Virus record (IMG/VR): IMGVR_UViG_3300025372_000013
Source of the DNA: an uncultured virus (IMG/VR IMGVR_UViG_3300025372_000013)
Lineage: Duplodnaviria; Heunggongvirae; Uroviricota; Caudoviricetes
Length of the DNA stretch: 35,468 nucleotides
Reading direction: 5' to 3' (one strand)
A program made the position numbers and the translations under genes. Each line of letters starts with the position of its first letter. The first letter of the stretch is position 1. Below are positions 1 through 35,468 of the stretch, piece after piece. The notes below the pieces were generated by a model, which saw only the letters and a program-made list of their open reading frames with translations, had not been told where the DNA came from and ran no database searches.

Positions 1-100
1 TACCTGAAAATGCACCACACGCAGCACTGAAGTCTGTTGGTGTGATAGCTTGCTGTAATGCGACTTCTTGGATATACACTCCGGGACGTTGGTATGTCAT
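1..100 (-). CDS. Tail sheath protein, N-terminal fragment (runs off window)
   Basis: Manual translation from ATG at 100: MTYQRPGVYIQEVALQQAITPTDFSAACGAFSG. The RPGVY-x-E start is typical of contractile tail sheaths. AAGGAG RBS upstream. Confidence 0.85.
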   Translation of the reverse strand, partial: MTYQRPGVYIQEVALQQAITPTDFSAACGAFSG

Positions 101-162
101 TTGAGTTTTCTCCTTAAGAGATTAGGTTGTTAGAAGGGATTAGGTATAGTGGGCCGGGTAGT

Positions 163-762
163 TTACGGAACAAAGGTTGATGTCTGACTTGTAAACGTGA
201 TGTTAGGGTTGTGTAGTACTTCGTACATTTGGTCTAGCGAATTCTCAAAGATTTCCGCACTAATGCGAACATTAAAGACATTGCTAAACAGGCGCTTGTC
301 CTGTTCAGTACTATCTCTCTTTGAGAATCCTAATACATCAAGACGACGGATAGTGTTGTCTTGAGGTACGTATAGCTGGCCAAATCTAAGTGGTAGTCTA
401 CCAAAAGAAAGCAAAGATGCGATGATCTGGCGATCATGGCGGGGCTGACGAGCCCAGGTGCTTACCTGGTAGATAAGGTCTACTGGGATAGGATACCCAG
501 TACTGTATTCTTTGTTTGAATCTAAAGTGGTGCCATTATCAGGAAGATAGGAGATGGGGATATACCCACGGTGGGCACGGGTAGTATCTTCCTTAATGCC
601 TACAAGATCAAGGGTGATGTAGGGGTAGGATTGCTGACGAAGTTCTTTGTCAGGCTGCCCATAGAATACGGCAACAGGACGTGAAGGGTTACCGCCATCT
701 GAAACTGTGATTCCAGAGAGCAGGCTCTTTAGAGCGGCATCTTCATTTAGGATAAATGGCAT
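163..762 (-). CDS. Putative tail completion/terminator protein
   Basis: 199 aa directly upstream of the sheath gene; YPYITLDL and PVDLIYQVSTWAR segments resemble tail-terminator-type proteins. Call rests largely on position. Confidence 0.55.
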   Translation of the reverse strand: MPFILNEDAALKSLLSGITVSDGGNPSRPVAVFYGQPDKELRQQSYPYITLDLVGIKEDTTRAHRGYIPISYLPDNGTTLDSNKEYSTGYPIPVDLIYQVSTWARQPRHDRQIIASLLSFGRLPLRFGQLYVPQDNTIRRLDVLGFSKRDSTEQDKRLFSNVFNVRISAEIFENSLDQMYEVLHNPNITFTSQTSTFVP

Positions 763-763
763 C

Positions 764-1030
764 TTAGTTCCCCATCATAAAAGTACGTAGGGCAGGGTTA
801 GGTTGAGTATCCTGGGTTCCATACTCAAGAGTAAGGATCTGATTTTCTAAGTGCTCTGGATAAGAGATTTTATGTCCTTTGCCATCATGGATCATAGAAA
901 GACTTGAGACTATGTCTGATGGCCAGCCGTAATCAGCAACATGTTTGCGAAGCTTGGCTGTATAAGCGGGAGTTGCTGCTTTCTCCGAGCGCCTAATTGC
1001 GTAGTTGAATACTGATGATAACTTAGCCAC
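764..1030 (-). CDS. Putative neck protein (HK97 gp10-like)
   Basis: 88 aa with LEYGT...P.P.LR motif typical of gp10-like neck proteins; lies between head closure and tail completion genes. Confidence 0.5.
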   Translation of the reverse strand: MAKLSSVFNYAIRRSEKAATPAYTAKLRKHVADYGWPSDIVSSLSMIHDGKGHKISYPEHLENQILTLEYGTQDTQPNPALRTFMMGN

Positions 1031-1187
1031 GTTTGCTGAGTACCTTCGAAAGCAGATAGCCTACGCCAGCAGATACAGCAATCTTTTTGATTCCTGAACC
1101 CGGCATAATTCCCGCTGCTCCACGAACGAACTCTTCACGATCGGCATCGGTCTGTTGTTCGACCAGCCGTTTAGCAAGGTATAGCAT
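1023..1187 (-). CDS. Small hypothetical protein (54 aa, not in ORF track)
   Basis: GGAGG RBS then MLYLAKRLVEQQTDADREEFVRGAAGIMPGSGIKKIAVSAGVGYLLSKVLSKRG*; stop overlaps the next gene start. Confidence 0.75.
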   Translation of the reverse strand: MLYLAKRLVEQQTDADREEFVRGAAGIMPGSGIKKIAVSAGVGYLLSKVLSKRG

Positions 1188-1263
1188 CAGAATCCTCCTA
1201 TAGAGGCGTAAGGGTATTTCAGCAGGGTTCCAGATTTCTCTGGCGTCAGGGCAATCATAAAGG

Positions 1264-1287
1264 AAAAAGCCCCCTTGTGGGGGGCTA
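1264..1287 (-). terminator. Rho-independent terminator
   Basis: Minus strand AGCCCCC-CACAA-GGGGGCT followed by a T-run, just after the basic micro-ORF cluster. Confidence 0.75.
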
Positions 1288-1292
1288 AATCT

Positions 1293-1472
1293 TTACTTCT
1301 TTTTCTTGATCTTCTTAGCTAATGCCTTGTCCATCTTTTCGTCTTCCTTGCGGGAAGGCTTTTTCTTGTCCATCTTCTTATCCGCAGCCTCAAACTTTTT
1401 CTTTTGAGCTGGGGTCATTCCCTTTTCGAGCTTCTTATCTTGCTCTTTATCGGACTCTTTTTTCTTAGCCAT
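1293..1472 (-). CDS. Small Lys/Glu-rich protein (59 aa)
   Basis: MAKKKESDKEQDKKLEKG...; the ATG at 1472 has an AAGGA RBS and is preferred over the GTG at 1505. Confidence 0.8.
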   Translation of the reverse strand: MAKKKESDKEQDKKLEKGMTPAQKKKFEAADKKMDKKKPSRKEDEKMDKALAKKIKKKK

Positions 1473-1524
1473 TGTTGTCCTTCTTTCCGCAAGAGCAGTT
1501 TTCACACTTGCACTCTTGGGTCAT
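1465..1524 (-). CDS. Cys-rich micropeptide (19 aa, not in ORF track)
   Basis: MTQECKCENCSCGKKDNNG*; starts immediately after the upstream TAA (TAAATG) and exactly fills the gap. Confidence 0.55.
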   Translation of the reverse strand: MTQECKCENCSCGKKDNNG

Positions 1525-1620
1525 TTACTTACCCTTTTTTGTTGTAGGCTTGCCAGCTTTCTTCTTGCAGGCACCCTTGCAACCTGGCTTTGAACAGCCA
1601 CAGCCACATGCTTTGCACAT
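1525..1620 (-). CDS. Cys/Lys-rich micropeptide (31 aa, not in ORF track)
   Basis: MCKACGCGCSKPGCKGACKKKAGKPTTKKGK*; starts 2 nt after the upstream stop. Confidence 0.7.
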   Translation of the reverse strand: MCKACGCGCSKPGCKGACKKKAGKPTTKKGK

Positions 1621-1622
1621 AG

Positions 1623-1814
1623 TTACTTACCCTTCTTGTGAGTCTTGTGCCACTGACGGCCAGCGGCAATACCATCTTTCACAGTCTTAATCTTAGCATC
1701 TTTTTTGGTTAAGTCCATAGTAGGACCCCCACCATTAGGATGGCTTACGATAACGTCGCCCTTTTTGTTCTTAGTGAACTTATGGGTTTTTCCGGCAATC
1801 TTTACTTTTGCCAT
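1623..1814 (-). CDS. Small basic protein (63 aa)
   Basis: Lys-rich ORF coupled to the upstream gene by TAATG. Confidence 0.75.
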   Translation of the reverse strand: MAKVKIAGKTHKFTKNKKGDVIVSHPNGGGPTMDLTKKDAKIKTVKDGIAAGRQWHKTHKKGK

Positions 1815-1981
1815 TATCCGACCTTCTTGAGCCTTGGGTTCTTCTTCTTGGCTCCCTTTGAAGCTCCTCGTGAAGATGCTGCCAAAATTCGGTCTGCCGC
1901 CTTTTGGGAGACGCCTTCCTTCTTAGCAATCTTTGCAGAAGCTTTTTCAAAGCCGGGATGTTTCTTTGTACTTTTAGTCAT
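1814..1981 (-). CDS. Small basic protein (55 aa, not in ORF track)
   Basis: MTKSTKKHPGFEKASAKIAKKEGVSQKAADRILAASSRGASKGAKKKNPRLKKVG*; fills the gap with a TAATG overlap. Confidence 0.8.
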   Translation of the reverse strand: MTKSTKKHPGFEKASAKIAKKEGVSQKAADRILAASSRGASKGAKKKNPRLKKVG

Positions 1982-1986
1982 GGTAA

Positions 1987-2481
1987 TTACCCTACGTTAT
2001 AGATGGTTAAGTTAGCTGATGGAGATGCTGGGCGAGTTGGGTTTGTACCATCTGCGGTAGCAATCAGTGCCATACCTGATGCACCAGACCACCAGTGAAA
2101 TTGGATATAGTCCCCAGCAACAACTGAAATAGGGGATTCAATATTTGCTAAAACCTGTGAGTTTTGAGCACTAGCTGTGGTAAAGGTAAAAGCAGAAGCC
2201 GGAACCTGAACACCGTTTTTAGAAAACCAACAAGTAATGTGGTAGTCGCTTGTACCGCCAGTAAAGTTAAACTGACCTAAAAAGTTAAGGTTGTAGGTGC
2301 CAGGTACAGCAAAAACAATCTTGCTAGTATCTGAACCAAGAGCCATTCCTTTACTTAAGTTTGTTGTATCCCAAGTAATTAAATTATCTGAGGTGGCTCC
2401 GCCACTAGCTTGGCTTGTACTTCTAGCAAAGTTACCGTAGTAAAGAATAGATGCGGGAGATAATGATTTCTTTACGCTCAT
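1987..2481 (-). CDS. Putative virion protein with C1q/BclA-C-terminal-like jelly-roll domain
   Basis: Pattern ITWD...IVFAVPGTYNLNF..QF...WFSKNG..VP.S...VAGDYIQF resembles C1q/BclA-C domains. Confidence 0.55.
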   Translation of the reverse strand: MSVKKSLSPASILYYGNFARSTSQASGGATSDNLITWDTTNLSKGMALGSDTSKIVFAVPGTYNLNFLGQFNFTGGTSDYHITCWFSKNGVQVPASAFTFTTASAQNSQVLANIESPISVVAGDYIQFHWWSGASGMALIATADGTNPTRPASPSANLTIYNVG

Positions 2482-2789
2482 GCTGTTGTCACCAACAATA
2501 CTGCTACGTTAGAAGAGCCGCTTGAGATTGCCCACACATTTTCATTTCCTCCGAGGAGGTCAATAGAAACAGAGGCCCCGGCTACAAGTGAGACGCCATA
2601 ATTTGAAGATGTAACTCCAGCTCCTCCAAGATATACGGTAGCGGCAGTGTCTACATTTTCAACATATATGGTAGCTGATTGCCAAGTGTAATTTTTTTCA
2701 CCAGTTACTGGGTCTGTAATTACGTTGTCTGGTGTTAGATCAACAGCTGTTGAGCTATTGAGTGCAACTGTTGCATGAGATAGTGACAT
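2478..2789 (-). CDS. Hypothetical beta-rich virion protein
   Basis: 103 aa; IYVENVD..TVYLGG..V....G..L.AG pattern; AAGGA RBS; ATGA overlap with next gene. Confidence 0.6.
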   Translation of the reverse strand: MSLSHATVALNSSTAVDLTPDNVITDPVTGEKNYTWQSATIYVENVDTAATVYLGGAGVTSSNYGVSLVAGASVSIDLLGGNENVWAISSGSSNVAVLLVTTA

Positions 2790-2797
2790 GGTCTTCC

Positions 2798-3373
2798 TTA
2801 GTAGGTTGTAGGGTCAAAAGCAGAGTAGTTTGCATAGTGTTGGAACTGAGGATCGTTGACCAACTCTTCTGCGTTTACCTGCTCACAGATAATTCTAAGT
2901 AGGGTGTAGTTTGAGCCAATTATACCCTCTGGCAATACCCTGGTAGGTGTAAATACTTCATCACGAAACACAATACGGTCACGTAGATAGAAGTCTGGGT
3001 TAAGCTCAACGTTAGCTAACTCTGGGATGTTATTTGCATTTGCCCCATAAAAATTTAGGCTGTTCTCAACTACATCTACGTTAACGATGAGGGTAAGACG
3101 GTCGGTGTTGTAGAAACCACGGTCTGACTGTACAGTCACACCCTGTTCTAGTCGAGCACTGACAACGGGGATAGTCAGAGGGTTCTTCCATTTACGACCA
3201 CCTGTAACCGAACCAGTATCGTAGACAGGATCTATAACCGTGTTAACCGAGTCAAAGAGCCACCAAGCTACGGTAGTACCTACGGTCTTCTGAAGCTCTA
3301 CAGTGGTTCCGGACACGAAAGAGGAGCGTTCGGACAGAACGCTAAATCTACCTTGCCTATTTTCTCCACGCAT
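2798..3373 (-). CDS. Putative head closure / head-tail joining protein
   Basis: 191 aa beta-rich; DPVYD and RDRIVFRDEVF segments typical of head-closure beta-barrels; located in the neck module. Confidence 0.5.
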   Translation of the reverse strand: MRGENRQGRFSVLSERSSFVSGTTVELQKTVGTTVAWWLFDSVNTVIDPVYDTGSVTGGRKWKNPLTIPVVSARLEQGVTVQSDRGFYNTDRLTLIVNVDVVENSLNFYGANANNIPELANVELNPDFYLRDRIVFRDEVFTPTRVLPEGIIGSNYTLLRIICEQVNAEELVNDPQFQHYANYSAFDPTTY

Positions 3374-3379
3374 AGGAGT

Positions 3380-3385
3380 AGTCTA
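3380..3385 (-). promoter_or_regulatory. -10 hexamer of a probable leaderless transcript
   Basis: TAGACT exactly 6 nt before the ATG at 3373, with no SD in between. Confidence 0.55.
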
Positions 3386-3402
3386 CCTCTCGGTTAGGGG
3401 GA

Positions 3403-4392
3403 TCACCTATTAAACTCTTTAGGGATGTACCCCTCTTTAAATGGCCCGTACTTAAGGTTGATCTTTGTGTACTTGCAAAACCTATCCACTTTTGACTTGT
3501 TAGCTGGGTTAGTTACGTACTTTATCCAATTCTGTTTGATAGAGTCGTAGTATTCCTCGTTAGTCAGCATCTTAGGGTTAGCCCCGCTTACCCTATAGGT
3601 AGGGTGGAGAACGTTCTCTGGAGAAGTGTTGTTCTGAAATAGATGGGAAAGAGGTACCGTCATATTTGGGAACACCAAAGAAAAGCCAGCCTCTAACAAG
3701 CTCATTGTCTGGATAATCTCTTCTTCCCAAAAGATGGTGTCTATATCTAGACCAGTGTTCCCGAAGTAATGCTTGTTAGAGAATACAAACTGAGCATTAA
3801 ATTTAACTGCTGGAACATACAAGTCATCCGATCTGTACTTGTGGGAGTCTGGACCAGCCAATGGCTCATCAGACCATGCTGGGATACCGGTATTGTTCCA
3901 GGTCCTAAAAATCATAATAGGGTACTGAGCAAGCTTGTCGTGCCTTAGAGGGACACGATCTCCATTATCTAGATGCTTAAACCCAGGCAAATAAGCAGTC
4001 ATAATTGTCTTTGGGTTTTTAGTTGCCTCTAACGCACCCTCATACATCTTGATTAGTTTAGTATCCCAATTCTTTTCAAATAAGGTGTGCGAGTCTACTT
4101 GAAGGATGTAGTCTTCCCCATCATACATAGATAGGGCCTGGTCCCTACCAAAACCGATAGAAGGTTCATACTCATCTACCTTAAAGCGCTTAAACTTTAC
4201 TTGTGGGAATTCAAGGAGCTTTTCTATCTTGTCCTTGTAATAAAACTCGTAATCAACTTGTGGGTGGACAGTCTCCATAAGAACAAGACCAATAGTAAGG
4301 TCATCTGGATTAGCGGCACTCTGAATAGCCTCAAATACAGTGAAGGGGAGCTGATTATCGTACATGGTTGGGATAGCAATGTAGATAGACAT
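3403..4392 (-). CDS. Glycosyltransferase, GT60-like (GlcNAc transferase family)
   Basis: N-terminal IYIAIPTMYD; GFGR..A..MYDGEDYILQVDSH..FEKNWD..LI; FWEEE...GF..V.P....LSHL. These match the Skp1-hydroxyproline GlcNAc-transferase (GT60) signature. Confidence 0.8.
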   Translation of the reverse strand: MSIYIAIPTMYDNQLPFTVFEAIQSAANPDDLTIGLVLMETVHPQVDYEFYYKDKIEKLLEFPQVKFKRFKVDEYEPSIGFGRDQALSMYDGEDYILQVDSHTLFEKNWDTKLIKMYEGALEATKNPKTIMTAYLPGFKHLDNGDRVPLRHDKLAQYPIMIFRTWNNTGIPAWSDEPLAGPDSHKYRSDDLYVPAVKFNAQFVFSNKHYFGNTGLDIDTIFWEEEIIQTMSLLEAGFSLVFPNMTVPLSHLFQNNTSPENVLHPTYRVSGANPKMLTNEEYYDSIKQNWIKYVTNPANKSKVDRFCKYTKINLKYGPFKEGYIPKEFNR

Positions 4393-4393
4393 C

Positions 4394-4558
4394 TTAATCC
4401 TCTAGATCTACAAAGGTAGGGTTACTTAAAAATAGCGAGGCTAGTCTGGGGCTATTTACCCCAAAGACTTCAACAATCTCGCCATCTACAACCACACCAA
4501 GACGGATGGTCTTAACTTCAACTACCGCCTCAACAGGCTTATTCTTTTTAAACATCAT
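4394..4558 (-). CDS. Small 'LSNPTF' family protein (54 aa, not in ORF track)
   Basis: MMFKKNKPVEAVVEVKTIRLGVVVDGEIVEVFGVNSPRLASLFLSNPTFVDLED*; ATGA overlap with upstream gene; paralogous to 11675..12010 and 10579..10965. Confidence 0.85.
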   Translation of the reverse strand: MMFKKNKPVEAVVEVKTIRLGVVVDGEIVEVFGVNSPRLASLFLSNPTFVDLED

Positions 4559-5238
4559 GAGTACTCCTTTGGCTTACGCCATAACTTTTTATATACGCCT
4601 GTTGCAGAACGTAGGTAACTACTTCTTTCTACCTGATCTGCCGTTTCAGTGTAGTCTTGAACAGATAACCACTTGTCTCTTTTAATAGGGATTAGTTGTG
4701 CAATAGGGGTACCCGCAGGTATTACTCCAGTCCAACCTTCTCGTATAAAGAATGGCACATTACCCCAACCAGTAAACTCTTCGCTATCAACTATGCCGGA
4801 CATGGTAGTGAACGGCAGATCGAATCTGTTTACGGGATGGGTTAATAATACGCTATAACCCTCAGGAACCTTCCACCCCCATTGACAATTCCATGCTAGG
4901 TGGTTGTGTGCATGCCCGGCAGGACGGGGTATTGTGTGGCCAGTTAAACCTAGTCTCTCTGTTAGTACAGGAAACCCAGTTTCTTCCCAGCTTAGTTTAG
5001 AGCGACCTTCATCATCTAAGGTCACCTCAATATCAACAGGGGTAACCAACATATAGCCAGAAATCATGGCATCAAGAAAAGGTACGCAGACTTTTAAGCC
5101 ATCGTATTTAACGCCGTGCTTATCGTAGTAATGGCGCTCAGCATTTTTATACCAGTCTGGGACTTCGCTCTTTGCAGGTACTGGCGGCCTATGCTCTTTT
5201 TTTACACCAGGGCTAGGTACAAACCTAAAGACCTTCAT
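4555..5238 (-). CDS. DUF6065-like protein, copy 2
   Basis: P.WY...LKVCVPFLDAM.SGY...P.G.S.L.THP.NR.DLPF.T.SG.VDS...IPAGTP..Q.IP.KR; close paralogue of 10965..11657. Confidence 0.65.
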   Translation of the reverse strand: MKVFRFVPSPGVKKEHRPPVPAKSEVPDWYKNAERHYYDKHGVKYDGLKVCVPFLDAMISGYMLVTPVDIEVTLDDEGRSKLSWEETGFPVLTERLGLTGHTIPRPAGHAHNHLAWNCQWGWKVPEGYSVLLTHPVNRFDLPFTTMSGIVDSEEFTGWGNVPFFIREGWTGVIPAGTPIAQLIPIKRDKWLSVQDYTETADQVERSSYLRSATGVYKKLWRKPKEYS

Positions 5239-5257
5239 GCGCTCCTCCGTACAAACT

Positions 5258-6520
5258 TTATCCAGTAATTGTAGCCGTAAAGTAACCTATGCTATTTCCC
5301 TGAGCTTGAGCTGAGGTTGTTAGAATTATACCAGTCTTTGTAGCCGTAGGAGAACTGCCCAATGTGGTGGTTGCGGTACCCACGCTAGTGGTTTGAGCAT
5401 TGTCGCTAAAAGCAGTGGCGGTTACCGAACTTCCGCTAACTACAACCTTTAGTGAAGATAGTAGGCCGCTTAAGGTAGTAGAGGCCAAGGTAGAGACTGT
5501 TCCAGCAACTGATTGGTAAATATTAAGTAGATATGTAGTATTAGTGAGAGTGCCAGTCGCAGTAGCAGTGTATGTAGAAGGCACGGAATAGCTGCCTGTT
5601 GAAGAGTATGTACCAGAATAGTACGGAGAATAGTTTGTGTAGGAACCTAGTGAACTGTAGGAAGTATATGTTTGGTAGCTGTATGGGCTGCTGATGTCTC
5701 CCTGATTAGGAGACCCTACAACATATGAGCTGTAAGTAGGTTGTACATATGTGCTGTAAGAACCGTAGTTAATTAGATAACGAGTAGATCCCTGGTAGTT
5801 TAATCCACCATTGTAGGTAGCGTATGGTGCGCCGTACCCATTTGCAACATAGAATGAATAAGTTCCATGATCCCAATATCCGGCAGTAACATATTGATAC
5901 CGGGTAGAGTAGACATATGCTCCATCCCAAGAGTAATTGGTTCCTGATACATATTGGCCGGTAGGTTGATATACGTTGAAATAAAAATAGGTAGTTCCGC
6001 TGGCATAGTATCCAAGTGGAGTTCCAGAAGTATATGGGGTGCTGTATGTGTAGGGAGCTGTGTATGTGTATGGTGCTGTGTATCCATATGAATATGAATA
6101 GTATGTATCGTTTTCAAGTCCCACAGCAGCAAGCCAGTTATTAGCATCAGTAACTAAAAAGGCAATACCACTACCTAGGCTTACGTCAGCAGCAGTAGCG
6201 GTTATGTTTGGGTTACCCATATCTGTAGTAGATAGGGTGTTGTTTGAAGGAGAATCAGAAGTTACTGCTTTTCCTGTAGCAGCAGCCCAGGTTCCCTTAA
6301 GAGAGGTCCAAAGACCTCCGCTTGAAGAGGTTCCTAGATATGGCCCACCACGATTAAAAGTATCTGAAAATGATCCAGTAAACCATTGGTGCCAGACACC
6401 ACCAATTTTAATCCAACCTGAGGTTACAGAGTGCCAGCTTTGAATACCGCCGGTTGTAACCTTAGTTAGTAAACTACCAGCTGTACGCCAAACCCCGCCT
6501 ACTTTGACTTGACCACTCAT
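5258..6520 (-). CDS. Putative fibre-tip/adhesin protein with Tyr-rich insert
   Basis: N-terminal K[VI]GGVW repeats; FSDTFNR-type beta-sandwich; ~190-aa Tyr/Ser/Thr/Gly insert; paralogue of 12022..13803. Confidence 0.7.
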   Translation of the reverse strand: MSGQVKVGGVWRTAGSLLTKVTTGGIQSWHSVTSGWIKIGGVWHQWFTGSFSDTFNRGGPYLGTSSSGGLWTSLKGTWAAATGKAVTSDSPSNNTLSTTDMGNPNITATAADVSLGSGIAFLVTDANNWLAAVGLENDTYYSYSYGYTAPYTYTAPYTYSTPYTSGTPLGYYASGTTYFYFNVYQPTGQYVSGTNYSWDGAYVYSTRYQYVTAGYWDHGTYSFYVANGYGAPYATYNGGLNYQGSTRYLINYGSYSTYVQPTYSSYVVGSPNQGDISSPYSYQTYTSYSSLGSYTNYSPYYSGTYSSTGSYSVPSTYTATATGTLTNTTYLLNIYQSVAGTVSTLASTTLSGLLSSLKVVVSGSSVTATAFSDNAQTTSVGTATTTLGSSPTATKTGIILTTSAQAQGNSIGYFTATITG

Positions 6521-7452
6521 TATACATACACCAACCAGACGTCTCCTTCATTGCCTTGTCCAGATGTTGGGGTAGTTGTGCTAACCCACATATTTCGAAC
6601 TACGTTAGAAGATGCGGTAACTGTTGAAGCAGTTGTGACTGATCCGTTAGTCTGAGAAACATAAGAAGTAATAGGAGTCTGCCAAGAAGGTAGACCTCCC
6701 ACAACCGTAAGAACTTGACCAGAAGATCCAATACCCAACCTTGTGTTTCCACTGTTGTATGTAAGTAGGTCTCCGTTTGTTGTTAGGGTGTTGGTAGGAA
6801 GATAAGAAGGCAGGTTGGACCAAGTTGGGATACCCCCAGAAACGGTCAGATACTGGCCTGTAGAGCCAATACCTATGCGACCTACAGTAGATGACCCTGT
6901 GCCGTAGATAAGGTCTCCAGAGGCCGTCACAGTCGAAAGAGGCACCTTTGTATTTGCTAGGGCACCGACTGATGTAACGCTGCTGAGAATGGAGTTATAT
7001 TCTGAGCTACCCACATAAAGGACGTTGCTTCCGCTAACCTGAGGAAGGCCCTGGTAGTTTAGGGTAAAGCCAGGCGTGTTAAGAAGATTGTTAGTTCCTG
7101 TGCCGGTAGTCAATGTGAGCCCTACACCACCAGATGTGCTGGTAGTGATGGTGCTGCCGCCAGTCTTAAATACGTAAGGAGCAACTGATACGCCGTAGAT
7201 CAAACCGTTTTCGATATTGGCAAGACGTTGAGCTAATGTATTCCAAGAGGTGGTTGCTGTACTAAACGCTGTAGACGAGGTGAAGTTGGAGACAAGCACG
7301 CCGCCAGCAAAGCCGTCAGAAGGAACTCCAAGCCCTGTTTCAAGAGCTCTGACTTCTTGCTGCAGAGAGTTTACGTCGTTGGCTACAACAGTATCCTGAA
7401 GATCTACACGGGCTGTATAGGGATAAACTGCATTAGGAAAACCGGTTGTCAT
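6520..7452 (-). CDS. Fibre protein
   Basis: N-terminal V.ANDVNSLQ.EV.ALE anchor; two GDL......RIGIGS.GQ.LTV.GG.P.W repeats; C-terminal TP....EGDVW motif. Confidence 0.7.
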   Translation of the reverse strand: MTTGFPNAVYPYTARVDLQDTVVANDVNSLQQEVRALETGLGVPSDGFAGGVLVSNFTSSTAFSTATTSWNTLAQRLANIENGLIYGVSVAPYVFKTGGSTITTSTSGGVGLTLTTGTGTNNLLNTPGFTLNYQGLPQVSGSNVLYVGSSEYNSILSSVTSVGALANTKVPLSTVTASGDLIYGTGSSTVGRIGIGSTGQYLTVSGGIPTWSNLPSYLPTNTLTTNGDLLTYNSGNTRLGIGSSGQVLTVVGGLPSWQTPITSYVSQTNGSVTTASTVTASSNVVRNMWVSTTTPTSGQGNEGDVWLVYV

Positions 7453-7478
7453 CTAGACTCCTTCACTTAATGCCCACC

Positions 7479-7507
7479 ACGATACCTGAAAACTACAAAA
7501 TTGTCTG
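7479..7507 (-). promoter_or_regulatory. Putative sigma70/SigA-type promoter
   Basis: CAGACA-N17-TATCGT upstream of the AAGGAG RBS of 7452. Confidence 0.5.
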
Positions 7508-7508
7508 C

Positions 7509-7943
7509 CTAGCCAACCAGGTACTTGGTGCAGACCCCGTAGATACCCTCAAAGATACTTAAATCTGTAGGCTCAGTAAGTACCACTATTGACTTGTTTG
7601 TCAAAGCCCTACCAGGGTAAGTCCAGATATAGCCATTGCTGGTCAGGGTATGGTCATCATTTTGGTGCCAGAAGAACCTGGCATCTGGGATGTTGTTAGA
7701 GAAGTATCCTAGGGCCTCAATGTTCTTACAGTGGAACCATGCCTTATCTTTGATGGCGTTTATGAACTCCTCATCAATCTCATAGAACGGCTCATCGTGC
7801 CCTAAGAACATACCTTCCGGATTCATCCAGACATCAACCTCTACGTCATAGCCTTGGGCAATAGCAGAGACTACGTCAACGGGATTGTTCTCCCCGTCCT
7901 TGTTTTCTCCCCTAATCAAACCTCTATGGGCAATCTTAATCAT
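7509..7943 (-). CDS. Short glycerophosphodiester-phosphodiesterase-like protein
   Basis: IAHRG...EN...GYDVEVDV...LGHD...HCKN motifs of the PLC-like/GDPD fold. Confidence 0.75.
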   Translation of the reverse strand: MIKIAHRGLIRGENKDGENNPVDVVSAIAQGYDVEVDVWMNPEGMFLGHDEPFYEIDEEFINAIKDKAWFHCKNIEALGYFSNNIPDARFFWHQNDDHTLTSNGYIWTYPGRALTNKSIVVLTEPTDLSIFEGIYGVCTKYLVG

Positions 7944-9297
7944 TGTTACTCCTAAGGTAGTTGTTTAGATCCTCTGGAGTTCCCACTCCCCACATCTTAT
8001 TAACATGCATAGCATATACACGCTTCCCATCATTAATAGCTTCATTAAATACTGGGGCGGTATAGAACTCTCCGTTAACTGTGATGTTCTTTTCCATCAT
8101 CTGCTCAGCGTACTTAACAAAGTCTGAGCCATGCTTCCAATAGTAAATGCCCACAGTTGCATGATTGCTAATAGGCTTCTTCTCAGCAACTTCTAAAACA
8201 AGGCCTGTATCAGATGCGATTCTTGCATAAGACCACTTAGGGTGGGTAGAGGTGAATGTTGCAATGCCGGCATCAGCATTCTTTACGTTCATATGATACA
8301 TAAAGTCTCTGCTGTCCCAGTCAACGATTTGATCTGAGTTAGCTATGATCAGAGGCTCATCATTATTAATAAGCTCTCTTGCAAGTAAACAGGTCTGGGC
8401 CGCACCGCCTGTAAGCACTGGGGTGCTGATCAAATGGCATCCAGGGGTGATCTTGTCTAGCATGAACATCAAGTTGTATTTTTCTACATGCTCCTGCATA
8501 GAAACATAGATGTAGTTTGCCTCTATACCAAGGCTCTCTACTACACGCTCGATCATAGGCTTACCGTTAACTTCAATAAGAGGTTTAGGGAAGCTATAGC
8601 CAGCATCCGCAAAACGACTCCCTAGTCCTGCCATTGGGATCAAAACATTCATCTTCTTATCCCTAAATGAAGAGGCTTTAGATAGGTGCTCTAGAGCAAG
8701 ATCAATCTTTTCTTTAGTAAGATCTTCCCTATTCTTAATCTCAATAAGATGAGCCCCACTATCCCTAGCAGCAAGTTTTCCAACAAAGCTGTCTTCAAAG
8801 ATAACAACATTTGTTGGAACAGTCTTGAAATAGTTCATGATAGACCAATACATTTCTGGGTGGGGCTTAGAGTTTGCAACTCCGCCATTAGATATGGCTA
8901 CATCCACGTATGGAAGTATCCCCAACTTATCTAAACAGGTCTCTACAGTCTTGGAAATACTGTTACTGGCAACGCCGATGCCAATGCCCTTTGATGCAAT
9001 GTACTTAAAGTGCTCTACAAGATCCCTATCTTCTACTACGTTCTCAAACATCTCTGCAGTGTACTTTTGCTTAAGTTCCCAAATCACTGGGTGCAGCTCT
9101 TGAACAAGCCCCTTACTCTCAGAGAGAATAAACAGCTTCTCCTTAGTAGGCAACCCCTCATATATATTCTTGTGGTCAAAAGTACTAATTACAAGCTCAG
9201 GAGAAACATCTTCCAACGCCATATTCAGAGCGGTAAAATGAATGTCCTTGCTGTCAATCAAGACCCCATCAAGATCAAAGATTATAACTTTTTTCAT
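7936..9297 (-). CDS. HAD phosphatase fused to nucleotidyltransferase (GT-A, BcbE-like)
   Basis: FDLDGVL, SNS, KPHP and FEDS HAD motifs, then LIPMAGLGSRF...PKPLI, NSDQ, EK, GEFY, GTPEDL. Start at 9297 from the ATGA overlap. Confidence 0.88.
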   Translation of the reverse strand: MKKVIIFDLDGVLIDSKDIHFTALNMALEDVSPELVISTFDHKNIYEGLPTKEKLFILSESKGLVQELHPVIWELKQKYTAEMFENVVEDRDLVEHFKYIASKGIGIGVASNSISKTVETCLDKLGILPYVDVAISNGGVANSKPHPEMYWSIMNYFKTVPTNVVIFEDSFVGKLAARDSGAHLIEIKNREDLTKEKIDLALEHLSKASSFRDKKMNVLIPMAGLGSRFADAGYSFPKPLIEVNGKPMIERVVESLGIEANYIYVSMQEHVEKYNLMFMLDKITPGCHLISTPVLTGGAAQTCLLARELINNDEPLIIANSDQIVDWDSRDFMYHMNVKNADAGIATFTSTHPKWSYARIASDTGLVLEVAEKKPISNHATVGIYYWKHGSDFVKYAEQMMEKNITVNGEFYTAPVFNEAINDGKRVYAMHVNKMWGVGTPEDLNNYLRSNND

Positions 9298-10301
9298 GCT
9301 GATAACCACGCTTTCAAGAAAGGATCGTTTTCAATGGTACTAATTACCTCATCCGAACTCCTATTTAGATTAGGAATAGAGACGTAGCGGTGACCCAGTC
9401 TTGCGGCCATTAAGTGATAGAAGTGGTGCATCTCTTCTGTGCCTACAGAGGCAGGCTCAGTAACACCGTTACCAACACTAGTAAAAGCAATAAGCGGAGT
9501 AGTCAGCTCAAGCACGGCAGACCCAGGCGGCATAAATGCAGCGTTTACAAGACCAGAGCTAGTTGTTGATGCTACCAACTTAGCCTTGCTAAAGTAGCTG
9601 ATCTGTGATTCAAAGGTCTTAAATTCATCGGGGGCTACAATCTCAAACCCTAAAGATGCAAAGTAGTTTTCTACCTTGCCTTCATCATCCATGCGGTCAT
9701 CATCCTCATATGGAAGCCGCCCTTTGATCAGAGCTTTAAGGGACCTGCCCTTGTAATTCTTTCTAGTTAGGTAAACTTTCTTACCATCTGCCACGTTTAC
9801 ATCCGGGGTAATGAACTGCTTAGACATTTCGTGGATCTTTGGCCAAGGGTTGTTTACCTCATACGACTCTACTAACAAGTCTCTAAAATAAAGGTTATTG
9901 ATGTTGAACTTATTTATGACCCTAAGATCTACCGGCGCATAATCTACGCCGTTCTTATTAAGGAACTTAAAGAAGTTCTGAATGTAGGTTGGAAGCGGAT
10001 CTCTATCTACAACCCCAGTGATATCAATAATAAACAGGGCATCTGGAGTTAAAGCGTATTGAGCTAAAAACTCACCTAGATCTTCATGCATAAAGTGGTA
10101 GAAAGATGCCCCCAGGTAGACAAATACCTTCATCTGGTCTGAGATAAAGTCTTTTACATGCTTCTCTTTCTTTCCAAACTTTGGGTGAACTTGAAACATG
10201 TTGATATTGTTGCCTGCAACCAGACCTACTTCCTCTGGAGCAAAGCGGTAAGACGTTTGATATGACGTATGATTGAGCGTAGTGGTGCTAGTAGACTTCA
10301 T
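9294..10301 (-). CDS. Glycosyltransferase, GT61 (DUF563)-like
   Basis: YHF..E; KVYLTR; GFEIV.P...FESQI..F..A..V....SGLVN..FM.PG..VLEL. Confidence 0.8.
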   Translation of the reverse strand: MKSTSTTTLNHTSYQTSYRFAPEEVGLVAGNNINMFQVHPKFGKKEKHVKDFISDQMKVFVYLGASFYHFMHEDLGEFLAQYALTPDALFIIDITGVVDRDPLPTYIQNFFKFLNKNGVDYAPVDLRVINKFNINNLYFRDLLVESYEVNNPWPKIHEMSKQFITPDVNVADGKKVYLTRKNYKGRSLKALIKGRLPYEDDDRMDDEGKVENYFASLGFEIVAPDEFKTFESQISYFSKAKLVASTTSSGLVNAAFMPPGSAVLELTTPLIAFTSVGNGVTEPASVGTEEMHHFYHLMAARLGHRYVSIPNLNRSSDEVISTIENDPFLKAWLSA

Positions 10302-10303
10302 TG

Positions 10304-10579
10304 TTATCCCTCGATTATTTTAGTTAAATCATCCTCTGTCAGTTCCCTATCAAAAGGGAGGTCTGGAGTTACCCACTTGTTTAGCGGGCACCTGGCATCT
10401 TGAAGCTTAACTTTAGCATTCATTATGCATCCGCATTCACGGCACTGGTGGGTTAGCTTTATGAAGCGCTCACAACCTTTGCAGGTTTTAAGCCTATTCT
10501 CAGCAATAGCTGGGAGAGCACGCTCCATATTTTTGTTCAGCATATCCCACGGTTTTACTTCCCTAGGGGTATCTGACAT
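10304..10579 (-). CDS. Small Cys-rich protein (DUF6171-like)
   Basis: RLKTCKGC...QCRECGC....K......CPLNKW. Confidence 0.65.
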   Translation of the reverse strand: MSDTPREVKPWDMLNKNMERALPAIAENRLKTCKGCERFIKLTHQCRECGCIMNAKVKLQDARCPLNKWVTPDLPFDRELTEDDLTKIIEG

Positions 10580-10965
10580 TATTGTGATCCCCGCCTTGTA
10601 ACTCCGTGGATGCTAAATGGTTCAAACTTGCCATCTTTATGGACAGATCCAACAGGAGGGCGTGGGTCTCCATCATTAATCTTAACAAATGACGGTCCCT
10701 TTAAAAGAAGTTCGCTAAAACCCTTTTGAACGTTCATAACATCTACTACGATACCATCTAAAACGATAGCTAAGGATACGACTTCTACTCCGGCAGGAGG
10801 CTCGTTTACCGCACATTCTGGGCCATGAACATGTTCTGCCGGGGCATGCTGATGATCATGGTCATGTTTTTTAGCTGCACGCTTTCCCTTTAAGTACTTA
10901 ACAAACTCTTTAGTACTCATAGGCTTTACTTCTGGAACATCGTAGTTCCTAATAACCTTATCCAT
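10579..10965 (-). CDS. 'LSNPTF'-family paralogue with His-rich segment
   Basis: LAIVLDGIVVDVM...LLLKGPSFVKI aligns to the other two paralogues; contains HDHDHQH..HVHGPEC. Confidence 0.7.
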   Translation of the reverse strand: MDKVIRNYDVPEVKPMSTKEFVKYLKGKRAAKKHDHDHQHAPAEHVHGPECAVNEPPAGVEVVSLAIVLDGIVVDVMNVQKGFSELLLKGPSFVKINDGDPRPPVGSVHKDGKFEPFSIHGVTRRGSQ

Positions 10966-11657
10966 TACTCGTAATCCTTCTTAACCCACTCGACGTTTTT
11001 ATACTTATACTGCTCAACACGTACGTTTACAGACTTAACTCTTCCAAGAGCAGTCAAACCAACATCTACAAAAGATCTCCATGAAGCTCTTTTAACGGGT
11101 ATGATTTGTACAAAGGGTGTGCCAGCAGGAATAGTACCTGTCCAGCCCTCCCTTATATGAAAAGGAATGTTGCCATTAGTAAAGAATTTGTCGCTGTCAA
11201 TAGTAGCAGACATGGTTCTAAATGGAAGATCGCTTCTGTTAAATGGGTGGGTAACAATAGTGCTCCAACCACGTGGTGTTTTCCAACCCCACTTAGAAGC
11301 CCAAATTAAATGGTTCTTGCTGTGACCGGCAGGCACAGGGATTGTGGCTCCAAGAGCACTAGGGCGCTCACCAACAAAGCCTTGCCATGCATCTGGCCCA
11401 TCCCACCTTATATTCATTTTTCCGTCTTCATCACGGGTGACGTGGATGTCAAAAGGTGTAAGGAGAAAATACCCGCCGATCATCACATCAATAAAGGGCT
11501 TGCAGGTCTTTAAGCCCGCATTGTTATTCCCGTTTTCATCAACCCAGTGATACTCGCCATCTCTATACCATTGAGGTACGTGCTTTTTACACGGCTCTGG
11601 TTCAAGAAGCATGAGCTCTTTATCTTCAATTTCTGGAACAAATCGTATTACTTTCAT
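10965..11657 (-). CDS. DUF6065-like protein, copy 1
   Basis: VPQWY...GLKTCKPFIDVM.GGY...THPFNR.DLPF...IPAGTPFVQIIPVKR. Confidence 0.65.
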   Translation of the reverse strand: MKVIRFVPEIEDKELMLLEPEPCKKHVPQWYRDGEYHWVDENGNNNAGLKTCKPFIDVMIGGYFLLTPFDIHVTRDEDGKMNIRWDGPDAWQGFVGERPSALGATIPVPAGHSKNHLIWASKWGWKTPRGWSTIVTHPFNRSDLPFRTMSATIDSDKFFTNGNIPFHIREGWTGTIPAGTPFVQIIPVKRASWRSFVDVGLTALGRVKSVNVRVEQYKYKNVEWVKKDYE

Positions 11658-11674
11658 AGTCGCCCTCCCGAATA

Positions 11675-12010
11675 CTATGCTTGTGGTGCTGAATCTACCG
11701 ATGGTGTTGCGGGTGCCTCTTGTGGGGTAGGCGCTACTGGCGCAGCGTTTTGTGGGTTTGCAGGAATAGCATCAACGGCAGGCGGTGGTGTGAAAGCCCC
11801 GTCAGTGTATAAAAATCCTGGGTCAACATAAAGTGTCTTAGGGATTTGAATAAATGTAGGGTTTGAAAGGTAGCGTGCTGCGTCTGTGGTATCTAGATTA
11901 AAAACAGTGTGAACAATCCCGTTAATAACCATTGCAACCCTATAACGACCTGATGTCTCAGGTGGTGTTGGCACAACAAGGGGTGGAACTGGTAGCAAAT
12001 CGTCAGCCAT
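11675..12010 (-). CDS. 'LSNPTF'-family protein with Pro/Ala-rich tails
   Basis: VAMVINGIVHTVF...ARYLSNPTFIQI...G..Y..G.F.PP; AAGGAG RBS; directly follows the tip gene (possible fibre chaperone). Confidence 0.7.
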   Translation of the reverse strand: MADDLLPVPPLVVPTPPETSGRYRVAMVINGIVHTVFNLDTTDAARYLSNPTFIQIPKTLYVDPGFLYTDGAFTPPPAVDAIPANPQNAAPVAPTPQEAPATPSVDSAPQA

Positions 12011-12021
12011 GTATTATCTCC

Positions 12022-13803
12022 TTAGTTTGACTGGGAATTGAAGTCGTCTAGTTGATTACCCTGTACGTAATCGGAAGGTCCTAGTACGATTCCAAACTTA
12101 GTGGCTATTGTAGCACTTGTCGCTGTATATGTGAGGTCGGAACCTATTTGGCTAGTTAGGGCCGTATCCTGATAAGGACGTACGGTAATGACCTTTGTAG
12201 CCGCATTGGTTATTACCTTAAAAGCCGCAGCCAACTGGGATAGGCTCCAACGGGTGATCTCTGAAACTACGTTGCTTGAAGACTGTATAAGGCGAATATA
12301 TCCAGGGAAACAGGTCTGGCAGTTACATGAGGTGTAGCCATATTGAGGGGAAGAGCAATATGGGGCGTAGGTGGCGTAGTAAACGGTACATACTGGGCCA
12401 TAGTAGTTATTAGTAAAAGAGTTGCAGTTAGGGCCAGAATAGCTTGAAATACCGTAGTTGGCGTTTGGTCCAGAGTAGCTGCTTGCTCCATAGCCATTGC
12501 AGCTAGGTCCAGAGTAGGAGGTAGCTCCATATCCATTACAGTTTGGTCCGGTGTAGTTGGATAGGCTGTATACCTGTTGAACTCCATAGCCCGAGACGCC
12601 GTATGAGCTACAAGTAGAGCCTGCATAAGATACGCAGTAGGAGCCTGAAACACCGTAGCCTGCACAGCTGTAATAGGTGCTATAGGCCAAGCAGCCAGAA
12701 ACATATGCTGTACATGGGTGAGAAGTGCTATAGCCTGTACATGGGTGGGAAACAATGTAGTAGTTTCCGCCTTTGTAGTAGGAGTTTCCGTAGCCTACAC
12801 AGGAGTAGGAGGTTCCATAGCTTCCACAAGCTCCTGAATAGTATGCGCTACAGGATCCTCCAGAAGAGTAGCCACCGGTACATCCATAGTTGTTACCGTA
12901 GGCTACACATTGTGGAGAATAAGAAGCACATGCGTAGGTGGTGTAGTATGCGTAGTTTGTACTATAGACTGCTGAGTAGGAGTAGCCTCCAGTACAGCCG
13001 TATCCTGCTACAGAGTACGAATATCCTCCGGTACATCCGTATCCAGATACAGCATATGAATAGCTTACAACTCCATAGTTGGTTGCATAAGAGTAGCCAC
13101 CGGTACATGATGCACTGCTGTAGTAGGCGTAGTTTCCGCAATAAGTTCCGGTTACATATGGGGTATACGCAGCACAAGCATAGGTTGCGCAGGTGGAGCA
13201 GTTACAGGAAGTATTGGTTGAACGACCGTAAGTTACTCCCCACCAGTTGCCTGAGTCAGTAACCCACATAGCAACACCAGCACCACCATCGTTATTGCGG
13301 GTGGCAACGTTAGTAATGCTACCTGTAGTTGGGGCTGAAGAGGCCTGAACCTCAAGAGTGATCTGGCTAGAGCTATCTACCGAAACAATCTGAATATCAG
13401 TATCTGTTCCAAGAGATCCAGTTCCAGGTGTAGCTGAGATCCATTGACCTGCGCCAAGACCTGCTGTGGAGCTAAGTCCGGTAACAACAACGGTGTATCC
13501 ACTAGTTGTTGGGGTTACGGTTGAGATTGTTCCAGAAGCAGAGAATACAAAGGTAGAACCCACAGAAATTGAAGAGGTATTGCTTTTGGAGGTCATGTTT
13601 ACGTCAGCAAGTGGGTATGAAGAAGCTGCTGTAGATGTGGTAGCTGAATAACCGTTAGCTGTCCAAACGCCTTGCTCTGCGTGCCATGCTCCGCCTGAGC
13701 TAGAGGTTCCTAGTGAGCCTGATGTACTCCTATTGAAGTTATCCGAAAAGGAGGCAAAAGCCGTTTGGATAAAGTTCATTAACCCTTGAAAAATACCAGA
13801 CAT
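12022..13803 (-). CDS. Putative fibre-tip/adhesin protein with Cys/Tyr ladder insert
   Basis: FSDNFNR..LGTSSSGG.W and WVTDSGNWW scaffold shared with 5258..6520; a 299-aa insert holds all 28 Cys. Confidence 0.75.
   Translation of the reverse strand: MSGIFQGLMNFIQTAFASFSDNFNRSTSGSLGTSSSGGAWHAEQGVWTANGYSATTSTAASSYPLADVNMTSKSNTSSISVGSTFVFSASGTISTVTPTTSGYTVVVTGLSSTAGLGAGQWISATPGTGSLGTDTDIQIVSVDSSSQITLEVQASSAPTTGSITNVATRNNDGGAGVAMWVTDSGNWWGVTYGRSTNTSCNCSTCATYACAAYTPYVTGTYCGNYAYYSSASCTGGYSYATNYGVVSYSYAVSGYGCTGGYSYSVAGYGCTGGYSYSAVYSTNYAYYTTYACASYSPQCVAYGNNYGCTGGYSSGGSCSAYYSGACGSYGTSYSCVGYGNSYYKGGNYYIVSHPCTGYSTSHPCTAYVSGCLAYSTYYSCAGYGVSGSYCVSYAGSTCSSYGVSGYGVQQVYSLSNYTGPNCNGYGATSYSGPSCNGYGASSYSGPNANYGISSYSGPNCNSFTNNYYGPVCTVYYATYAPYCSSPQYGYTSCNCQTCFPGYIRLIQSSSNVVSEITRWSLSQLAAAFKVITNAATKVITVRPYQDTALTSQIGSDLTYTATSATIATKFGIVLGPSDYVQGNQLDDFNSQSN
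12310..13206 (-). repeat. Mirror-symmetric Cys/Tyr repeat region (protein level)
   Basis: CTGGYS repeats in the first half and Y[ST]GPx[CA]N repeats in the second half; bounded by TSCNCSTC and TSCNCQTC. Confidence 0.85.
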
Positions 13804-16418
13804 TACGTAAGCCCATTTCCACTAATCATCCAAGTAGTTGCAGCAACTTTTAAGAGAGTTGCCATTCCGTATGGTGCTAAAGTTCTAGACCCTGTAGCCC
13901 CGGTTCCTGCTTGCATTAGTGTATCAGATGTGATAGAAACCGTCACAGTCACGCCAGAAGCTGCTACCAAGGCTATAGACGTGCCTACAGGGAAGGCTAC
14001 CGATGCATTTGCAGGAACGGTAAGTGTGCAGTTTGCGTTAAAGTAGATGTGCTTTCCAGCATCGCTGGCTATTAAGGTATATGTTGATCCCACTACTGGC
14101 TGTAAATTTTGAGGCATTCCTGTATAGCCAAGACCAGAGGCGGCGCTTGTAACAGATGCTGCCGTAGGCACAACGCCAGTAGATAGGGAACCTGCCGCAA
14201 TATTTGCTGCAGGGAATGATCCAGAGGTAATAGTGCCCAGAGTAGTGATAGAGGAAGATCCTGCAATAGGCGAGTATGTAGATGCCGCAGTACCGGTGGT
14301 TAGGTATGTAGATGAGTCTAGAGAGCCATCTCCCTTAACAAACTGTGAGGATGTACCTCCACTGGTTATGTGAGAGGTTGCAGTTACAGATGTTAATCCA
14401 GAGAGTGTTAGGGTAGTTCCGCCCAATGAAACAGAGGTTGTACCCAACGTAATAGATGAGTTGGTAAGGCTTGAGTTAGCAATGTTGGTAAGGGTGTTAG
14501 AAGACCCAGAGATTGCTTTATTTGTAAGAGTCTGGGTAGCGTCAATAGTGGCAATATCGCCCGCTGTTGTTCCACCTGGGGTGCGACCTAGAACCTGTGT
14601 GGGGGTAAGGACTGTGGTTCCAGCAATATGGTAGGTTTTACCGGATGCAAGATCAAAGTGCTCAGATGAAAGCCATGAACTGGTTGAAGACTGCCATTGA
14701 AGAGTTTTGTTAGTGGTACCGTATAGAAGCATACCTCCACCATTTGCGGTGGAATCAGAAGGTGTAGCAACCTTGCCAATTTCTATATTCTTATCTTGAA
14801 CCAGTAGGGTAGAAGAGTTGATAGTTTCGGTTGTTCCGGTAACGGTAAGGTTACCGTTAATGGTTACGGTACTGTTGGTGTTACCAATATTGATTGTGTT
14901 GGCGCCGGTTCCAACAGCGGCAATGTTTACCGTACCTGTAGTAATACCGGCACCGATAGCAAGGGCTCCAGTTGTTACGTTAGGAAACAGGGTTGCTGTA
15001 GTTCCGGTTGCAGATACTGCGTTAATGTTATCAATTACCGGTACAGTTAAGGTCTTATTTGTAAGGGTCTGGACGCCAGTTAGTGTTGCAACAGTAGAGT
15101 CAATAGCTACGGTTACAGCACCAGAACCGTCATAGGATGAGCCACTAAGGCCTGTGCCTATTGTAAGAGCATTTGGATTGACCGCTTTAATTGTAATATC
15201 GGCAGAACCATCAAACGAAACGCTGTTAATCAAACGAGCAGTTTGCAGCTTAGTTGCTGTAGCGGCATTACCATCAATACTAATACCTGTCAAGGTTTGA
15301 GAGCCTGAAGCACGGTTTAGTGCAATGGCGGTAGTACCAATGTAGTTCGTTGAGTTGCCTAATACCGTTGAAGGTATTGTTCCAGTAAGGTTACCTGCTG
15401 TTAGGTTAGTTAAGTTTGCGCCAGAAACTGATCCAAATAAACCTGACCAAGTTCCTGTGGTAACTGTTCCGGTTGTAACTAAAGATGTAGATCCAGCAAT
15501 AGGTGAGTAGGTAGACGCAGCAGTACCTGTGGTCAGATAGGTGCTGGAATCTAAAGAACCATCGCCTTTAACAAACTGACTAGATGTGCCAGAGGTAGTA
15601 ACAAACTTAGTAGCTGTTAGGTTACCTAGGTAATCTATCTTAGCCAAAGTTGTTCCAGATGAGTTTTGATATTGAACAAGGTCAGACGTTTGAGACGGGG
15701 CACCCTTTACAATCATGCCAACAACTGAAGGCCCATTTGTATATATGCCTAGTCTTGCACCTAACGCAGTTGCATTTCCAATAGTTCCAGAGCCTTGAAA
15801 AGTATTTCCATACTTATCAACCCAAAGATACTTAGTACCATTTATGTTAACATTAAGTACATCAGATGTGGTTGAAGCTGGAGCATTTACCGTAAGAGGT
15901 ACAACGCTTGTAGATGTAGGTGCAATTGTCTGTTGTGCAGTAAAGCTATTTGCCGCACCTAATTGTGGAACAACAGTAGTATCAATTGCTAGAGTTCCAG
16001 ATGAGGTAATAGTTCCACCAGTAAGTCCTGTACCCGCAGTAATAGAGGTTACAGTTCCACTACCTCCAAGAGAAGCCCACTGTAGTCCAGAACCTGTAGA
16101 CTGTAAAACTTGTCCAGAGGTACCTGTAGAACCACCCGCAGAGATCTTGGGTACGGTTAAAATACCGTCATCTGTGAGGTTAAAGATGTTAGAGTTATAC
16201 GCATCGTTGATGATCTGAAGTTCACCGGCGCTGCTAATGCGGAAGTTTTTGCTTGGATTGGTGGCACCTGAATAGGTGTTAGTAGCGATTAGGAAATCGT
16301 GGTAGCCAGTGCCACCACGATTTGCATATCCTACTAGCTGTAAGGCTTGACTACTACCTGTCGTATTAATTACAAGGGTACCGCTTATACTAGCAGGGGA
16401 TAAAAATGCCCTGGTCAT
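13803..16418 (-). CDS. Long fibre protein (871 aa)
   Basis: Thr/Ser/Gly-rich fibre motifs (GTVTSITAGTGLTGG, GNAATATKLQTARLIN, QTLTNK, INGNLTVTGT); C-terminal YTL.ASDAGK...FPVGT...TWMISG domain. Confidence 0.85.
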   Translation of the reverse strand: MTRAFLSPASISGTLVINTTGSSQALQLVGYANRGGTGYHDFLIATNTYSGATNPSKNFRISSAGELQIINDAYNSNIFNLTDDGILTVPKISAGGSTGTSGQVLQSTGSGLQWASLGGSGTVTSITAGTGLTGGTITSSGTLAIDTTVVPQLGAANSFTAQQTIAPTSTSVVPLTVNAPASTTSDVLNVNINGTKYLWVDKYGNTFQGSGTIGNATALGARLGIYTNGPSVVGMIVKGAPSQTSDLVQYQNSSGTTLAKIDYLGNLTATKFVTTSGTSSQFVKGDGSLDSSTYLTTGTAASTYSPIAGSTSLVTTGTVTTGTWSGLFGSVSGANLTNLTAGNLTGTIPSTVLGNSTNYIGTTAIALNRASGSQTLTGISIDGNAATATKLQTARLINSVSFDGSADITIKAVNPNALTIGTGLSGSSYDGSGAVTVAIDSTVATLTGVQTLTNKTLTVPVIDNINAVSATGTTATLFPNVTTGALAIGAGITTGTVNIAAVGTGANTINIGNTNSTVTINGNLTVTGTTETINSSTLLVQDKNIEIGKVATPSDSTANGGGMLLYGTTNKTLQWQSSTSSWLSSEHFDLASGKTYHIAGTTVLTPTQVLGRTPGGTTAGDIATIDATQTLTNKAISGSSNTLTNIANSSLTNSSITLGTTSVSLGGTTLTLSGLTSVTATSHITSGGTSSQFVKGDGSLDSSTYLTTGTAASTYSPIAGSSSITTLGTITSGSFPAANIAAGSLSTGVVPTAASVTSAASGLGYTGMPQNLQPVVGSTYTLIASDAGKHIYFNANCTLTVPANASVAFPVGTSIALVAASGVTVTVSITSDTLMQAGTGATGSRTLAPYGMATLLKVAATTWMISGNGLT
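14256..15590 (-). repeat. Two copies of an identical 34-aa segment (14256..14357 and 15489..15590)
   Basis: GTSSQFVKGDGSLDSSTYLTTGTAASTYSPIAGS occurs twice; 19 of 34 codons differ, all synonymously. Confidence 0.9.
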
Positions 16419-16430
16419 TTAACGACCCCC

Positions 16431-18188
16431 TTATCCGAAGACTACTACACGTATTTGGTTTGTTGTAGGTGCTGTTGAGAAGGCAACTGTAACAGTATTT
16501 GTAGTAGAGTGCGTAACGTCTGCAAAATACTCAACGTTAGTTGAATTGTCGTATAAGGTAACCTGAACATCCTTGGTAGCCAAGTTGTGGGTTACTGTGT
16601 AAGAGAGCGATGCGCCATCACCGATTGAGGTAGCGTATTTGCGTACTACTACGTCGGTGTTGATAGCTACCTGGTTAGTGGTTGCTGCTCCAGCAGCACC
16701 CTGGCCAGAGATGGTGATACCAAGACCTGGAGTTACTGCCAAACCGCCGGTTGTTGTAGCCAAACCAGAGGTGCTGTTGAGCAAGATCAAGGCACCAAAT
16801 GAGTTGGTTGTCAAACCACCGGAGGTAGTTGGGTTAAGAGCAAGACCTGAAGAGGTAGTCGTCAAACCTGATGCTGAAGGCAAGAGGATAGATGCTCCGC
16901 CAGAAGCTGCTGCCAAACCGCCAGTTGAGGTTGGGTTGAATGAGAAGGTGTTTCCAGTAAGGGCAAGTCCGTTACCGGCTAGGTAAGTTCCAGCACCAGA
17001 GAACTGGGTAAAGGTGATCGCATCGGTGCCGATCTTAATTCCATCATGTGGAGTAGATGAAGATCCAAGGTTAGACTGTACCCAACCTGTGTTAGCCTGT
17101 CCACCCGAACCAACAAAGGTGAAGTCTCCAGCAACTACTTGACCAGCAACGTGGTTATCGTAGTCGGTTGCACGAGTCAAGACGGTTGCAACACCGGAAG
17201 TTCCAGCAGTTGTTACTAAGTAGATACCGTTTGCCTTGCTAGATGTTCCTGCGTCTGCAGTAATACCGTTCTTAACAAGAATACGGTCGCCAGATGCAAG
17301 TGTGTAAGAATCAACAACTGTTGTTCCTGTTGAAGAGAAGGTAATTGTTGCGCCTACGCCAGTACCGCCATCAGCACCTGATGTACCAGCAGAATATGTA
17401 GCTGCAAGAGTTGTTGTGGTTGCTACAGATACAGAACCGTGTACGTTAAGTGAGCTTGCAGTTGCGTCAACGTATGCTTTGTTAGCTGCATCAGTTCCTG
17501 CAGTTGGTGTGGCAAGGTTTGTGATCTTATGGTTGTTTAGAGAAACATCTGCTGCTGGAGCGCCAAAAGTATCAAGTGTAAAGTTAGAAGGAGTAAATGC
17601 GTGAACGTGATCTTCACGAGCAGGAGCAGTACCAGTACCTACTGCAGCAGAAGCTGCTGTAATTGTAGACGGTGTTACAGATGTAAGTGAAGGCGTACCG
17701 TGGGTGTGGTCTGAGTGGGCTACGGTTGTAGCTGAACCATTTGAAGATCCAAGTCCATAAGATGTAGCAGCTGTTACCGCACCAAAACCAGGACCTGCGT
17801 GGGTATGATCTGCACGAGCAAAGTTAGTTGAGGTACCGTCAGCGCCAGTACCTGAAATTGTTAAAGCTGTTGATTGGCCTGAACCAAAGTTATCAACCTG
17901 CTGCCAAGCAGATCCATTTGAGTAGTAGATAAGGAAGTTATCTGTAGCATAGAAGAATGTTCCGGCAGCAACAGCGTTGGCTAAAGGACGTGAGGCAAGT
18001 GCGCCGGCGCTAATTCCGCCAGCTAGGGCCCAAGCGGTGCCGTTGTAGATGTACAGGCCATTAAGGGCTGTGTCATAGTAGATCTGACCTACGACAGGAG
18101 ACGATGGCGCCGTCGCAAGATTTTGAATACGAGCATTCTGAAGCTCTAACTTATTCAGGTTAATAGGTGTTAAAAAGCTACGTGCCAT
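16431..18188 (-). CDS. Fibre protein (585 aa)
   Basis: AP.SPVVGQIYYDT; three DHxH motifs; KITNLATPT..TDAANKAYVD; GDRILVK...NGIY...LTRA.D; AGNGL repeats; C-terminal THNL domain. Confidence 0.85.
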   Translation of the reverse strand: MARSFLTPINLNKLELQNARIQNLATAPSSPVVGQIYYDTALNGLYIYNGTAWALAGGISAGALASRPLANAVAAGTFFYATDNFLIYYSNGSAWQQVDNFGSGQSTALTISGTGADGTSTNFARADHTHAGPGFGAVTAATSYGLGSSNGSATTVAHSDHTHGTPSLTSVTPSTITAASAAVGTGTAPAREDHVHAFTPSNFTLDTFGAPAADVSLNNHKITNLATPTAGTDAANKAYVDATASSLNVHGSVSVATTTTLAATYSAGTSGADGGTGVGATITFSSTGTTVVDSYTLASGDRILVKNGITADAGTSSKANGIYLVTTAGTSGVATVLTRATDYDNHVAGQVVAGDFTFVGSGGQANTGWVQSNLGSSSTPHDGIKIGTDAITFTQFSGAGTYLAGNGLALTGNTFSFNPTSTGGLAAASGGASILLPSASGLTTTSSGLALNPTTSGGLTTNSFGALILLNSTSGLATTTGGLAVTPGLGITISGQGAAGAATTNQVAINTDVVVRKYATSIGDGASLSYTVTHNLATKDVQVTLYDNSTNVEYFADVTHSTTNTVTVAFSTAPTTNQIRVVVFG

Positions 18189-18201
18189 TTATAGTTTCTC
18201 C

Positions 18202-18558
18202 TTATGAGAGGTAAGCGTGTCCACTAAAAGCTGAAGTAAATGTTAGCACAAGACTATTGGCGTTTAGGTAGCTAACTTCACCTTCTACGTGACTACCCCC
18301 AGAGTCTACAACAGTTATGTTCGGATAAAAGTTTAAATTGTGGGTGATTGTCCAGATAGTTGAGGGGTTGTTCTGTGTATAGGAATAGGCTACAGCCTGT
18401 ACTGGGTTCTCTAAGTTAGTTAGAGTAATTGGTGGGTTCTCTGTAATGGATATAGCGGCATCACAGTTCCCGCATGTACAGGTGTCCGAATTGCTACATT
18501 GGTAGATTACCGTAGGAAACGGCGCTAAGTTGTTTGGGGTCCATACTGTAGGGCTCAT
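18202..18558 (-). CDS. Small fibre-associated protein
   Basis: WTITHNL..YP.ITVVDS.G...G.V.Y...N...LTF resembles the C-terminal THNL domain of 16431..18188; N-terminal Cys cluster. Confidence 0.65.
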   Translation of the reverse strand: MSPTVWTPNNLAPFPTVIYQCSNSDTCTCGNCDAAISITENPPITLTNLENPVQAVAYSYTQNNPSTIWTITHNLNFYPNITVVDSGGSHVEGEVSYLNANSLVLTFTSAFSGHAYLS

Positions 18559-19652
18559 ACAACACCGTATCCGGAAGAGTTAGTCACTGATGGGAAGGTA
18601 TATACCTTTCCTCCAAAGTAGGTCTTTACTTTACCTGTTTGATCGGTTAGGCGTAAATCATAGTAAGCAGTCTTTGGAAGGGTCTCTGTAACGCTTCCTG
18701 GAAGACTTAGGGTCAAAATACTAGGGTAGGACTGGCCTTGGGCATTTACCTTACCTACTGTAAAGGAGCCAAGAACAACCGGCCCAACCTGAGAGAATTC
18801 GCTGTTCTGGTAAAGAACAATTTCAGATTTAGCCGTGTAGTTAGTAAGATCAAAGTTGAACCCGAAGTCTTGTACAAAATCGTCTCCGGAGTACATTTCG
18901 AGATCCTGTACCAGGATAGGCTCTGGTGGGGTCTGATCTCCATAGGTAGGGGTTGGAAGCATAACCCTTTGTGGAAGAGACCAGTCATCAATTTCTTGTG
19001 GCTTGTAGATAGGTACATAACGGTTTGTAAGACGGCTGATGCGACGTAGGCTTGCAACCTCAATACGGTAAAGTCCAATACCTAGCATTGAGCATAGCTC
19101 ACGGTACTGTTGCTGGCGTGTAGTCATCATGCTCATGAGCTGGCTATAGCGCTCAGAACGTGGGATGGTCACCCCATCTGGGGACATGATATTGATATCA
19201 AAAGCAGAATCATTAGCCAAAGTGTATAGAGCTAGGGTAGTAGCTAAAATAACTACCGGATATTCTTCTACCGCAGGTAGAAAAACAAGCTGGGTAATAT
19301 TACTTCCTAAGCTAGTTGTTTCACCCCGGGTATGCTGAGAGAAAGCCGTATTAACATAGTAGGCAATTTCAGAGTCAGTAAAATAACGATAGGCCTGACC
19401 AGCAACAGTGATGATTGCGTTGTTTGCTGGGGCTGTAGGAAGGGTTAATACACCGGTTCCTTCTTCAACGATGGCGGTTGAGGATACGTCGGTTGAGCCA
19501 ACTTTAACAACAAGGGTAGAACCTTGAATAGGCGCTTGTGAAAGTTGATAGCGCACAGTAACACCGTCACCAGTGTAGGTATCCACAAAGGTTCGTGCTG
19601 TGTCGCCAAGTTCTGCCCGTAGTCGGTCAGAGAGTGCTTGTAATGTTGCCAC
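18555..19652 (-). CDS. Putative head-tail connector with C-terminal BppU-like domain
   Basis: LR.ELGD...YFTDSEI..Y connector pattern; C-terminal MYSGDDF...DLTNYTAKSEI...YYDL. Start likely GTG 19652 after GGAGG. Confidence 0.6.
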   Translation of the reverse strand: MATLQALSDRLRAELGDTARTFVDTYTGDGVTVRYQLSQAPIQGSTLVVKVGSTDVSSTAIVEEGTGVLTLPTAPANNAIITVAGQAYRYFTDSEIAYYVNTAFSQHTRGETTSLGSNITQLVFLPAVEEYPVVILATTLALYTLANDSAFDINIMSPDGVTIPRSERYSQLMSMMTTRQQQYRELCSMLGIGLYRIEVASLRRISRLTNRYVPIYKPQEIDDWSLPQRVMLPTPTYGDQTPPEPILVQDLEMYSGDDFVQDFGFNFDLTNYTAKSEIVLYQNSEFSQVGPVVLGSFTVGKVNAQGQSYPSILTLSLPGSVTETLPKTAYYDLRLTDQTGKVKTYFGGKVYTFPSVTNSSGYGVV

Positions 19653-19677
19653 AAATCCTCCATCAGATAGTGTGCTA

Positions 19678-19706
19678 ATCATCTAACAAATCTTGAGATT
19701 AGTCAG
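19678..19706 (-). promoter_or_regulatory. Putative sigma70/SigA-type promoter
   Basis: CTGACT-N17-GATGAT directly after the terminator, ~25 nt before the start at 19652. Confidence 0.45.
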
Positions 19707-19709
19707 GTT

Positions 19710-19757
19710 AAAAAAGGCCCCCATAGACAGGAGGGCGGGTGTCTATGAGGGCGGCCT
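19710..19757 (-). terminator. Rho-independent terminator (long imperfect stem)
   Basis: CATAGACA/TGTCTATG core extended by GGCC ends, followed by a T6 run on the minus strand. Confidence 0.65.
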
Positions 19758-19768
19758 AGGGGTGCGAC

Positions 19769-20137
19769 TTAGAGGCGGTCGTACAAATAACCTTTTTCTT
19801 GTAAGTGAGTCGCTACATGCTTTGGAACTTTGTACTTTTTACCTACTTGGAATGAATAATTGTTTCCAGCGCCAATAGTAACCATGTCTAGGTTCTCTGC
19901 TACTCGAATGACAACCTGGTCGTCTGCAAGGCTTACGCCAACGCTCTCAACCTCGTCAATTACTGTTGGGTTTTCTGGGTTCTGTGTAAGGTCAACAACT
20001 TCAGTCTCATCTTTATGAGCACGTGCCTGTGTTGCCATTGAGATTTCATTAGCACGTTCTGCCAATGCCTCTGCGTTAGCTGCTAGTAGAGCCTCACGCT
20101 GACGTCCTGTAACGTCTGTAACTTTTGCTTTTGCCAC
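19769..20137 (-). CDS. Hypothetical head-associated protein
   Basis: 122 aa right after the capsid gene; AGGAG RBS, GTG start; C-terminal GKKYKVPKHVA.HL.EKGY. Confidence 0.7.
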   Translation of the reverse strand: MAKAKVTDVTGRQREALLAANAEALAERANEISMATQARAHKDETEVVDLTQNPENPTVIDEVESVGVSLADDQVVIRVAENLDMVTIGAGNNYSFQVGKKYKVPKHVATHLQEKGYLYDRL

Positions 20138-20169
20138 GATGTATATTCTCCTGTTAGATTAGTTGGGGT

Positions 20170-20191
20170 GGGGGCCGGTTTCCCGGCCCCC
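20170..20191 (-). terminator. GC hairpin with GAAA tetraloop 3' of capsid gene (attenuator or mRNA stabiliser)
   Basis: GGGGGCCGG-GAAA-CCGGCCCCC, 9-bp stem, no U-tract. Confidence 0.6.
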
Positions 20192-20198
20192 TATTAAA

Positions 20199-21275
20199 TT
20201 AGTTGGTTTCTGCGATAACTACAGACTGATCGGTGATAAGACCGAGACCGTAGATAGCATACCATGCAAGAGCGTGCTCACGACCGAAGTCAAGAATACC
20301 GCCGTCACGAAGCTCAACTGGAAGTGAGATAGCGTGACCGAATGCATTGTCTCCAATGAAGATTGCTGAGTAGCGATCTGCGTTACCGTTACCGGTAGCT
20401 GTTACTGGAGTTGTGTAACCTCCGCCTGTTGGATACTGGATTGATCCTGGAGCAACAGGTGTGTCAGTTGTGTAGCCAGTACCGGAACCGTTGGTTACCT
20501 TCTGGATCTGGGTTGTCTCAATGAAGACTGTGTCGTAGAGACGACCGATTTCACCGAGCATGAAGTTACCTGGAGCAGCGTACTTTGTTACTTCAATGAA
20601 CTCTGGGAGGTCACGAAGACGACGGCTCTGGTGAGGGTGAACGAAAGCGACGTAGGTCTCGCCCAACCTTGGGATGTTCTTGGTAGCCAAGGTCTCGACA
20701 GCGTCCTTAACGGTACGTGTTGAGAGGTATGAAGCACCGGTGAGAGAAGCACGTGATGTGCCTGCGGTACCGTATGCATACCAGTTGTTGACTGCTGAGA
20801 GGTTTGAACGATCTTCACCGTAGATGACAGAAGATGCTGCCATGAGTGTGTCACGAGCCTGGCCATCAAGGTAGAGAGCCATGTTACGTCCAAGAAGACG
20901 TGAAGCTGATGCCATAACGTCATCGAATGATGCGTTGAGGAGAAGCTCGGATACTGCGATTGCGTAACCTTGCTCAGCAACAGTGATTGAGAACTGCTGT
21001 GCTGTCAATGCGTTTGTTGACATACGGACACCTTCAGTAAGTGTTGAAGCGAATCCGAGGTTGTTGTAACGCATGAAGTTGATCTGGAGACCAGGAGCTA
21101 CGCCGAGTTCTGTCTTCTTGACTGCGAACTGCTCGAAGCGCAAGATAGGCATTGACTGGAATAGAATTTCCTTAGACCAGATGGTCTGAATTGCTTGTGT
21201 AAGCTGGCTGTTAGCGCCAGAATACGCTGTTGGGGCAGCGGCGAGATTACCGGTACCTGTTACGGCTGATGCCAT
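20199..21275 (-). CDS. Major capsid protein (N4-gp56-like, HK97 fold)
   Basis: F.RY..L....LTEG; EQG.AI.VS; YVAFVHPHQ...L; GEIGRL....FIET; follows portal and scaffold; strong codon bias. Confidence 0.92.
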   Translation of the reverse strand: MASAVTGTGNLAAAPTAYSGANSQLTQAIQTIWSKEILFQSMPILRFEQFAVKKTELGVAPGLQINFMRYNNLGFASTLTEGVRMSTNALTAQQFSITVAEQGYAIAVSELLLNASFDDVMASASRLLGRNMALYLDGQARDTLMAASSVIYGEDRSNLSAVNNWYAYGTAGTSRASLTGASYLSTRTVKDAVETLATKNIPRLGETYVAFVHPHQSRRLRDLPEFIEVTKYAAPGNFMLGEIGRLYDTVFIETTQIQKVTNGSGTGYTTDTPVAPGSIQYPTGGGYTTPVTATGNGNADRYSAIFIGDNAFGHAISLPVELRDGGILDFGREHALAWYAIYGLGLITDQSVVIAETN

Positions 21276-21327
21276 TTTGGTGTTACTCCTTGTTCATATA
21301 TGTTAGGTTAGTAAAAATGGGTAGGTA

Positions 21328-22104
21328 TTACCCGAAGATTCCCTTGTTACGATCATCGGCTGTTTTACCTAGCAGACGTGATCTATTTTTTGCGTAATCA
21401 GCTACCGACATTGAAGCAATCTGCTCCGGTGTAAACGATTGTGAGTCCGAATTGTTTTCGAGGGTTGGTGGCAAGGTTGTCCTTGTACCGGTCATATCAC
21501 GACGCTGGGCTTGAATAGCTTGCTGCGCCGACTCCAAGAGCTTTGAGGTCTTATCCTTTAGCTTGGAAATACTCTTTTCGATTTCATCAACATTGTTGCC
21601 AGAAATCATATCAATAAGTTCTGGGGCGATGTTGTCCTGCTCTTCGCTAATGCGGCGATTGAGATACTGTGTTAGTTCAGCATACTCACGTTCACGCTCT
21701 AGCAAAGCAAAAGCACGTTCACGCTCTAGGCGCTCAGATTCAATTTTAGCAGCCCATTCCTTTTCCTTCTGTTCAAGAAGGCTACGGACGTCCATCTCAG
21801 ATTCAAGCTTCTTACGCTCTGCCTCTGCGGCGGCTTCTGCTGCTGAACGAGCCTCAGCTAGGCGTTCTTCACGATCCTTCTTAAGAAGATTTAGCTCTTC
21901 CTTAAGAGAATCAATCTGTGGATATAGTTTTGACTTTTCCTGCTCACGTACACGGTGCAAGTCTTGTTCCGTATAGCCCTTAGCTTCAGAGAACTTACTT
22001 TCTGAAACTGGTTCTTGCTGTGCAACTGGTGCTGTGCCGTTAACTTCTGAAGCAAATGCTTCTTGAGCCACTGCACTCTCTACTGCTGTTGAGTTTTCTG
22101 ACAT
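21328..22104 (-). CDS. Capsid scaffolding protein
   Basis: Coiled-coil E/K/R/A-rich; R.QEK.KLY motif; C-terminal MS..DYAK.R..LLG; lies between portal and capsid genes. Confidence 0.8.
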   Translation of the reverse strand: MSENSTAVESAVAQEAFASEVNGTAPVAQQEPVSESKFSEAKGYTEQDLHRVREQEKSKLYPQIDSLKEELNLLKKDREERLAEARSAAEAAAEAERKKLESEMDVRSLLEQKEKEWAAKIESERLERERAFALLEREREYAELTQYLNRRISEEQDNIAPELIDMISGNNVDEIEKSISKLKDKTSKLLESAQQAIQAQRRDMTGTRTTLPPTLENNSDSQSFTPEQIASMSVADYAKNRSRLLGKTADDRNKGIFG

Positions 22105-22178
22105 GCTTATTCCTTTAGGTTAAGAGGTCGTTGTCCGATGTAGTGCCACGATGACCTGCGGGTTTGTTTATGGTATAT

Positions 22179-22207
22179 AGACTCGCAAACTATTACTAGT
22201 TTGTCAG
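22179..22207 (-). promoter_or_regulatory. Putative sigma70/SigA-type promoter for scaffold-capsid
   Basis: CTGACA-N17-GAGTCT in the 109-nt intergenic gap. Confidence 0.45.
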
Positions 22208-22213
22208 CCTAAA

Positions 22214-23932
22214 TTACTTAGATTCCTCTTCTGAACTAGGACTGTCCTTTTGTCCAGGAGTCTGTCGTCCAGGGAGTTTTGTTCCGTAAGCTTTTGTTAC
22301 AAGCTCTGCTTGCATCTGAGCTAACGTTTGTTCCTCAAACGGGGTGATAACTCCAGGTTGTCCTAGAGGTCCCGGTCCCGTACCGTCTGCTGGTGCAGCA
22401 CCAGGAGGAAGACTTCCATCCGGCATCATACCAGTTAATGAGGTAATTGCTGACTGGATCTGCTGCTTAACGAGGCTAAGGGCTCCATCGGCCTTAGCAT
22501 CATTAATAAGCTCCGCACGAATTTCCTCAAGCTTTTCGTCAGGGAATTCCTCACCAAGTTGACGTAGAGCACCTTCACGAGACTCAAGGTTCATAGCCAT
22601 CTTTGTCTGGATTTCCTGAAGCGTAATCAGCTTATCTAGAGGAAGTGGAGGTGGGAAGTGGACCACAGACTCATAGGTTAGGGAGTCTGAAATATCCAAT
22701 AGAGGTAGTTGTCCCTCTTTAATAGGGCCGTTTACATCAGGATTGTAGGCAAATACCTCAGGCTCTTTAAATGCCAAGGTAAGAAGTACTAACTCATTGA
22801 TCCTACGAAGGCCTTCTGAGTACTGAACAATCTTCTGGTGGTAGCGGTTCATAAGAGGCTGGTACTGAATAGCCAATGCAACACCCGAAGTGTTGGAAAT
22901 AGGCTGTACCTGGCCAAGAGCTGTCTCCGGTACGCCAACCATTTCATGCATGGCAGACTTAACAACCTTTAGGTACTCAAGAGCTCCCTGCAGGCCAGCT
23001 CCGCCGCCTTCTAGGTTCTCTACACGAGCATCCTTTGGAAGACCGCCCCACACCTTCTTAGGGCCCTTTTCAAGGGCTGAAGCCTTAGCTCCAATAATTA
23101 CCGTTACAGGTGCAGCATGGTAGTTGACAATATCCGCAATATCCGTAGCCACTTCATTATAGTTACGGTTTAGGACGATAAGATCATGGCAATCAGATAG
23201 TCCCCATGGAGAGCCAGAGACTCTTACATTGGGGATATGAATGATCGGTACGACTCCAATAGGATTAGGGCGAGAATCAATAAGCTCATCATTGATGTAC
23301 TCCTCAATACGATCATCAGTCAAAATTTCTGTATAGGTGTAGACCTGGCGAGTACCTTCAATAGATGTGCCCCAGAAACGATACTTGAGCTTAAAGCGAA
23401 TCAAGCGTGAGCGATCATGTGGGTGAAACTCAGGGAAACAGAAAGAAGAGTTAAGTGGAAGAATACGAACTTTACCTGGATGTGGTCGGCCAATAGAATC
23501 TACAAAGGCTTCTTCATAAGCTACTTTAACAAAGCAGTCTCCTGACACGCCGCCTTGTTGGCCCATCTCCCAAAGAGTTCCGTGCTTATCATTATCAATT
23601 TCCCACACACGCTTTAGGATGTCTGGAACGATTGCCTCTGTTGCTTGAGGGCTTCTGAATGATACGCCACGGCTAAAACAAAAGTTAACGATGTAGTCTG
23701 TAAACGCACGATAATAGTTATATACCATCTGCGACTCGCCTACTTCACGGCGGTACGACCAGTGATGGCCGAGATACATTGCCCAGTTAAGAGAATACCG
23801 GTTTAAACGTGGACCGTGTACTTCAAACTCTTCATCAGCAAGTTCTACAAGACCAAGAGGAGAAATCGAAATGGTTAAGTCTGACGACGCCGCCCTATAG
23901 GACGGAGGTGAAAAGTCAACACCACCACTCAT
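22214..23932 (-). CDS. Portal protein (SPP1 gp6-like)
   Basis: YNY......D; GDCFVKV; NPIGVVPIIH.PN......WG.SD; NTSGVAL.I.YQPL; lies between terminase and scaffold. Confidence 0.9.
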   Translation of the reverse strand: MSGGVDFSPPSYRAASSDLTISISPLGLVELADEEFEVHGPRLNRYSLNWAMYLGHHWSYRREVGESQMVYNYYRAFTDYIVNFCFSRGVSFRSPQATEAIVPDILKRVWEIDNDKHGTLWEMGQQGGVSGDCFVKVAYEEAFVDSIGRPHPGKVRILPLNSSFCFPEFHPHDRSRLIRFKLKYRFWGTSIEGTRQVYTYTEILTDDRIEEYINDELIDSRPNPIGVVPIIHIPNVRVSGSPWGLSDCHDLIVLNRNYNEVATDIADIVNYHAAPVTVIIGAKASALEKGPKKVWGGLPKDARVENLEGGGAGLQGALEYLKVVKSAMHEMVGVPETALGQVQPISNTSGVALAIQYQPLMNRYHQKIVQYSEGLRRINELVLLTLAFKEPEVFAYNPDVNGPIKEGQLPLLDISDSLTYESVVHFPPPLPLDKLITLQEIQTKMAMNLESREGALRQLGEEFPDEKLEEIRAELINDAKADGALSLVKQQIQSAITSLTGMMPDGSLPPGAAPADGTGPGPLGQPGVITPFEEQTLAQMQAELVTKAYGTKLPGRQTPGQKDSPSSEEESK

Positions 23933-23987
23933 TGATTATGTCCTAACATTAGTGTGCCCCACAATACCTTCTCTAAAGTTAAGTTCA

Positions 23988-24016
23988 CCAGCCCCGGAGA
24001 AAGGGAACGGGGCTGG
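23988..24016. other. Intergenic hairpin
   Basis: CCAGCCCCG-N11-CGGGGCTGG, 9-bp stem, no U-tract on the minus strand. Confidence 0.55.
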
Positions 24017-24040
24017 GAACCCGTATATTCTATCTTACTT

Positions 24041-24448
24041 TTAGTCGTTTACTGAAGCAGGGTTCATACGCTCCTGGCGTGCGCCATTGCGGATGACCTC
24101 TTCGATGACTACGGTAGAGTGATCGCCAAAGTTGCCTTGTGCGAACTCGCCAAGGAATGTTGGTGCTTCTACCCAAGCAGCAGAACCGACGTGAGCACGC
24201 TCGCTCATTGTCTCGTCAGCATACTTCTCAAAGACGTTCTGGTTGTGGTTTGGACGACCAGCTGGTGTCTCATAACCTTGATCCAAGCCAAGTTGGAAAG
24301 AATTTGGGACATCAGTATCTGATGCAATACCTTCTTCAAAACGAAGTGGACCACGGAGGCCTGGTGTTGCAGGTGACATCTTGCGCTCGTAGGTGTTGCC
24401 TGGACGCTCAGGGTACTGTGGTGCTGGTGCGATATTTGGTGTTGCCAT
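24041..24448 (-). CDS. Hypothetical protein between terminase and portal
   Basis: 135 aa; AGGAG RBS; GPLRFEEG and ERAHVGSA.W motifs; has its own putative promoter. Confidence 0.75.
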   Translation of the reverse strand: MATPNIAPAPQYPERPGNTYERKMSPATPGLRGPLRFEEGIASDTDVPNSFQLGLDQGYETPAGRPNHNQNVFEKYADETMSERAHVGSAAWVEAPTFLGEFAQGNFGDHSTVVIEEVIRNGARQERMNPASVND

Positions 24449-24493
24449 TGTTATATCTCCTATAGGATAAGGGATTGAGGTTCCTCAGGGTTA

Positions 24494-24522
24494 ATTCTGT
24501 CTGGTAGAGGGGGTTTTGTCAT
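24494..24522 (-). promoter_or_regulatory. Putative sigma70/SigA-type promoter
   Basis: ATGACA-N17-CAGAAT. Confidence 0.5.
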
Positions 24523-24528
24523 GGTAAA

Positions 24529-26100
24529 TTAGAAGAAAGGACTAGAACTCACTTCTACACTAGGCATAACCATATCCTGTGTTAAAGAACAGGCTAATGC
24601 TAGAGAATCCACAAAATCATCGTGAGCATGCACTTCGTCAGGGGCAGCCACTAAGAAGTTAGGACCCTTATACTGCACCTCAGCATCCGTCATCTGTTGG
24701 TAGAACTTCTTCCAGATACGAAGGCGACGAGTCTTTGCGTGAGCAGGCCAAGATACCATTTGACGTTGGATAAGGGCCTGAAGGTGCTTCCAGCGCTTAG
24801 ATTGCTCGGTGGGGCTAGAAGTAACCGGTACGACTTCTGCACGAGGCATAAGAATCTTTAGGCGTCCGGCCACTGCATCACCTACACCGTTGGCGTCTAC
24901 TCCAATAGCAAGAACGTCATAGTTGCTCAAAAACTGTTGAATCTGAAAATACTGATCTTCCCAGTCATCTCCCTGTAGCTCTAACCAATTGAGCACTCTA
25001 TGATCATAGTATCCGTACTCATCTGGACGATCCCAGTCTACCCAGACTACTGTGACCACTGTGCTGTCCATCTTACGGGCCGGGTCAACACCGACCACAA
25101 CTGGTGAACGGTGCCAGGATTTAACAATTTCTTGGGAGGTATCACCGAGATCATCCATAATGCTAGATGTAACGAACATACCACGCTCAAGTAGCCACTT
25201 GCAGTTATATGCCATTTGGAACTCATCAGAGTCCTCACCGATACGAAGCATTTCTTTTCTAATGTACTTATCGTAGTTAGGTTGGATCTTAGCTACGTCT
25301 TTCCAGTCCCACTGAAAATGGTTTTGTTTGGCATTACGTCCATGTGTTTGACGACGCTTATTAAGCTGAATAGAACGGTAAAAACCATTCTTAGAAGTTG
25401 TAGGTGTACCGGTCTTAACCATGGTAGCGTTGTAGTACGCACCCATAGGCGCAATTGACTTTGATACTACAAAGTCATCAGCTTCTTGGCACTCATCCAC
25501 AATAATTAGGTGAAATGACTTAGATTCAATCTTAGCTCTTGGGTTGGCAGTCATCATCATGAGAGTGCTGCCAGACTTCTTAAGTTTAAGGTTACGCACA
25601 ACGCCAGGAGTTTTAGTTGGCATATCATCAATCTCTGGGTCGCCAAAGACTTCCATAGCTCTTTCAGAGGTAAGTCGGGACACTGTGCGAGAATAAAGGG
25701 TTTCAACCTGGTTTTGAGTAGGTGCAAACATACCTACCCAGATACCATCGCCAAACTTTCCAAGTAGCTCGGGATACATTCTGGCTAAGCGAGGGAGAAT
25801 AACCATAAGTGTGGCCACTGTGTTGGCGATGGTCTCTGACTTTCCTGACTGACGTGAAGCCAGTGCAGTGATCTCTTCACCATCGTTGATGAGAACTGAT
25901 TCAATAACCCTGCGAGCTAGGGGTTCTTGATATGGGTGCAAGTTGTGCCCAACAAGCATCTCCATAAATTGCATGATTTTTTCTATGAGAACCTTTACAA
26001 ACTCTTTAGAGAGCTCATCCAGCTCATCAGGCACTTCATCTTCAGGAAGGGGATTAAATTCCTCATCCTCTGGAAGATCTACCTCATCAAATTCGCTCAC
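24529..26100 (-). CDS. terL: Terminase large subunit
   Basis: PYQ Q-motif; Walker A SRQSGKS; Walker B LIIVDECQ; GTP coupling motif; nuclease GVDPA, VDANGVG, HDDFVDS. Confidence 0.95.
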   Translation of the reverse strand: MSEFDEVDLPEDEEFNPLPEDEVPDELDELSKEFVKVLIEKIMQFMEMLVGHNLHPYQEPLARRVIESVLINDGEEITALASRQSGKSETIANTVATLMVILPRLARMYPELLGKFGDGIWVGMFAPTQNQVETLYSRTVSRLTSERAMEVFGDPEIDDMPTKTPGVVRNLKLKKSGSTLMMMTANPRAKIESKSFHLIIVDECQEADDFVVSKSIAPMGAYYNATMVKTGTPTTSKNGFYRSIQLNKRRQTHGRNAKQNHFQWDWKDVAKIQPNYDKYIRKEMLRIGEDSDEFQMAYNCKWLLERGMFVTSSIMDDLGDTSQEIVKSWHRSPVVVGVDPARKMDSTVVTVVWVDWDRPDEYGYYDHRVLNWLELQGDDWEDQYFQIQQFLSNYDVLAIGVDANGVGDAVAGRLKILMPRAEVVPVTSSPTEQSKRWKHLQALIQRQMVSWPAHAKTRRLRIWKKFYQQMTDAEVQYKGPNFLVAAPDEVHAHDDFVDSLALACSLTQDMVMPSVEVSSSPFF

Positions 26101-26327
26101 TTAGCAAATCTTTCTGTTAAGGTATCAAGGATGGCATGGATAGACTCTGCAGCAACCCTAGCCTCTTCTAGATGAAATTTTTCGTCTGTCTTTTGCCAGC
26201 TAGATAGATTACGACCAATAGAGTAGATTACTTGATCAGACCAAGAAAGTAACTCCTGCGTAGACAGCTTAGCTACTCTCTTCTCTATGCGTGACTTAGG
26301 CTTCTCTTCTTTTTTCTTAAACATCAT
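26097..26327 (-). CDS. Hypothetical helical protein (76 aa)
   Basis: Start MMFKKK at 26327 after GAGGGG; GTGA overlap with terL. Confidence 0.7.
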   Translation of the reverse strand: MMFKKKEEKPKSRIEKRVAKLSTQELLSWSDQVIYSIGRNLSSWQKTDEKFHLEEARVAAESIHAILDTLTERFAK

Positions 26328-26607
26328 ATTCTTCCCCTCGTACAGTATCCCAATCAAATTCGTCTTGGGCCACTGGTCTTCCAGCAATTGCATTTGTCAA
26401 TGCTTGGCTCTCTTCGTATTGCGCAACCCATTTACCTATGACAATAGAAAGTCGGGTAAAAGGAAGCCTAAATACTAGGCCACTGCCAAACCTAAAAGGG
26501 TGTTCGATTTCTTGGGTAGTTGACTTCTCAAATATAACTTTAGGCTTTAATGGGTACACCATTACATGCCAAAAATATTTATCCCCAACATCATGCGTCT
26601 TGGCCAC
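26317..26607 (-). CDS. Hypothetical protein
   Basis: 96 aa; GGAG RBS, GTG start; overlaps both neighbours. Confidence 0.7.
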   Translation of the reverse strand: MAKTHDVGDKYFWHVMVYPLKPKVIFEKSTTQEIEHPFRFGSGLVFRLPFTRLSIVIGKWVAQYEESQALTNAIAGRPVAQDEFDWDTVRGEEYDV

Positions 26608-26866
26608 TGTCTTCTCCCTCTTGACATTCGTGGTCTGGAATTTCGTGCTCTAATACTAACATAGAACAGTCCCGACACTTGAACACCTTGGGAGGGCGAA
26701 AGTTATTTTGTGCAGTAGCGCCTTCTAAAATCTCATCTCCAGGTCTAGGGTAATCAGTAATTACCTCAGGCCTAAAAAAGATTTCAGGAGGAAATGGGCC
26801 CTTAGTACCTTGTGAAGATCTAGGTACTGGATGGCCTTGCTTTGTTTCTACCCTCTCGATTGACAT
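26591..26866 (-). CDS. Hypothetical protein with C-terminal C2HC zinc-finger-like motif
   Basis: FKCRDC.........HEC; TAATG coupling. Confidence 0.7.
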   Translation of the reverse strand: MSIERVETKQGHPVPRSSQGTKGPFPPEIFFRPEVITDYPRPGDEILEGATAQNNFRPPKVFKCRDCSMLVLEHEIPDHECQEGEDSGQDA

Positions 26867-27153
26867 TATTCAGCCGCAGGTGTTTCAGCCACTGCTTCAG
26901 CCACTGCCTCATCGGCCACTGCCTCAGCTACTGGCGCTTCGGGTGTTGTTTGCTTCTTAGCAGAAACTTTCTTAGCTGGGGCCACTGCCTCTTCAGCCAC
27001 TGTCTTGATGTCATTTGTCAAACGTACAACAAAATCAGGAAGAATCTCATTAAGATCATAAGGAAGATGCAAGTTACAGAACACCTGATGGACAGCACCA
27101 GGGTACTCAACTCGGAAGCCTGCTTCTGCTGTGCAATTAAGGCATTGTGCCAT
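26866..27153 (-). CDS. Small CxxC..CxxH zinc-binding protein with Ala/Glu-rich tail
   Basis: CLNC..EA...FCNLH; tail of tandem AEAV units (12-nt repeats at ~26885-26935); AAGGA RBS. Confidence 0.7.
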   Translation of the reverse strand: MAQCLNCTAEAGFRVEYPGAVHQVFCNLHLPYDLNEILPDFVVRLTNDIKTVAEEAVAPAKKVSAKKQTTPEAPVAEAVADEAVAEAVAETPAAE

Positions 27154-27213
27154 TTTATGGTCCTTTCGGGTATTTTTAAAGAATATCGGTATATCTTACA
27201 CTAGGTTAGCGGT

Positions 27214-27242
27214 TTGCACACCCCTGTATTTACGGCTATACT
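27214..27242 (+). promoter_or_regulatory. Sigma70/SigA-type promoter
   Basis: TTGCAC-N17-TATACT, near consensus, upstream of the only plus-strand gene. Confidence 0.75.
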
Positions 27243-27249
27243 AATAGCA

Positions 27250-27380
27250 GGAAGGAAACTTCCAACACTAACAACGAAACAAAAGAGTTACAACTGCCTC
27301 GGTAGAAAGAGACCAGGCTGCTAGGTACCTAGTGACAGTAGGTAAATAGTTCGGGTTGGCTCTCTAGCCTAGGAGATAGT
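27250..27380 (+). ncRNA. Candidate structured 5' leader RNA
   Basis: GGAAG-GAAA-CTTCC 5' hairpin, then a multistem element at 27284-27363 next to the RBS. Confidence 0.4.
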
Positions 27381-27902
27381 GTGAATATAAATGACAAAAG
27401 GAATTATCTAATCCTTGGGCTTGTAGCCCTTCTATCCTGCGGAAACCTAATAGCCCTGCCAGCCAAGGCGGCAGCGCCAGTGATAGAAAGATGCCTAACC
27501 CCACTAGGCGAGTACAGTTTAGCCAAAAAACTCAACCCAAAGCAGCTTTACCAAGTATTGCAGTTTGCCGGGTTTAAAGGCCATTCCCTTAAGGTGGCTT
27601 GGGCTATCGCCATGAAAGAAACTCATGGAAATCCTATAGCTCATAATTTTAGTAACAAGACTCAAGATGATTCCTACGGAGTCTTCCAGATTAACCTTTA
27701 CGGGGCTTTAAAGGGCCGTATAAAGGAGTTTGGTCTTAAGTCGGCTAAAGAGTTAACCAATCCTATTTTAAACGCTAAGATCGCCTACAGAATGAGTTCT
27801 GGGGGTACTGATTGGTCACCTTGGCATGCTAATCCAGGAGAGCGAGATCACTGGTTAGTTCAGCAGTGGATTAAGCTCTGCCCTCAGATATTGAGGGCTT
27901 AA
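27381..27902 (+). CDS. Secreted lysozyme-like / lytic transglycosylase
   Basis: Signal-peptide-like N-terminus (…PAKA); AIAMKET.GNP.A catalytic Glu; SYGVFQIN; NP..NAKIAY...W.PW. Confidence 0.85.
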   Translation: MNINDKRNYLILGLVALLSCGNLIALPAKAAAPVIERCLTPLGEYSLAKKLNPKQLYQVLQFAGFKGHSLKVAWAIAMKETHGNPIAHNFSNKTQDDSYGVFQINLYGALKGRIKEFGLKSAKELTNPILNAKIAYRMSSGGTDWSPWHANPGERDHWLVQQWIKLCPQILRA

Positions 27903-28195
27903 GCCTTCTTACCAGCTCTGCGCTTGTTCTCCTTGGCAGTATTCTTGCCATGCTTGAGCGGGCGCAGATTGCTGGCGGAATCATTATCATGATTGTTATC
28001 TTTGTGGTCTACGTCTGTACCCTTAGATAGCTTGCCGTGCTTCTTTTCATACTTAGCACGAGCAGCGTTCTTAGAAGTAGTGTGCCACTTACCCTTTGAG
28101 TCTTTATAGTGCTCAACGATAATCTTGCGGCCGCCATTAGCGGCAGAGCCTTTATACTCTTTTCCGCCAGCTACTTCTTTTTTCTTTGTTGCCAT
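27899..28195 (-). CDS. Small basic HNH-motif protein
   Basis: DVDHKDNN..ND...NLR......N (beta-beta-alpha-Me motif). Confidence 0.75.
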   Translation of the reverse strand: MATKKKEVAGGKEYKGSAANGGRKIIVEHYKDSKGKWHTTSKNAARAKYEKKHGKLSKGTDVDHKDNNHDNDSASNLRPLKHGKNTAKENKRRAGKKA

Positions 28196-28518
28196 TACTT
28201 CTTGCCTTTATTCCTTTTAGAGATAGCTGCAGCCTTCTTCTTAGCATCAGCTTTAGAAGATGCGCCCCAAGCCTGTAGTGAAAGTAGAAGGCGTGTTGGC
28301 TCTCCATTTGGCTTGTGCTCTGGGCCAGGAGCATTACCCATACGAGCTAGGAATGATGCACGGCGTGGATTATCTCCAGACTTAACTGGAGCCTTAAGAT
28401 TGTGTCCCTCTTTCTTAGCAGAAGCACGTCCCTTAGCATTAAGGCCGCCCTTAGGGTTCTGACCTTCCTTGCGTGTCCATGCAGCGGACTTATGGTGTTC
28501 CTTCTTTTTTTCAGCCAT
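28195..28518 (-). CDS. Basic phage protein (DUF6321-like)
   Basis: PKGGLNAKGR....NLKAPV...NPRRASF.ARM...R....L.AW. Confidence 0.7.
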   Translation of the reverse strand: MAEKKKEHHKSAAWTRKEGQNPKGGLNAKGRASAKKEGHNLKAPVKSGDNPRRASFLARMGNAPGPEHKPNGEPTRLLLSLQAWGASSKADAKKKAAAISKRNKGKK

Positions 28519-28686
28519 TTACTTTTTCTTCTTTCTGGCAGCTGCCATATTGTCAACAAGGTTTGGGTAGGGACGACCAGCTGCTTTTGCACGAGCTTTA
28601 GCAGAAGACTTCTCTTTTTTACTTAGCTTTGTATGCTTACCCTTATCAGGGTCTTTTTTATCCCAGACTGGTTTCTCTTTAGCCAT
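28519..28686 (-). CDS. Small basic protein (55 aa, not in ORF track)
   Basis: MAKEKPVWDKKDPDKGKHTKLSKKEKSSAKARAKAAGRPYPNLVDNMAAARKKKK*; GAGGAG RBS; fills the gap exactly. Confidence 0.85.
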   Translation of the reverse strand: MAKEKPVWDKKDPDKGKHTKLSKKEKSSAKARAKAAGRPYPNLVDNMAAARKKKK

Positions 28687-28952
28687 TAAAAGTGCTCCTC
28701 ATGATCTTTGTGGGTCTTAAATCTACCACAGAAATTGCAAGTAACACGTTCATTCTCTTCCAAAGATCCCATGGACTCTAGGGTGTTTTCGTGGGCAACT
28801 ACGCCCTTATAGCTTGTAAACGGGACACCGTATCGTTGGGAAGCGTCTACTACCTCTGGATCATTCCATGGGCGTGCAGCAGGAGACTTTCTGTTAGAAA
28901 CAGACATGCGAACATTGTTTTTGCCCCAATATATGTCTTTTCTACGAGCCAC
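28686..28952 (-). CDS. Hypothetical protein with C-terminal CxxC/His
   Basis: 88 aa; CNFC....H..H..H; coupled to both neighbours. Confidence 0.7.
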   Translation of the reverse strand: MARRKDIYWGKNNVRMSVSNRKSPAARPWNDPEVVDASQRYGVPFTSYKGVVAHENTLESMGSLEENERVTCNFCGRFKTHKDHEEHF

Positions 28953-29131
28953 TAGTTACTCGATTCGCCATTAGCTCCACGTCCGGGACGTGCAACAAAA
29001 GTCTCCTTATTAGGATCTTTTTGGTAGCGCAAGCCTAAAGACCAATCCTTAAAAGCTTGTGCGCCATATTTAAGGTTTGGTGCTTGGCGTTGTGCCTTTG
29101 GTTGGTCTTTAAAAGAACTCAGGCGACCCAC
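28952..29131 (-). CDS. Small hypothetical protein (59 aa, not in ORF track)
   Basis: AAGGAG RBS, GTG start: MGRLSSFKDQPKAQRQAPNLKYGAQAFKDWSLGLRYQKDPNKETFVARPGRGANGESSN*; TAGTG overlap. Confidence 0.75.
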   Translation of the reverse strand: MGRLSSFKDQPKAQRQAPNLKYGAQAFKDWSLGLRYQKDPNKETFVARPGRGANGESSN

Positions 29132-29133
29132 GA

Positions 29134-32100
29134 TTACTCCTTGTCAGTCGTTGGTGTGCCGTTTCCGTAAAGCTTGCGAAGATCTGCAGCATTGTTTTGT
29201 TCTACAAACTGACCTTCGGTACGAGTAAATGGCTTAATCTTTGCAACGGCTTCTGGCTTGAGCTGTTCTGTCTCACCAGATGCGTTTGTAAATGAATGAA
29301 GTCCTTTAAGTGTGCGAGGTGCAAGAGCAGGACGACCGGCTTGATCCATCTTAATAGCCATGTCCTTCCAAGCAGCTTCATTATTAGCTTTACGTGTTCC
29401 GGCTAATGCAGCAGTTACTTCGCCGCACTTTGCACAGTTTCCTGAGCTCATTCCAACCCTAATATGGTTTTCGTGAGCACATTGTGGGCAGTTAGCAACT
29501 GGGCTAGATTCTGAGTCATGTTTTGCATAATGTTCTGGATCCTCGTACGAGTTAACAGCCATTCCGCTAAGCTCAATGCCTACAGGCTTGTTTTTAGACA
29601 TACGATCAATAGCCGCAGTAGTAGTAATTCCCTTGCTAGCCAGTTCTTTCATGATGTCTCCAGCATGAATGGCGTTTTGAGGAATACTATGCTTTTCAAA
29701 TACACGGCGCTCAGTACCATCTTTGGAGCGGTACTTATATGGGTGCCAGCCTTCATGATAGAAGTCTCCACCCTCCATGCTTCCTCTAACTAGAGGAACT
29801 CCGCCAGCATCTGGGTGGGCAGTAAATCCGGTGAATTCCTGCTCACTACCTGTAAGGTTAAAACCTGGATGTTCAGGGTGGTTTGTATTTGAGAATGGAA
29901 CAATCTCACCGCTCTTTGGTGCCTTAAAGTAGTCTTCATCACGAATGATGTGACCCTTACTCTTATCGGTACCTTCAACGTAAGTTGTCTGCTTTCCTTC
30001 TTTCCAACGCTCTGCTTTATCCATAAGATTGCGGGTAGCAAGAAGACGGTCTTCGTTAATGCCTGTCTTTTGACCATTGACTTTAACTTGTTGACCACCA
30101 GAACCGGTATGAGCAGCAAGTTTTTTGAGGTCCTTATTAGCACCTGAGGTATCTTCTTCAATACCAGCATGGTGCATAACATAGGCCATAGAAGCAACAT
30201 GTTCTCTTGTAAATGTTGGGCCGTTTACTTGTTGTGGAGTCATGCCTAGACGTGTAGCCAAACGCTTAGCTCTTTCATGAACTTCAGGAGCCATAAGGGT
30301 ATTTGGCACACCTTGTTGAGAGCGATTAAGCAACTTTTGGGTGTCAACATAGTTACGCTCGTCACTAAGTGTTGCTGGAGCACCGGCAGAAGTCTCATTA
30401 AGCTTTAGTTCGCTAGTCTTGGTGTTTCTAGAACGATTACGAGCATTGCGCCTACGTTCTTTTTCAAGATCTTCGTCAGAGCGATTCTCATCTTGATAGA
30501 GAGACGTGTCAATGTGGATTAAGTTATTACGGTTGCTTGGACGTTCTGGCTTGTCAAGGGCAGGAGTAATATTAGAACCACGTACGCCTGGGGCTTCCTC
30601 ATACGTTACTGTATCAGGCTCATTTGAGAAATATCCGCCTTCAGGCTCAACATACGCCCGATTATGCTGTTTAAGATCTGCCGTATAAGCAGCCTCGGCA
30701 GCCTTAAGATGCTGCTGTCCCTTATCATCAAATTCTCCGTTTAAGTACTTAGCGTGCTTTTCCCTAAGTCGGTTCATGGACGCAGTGCGAGCATTAAACG
30801 CCGCCTCATGGGCTGGGGATCTGAATACGGGCGCAGGTGTTACACGCTCTCGCATGGTGGTTGTAGACATAGGGTTTGCTCCTGGCTTTACAGGGCGACC
30901 CTTCTCATCAAAGTAATCACTGTTGATATCGTGTTCAGGCTTTACATTGCCCTCTTCATCCCAAAGATCCTGTTGATCCCATGGAGTTTCACCAAATCGT
31001 GGCTCTGCAGGAGCTTTTACAGGCTTTGGTGCACGCTGTCCTTTAGCAGCACGTTCAGCTGCTACATCTTTAGCAGTAGCTGCACGTAGCTTAGCTTCAC
31101 GCCTATCCATAAGATCTTGGCGGTCAGAACCAGACATTGCCTCTTCTACTTCTTTAGAAGGATAGAGTTCTGCGTTTTCACGCTTTTCTCTCTCTTCTTC
31201 GGACTCTTCTACATGCGTGCCTTCTTCAAGCTGATTTTTCTTAGGCTCAGTTGTTTCAGCGTTATCAGACTTGTCTACTGTGGGAATACCGGAAGCAGCA
31301 CGACTTGCATCGTCTTCACGCTCATCGAGTCCCTGTCCACGCTCACCTTCAGTTTTAGGAACCATATCCTTAGTGCTGATAACTTCGCCTTTGTTATTTT
31401 TAAAGGCTGTAAGAGGACGTTCAGCATCATATGCAGCACGATCAGGAGATGCTTCTTTTCCATTTGCAAACTTTGAAGGAAGTCCCTTCCTAGTTCCGGG
31501 TCTATCTACTTGAGCTACGTTAATTGCCTCACGCATAGTTGTGCTGAGAGGTGAGTTAGGGTCGCTATATGGGTAGTTTACGTTACCTTCTTCATCGTAA
31601 ACTGGAATCTTAACCGGGGCGCTGTCATCCATACCTTCTTTAACTGAAGGACCGTGATTCTCGTCCTCTGTGTCATAAGGATTACCATTAGCATCTCTAC
31701 GCATAGTAGTTGTAGCAAGATCTGGTGCCTCAAAAGCATCAGCAATCTCTTTACGGCGCTGCTCATTACGATTCTTACGGAATGTGTCTGGCTTGATACC
31801 TGTAGAAGATTCAATTGTTTCCTGTGTAGAGGTGTCTACAGGAGTATAGCCACGGTCACGTGCGGTTCGCAAAGTAGCATCTGTATCAACAACATGTCGG
31901 CCAAATTTGCCCATGCGCATAGATGTGGTTTTAAGGTTTTCTGTGTGCTCTTGTTCAGCAGCTGCTGCAGCTTCTTCTGCTCGAGCAGCATCTGCATTTC
32001 TACGATTAGCCGATGCAGTCTTATCATACTCAGCAGCAATTCTTTCTAAACCAAATACGTTATTAACTGTTTCAGGGGCTGGAAAAGTATCATTAGATTC

Positions 32101-32298
32101 AATGGTATCAGTTCCGTTACGGCCACTTTCACGTAGAAGAATTGATCCATTTGGTGCTTCTGGATTAACTACAATGCCTGGTACTCCCTTGTCCTTTTCA
32201 GGAAGGATCTCAGATTTTCCACCAGGACGAGCTACAATGCGCCTATTACTTGGGCCCTTAGCAAGTGCTTCTTTGATTCTATCGAATTGACCAGCCAT
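29134..32298 (-). CDS. Large, largely low-complexity hydrophilic protein (1054 aa); possible internal virion protein
   Basis: Rich in E/D/R/P/A; recurrent TTMR motif; C-terminal CPQC...CAKC. Confidence 0.75.
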   Translation of the reverse strand: MAGQFDRIKEALAKGPSNRRIVARPGGKSEILPEKDKGVPGIVVNPEAPNGSILLRESGRNGTDTIESNDTFPAPETVNNVFGLERIAAEYDKTASANRRNADAARAEEAAAAAEQEHTENLKTTSMRMGKFGRHVVDTDATLRTARDRGYTPVDTSTQETIESSTGIKPDTFRKNRNEQRRKEIADAFEAPDLATTTMRRDANGNPYDTEDENHGPSVKEGMDDSAPVKIPVYDEEGNVNYPYSDPNSPLSTTMREAINVAQVDRPGTRKGLPSKFANGKEASPDRAAYDAERPLTAFKNNKGEVISTKDMVPKTEGERGQGLDEREDDASRAASGIPTVDKSDNAETTEPKKNQLEEGTHVEESEEEREKRENAELYPSKEVEEAMSGSDRQDLMDRREAKLRAATAKDVAAERAAKGQRAPKPVKAPAEPRFGETPWDQQDLWDEEGNVKPEHDINSDYFDEKGRPVKPGANPMSTTTMRERVTPAPVFRSPAHEAAFNARTASMNRLREKHAKYLNGEFDDKGQQHLKAAEAAYTADLKQHNRAYVEPEGGYFSNEPDTVTYEEAPGVRGSNITPALDKPERPSNRNNLIHIDTSLYQDENRSDEDLEKERRRNARNRSRNTKTSELKLNETSAGAPATLSDERNYVDTQKLLNRSQQGVPNTLMAPEVHERAKRLATRLGMTPQQVNGPTFTREHVASMAYVMHHAGIEEDTSGANKDLKKLAAHTGSGGQQVKVNGQKTGINEDRLLATRNLMDKAERWKEGKQTTYVEGTDKSKGHIIRDEDYFKAPKSGEIVPFSNTNHPEHPGFNLTGSEQEFTGFTAHPDAGGVPLVRGSMEGGDFYHEGWHPYKYRSKDGTERRVFEKHSIPQNAIHAGDIMKELASKGITTTAAIDRMSKNKPVGIELSGMAVNSYEDPEHYAKHDSESSPVANCPQCAHENHIRVGMSSGNCAKCGEVTAALAGTRKANNEAAWKDMAIKMDQAGRPALAPRTLKGLHSFTNASGETEQLKPEAVAKIKPFTRTEGQFVEQNNAADLRKLYGNGTPTTDKE

Positions 32299-32302
32299 AG
32301 TA

Positions 32303-33274
32303 TTATTCCTTTTCCTGTCCTACGCCAAATTCAGCTGTGCGAGTAGTTCCATGGATCTCATCCATAGACTTTCCACCGTAGCCCTGATCTTCTTTACCTT
32401 CTTCGCCAAAACTGTTTCGGCCAATTAAGTCGTTAGCTTCTCCGCTTGTGATGTGTCCGCCAGAATAAGCCTTAGCAACATCAATACGTGAAGGTGTAGC
32501 ATTAATACCAAACTTAGCCTTATTAACGGATGCTTTTACATCCGTAGCGTTAATAGCACCAAATGGGGATGGTGTGCGTGTAGGTGCAGGTTCAAATGCG
32601 TTACCAAGAGATGGCAGAGGAGATCCAAACACTGGCTTGGATGGACCGGTAAATGCTTCAGATACTTCATCTGGGTGTGGTGTTGATCCATCAACAGCAG
32701 CTGGAGCAGAAAATGCTTTAGCTCCTGATGCTGCGGGTGTTACCTCTTCAAATTGATTTTCTGTGCGTGTAGGTGTTGACTCGTCAGTAACATTAGTCGT
32801 ACCCTTACCCTTACCTTTTTTACCCTCGGTAGGAGTCATCGAATCGTAAAGCTTATCTTGAGTTCTTTTTGAGATATCACTAGCAAGCACGCCGTTCTTC
32901 ATACCAACGATGCCTACATGCGTTTGGAATAGAGCAGCTCCCTTTTTAGCGGCCTCTGCATATTCCTCTGGATTAGATTCTTTATCAATGCCTTCAGTAT
33001 GGGCGTCAATGTACGCCTGGCGATTTGCAGCAGAGTTTGCTGTAGTTTCTACGCCTTTGCCAATTCCCTTAAATACTGCGCCGCTAAGTTGTTCACGTGT
33101 GCGATAACCGTGTTGAACACCTAGGCGCTCTAATGCTTGCTGATGGCCGTAGTCCATAACCATCTTCTGAAGCTTAAACTTATTCTTGGTAGCAAAGTAG
33201 CCCCCACCAGCCTTAATAAGGCTATTGAGAGGATTGCCCCCAGGTTGAACCATGTTTTGGCCGCTACTCTGCAT
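32303..33274 (-). CDS. Low-complexity hypothetical protein (~323 aa); possible internal virion protein
   Basis: Likely start MQSSGQ at 33274, which avoids a long overlap with 33264..33479; Gly/Ala/Pro/Thr-rich. Confidence 0.7.
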   Translation of the reverse strand: MQSSGQNMVQPGGNPLNSLIKAGGGYFATKNKFKLQKMVMDYGHQQALERLGVQHGYRTREQLSGAVFKGIGKGVETTANSAANRQAYIDAHTEGIDKESNPEEYAEAAKKGAALFQTHVGIVGMKNGVLASDISKRTQDKLYDSMTPTEGKKGKGKGTTNVTDESTPTRTENQFEEVTPAASGAKAFSAPAAVDGSTPHPDEVSEAFTGPSKPVFGSPLPSLGNAFEPAPTRTPSPFGAINATDVKASVNKAKFGINATPSRIDVAKAYSGGHITSGEANDLIGRNSFGEEGKEDQGYGGKSMDEIHGTTRTAEFGVGQEKE

Positions 33275-33479
33275 CTGACGTTCCCATCTGTTCTGAGAGC
33301 AAAAGTTTAGCAACTCCACCCTGTTCTGTAAGCACTTGAGTGTTTTTATTATAGTGGTGCAGGCAAAAGGCCAAATCCCCATATGGCAGGGATACTACAA
33401 CCTGGGCCCTAGCAGAACAGCCGTCACACTGGATTCTGCCCTGAGAGGGGGTTTCAACTTCCAGAACGGTCTGAGTCAT
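33264..33479 (-). CDS. Small zinc-binding protein, CxxC..CxHH type common in Actinobacteria
   Basis: QCDGCSARAQVVV.L..G.LAFCLHH. Confidence 0.75.
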   Translation of the reverse strand: MTQTVLEVETPSQGRIQCDGCSARAQVVVSLPYGDLAFCLHHYNKNTQVLTEQGGVAKLLLSEQMGTSDAE

Positions 33480-33485
33480 GGGGCT

Positions 33486-33491
33486 ATTCTA
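33486..33491 (-). promoter_or_regulatory. -10 hexamer of a probable leaderless transcript
   Basis: TAGAAT exactly 6 nt before the ATG at 33479, no SD, immediately after a terminator. Confidence 0.65.
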
Positions 33492-33502
33492 CCCGTTAAA
33501 GC

Positions 33503-33535
33503 AAAAAGCCGGGAGCGTTAACTCCCGGCTCTTTT
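33503..33535 (-). terminator. Rho-independent terminator (possibly bidirectional)
   Basis: AGCCGGGAG-N6-CTCCCGGCT with an A-run on one side and a T-run on the other. Confidence 0.85.
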
Positions 33536-33544
33536 CTACTGAGA

Positions 33545-34507
33545 TTAAGCAGCGTATGGTGCGATTGTGATAGCAGCACCAGCAGCAACTGAAGCAGTAC
33601 CTGCAGCGATTGATTGGCTGTAGATTGTACCTGCACGAGCTGCAACCTTAACAGTACCTGTATCTGCGCCTGAAGCAATTGTTCCAGATGCAACAGTGTT
33701 GTATGTAAGGGTTGAGCCTGAAGCTGAAACGAGAGTGAATGTTCCGTTTACAGCTGTGTTAGTTACAGCAGCGATTGTAGCTGAGTCACCAGCAGCAAAT
33801 CCGTGAGCAGCAGATGTAGTAATTGTTACCAATGTACCTGTGCGAGCTACGTTAGAAATTGCTGGGGTAACTGCAGAACCGGTTGTTGGGACAAGCTCAA
33901 GATCTGTAAGGATCGCTGTAGCGTTTGCAGTTGTTTGTCCGATAACTGATGGGACAGTTACATAAGCAACTCCACTAACATATGAACCATCTGAATCAGC
34001 AGCACCTGCACCAAGTTGTGCAATAGCTGTTTGACCTGTGATTGATACGCCTGAACCAGCTGAGTTTGTAACTGTGAAGCTGTAAGCGTTAGCTGTTGCG
34101 ATTGTTGCGTTTGTTAGGTTAAATGCTGAGTTTGTGCAACCAGTGATGGTTACGTTCTGTCCAGCAGCAAACAACCAGTTAGGGTTCTGAGCTGTGTAGG
34201 TTACGGTTGTTCCATTACCTGAAGCAGCGGTTACACGAAGAACAGGGTCTGCAGCGATAAATCCTGGGTGACCTGAGTAGTTAGCTTCTGCAATAGCGTG
34301 GCTATCGTAAGCATAGTTAAGAAGAGCTGAGTTAACTGTTGAAGTAGTAGTCCATTGCTTGTTCTGTGCAGGGCTTACTGTGACAGTTGCAGATGGTGTT
34401 CCAGCGGTACGTTGGTCATTTGGCTGAATAGGGAAGTTACCCCATACAAAGTCAACTGCTACGTTACCAGCTGAGTCAAGGTTGTTACCTTCGAGGCTTG
34501 TTGCCAT
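33545..34507 (-). CDS. Ala/Thr-rich virion surface protein with PASTA-like domain and two beta-repeat modules
   Basis: VTVPSVIGQTTANA..IL...ELV ... GTIYSQS.AAG...V..G..ITI; two (HG)FAAG[QD]..TI modules; capsid-like codon bias. Confidence 0.65.
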   Translation of the reverse strand: MATSLEGNNLDSAGNVAVDFVWGNFPIQPNDQRTAGTPSATVTVSPAQNKQWTTTSTVNSALLNYAYDSHAIAEANYSGHPGFIAADPVLRVTAASGNGTTVTYTAQNPNWLFAAGQNVTITGCTNSAFNLTNATIATANAYSFTVTNSAGSGVSITGQTAIAQLGAGAADSDGSYVSGVAYVTVPSVIGQTTANATAILTDLELVPTTGSAVTPAISNVARTGTLVTITTSAAHGFAAGDSATIAAVTNTAVNGTFTLVSASGSTLTYNTVASGTIASGADTGTVKVAARAGTIYSQSIAAGTASVAAGAAITIAPYAA

Positions 34508-34537
34508 TGTGTTACCTTTTTCTCTAGAGAGGGTTAA

Positions 34538-34557
34538 AGTCCCATGCGCTTGGGACT
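34538..34557 (-). promoter_or_regulatory. Leader hairpin downstream of a possible extended -10
   Basis: AGTCCCA-N6-TGGGACT, preceded on the minus strand by TG-T-TACTAT. Confidence 0.4.
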
Positions 34558-34577
34558 AGAGAATAGTAACAGAGAGA

Positions 34578-35144
34578 TTAAGCTTCTTGTACGTAAGTGT
34601 GAATTTCTCCGCCAGAATATATGTCATGTTTGATAGCAGCTTCTATGGCTCTCTTTAAAGCCTTCTCTGCTACCTCAGGAGATGTTATTTTTTGATAGTT
34701 CTGTATCTCTAAAGCACCTACGGCAATATCTCCGCCGCTGCCGGAATAGTAAATGTTGCGGGCTTCTCTGTCCCAGCTGTAGTCATTGAAGATTGGGTAA
34801 ATAACACCACGTACACATACTAGGAGATTAGAGTCATGCCAGGCAGCATCCCCATCTTCCTTACCTTCATACCCGGCATCCTGAAATGCCTTACGAAGTT
34901 GAGGGATAAACTTATTCGTCATAAAGAGATCTAAGTTCTCGTTTGCACGTGGCTTAGGAGGTTTCCACCCAAACTGGGCAATATTTCCACCACGGGATGC
35001 TCCAGAGACTGCAATAAGGACTCCATTGTTCTCTACAATCTTATGAGTAGCAAGATCCATGTAGCGACCGCCCTCGTCAGAGGCACGTGAGTCACATCCA
35101 ATAACGGCCCAACCATCACCTTGTATTGCGGCAAGTGTAGTCAT
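34578..35144 (-). CDS. Proteasome beta-subunit/HslV-like Ntn-hydrolase protease
   Basis: N-terminal M-TT, DSRAS, KI, SGSGG..A.GAL, D.YSGG. Confidence 0.88.
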   Translation of the reverse strand: MTTLAAIQGDGWAVIGCDSRASDEGGRYMDLATHKIVENNGVLIAVSGASRGGNIAQFGWKPPKPRANENLDLFMTNKFIPQLRKAFQDAGYEGKEDGDAAWHDSNLLVCVRGVIYPIFNDYSWDREARNIYYSGSGGDIAVGALEIQNYQKITSPEVAEKALKRAIEAAIKHDIYSGGEIHTYVQEA

Positions 35145-35179
35145 AGTTCCCTCTCGTCTTGGTACCTAATGGTAGCAGG

Positions 35180-35468
35180 TTACTCTTCAAAACCCAACTC
35201 AAAGTGTTGGCTGCGGGTTCTAGGCAAATTGCCATAATTGACCACTTGCCAGGGCCAACCGGATAATACTGTATTTACATAATCGTTAGTAGAGGCTGCG
35301 TTTACTAAATCTGACCACATATCATAGGTAACCTGGTCGTACTGAATCCAGGTGTAATTATCCCTCATAATAATAACAAGGGTTTCATTGTTTGGGTTAT
35401 ACCCAGCCTTCATAGCCCTAGGCCTTACACCACCAGATGTAGGGGCGTATATCTCTTCATAACCTGGG
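35180..35468 (-). CDS. KTSC-domain-like protein (5' end outside window)
   Basis: Frame stays open to the window edge: PGYEEIYAPTSGGVRPRAMKAGYNP..ETL.I..R....Y..V....W..L..A.S...Y. Confidence 0.6.
   Translation of the reverse strand, partial: PGYEEIYAPTSGGVRPRAMKAGYNPNNETLVIIMRDNYTWIQYDQVTYDMWSDLVNAASTNDYVNTVLSGWPWQVVNYGNLPRTRSQHFELGFEE

Follow-up and report, generated by a model that had tools for sequence, protein, structure and literature searches.

Two fibre-tip cassettes in a variable fibre region

The window, that is, the whole stretch of 35,468 nucleotides analysed here from an uncultured virus, has a tailed-phage context, with capsid, portal and terminase genes all present. Its capsid protein shares 74% identity with the one from the Streptomyces phage LuckySocke, and the head genes are similar to their counterparts in the Streptomyces myoviruses BRock and LuckySocke; complete relatives measure ~100 kb (100-110 kb for the five that are 95-100% complete). 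Genes 18555-19682 and 2798-3373 match LuckySocke gp82 and gp83, which are neighbours in that phage and precede its genes for tailspike and sheath. The ~15 kb at 3403-18558, between these two conserved structural genes, are a variable fibre region of this freshwater phage, and most of it is taken up by two cassettes, A and B, which are probable receptor-binding modules of different lineages (Table 1). Two further genes (16431-18558) lie beyond the noted cassettes yet within the same variable insert, between the homologues of gp82 and gp83. In two relatives (L013 and L020), the module is followed by sheath, tube and baseplate genes.

Table 1. Genes of the variable fibre region, from the upstream end of the minus strand
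Feature	Length (aa)	Position	Strand	Matches and remarks
Fibre-like protein and small protein	585 and 118	16431..18558	-	PHROG virion structural and head-decoration families
Fibre shaft A	871	13803..16418	-	phrog_1833 'tail fiber protein' 1.1e-6; phrog_6002 'virion structural protein' 5.7e-15
Tip A	593	12022..13803	-	Paralogue of tip B; member of tip family HMM
LSNPTF A1	111	11675..12010	-	E 3e-6 to LSNPTF B; 80.9 bits to family HMM
DUF6065-like A	230	10965..11657	-	phrog_7084 9.1e-30; 48% identity to copy B (E 3e-73)
LSNPTF-like A2	128	10579..10965	-	48 bits to family HMM; TAATG coupling on both sides
Six-Cys protein, DUF6171-like zinc-ribbon type	91	10304..10579	-	PF19668; phrog_13558 1.3e-16
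GT61-family glycosyltransferase	335	9294..10301	-	PF04577 6.5e-15, 56 bits (cut-off 27)
HAD (beta-phosphoglucomutase-like) and sugar-1-phosphate nucleotidyltransferase fusion	457	7936..9309	-	HAD_2 1.1e-24; NTP_transferase 1e-11
Small ORF	144	7509..7943	-	phrog_34507 (unknown function) 2e-24
Fibre shaft B	310	6520..7452	-	phrog_23837 'virion structural protein' 1.3e-6; TAATG overlap with tip B
Tip B	420	5258..6520	-	AlphaFold model; ConA-like jelly-roll (predicted) split by loop
DUF6065-like B	227	4555..5238	-	phrog_7084 9.7e-38; model pLDDT 85.6
LSNPTF B	54	4394..4558	-	ATGA overlap with DUF6065-like stop; E 3e-6 to A1
GT60-family glycosyltransferase	329	3403..4392	-	PF11397 5.4e-20, 72.6 bits (cut-off 21)

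An earlier note on this DNA had named 14 genes here, and an ORF check returned all of their ends, on the minus strand throughout. Pairwise comparison and family HMM searches agreed with it that the tip, DUF6065-like and LSNPTF genes are paralogous between the cassettes. The two fibre shafts had no detectable similarity to each other in pairwise comparison; shaft A contains an internal 138-nt duplication (repeat D1, 14220-14357 and 15453-15590), and orthologues of shaft B lie upstream of the tip in four relatives (L003-L006) and others. In each module the fibre-shaft gene is translationally coupled to the tip gene, its stop overlapping the tip start. This TAATG overlap is present in both cassettes, as the note had it, but is not peculiar to the fibre/tip junction, as it recurs between DUF6065-like A and LSNPTF-like A2 and between A2 and the six-Cys gene. 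A promoter proposed at 7479-7507 was not recovered by a sigma-70 scan, which listed no site there and fewer promoter-like sites in the whole region than in shuffled sequence (13 versus 25.8); the space upstream of cassette B is just 56 nt long and contains a ribosome-binding site. The label 'GDPD-like' for the small ORF was not supported: no Pfam family matched it even at E<=1, its only match was its PHROG, and a PDB sequence search gave no meaningful match.

The tip is a predicted lectin-like domain split by a hypervariable loop

The AlphaFold model of tip B had a pLDDT above 90 at residues ~50-150 and 320-420 and below 50 at 154-312. Lectin and carbohydrate-binding-module (CBM) jelly-rolls and phage receptor-binding domains came top among its structural matches (Z 17.0-15.2), led by the galactocerebrosidase lectin domain (Z 17.0, 164 aligned, rmsd 2.6) and followed by CBM66 (Z 16.7), the receptor-binding domain of TM4 gp23 (Z 15.6) and the Douge baseplate (Z 15.2). 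The model thus predicts that the outer thirds of tip B fold together into a ConA-like lectin jelly-roll, like mycobacteriophage receptor-binding domains. To judge by sequence, tip A has the same conserved ends: the C-terminal 86 residues of the two tips are 33% identical (E 6e-8), and an N-terminal motif and a Tyr-rich middle are common to both. This predicted jelly-roll with an uncharged loop of 160-310 residues inserted in it is new relative to the earlier note.

In tip A, the conserved N- and C-terminal parts flank a low-complexity loop of ~314 residues rich in Tyr, Cys, Gly and Ser, and in tip B the loop (residues ~154-312) is Cys-free and Tyr-rich. Loops of the family carry almost no charge and abound in Ser, Tyr, Thr, Gly and Asn, with Cys too in cassette A. 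A regular expression located the loop borders in 18 of 73 tips, and in these the composition was S 13.8, Y 13.7, T 11.7, G 11.4, N 10.0, A 9.4 and C 6.4%, while D+E+K+R made up 3.7%. Aromatic- or Cys-rich tip middles occur in all lineages. In tip A, tandem repeats with a 39-nt unit lie at 12467-12556 and at 12974-13064, and comparison of the window with two relatives (L031 and L002) showed almost identical tip flanks and a loop riddled with indels. Contigs from two other freshwater samples differed by ~4% in the flanks (63/1567 and 61/1576 letters) and by 12-18% within 12506-12967, and also carried in-frame changes of 39, 57-to-18, 105-to-108 and 3 nt. The loop is the fastest-changing part of the tip, through in-frame gain and loss of repeats and a three- to four-fold denser substitution between near-identical phages. 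Its exposure is assumed only, because the model pLDDT is below 50 there.

The DUF6065-like protein has a dUTPase-like predicted fold

The DUF6065-like proteins belong to the family phrog_7084, a sister of Pfam DUF6065; PF19541 itself matched copy B only, at 17.6 bits, below its cut-off of 26.6. In a structural search with the model of copy B, the top 22 matches were all dUTPases, dCTP deaminases or herpesvirus dUTPase-related proteins (Z 9.1-5.0), and Foldseek matched dUTPase-type folds at E 5e-4. This fold is also new relative to the earlier note. Kinship by sequence is weak: hhalign aligned the most conserved stretch of the family with dUTPase motifs III-IV (probability 6.8%, E 0.0053), a profile search of PDB sequences returned nothing at E<=10, and PF00692 (dUTPase) matched neither copy in Pfam searches. 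W29 and C51 are common to 100% of viral and cellular members, and K49, D56, D69, N137, D140, D153, Q181, K186 and R187 are found in >=86%.

Homologues also occur apart from any tip, on bacterial chromosomes, in haloarchaeal viruses and in oxygenase clusters, and no tip, LSNPTF or Cys-protein gene was found near the homologue at 80 genome-contig loci or in halovirus HF2. At four alphaproteobacterial loci (Bradyrhizobium, Afipia and Phenylobacterium) the homologue stands beside a convergent TPR protein, with no phage genes around. Because of the dUTPase-like fold, the conserved polar residues and these tip-less occurrences, the DUF6065-like protein looks more like a broadly used enzyme than like a classical fibre chaperone.

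Two other readings start from the same fold. dUTPases are trimeric jelly-rolls, and the DUF6065-like and LSNPTF proteins might be virion parts, for instance a jelly-roll knob of three subunits plus a small connecting piece at the fibre end. The clear fold match, the translational coupling to structural genes and the position of the HF2 homologue beside a baseplate/fibre block are consistent with this. However, the DUF6065-like protein is far more conserved than the tips (41-60% identity in distant phages), its invariant polar residues are retained in chromosomal bacterial homologues without phage context, and the HF2 gene lies on the strand opposite to the fibre genes; we consider the two proteins unlikely to be virion parts. 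Alternatively, the protein could be a divergent dUTPase or dCTP deaminase whose place beside the tip has no functional meaning. Besides the fold and the aligned motif III-IV region, this would fit the lack of a PF00692 dUTPase in the five complete relatives and, in HF2, the proximity of the homologue to a ribonucleotide reductase gene, which lies 434 nt away across a single small ORF. It is likewise unlikely in our estimation, as complete genomes carry two to three paralogues in fixed order with the tip and LSNPTF genes, and first-position and second-position copies fall in separate clades (copy A in a 36-row clade of copies that come first after the tip). Moreover, a canonical dUTPase accompanies the homologue in 5/5 genomes or MAGs checked, the PF00692 match is absent, and the consensus has no evident glycine-rich C-terminal arm like that of dUTPase motif V.

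The tip, LSNPTF and DUF6065-like genes travel together

We surveyed the gene neighbourhoods of the best 80 of 597 viral matches to the DUF6065-like protein; most of these viruses are related phages, so the gene order in common may partly be inheritance. Of the 72 viral loci with enough upstream DNA, 65 had a tip that ended upstream of the first DUF6065-like gene and no more than 1.6 kb from it, with the order tip-(LSNPTF)-DUF6065-like kept in 65/72, and an LSNPTF gene abutted the DUF6065-like gene at 68/79 loci. The remaining 7/72 had a DUF6065-like gene without a tip. The module is carried by at least two different phage backbones, and its gene set recurs in many uncultured phages. In one relative (L081), the DUF6065-like gene is paired with a Gly_rich_2 protein. 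These counts bear out the proposal that tip, DUF6065-like and LSNPTF genes travel as a set. The cassette B tip and DUF6065-like gene each grouped with L003-L011 in the same clade of 11 rows (support 100), and the whole block also occurs in phages that have cassette B alone. Cassettes A and B thus belong to different lineages and are not a recent duplication; the same architecture with paralogous genes does occur twice, but the separate clades make the earlier term 'duplicated cassette' misleading.

LSNPTF A1 matched no Pfam or PHROG family. LSNPTF-like A2 was not significantly similar to LSNPTF in pairwise comparison (E 1.7); its HMM score was obtained with a family HMM made without A2 or its orthologues, against which two control proteins scored nothing. 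The family has 725 cluster representatives, and among the 150 listed all are small. The six-Cys protein scored 26.9 bits against PF19668 (DUF6171), just below the cut-off of 27. Its gene accompanied 32/32 Cys-rich tips versus 2/22 Cys-poor tips (n=54), an association that reflects 2-3 independent changes only (sign test p 0.5). The window itself fits, with a six-Cys protein only in cassette A, whose tip contains Cys, and in L019, L033 and L034 three additional Cys-rich tips are each directly followed by a Cys gene alone.

Glycosyltransferases are optional members of the module

The two cassette glycosyltransferases (GTs) belong to separate families, as had been proposed, and both exceed the Pfam cut-off. 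The neighbouring fusion protein also matched TIGR02009 (3.8e-24) and rmlA_long (3.5e-13), in both cases under the equivalog cut-off. GT-like genes of several families were present in the module at 44/79 loci, namely GT60 at 27, in the same position, GT61 at 5 and GT2-like at 17; at 5/79 loci GT61 came together with the fusion gene and the small ORF that follow it here. A search for GT-like genes found none at 35/79 loci, indicating that a GT is not part of the module core. The idea of an exchangeable GT with each tip therefore holds in that the families swap, but the GT is optional.

The earlier note had read the cassettes as a candidate glycosylated-appendage system. On such a reading, their main purpose would be to place sugar on the hydroxyl-rich tip, with the GT as effector, helped by the DUF6065-like and LSNPTF proteins. 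Ser, Thr and Tyr make up ~39% of the loops, and the GT60 and GT61 genes within the cassettes, the frequency of GT-like genes and the NDP-sugar-forming fusion beside GT61 all point this way. Virion glycosylation is experimentally known in mycobacteriophages. Against it, at 16 of the 35 GT-less loci the tip, LSNPTF and DUF6065-like genes are intact while 0/71 neighbouring ORFs match GT Pfam families, and the GTs might instead act on the host envelope or on a different virion protein. We therefore regard this purpose as doubtful for the cassettes as a whole, although glycosylation of the tip is plausible. One mycobacteriophage is reported to encode GTs thought to glycosylate capsids (PMC11256854).

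A model for the two modules

The explanation that we favour, with moderate confidence, is that the region holds two receptor-binding modules, each of which brings maturation factors of its own. The loop would be an exposed, variable host-recognition surface, and the dUTPase-fold protein may be an enzyme that acts in its maturation. The LSNPTF protein could be a small adaptor of the dUTPase-fold protein or a fibre chaperone, and the six-Cys protein may serve Cys-rich loops, for example by handling metals or disulphides. GT60, and GT61 with the NDP-sugar-forming enzyme, would be optional extras whose probable role is to attach sugar to the fibre or tip. Of the earlier interpretation, the co-travel of tip, DUF6065-like and LSNPTF genes is retained, but the DUF6065-like protein looks enzyme-like.

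Comparison with known systems

T-even gp38-type adhesins are small fibre-tip adhesins with glycine-rich scaffolding and aromatic-rich hypervariable segments, whose gene adjoins the fibre gene and which need helpers. The present tip is instead predicted to be ConA-like and not a polyglycine sandwich, its loop is far longer and repeat-driven, and of its putative helpers one has a predicted dUTPase fold and the other an LSNPTF domain. Trimeric dUTPases, dCTP deaminases and herpesvirus dUTPase-related proteins have their fold in common with the DUF6065-like protein, which is ~80 residues longer, has invariant residues of its own (W29, C51, K49, D56) and occurs in several paralogues within a fibre module.

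In the Skp1 prolyl-hydroxylase/GT60 (Gnt1) pathway of protists, a GT60 enzyme acts as well, and P4H-type 2OG oxygenases occur in the module at 4/79 related loci; Pfam searches found none in the window, and the target protein here is unrelated. Mycobacteriophage virion glycosylation likewise has GT genes beside structural genes, here in an actinophage-like virus with Ser/Thr-rich segments in a structural protein. The GTs here are of GT60 and GT61 type and optional, and the presumed acceptor is the tip loop, not the capsid or tail tube.

Bordetella phage Mtd, the target of a diversity-generating retroelement, is also a hypervariable receptor-binding tip, and an Mtd_N domain is found in fibres upstream of the tip in relatives at 8/16 scanned loci. 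The window has no template/variable repeat pair, and no reverse transcriptase is among its PHROG or Pfam matches; unlike in Mtd, loop variation here is by repeat slippage and substitution.

Further counterparts are two actinobacteriophage receptor-binding domains, the C-terminal domain of TM4 gp23 (9n6a) and the Douge baseplate (8zdo), and the CBM on the Dit protein of phage J-1 (5ly8), with the same ConA-like/CBM jelly-roll by model comparison (Z 15.6, 15.2 and 12.7). In these phages too the jelly-roll sits distally on a fibre or baseplate protein, and the lineage of the present phage is related to actinophages. They have no sequence similarity to the present tips, tip A having zero matches in 50,697 phage records, and the jelly-roll predicted here differs in being split by a hypervariable low-complexity loop of 160-310 residues and followed by dedicated accessory genes.

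Two cassettes in a region inserted into a conserved structural backbone

Essentially all genes of the window, which is phage DNA, lie on the minus strand. Its capsid protein shares 72-74% identity with the counterparts in the Streptomyces phages LuckySocke, Alone3 and BRock (genomes of roughly 113 kb). Two window genes match LuckySocke gp82 and gp83, which in that phage are adjacent and lie upstream of the tailspike, minor tail and sheath genes; since these genes flank the region carrying the two cassettes, that whole region is an insert within a conserved structural backbone. An ORF check recovered all of the genes that the earlier note had named, with the same ends, and Pfam bore out its two glycosyltransferase (GT) labels, GT60 and GT61. 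The TAATG proposed for both fibre/tip junctions was also found, and it recurs at two further junctions of cassette A. Two other proposals fell away: a consensus scan, which found fewer sites across the whole region than in shuffles, detected no promoter for cassette B at 7479-7507, and the 144-aa ORF labelled GDPD-like had no Pfam match at E ≤ 1 and no NCBIfam family. Fibre A contains an internal 138-nt direct repeat with 72% identity between copies, and its shaft therefore grew by segment duplication. Elsewhere, the window encodes a 320-aa protein with PASTA domains (E 1e-6), which are typical of Gram-positive peptidoglycan-binding proteins; judged from sequence, an actinobacterial host fits this protein and the capsid likeness to Streptomyces phages. 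An HslV-family peptidase-like gene lies upstream of the packaging genes.

Features of the window and of related loci, with family matches
Feature	Sequence	Coordinates	Family or match
HslV-family peptidase-like gene	window	34578-35144	phrog_1040, 4.4e-26
PASTA-domain protein	window	33545-34507	
Terminase	window	24529-26100	
Portal	window	22214-23932	
Major capsid	window	20199-21275	
Flanking gene	window	18555-19682	LuckySocke gp82
Insert	window	3403-18558	
Fibre A	window	13803-16418	
Direct repeat in fibre A	window	14220-14357 / 15453-15590	
Tip A	window	12022-13803	
Tandem repeats in tip A	window	12467-12556, 12974-13064	
DUF6065-like A	window	10965-11657	phrog_7084, 9.1e-30, residues 2-224
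GT61, cassette A	window		PF04577, 56 bits (gathering cut-off 27), residues 67-264, full profile covered
Fusion protein, cassette A	window		beta-phosphoglucomutase-like HAD domain + sugar-1-phosphate nucleotidyltransferase (family scans)
144-aa ORF	window	7509-7943	
Fibre B	window	6520-7452	
Tip B	window	5258-6520	
DUF6065-like B	window	4555-5238	phrog_7084, 9.7e-38, residues 5-201
LSNPTF B	window	4394-4558	
GT60, cassette B	window	3403-4392	PF11397 GlcNAc transferase, 72.6 bits (gathering cut-off 21), residues 64-258
Flanking gene	window	2798-3373	LuckySocke gp83
Tryptophan-halogenase-family gene	L042	17448-19034	PF04820, 2.3e-102
528-aa ORF	L067	15495-17081	
DUF6065/oxygenase runs	L078	15652-20452	
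DUF6065/oxygenase runs	L079	11516-12112, 17968-20112	
DUF6065/oxygenase runs	L061	12478-13029	
DUF6065/oxygenase runs	L026	5660-6238	
DUF6065/oxygenase runs	L085		
DUF6065/oxygenase runs	L087		
Fibre, Gly_rich_2 and DUF6065-like genes	L081	5709-8687	

The cassettes had been described as a duplication, and the claimed paralogy was confirmed. The DUF6065-like proteins share 48% identity (E 3e-73), the tips have in common an N-terminal motif, a middle of low complexity and a stretch of 86 residues at the C-terminus (E 6e-8), and LSNPTF B, one of the small LSNPTF-domain proteins, matches LSNPTF A1 (E 3e-6). For the LSNPTF-like protein A2, pairwise comparison was not significant, but it reached 48 bits with a family model from which it had been excluded, on which two unrelated small proteins scored nothing. 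The fibre shafts were unrelated in pairwise comparison. The pair is not a recent duplication, however. A tree of 118 DUF6065-like proteins sets first-position, second-position and distant copies apart; copy B falls in an 11-row clade (support 100) with phages that carry cassette B alone (L003-L011), copy A falls in another clade of 36 rows (support 95), and the window has no second-position copy. In the tip tree, tip B belongs to the same 11-row clade. Because the DUF6065-like copies lie in separate clades and tip B accompanies copy B, the two cassettes are old lineages that were brought together.

A predicted lectin fold and a hypervariable loop in the tip proteins

The tips matched no Pfam family by sequence, and a search with the C-terminal domain found only 13 relatives, all close and unnamed. 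In the AlphaFold model of tip B, built on a 39-sequence alignment, residues ~50-150 and 320-420 have a pLDDT above 90 and residues 154-312 form a low-confidence loop (pLDDT <50). The confident N- and C-terminal parts make up one ConA-like lectin/glucanase jelly-roll in the model. A VIA search against representative chains returned 122 chains at Z ≥ 8, with the galactocerebrosidase lectin domain (3zr5, Z 17.0) as the best match, together with CBM66 (4b1m, Z 16.7), the receptor-binding domain of mycobacteriophage TM4 gp23 (9n6a, Z 15.6) and a Douge baseplate chain (8zdo, Z 15.2); Foldseek alone returned nothing at E ≤ 0.001 with the tip model. Since the confident parts match ConA-like and phage receptor-binding domains, the tip is probably a lectin-fold receptor-binding domain with a long inserted loop.

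In all of 72 tip homologues the middle is aromatic-rich and/or Cys-rich, with up to 12% Tyr and 11% Cys. Among the 18 of 73 tips with parsable loop borders, the loop is rich in S, Y, T, G, N, A and C, charged residues account for only 3.7%, and Cys spacing peaks at 5 and 8. A period-2 (beta-strand) spacing of the loop aromatics was not seen in the same 18 tips, where lags 1-4 are depleted.

The loop varies far more than its surroundings. Tip A and its orthologues in the viral contigs L031 and L002 differ almost exclusively within the loop, by multiple indels of repeat units, while the DUF6065-like genes of the window and L031 are 98% identical beside tip A and 96% in cassette B. Tip A carries 39-nt tandem repeats. 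In contigs of two other freshwater samples (X10 and X18), divergence from the window is ~4% in the flanks and 12-18% inside 12506-12967, and the length changes (39, 57-to-18, 105-to-108 and 3 nt) all preserve the frame; runs X4 and X5, which have gaps across parts of the stretch, were left out as evidence. At 12168-12172, the X10/X18 strains also lack one nucleotide and have an extra one 4 nt away, so that the tip A frame is lost for one to two codons and then regained. A diversity-generating retroelement was considered as a source of this variation and rejected. The only direct repeats in the window are those internal to fibre A and tip A, and no reverse transcriptase was among the family hits of the scanned window ORFs; with no template repeat in the rest of the window, the variation is not due to a retroelement. 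These results point to variation of host recognition by slippage.

A predicted dUTPase-type fold in the DUF6065-like proteins

Both DUF6065-like proteins match the same PHROG family. Against PF19541 (DUF6065; gathering cut-off 26.6 bits), copy B reached 17.6 bits (E 0.0028) and copy A gave no match; 21 of 32 family members matched this profile weakly (best E 2e-4), and true DUF6065 paralogues scored above the cut-off in three related loci (L078, L079 and L085). Because the window proteins fall below the cut-off and true paralogues elsewhere exceed it, they represent a sister family, not Pfam DUF6065 itself. A word-index protein search found 907 relatives, some on contigs up to 115 kb, and no functional name occurs among those listed.

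The DUF6065-like model had a pLDDT of 85.6. When it was compared with 48,161 chains by VIA-align, the top 22 rows all belonged to the dUTPase/dCTP deaminase superfamily, from Z 9.1 (rmsd 3.4, 127 aligned) to 5.0, and the row after them had a Z of 4.0. Foldseek against the PDB also returned a dUTPase/dCTP deaminase match (E 5.2e-4), and in BFVD dUTPases came next after the family's own uncharacterised members. The protein is thus modelled with a dUTPase-type jelly-roll fold. Sequence lends weak support to this kinship: PF00692 had no match in the DUF6065-like proteins, their profile found none of the PDB sequences at E ≤ 10, and hhalign against four bacterial dUTPases aligned 46 columns over motifs III-IV at E 0.0053 but with a probability of 6.8%. 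Across viral and cellular members, W29 and C51 are conserved at 100% and K49, D56, D69, N137, D140, D153, Q181, K186 and R187 at at least 86%, a residue set that looks enzyme-like. Canonical dUTPases are missing from five complete relatives (100-110 kb), which have two to three DUF6065-like copies each; in the homologue-bearing genomes checked (three alphaproteobacterial isolates and two MAGs), a canonical dUTPase is also present in 5/5.

Conserved neighbourhood of the module in related viruses

The best 80 of 597 confirmed viral-contig matches to the dUTPase-fold gene, representing 79 loci, were surveyed. As the earlier note had anticipated, these genes keep close company with tips: of the 72 loci whose upstream sequence spans at least 2.5 kb, profile searches found 65 in which a tip gene ends within 1.6 kb before the first DUF6065-like gene, and an LSNPTF gene adjoined a DUF6065-like gene in 68/79 loci. 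The seven tip-less loci had as neighbours a GT2-like gene, methyltransferases, a lysozyme-like gene or five P4H-type 2OG oxygenases. The usual gene orders were tip-DUF-LSN-GT60, tip-LSN-DUF-LSN-DUF-GT60-Cys and tip-Cys-LSN-DUF (DUF, DUF6065-like; LSN, LSNPTF; Cys, six-Cys gene), the general arrangement tip-(LSN)-DUF was kept in the 65 of 72 loci given above, and the fibre preceding the tip frequently contained Mtd_N or collagen repeats. The module occurred in two backbones, either before sheath, tube and baseplate genes or before a PF04860 portal and an S78 protease. GT-like genes are optional: 44/79 loci had one (GT60 in 27, GT61 with two companions in 5, GT2-like in 17, a further putative type in 9), and none of 71 neighbouring ORFs matched GT families in 16 loci without them.

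The LSNPTF family is large, with 725 cluster representatives in an exhaustive profile search (270 at E ≤ 1e-10), and all 150 representatives listed are small (61-218 aa), some with tandem domain copies. No Pfam or PHROG family accounts for these proteins. The ESM Atlas gave a lead to tail-fibre assembly chaperones below the Atlas bar (feature score 0.80, TM 0.43-0.47), and PF02413 (Caudo_TAP) and PF16778 matched 0/24 and 0/150 members, leaving this lead with no Pfam support in 174 members.

The six-Cys protein matches phrog_13558 (1.3e-16) and scores 26.9 bits against PF19668 (DUF6171; cut-off 27), 0.1 bit short. For 54 tips with enough downstream DNA, the gene was sought within 4.5 kb downstream; it followed 32/32 Cys-rich tips (at least 2% Cys) versus 2/22 Cys-poor tips, a comparison that comprises only two to three independent contrasts on the DUF6065-like tree (sign test, p 0.5). 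The window repeats the contrast, with the gene present in cassette A, which has the Cys-rich tip, and absent from cassette B, which has the Cys-free tip. The link between the six-Cys protein and Cys-rich tips is suggestive, not proven. Three loci (L019, L033 and L034) contain three extra Cys-rich tips, directly followed by a six-Cys gene alone.

In L042, whose phage has no recognisable tip upstream of its DUF6065-like genes, a tryptophan-halogenase-family gene adjoins a six-Cys gene and extra DUF6065-like copies. In L067 the genes are arranged alike, and a 528-aa ORF there, a putative counterpart, starts with an N-terminus near-identical to that of the halogenase-family protein. Distant DUF6065 paralogues above the Pfam cut-off lie within runs of three to six P4H-type 2OG-Fe(II) oxygenase genes (PF13640). 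Such runs occur in 4/79 viral loci and on two MAG contigs, where the homologue sits amid the oxygenases, and suggest a putative DUF6065-oxygenase partnership apart from the tip module.

DUF6065-like homologues outside this phage group

Homologues are also present in 49 haloarchaeal tailed viruses. In halovirus HF2 the gene has a ribonucleotide reductase gene on one side and the baseplate/fibre block on the other, and its strand is opposite to that of the fibre genes. On genome contigs, 314 matches were confirmed and 80 kept for survey. When neighbours were scanned, four alphaproteobacterial loci (Bradyrhizobium, Afipia and Phenylobacterium) had the homologue beside a convergent TPR protein, with no phage genes around. 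This multi-TPR protein always follows the homologue on these chromosomes (L092, L105, L117 and L089), forming a conserved pair. No tip, LSNPTF or six-Cys gene was found at the 80 kept genome-contig loci or in HF2; the role of the DUF6065-like family is therefore wider and probably enzymatic, and its tie to tips characterises one large phage group. In an Actinomycetota MAG (L081), a Gly_rich_2-domain protein takes the place of a ConA-like tip and, together with an Mtd_N/PTR fibre, precedes a DUF6065-like gene; the accessory gene can therefore partner a fibre tip of a different type.

Discussion

Phage host choice is decided by receptor-binding proteins, which are mostly unreadable in uncultured freshwater phages. 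The best-supported reading of the two cassettes is that they are two receptor-binding modules, each with a lectin-fold tip bearing a slippage-driven variable loop and its own non-structural helpers, and with sugar-modifying genes as optional extras. The analysis demonstrates the gene content, the two folds, the loop hypervariability and a conserved gene order, the last weakened by the relatedness of the sampled loci to one another. The loop, modelled at low confidence, would serve as the recognition surface, and the dUTPase-fold protein, whose family also occurs outside fibre modules, may be an enzyme acting on it. The LSNPTF protein could be an adaptor or chaperone, the six-Cys protein would serve Cys-rich loops, and the GTs would act on the fibre.

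A bolder proposal, which we consider improbable, is that the dUTPase-fold DUF6065-like proteins form a new class of protein-modifying enzymes. They would use a nucleotide-linked donor, with LSNPTF as adaptor, to target Tyr, Ser, Thr and Cys of the low-complexity loop, in a conserved priming step elaborated by exchangeable GTs or, in relatives, by P4H-type oxygenases and a halogenase. If true, the lectin scaffold would display an adhesive loop that is chemically modified and made hypervariable by its repeats, and the phage would diversify its host range by a route distinct from diversity-generating retroelements.

Under the receptor-binding-module reading, the module has a recognisable signature, namely a tip of lectin fold whose uncharged, repeat-driven loop is rich in aromatic residues or Cys, and behind it dUTPase-fold and LSNPTF genes. 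It attaches a testable role to the DUF6065-like, DUF6171-like and LSNPTF families; the literature searched held no mention or explanation of DUF6065, DUF6171 or LSNPTF. A Cys-rich tip with a six-Cys protein and a Cys-free tip without one, in a single genome, are a ready-made experiment. Helper genes next to fibre genes, receptor-binding domains of lectin fold and phage GTs are each of a known kind. What appears to be undescribed is the combination seen here, in which a ConA-like tip is split by a long, uncharged repeat loop rich in aromatic residues or Cys and is accompanied by an accessory protein of dUTPase fold, LSNPTF and a six-Cys protein tied to Cys-rich tips.

Follow-up and report, generated by a model that had tools for sequence, protein, structure and literature searches.

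Several described systems share parts of the architecture discussed here. Beta-hairpins closed by a ladder of cystines are known from the theta-defensins, protegrins, and tachyplesins, which are cationic peptides of about 18 residues with two or three rungs set 2 or 4 residues apart. The Tenebrio molitor AFP is a disulfide-braced beta-solenoid that runs in one direction, with local bridges and translational symmetry. Among long fibres, the folds for comparison are the triple beta-helix, the beta-spiral, the coiled coil, the collagen-like fold, and the polyglycine sandwich. Finally, the bovine ultralong CDR-H3, built as a "stalk and knob", is reported to be up to about 70 residues long, with its disulfides in the terminal knob and none in the stalk (PMC5994613).

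The window analyzed here, a stretch of 35,468 nucleotides from an uncultured virus of the Caudoviricetes (IMG/VR IMGVR_UViG_3300025372_000013), encodes a protein, P0001, that can be compared with each of them. As in the cystine-ladder peptides, a single chain appears to be folded back, with facing Cys placed to form nested, ladder-like bridges. However, the P0001 insert comprises 299 residues and 14 rungs with one Lys and irregular, often odd spacings, is embedded in a protein of 593 aa, and has no sequence relationship to these peptides. With the CDR-H3, it would share a long two-stranded projection from a loop of a beta-sandwich, which is rich in Tyr, Ser, Gly, and Cys, has an even number of Cys, varies in length, and serves binding; in P0001, by contrast, Cys line the whole stalk, the tip is a short turn (in the family, a median of 10 residues between the central Cys pair), and the scaffold is lectin-like rather than immunoglobulin. 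The Tenebrio AFP likewise consists of short tandem repeats rich in Cys, Thr, Ser, and Gly, with one disulfide each, forming a thin rigid rod; the P0001 family differs from it in the mirrored spacing of 159 of 178 relatives and in halves that use different motifs in equal numbers. No description of a design with 14 matched Cys pairs along a two-armed insert was found in the literature, in agreement with the original prediction, in which the protein was not recognized as a described phage appendage.

Two matched arms of cysteines in P0001

The features of the gene and its neighbors are listed in Table 1. All 28 Cys of P0001 lie in residues 200-498, which correspond exactly to 12310..13206. They occupy positions 200, 202, 205, 210, 222, 233, 257, 270, 292, 299, 308, 318, 326, and 335 on one arm and 355, 364, 371, 380, 390, 398, 422, 435, 460, 472, 483, 493, 495, and 498 on the other, so that 14 Cys face 14 in equal numbers at opposite positions. 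The sums of paired positions, C_i + C_(29-i), read from the outer to the inner pair, were 698, 697, 698, 693, 694, 693, 692, 692, 690, 689, 688, 689, 690, and 690. The full range is thus 688-698, with 688-694 for the inner 11 pairs, and the pairing register shifts by 10 residues between the tip and the base. Read outward from the center, ten paired spacings (9/9, 8/7, 10/9, 9/10, 7/8, 22/24, 13/13, 24/25, 11/12, and 12/11) include eight unequal ones, seven differing by one residue and one by two. The insert contains 62 Tyr among its 299 residues (21%), 52 Ser, 46 Gly, 28 Cys, and 11 Pro. Its sole D/E/K/R residue is K344, within the motif at the symmetry center, and this Lys is kept in all four aligned close relatives (P0002-P0005). 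The pattern C-x-x-Y was found at 17 Cys and C-x-x-x-Y at 7, one or the other occurring at 22 of the 28, and both end motifs, TSCNCSTC and TSCNCQTC, are present. The cysteine positions, spacings, pair sums, Tyr content, lone Lys, and end motifs that had been read from the sequence were all confirmed.

Table 1. Coordinates of P0001, its parts, and neighboring genes in the window.
Feature	Position	Strand	Evidence
Whole gene P0001, 593 aa and stop	12022..13803	-	ORF; relatives found by search
Residues 1-84, predicted N-terminal lectin-like beta-sandwich, FSDxFNR and YP motifs	13552..13803	-	AlphaFold2 pLDDT >90, strands; boundary approximate
Residues 85-165, predicted extra all-beta domain	13309..13551	-	Strands 85-168, high pLDDT (AlphaFold2); boundaries approximate
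Residues 166-199, predicted sandwich strands entering the insert, near-invariant W-V-T-D-S-G-N-W-W	13207..13308	-	pLDDT >90
Residues 200-341, outgoing (N) arm, 14 Cys, repeat motif G-Y-G-C-T-G-G-Y-S-Y-S	12781..13206	-	
Residues 342-349, tip YYKGGNYY, symmetry center	12757..12780	-	
Residues 350-498, returning (C) arm, 14 Cys, repeat motif S-Y-S-G-P-N-C-N-G-Y-G	12310..12756	-	
Residues 198-205, base motif TSCNCSTC, outgoing arm	13189..13212	-	C202 nearly invariant across the family
Residues 491-498, base motif TSCNCQTC, returning arm	12310..12333	-	C495 and T497 nearly invariant
39-bp tandem array, 13-residue units, outgoing arm	12974..13064	.	2.3 copies, 78% matches
39-bp tandem array, 13-residue units, returning arm	12467..12556	.	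2.3 copies, 80% matches
Residues 499-593 and stop, predicted C-terminal lectin-like beta-sandwich	12022..12309	-	pLDDT 96-98 (AlphaFold2)
Upstream neighbor, 871-aa Ser/Thr/Gly-rich fibre-like protein	13803..16418	-	PHROG virion structural and tail fibre families
Downstream neighbors, 111-aa Pro-rich protein (11675-12010) and 230-aa DUF6065-like protein (10965-11657)	10965..12010	-	phrog_7084

The symmetry exceeded that expected by chance, as had been proposed. None of 5000 uniform placements of the Cys and none of 5000 shuffles of their spacings were as symmetric as P0001, and the observed mirrored-spacing distance was not reached in 2000 spacing shuffles. No DNA inverted repeat accounts for the symmetry, the sole one being a single 16-nt pair; the end motifs also form a direct DNA repeat (13190-13212 and 12311-12333). 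The motifs run in the same N-to-C sense on both arms; the arrangement is thus a two-fold rotational pseudo-symmetry and not a mirrored sequence, as an antiparallel pair requires. In both arms, aromatic residues peak at positions -2 (26% and 26%) and +3 (46% and 34%) relative to Cys and are least common at +2 and -3, which lie opposite these peaks in antiparallel register.

Comparison with close relatives showed paired changes in the arms, as a fold-back predicts. The closest relative, P0002, is 83% identical to P0001 in the insert and 93-100% in the flanks, and all indels are in the insert. It lacks residues 267-279 and 416-428, one 13-residue unit per arm at mirror positions (the mirror of the first is 413-425), and has lost C270 together with its ladder partner C422. 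In P0004, residues 265-287 and 405-428 are missing, and in P0005, residues 251-264 with 434-447 and 271-281 with 402-413. The partner of a lost Cys was lost as well in 4 of 5 cases in the P0003 type, 6 of 8 in P0005, and 2 of 4 in P0004, and the Cys totals of P0002-P0005 stay even despite the losses.

The same pattern extends across the family, of which 77 relatives were found in one search and 257 clusters at 50% identity; the viral contig collection held 126 stretches with family members. An even Cys count was found in 193 of the 203 relatives of at least 250 aa, and 8 of the 10 with odd counts carry a single isolated Cys that lies outside the insert. The ladders have 14 rungs in P0001 and 5-23 in relatives; the rungs are 5-25 residues apart for most, mostly with one Cys per arm, and many relatives are period-5 ladders. 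The insert varies about fourfold in length, and the Cys symmetry, which the original prediction had proposed to test in homologs, is kept; the segment between the two central Cys has a median of 10 residues. Arm lengths correlate with r = 0.95 (183 proteins), a value that is partly circular because both halves scale with insert length; the valid tests are therefore the spacing shuffle and the comparison of mirrored with direct spacing. The shuffle gave p<=0.01 in 110 of 178 relatives, and the 46 non-significant at 0.05 were mostly periodic ladders, for which this null is weak (for example, p = 0.045 in the strictly periodic P0067). The pair-sum range exceeded 15 in 35 of 193 relatives. A post-hoc rescue, under which 52 of 73 less symmetric relatives fit once one or two Cys are left out or their ladder is divided in two, was discarded as involving too many free choices. 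Among even Cys counts of at least 6, multiples of four numbered 88 and counts of 2 mod 4 numbered 95; the lack of an excess of multiples of four indicates that the Cys pair from one arm to the other and form neither tetrads nor pairs inside a single arm.

These data bear directly on a one-directional repeat, for instance a beta-solenoid or a string of small knotted modules closed by local disulfides, in which the mirror symmetry would be a by-product of the repeats. Each arm does carry tandem repeats, and the shuffle test is weak for strictly periodic ladders. However, such a fold is extremely unlikely: the irregular spacings are mirrored and not repeated (distance of 16 mirrored versus 42 direct in P0001; mirrored closer in 159 of 178 relatives, direct closer in 12, and 7 ties), the indels are mirror-paired, the arms use different repeat motifs, always in equal numbers, and the half-counts of Cys per arm are odd as often as even, which pairing within an arm forbids. 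One-arm indels, unpaired Cys changes, a solenoid fold, and symmetry at the level of shuffles had been named beforehand as outcomes contrary to a folded-back chain, and none of them was seen.

Lectin-like scaffold and genomic setting

AlphaFold2 modeled the flanks of P0001 as a beta-sandwich with pLDDT >90, from which the insert leaves as paired strands 203-210 and 486-493 (pLDDT about 90). The model supports the projection of the insert from a beta-sandwich and the pairing of the strands at its base. Farther out, the structure prediction did not confirm the proposal: no confident strands were drawn in 220-476, where pLDDT was 30-40 and no secondary structure was assigned. In a low-confidence model (pLDDT 39-49), the insert of the relative P0032 was drawn as one long hairpin with strands 249-270 and 276-298, whose turn (271-275) coincides with the Cys symmetry center at 545/2 = 272.5. 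The ESMFold model of the whole protein from the ESM Atlas had a pTM of 0.39; the Atlas look-up with residues 196-502 gave no usable feature match, and its structural rows, with TM by query of at most 0.36, carry no meaning on a model of this quality.

Alignment with VIA-align placed the P0001 scaffold close to CBM66 (4b1m; Z 16.2, 153 residues aligned, rmsd 2.8), the baseplate of mycobacteriophage Douge (8zdo; Z 16.1), the C-terminal receptor-binding domain of TM4 gp23 (9n6a; Z 15.7), CBM2 of the Dit of phage J-1 (5ly8; Z 11.7), and G7C gp63.1 (4qnl; Z 10.3), and many lectin, GH16, and LamG-type chains aligned at Z 10-16. On these models, the flanks adopt a concanavalin-A-like lectin/glucanase fold, a two-sheet jelly-roll of the kind used by phage receptor-binding proteins. 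Foldseek found nothing in the PDB at E<=0.001, the best matches being 7yl5_B (8.9e-3) and the Douge central fibre (9.4e-3), and curated families gave no Pfam match at E<=0.1 and no PHROG at E<=0.01. The lectin/CBM domains of the TM4, Douge, J-1, and G7C proteins superpose on the P0001 scaffold, and P0001, too, is located among tail and fibre genes; unlike them, it has no sequence-family match, and none of them is described with a long Cys-laddered insert.

Within the scaffold, the C-terminal part (499-593) is the stretch best conserved among distant relatives, which also match P0001 over residues 1-80. The extra domain is confined to the P0001 subfamily; relatives of 300-400 aa align only to residues 1-80, 165-205, and 490-593. 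In 109 sequences, W180 and W187 were invariant.

The scaffold also bears on whether the arms belong to one chain. In an antiparallel domain-swapped dimer, Cys i of one subunit would bridge Cys (S-i) of the other; an antiparallel homodimer demands the same two-fold sequence symmetry, and phage fibres are usually oligomers. Nevertheless, the flanks were modeled as one sandwich (pLDDT >90) with the base strands paired within one chain, the Gly-Gly turn flanked by Tyr pairs falls exactly at the center, and only 10 residues (family median) separate the central Cys, as expected of a turn rather than a linker; the swapped dimer is thus very improbable. A complex prediction with three copies of P0044 (327 aa, 46-row alignment) gave an ipSAE of 0.00 in both runs, with unfolded controls, and so weighs neither for nor against oligomers.

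The genes are ordered as terminase, portal, capsid, structural proteins, the 871-aa fibre-like protein, and P0001, and this order is held in related viral loci. The start ATG of P0001 shares one base with the stop of the fibre-like gene. Of 79 related viral loci, 33 have a relative of the fibre-like protein adjoining the ladder gene, and the Pro-rich protein occurs in 36 and the DUF6065-like protein in 54, with order and strand kept. Together with a GlcNAc-transferase, the Pro-rich and DUF6065-like proteins make up a conserved cassette. The DUF6065-like protein was assigned by Atlas features and structure; it had no PDB sequence relative at E<0.7 and no further Pfam match at E<=10, and no paper on it was found. 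The P0001 gene belongs to the structural module of a relative of the Streptomyces myophages of about 100 kb. A tblastn search of 50,697 phage records with P0001 found no match, and Streptomyces phages BRock and LuckySocke, the closest isolates, lack a homolog; gp84 and gp85 of LuckySocke, at the syntenic position, had no similarity (E>=1). Tentaclin is described as belonging to an unrelated family with C-type-lectin and Ig domains (PMC10743442).

Proposed architecture of the stalk

We propose that P0001 serves host adsorption as a virion-associated protein of an actinobacterial-type myophage, with a fold-back, two-armed stalk held by cross-arm disulfides, and assign this reading a probability of about 0.7. 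Two adjacent strands of the lectin sandwich would continue outward as the 299-residue insert; the chain would run out for about 142 residues, turn at the tip, and return antiparallel to itself, so that the 14 Cys of the outgoing arm would face, one by one, the 14 of the returning arm. Once released from the reducing cytoplasm, they would most likely form 14 nested cross-arm disulfides, giving a covalently laddered, almost uncharged stalk rich in Tyr, Ser, and Gly. The stalk, the fastest-changing part of P0001, would lengthen or shorten as repeat units are added or removed (each 13 residues, or 39 bp, here), with only matched-arm versions persisting. It may reach into or along the host surface layers, where the tip and the tyrosine-lined sides would contact the host.

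The conformation of the arms requires a separate assessment. Cross-strand disulfides in beta-hairpins prefer non-hydrogen-bonded pairs, hence even spacings, which would also be required in a flat ribbon that carries every bridge on the same face. Across the family, odd Cys spacings predominate (1122 versus 834 even), and of 978 paired spacings 371 are equal and 607 unequal, 342 of them differing by one. Of the single antiparallel ribbon put forward in the original prediction, the matched arms and the paired strands at the base were supported, and a regular beta geometry was not, given the odd spacings and the absence of confident strands in 220-476. With so irregular a register and so many odd spacings, the arms would have to bulge or adopt a non-canonical conformation, which may leave the stalk much shorter than 47 nm; it may extend anywhere up to about 47 nm, and the figure of about 50 nm given at first is an upper bound.

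Within the same topology, the segments between rungs might bulge, zig-zag, or coil, yielding a short, thick, knobbly stalk of about 10-20 nm in place of a ribbon of about 50 nm. The Gly/Pro turn-formers of the 13-residue units, TGG and GPN, the Gly (46 of 299) and Pro (11) of the insert, the unequal spacings (8 of 10 in P0001), and the lack of AlphaFold2 strands along most of the arms all fit such a compact shape. It is possible, but the odds are against it: period-5 ladders leave only four residues between rungs, too few to fold back, the low-confidence P0032 model draws near-continuous strands, and the complementarity of aromatic and small residues at facing positions fits an in-register ribbon.

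At the other extreme is a single-chain hairpin fibre about 1 nm thick and tens of nm long, in which covalent cross-links (14 here and up to 23 in relatives) replace trimerization or a hydrophobic core. Like a ruler, it would be set in length by different repeat units expanding jointly in its two arms, and it would act as a thin probe threading the meshwork of the host wall or capsule to a buried receptor. We regard this form as doubtful; if true, no other protein known to us would have disulfides nested as deeply.

If the proposed fold-back stalk is correct, phages build long projections unlike the fibre folds named above, from a single chain zipped by a disulfide ladder. It would raise the questions of how 14-23 nested bridges pair correctly after the reducing cytoplasm, how repeat units are added and removed in step in two arms whose motifs differ, and, for host range, whether stalk length follows the thickness of the host envelope. 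The family is wholly unannotated, and its insert, modeled confidently by neither AlphaFold2 nor ESMFold, is a concrete structural target. It may also offer a scaffold for length-programmable, protease-resistant binders.

The chemistry of the rungs has its own alternative, in which the Cys remain free thiols or hold metal ions in a thiolate ladder, the arms being matched through metal bridging or simple packing. Phage proteins, P0001 included, are made in the reducing cytoplasm, and the C-x-C and C-x-x-C motifs, found at the base and also in certain relatives, look like metal sites. Erv1/ALR was found in none of five related phage records, in a search that is uninformative because its control was also silent (0 of 14 known genomes); thioredoxin was present in one of five near-complete related records. 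We nevertheless consider a thiolate ladder unlikely. Multiples of four are not favored (88 versus 95), as the four-Cys sites of a metallothionein-like ladder would make them, and in most rungs each arm contributes one Cys, with the next 5-25 residues away. Virions, moreover, function extracellularly, in oxic water, and disulfides are documented in phage tails, the precedent being those of the freshwater phage Pam3, which are reported as verified by mass spectrometry (PMC9942802). Cross-arm disulfides are preferred for P0001. Seven of the 203 relatives contain no Cys at all, yet have Tyr/Asn-rich inserts, which indicates that disulfides are not essential to the insert itself.

Cysteine symmetry in the insert of P0001

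Translation of the ORF of P0001, the 593-aa protein under study, located all 28 Cys within residues 200–498, at exactly the positions listed in the original prediction, and this insert corresponded to the predicted DNA interval. When the position of each Cys counted from the start was added to that of its counterpart counted from the end, the pair sums, from the outermost pair inward, were 698, 697, 698, 693, 694, 693, 692, 692, 690, 689, 688, 689, 690, and 690. Neither the 5000 uniform placements nor the 5000 shuffles of the actual spacings included a single case as symmetric as this, and none of 2000 spacing shuffles attained the mirrored-spacing distance. Thus, the Cys symmetry is far above chance expectation. 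No DNA inverted repeat accounting for it was found at the P0001 locus. The centre of symmetry was the motif YYKGGNYY (342–349), which contains K344, the sole charged residue of the insert, as had been claimed for a Lys at the turn. The 299 residues of the insert included 62 Tyr, 52 Ser, 46 Gly, 28 Cys, 26 Thr, and 25 Ala, and a C-x-x-Y or C-x-x-x-Y motif began at 22 of the 28 Cys.

Coordinates of the features in the P0001 locus and the surrounding structural module
Feature	Position	Strand	Remark
P0001 ORF, 593 aa	12022..13803	minus	translation
Cys-rich insert, residues 200–498	12310..13206	minus	exact coordinate match to translation
39-bp tandem array, outgoing arm	12974–13064		2.3 copies; repeat search of DNA
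39-bp tandem array, returning arm	12467–12556		2.3 copies; repeat search of DNA
Extra all-beta domain, residues 85–165 of P0001	13309–13551
Fibre-like protein, 871 aa	13803–16418	minus	adjoins P0001 gene
Cassette downstream of ladder gene	3403–12010	minus	related loci L002–L080
GT61 glycosyltransferase	9294–10301	minus	sugar-handling island
Fused HAD hydrolase and nucleotidyl-transferase	7936–9309	minus	sugar-handling island (7936–10301 with GT61)
Second DUF6065-like protein	4555–5238	minus
PF11397 GlcNAc-transferase	3403–4392	minus	sugar-handling island
Major capsid protein	20199–21275
Portal	22214–23932
Large terminase	24529–26100
SLT-type lysozyme-like protein	27381–27902	plus
PASTA-domain protein	33545–34507	minus
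Proteasome/HslV-like peptidase	34578–35144	minus

A residue-profile check, going beyond the analyses proposed earlier, was carried out on the two arms. Their repeat motifs differed in P0001 (outgoing G-Y-G-C-T-G-G-Y-S-Y-S, returning S-Y-S-G-P-N-C-N-G-Y-G), and relatives had the motif pairs C-N-A-x-Q versus C-S-A-S-I and C-T-G-Y-G versus C-G-T-S-T. The residue profile around Cys, read from N to C, was alike on both arms: aromatics peaked at −2 (26% and 26%) and +3 (46% and 34%) and were least frequent at +2 and −3. An antiparallel register puts −2 opposite +2 and +3 opposite −3, so large residues would face small ones. At the base of the arms, TSCNCSTC and TSCNCQTC were also direct copies and not mirror images. 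The alike profiles and copied motifs are the signature of a local dyad, as in an antiparallel strand pair.

Paired evolution of the two arms

P0001 matched no family in Pfam or PHROG, and a search of 50,697 deposited phage genomes gave no hit. Its metagenomic relatives comprised 77 proteins from a word-indexed search, 257 clusters at 50% identity (E ≤ 0.001, with E ≤ 1e-10 in 106 of them), and 126 stretches in a viral contig collection. The distant relatives aligned only to residues 1–80, 165–205, and 490–593; therefore, the Cys-rich part is a variable-length insert in a conserved scaffold. The Cys-bearing span was 83 to 346 residues in the 77 word-indexed relatives.

Cys statistics were obtained for the 203 relatives with a length of 250 aa or more. 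The Cys count was even in 193 and odd in 10, eight of which had a single isolated Cys far outside the insert; seven proteins lacked Cys, and the number in the others ranged from 4 to 46. Pair sums agreed within 8 in 120 of 193 relatives with at least six Cys and differed by more than 15 in 35. A one-way solenoid was considered as a rival to the two-armed insert. In 159 of 178 relatives, the first-half spacing vector was nearer to the reversed than to the forward second half; the opposite held in 12, and seven were tied, with spacing-shuffle significance of p ≤ 0.01 in 110 and p ≤ 0.05 in 132. Another alternative is a ladder of metal-bound or reduced thiols; Cys counts divisible by four (88 relatives) were not in excess over other counts (95), which argues for pairing across the arms and against four-Cys metal sites and within-arm pairing.

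The original prediction that indels and Cys changes would be paired was borne out in the close relatives, all of whose indels fell within the insert. P0002, the closest (identity of 83% in the insert and 93–100% in the flanks), had two 13-residue deletions, 267–279 and 416–428, the mirror of the first being 413–425, and lacked both ladder partners C270 and C422. Residues 265–287 (23) and 405–428 (24) were missing from P0004, and 251–264 with 434–447 and 271–281 with 402–413 from P0005. Partner losses were also found in P0003-type proteins (C257 and C435, C335 and C355) and in P0005 (C257/C435, C270/C422, C308/C380). Only versions with matched arms were seen. Each arm carries a separate 39-bp tandem array, which offers a simple route to the gain or loss of units.

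In the seven Cys-less relatives the inserts were Tyr/Asn-rich, and two relatives with only base Cys had Pro/Phe/Gly-rich inserts with two different repeat motifs, one per half (Cys-free or base-Cys-only members: P0143, P0156, P0160, P0198, P0213, P0216, P0218, P0052, and P0083). Such members suggest that a two-armed insert can occur in the absence of a disulfide ladder, the insert therefore being older or broader than the ladder. The rungs varied among relatives (P0053 and P0065): in some, the base motif C-N-C-x-T-C itself recurred as the unit, giving both arms three Cys per repeat, and in others 9-residue units matched C-x-C in one arm to C-x-x-C in its counterpart. The rung design is modular and differs among subfamilies.

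Predicted fold and geometry of the proposed stalk

In the AlphaFold2 model of P0001 (109-sequence alignment), residues 1–219 and 477–593 formed an all-beta sandwich, mostly at pLDDT >90. Strands 203–210 and 486–493 paired at the base of the insert, and residues 220–476 were modelled without secondary structure at pLDDT 30–40. Structural alignment matched the sandwich to concanavalin-A-like lectin and CBM folds: CBM66 4b1m (Z 16.2), mycobacteriophage Douge baseplate 8zdo (16.1), TM4 gp23 receptor-binding domain 9n6a (15.7), phage J-1 Dit CBM2 (11.7), G7C gp63.1 (10.3), and cyanopodophage Pan3 tailspike (9.9). Foldseek alone gave no matches to the model at E ≤ 0.001. The extra all-beta domain at residues 85–165 was specific to the P0001 subfamily and absent from relatives of 300–400 aa.

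A second run on P0032, a 436-aa relative with 16 Cys (40-sequence alignment), modelled the insert as one long hairpin at pLDDT of just 39–49, with strands 218–228, 232–234, and 249–270, a turn at 271–275, and strands 276–298, 306–308, 312–315, and 319–330. The turn coincided with the centre of Cys symmetry (545/2 = 272.5). This model lends weak support to a fold-back of the insert, to which an antiparallel dimer, pairing arms of two chains, is the rival. Overall, we consider the two-arm topology very probable and the predicted disulfides across the arms likely.

In a flat beta-ribbon with all bridges at non-hydrogen-bonded pairs, spacings must be even and equal. The P0001 register shifted by 10 residues from tip to base, and eight of the ten paired spacings compared originally were unequal (seven by one residue, one by two). 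Across the family, 371 of 978 paired spacings were equal and 342 were off by one, and odd Cys spacings outnumbered even ones (1122 to 834). To accommodate these features, the ribbon would have to bulge, alternate its faces, or coil. They speak against a regular ribbon of 50 nm: a fully extended regular ribbon is rather doubtful, a compact or coiled ladder being its rival, and the length of ~47 nm (142 residues × 0.33 nm) is an upper bound.

Taken as a whole, P0001 is probably a lectin-like adsorption protein with a disulfide-pinned, length-variable fold-back stalk (probability of about 0.7). Two adjacent sandwich strands would be prolonged into a two-armed stalk, pinned by cross-arm disulfides that would form after the particle exits the cytoplasm, and its length would change through matched gain or loss of repeats. 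The putative stalk is the fastest-evolving part of P0001, as expected of a host-contact element. Thioredoxin was present in one of five near-complete related phages; Erv1/ALR matched in none of the five, but the control of that search also matched nowhere.

The cystine-ladder hairpin is known in defence peptides of ~18 residues, whereas the P0001 family would have 5–23 rungs and up to ~175 residues per arm. Among the titles and abstracts listed by full-text searches outside subscription journals, no such ladder on a stalk of a phage lectin-like protein evolving by paired repeats was found. A long stalk projecting from a sandwich loop is known in bovine ultralong CDR-H3 (PMC5994613), and tail disulfides are known in phage Pam3 (PMC9942802).

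Gene context

The window contained a phage structural module in the order terminase, portal, major capsid protein, structural proteins, 871-aa fibre-like protein, and P0001. The capsid protein and terminase shared 72–74% and 51–52% identity with their counterparts in the Streptomyces myophages BRock and LuckySocke, of ~113 kb, whose genes at the position of P0001 were unrelated to it. Over 79 related viral loci, a constant order and strand were kept: fibre-like gene, ladder gene, Pro-rich 111-aa protein (36 loci), 230-aa DUF6065-like protein (phrog_7084; 54 loci), 128-aa protein, second DUF6065-like protein, and GlcNAc-transferase (24 loci). The cassette proteins may act on the stalk as chaperones or as enzymes that modify it. 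The sugar-handling island within the module suggests glycosylation of Ser/Thr-rich fibre proteins or of the stalk. In the 871-aa protein, one ~35-residue segment (G-T-S-S-Q-F-V-K-G-D-G-S-L-D-S-S-T-Y-L-T-T-G-T-A-A-S-T-Y-S-P-I-A-G-S) was present twice, at residues ~276–312 and ~688–724, ~410 apart.
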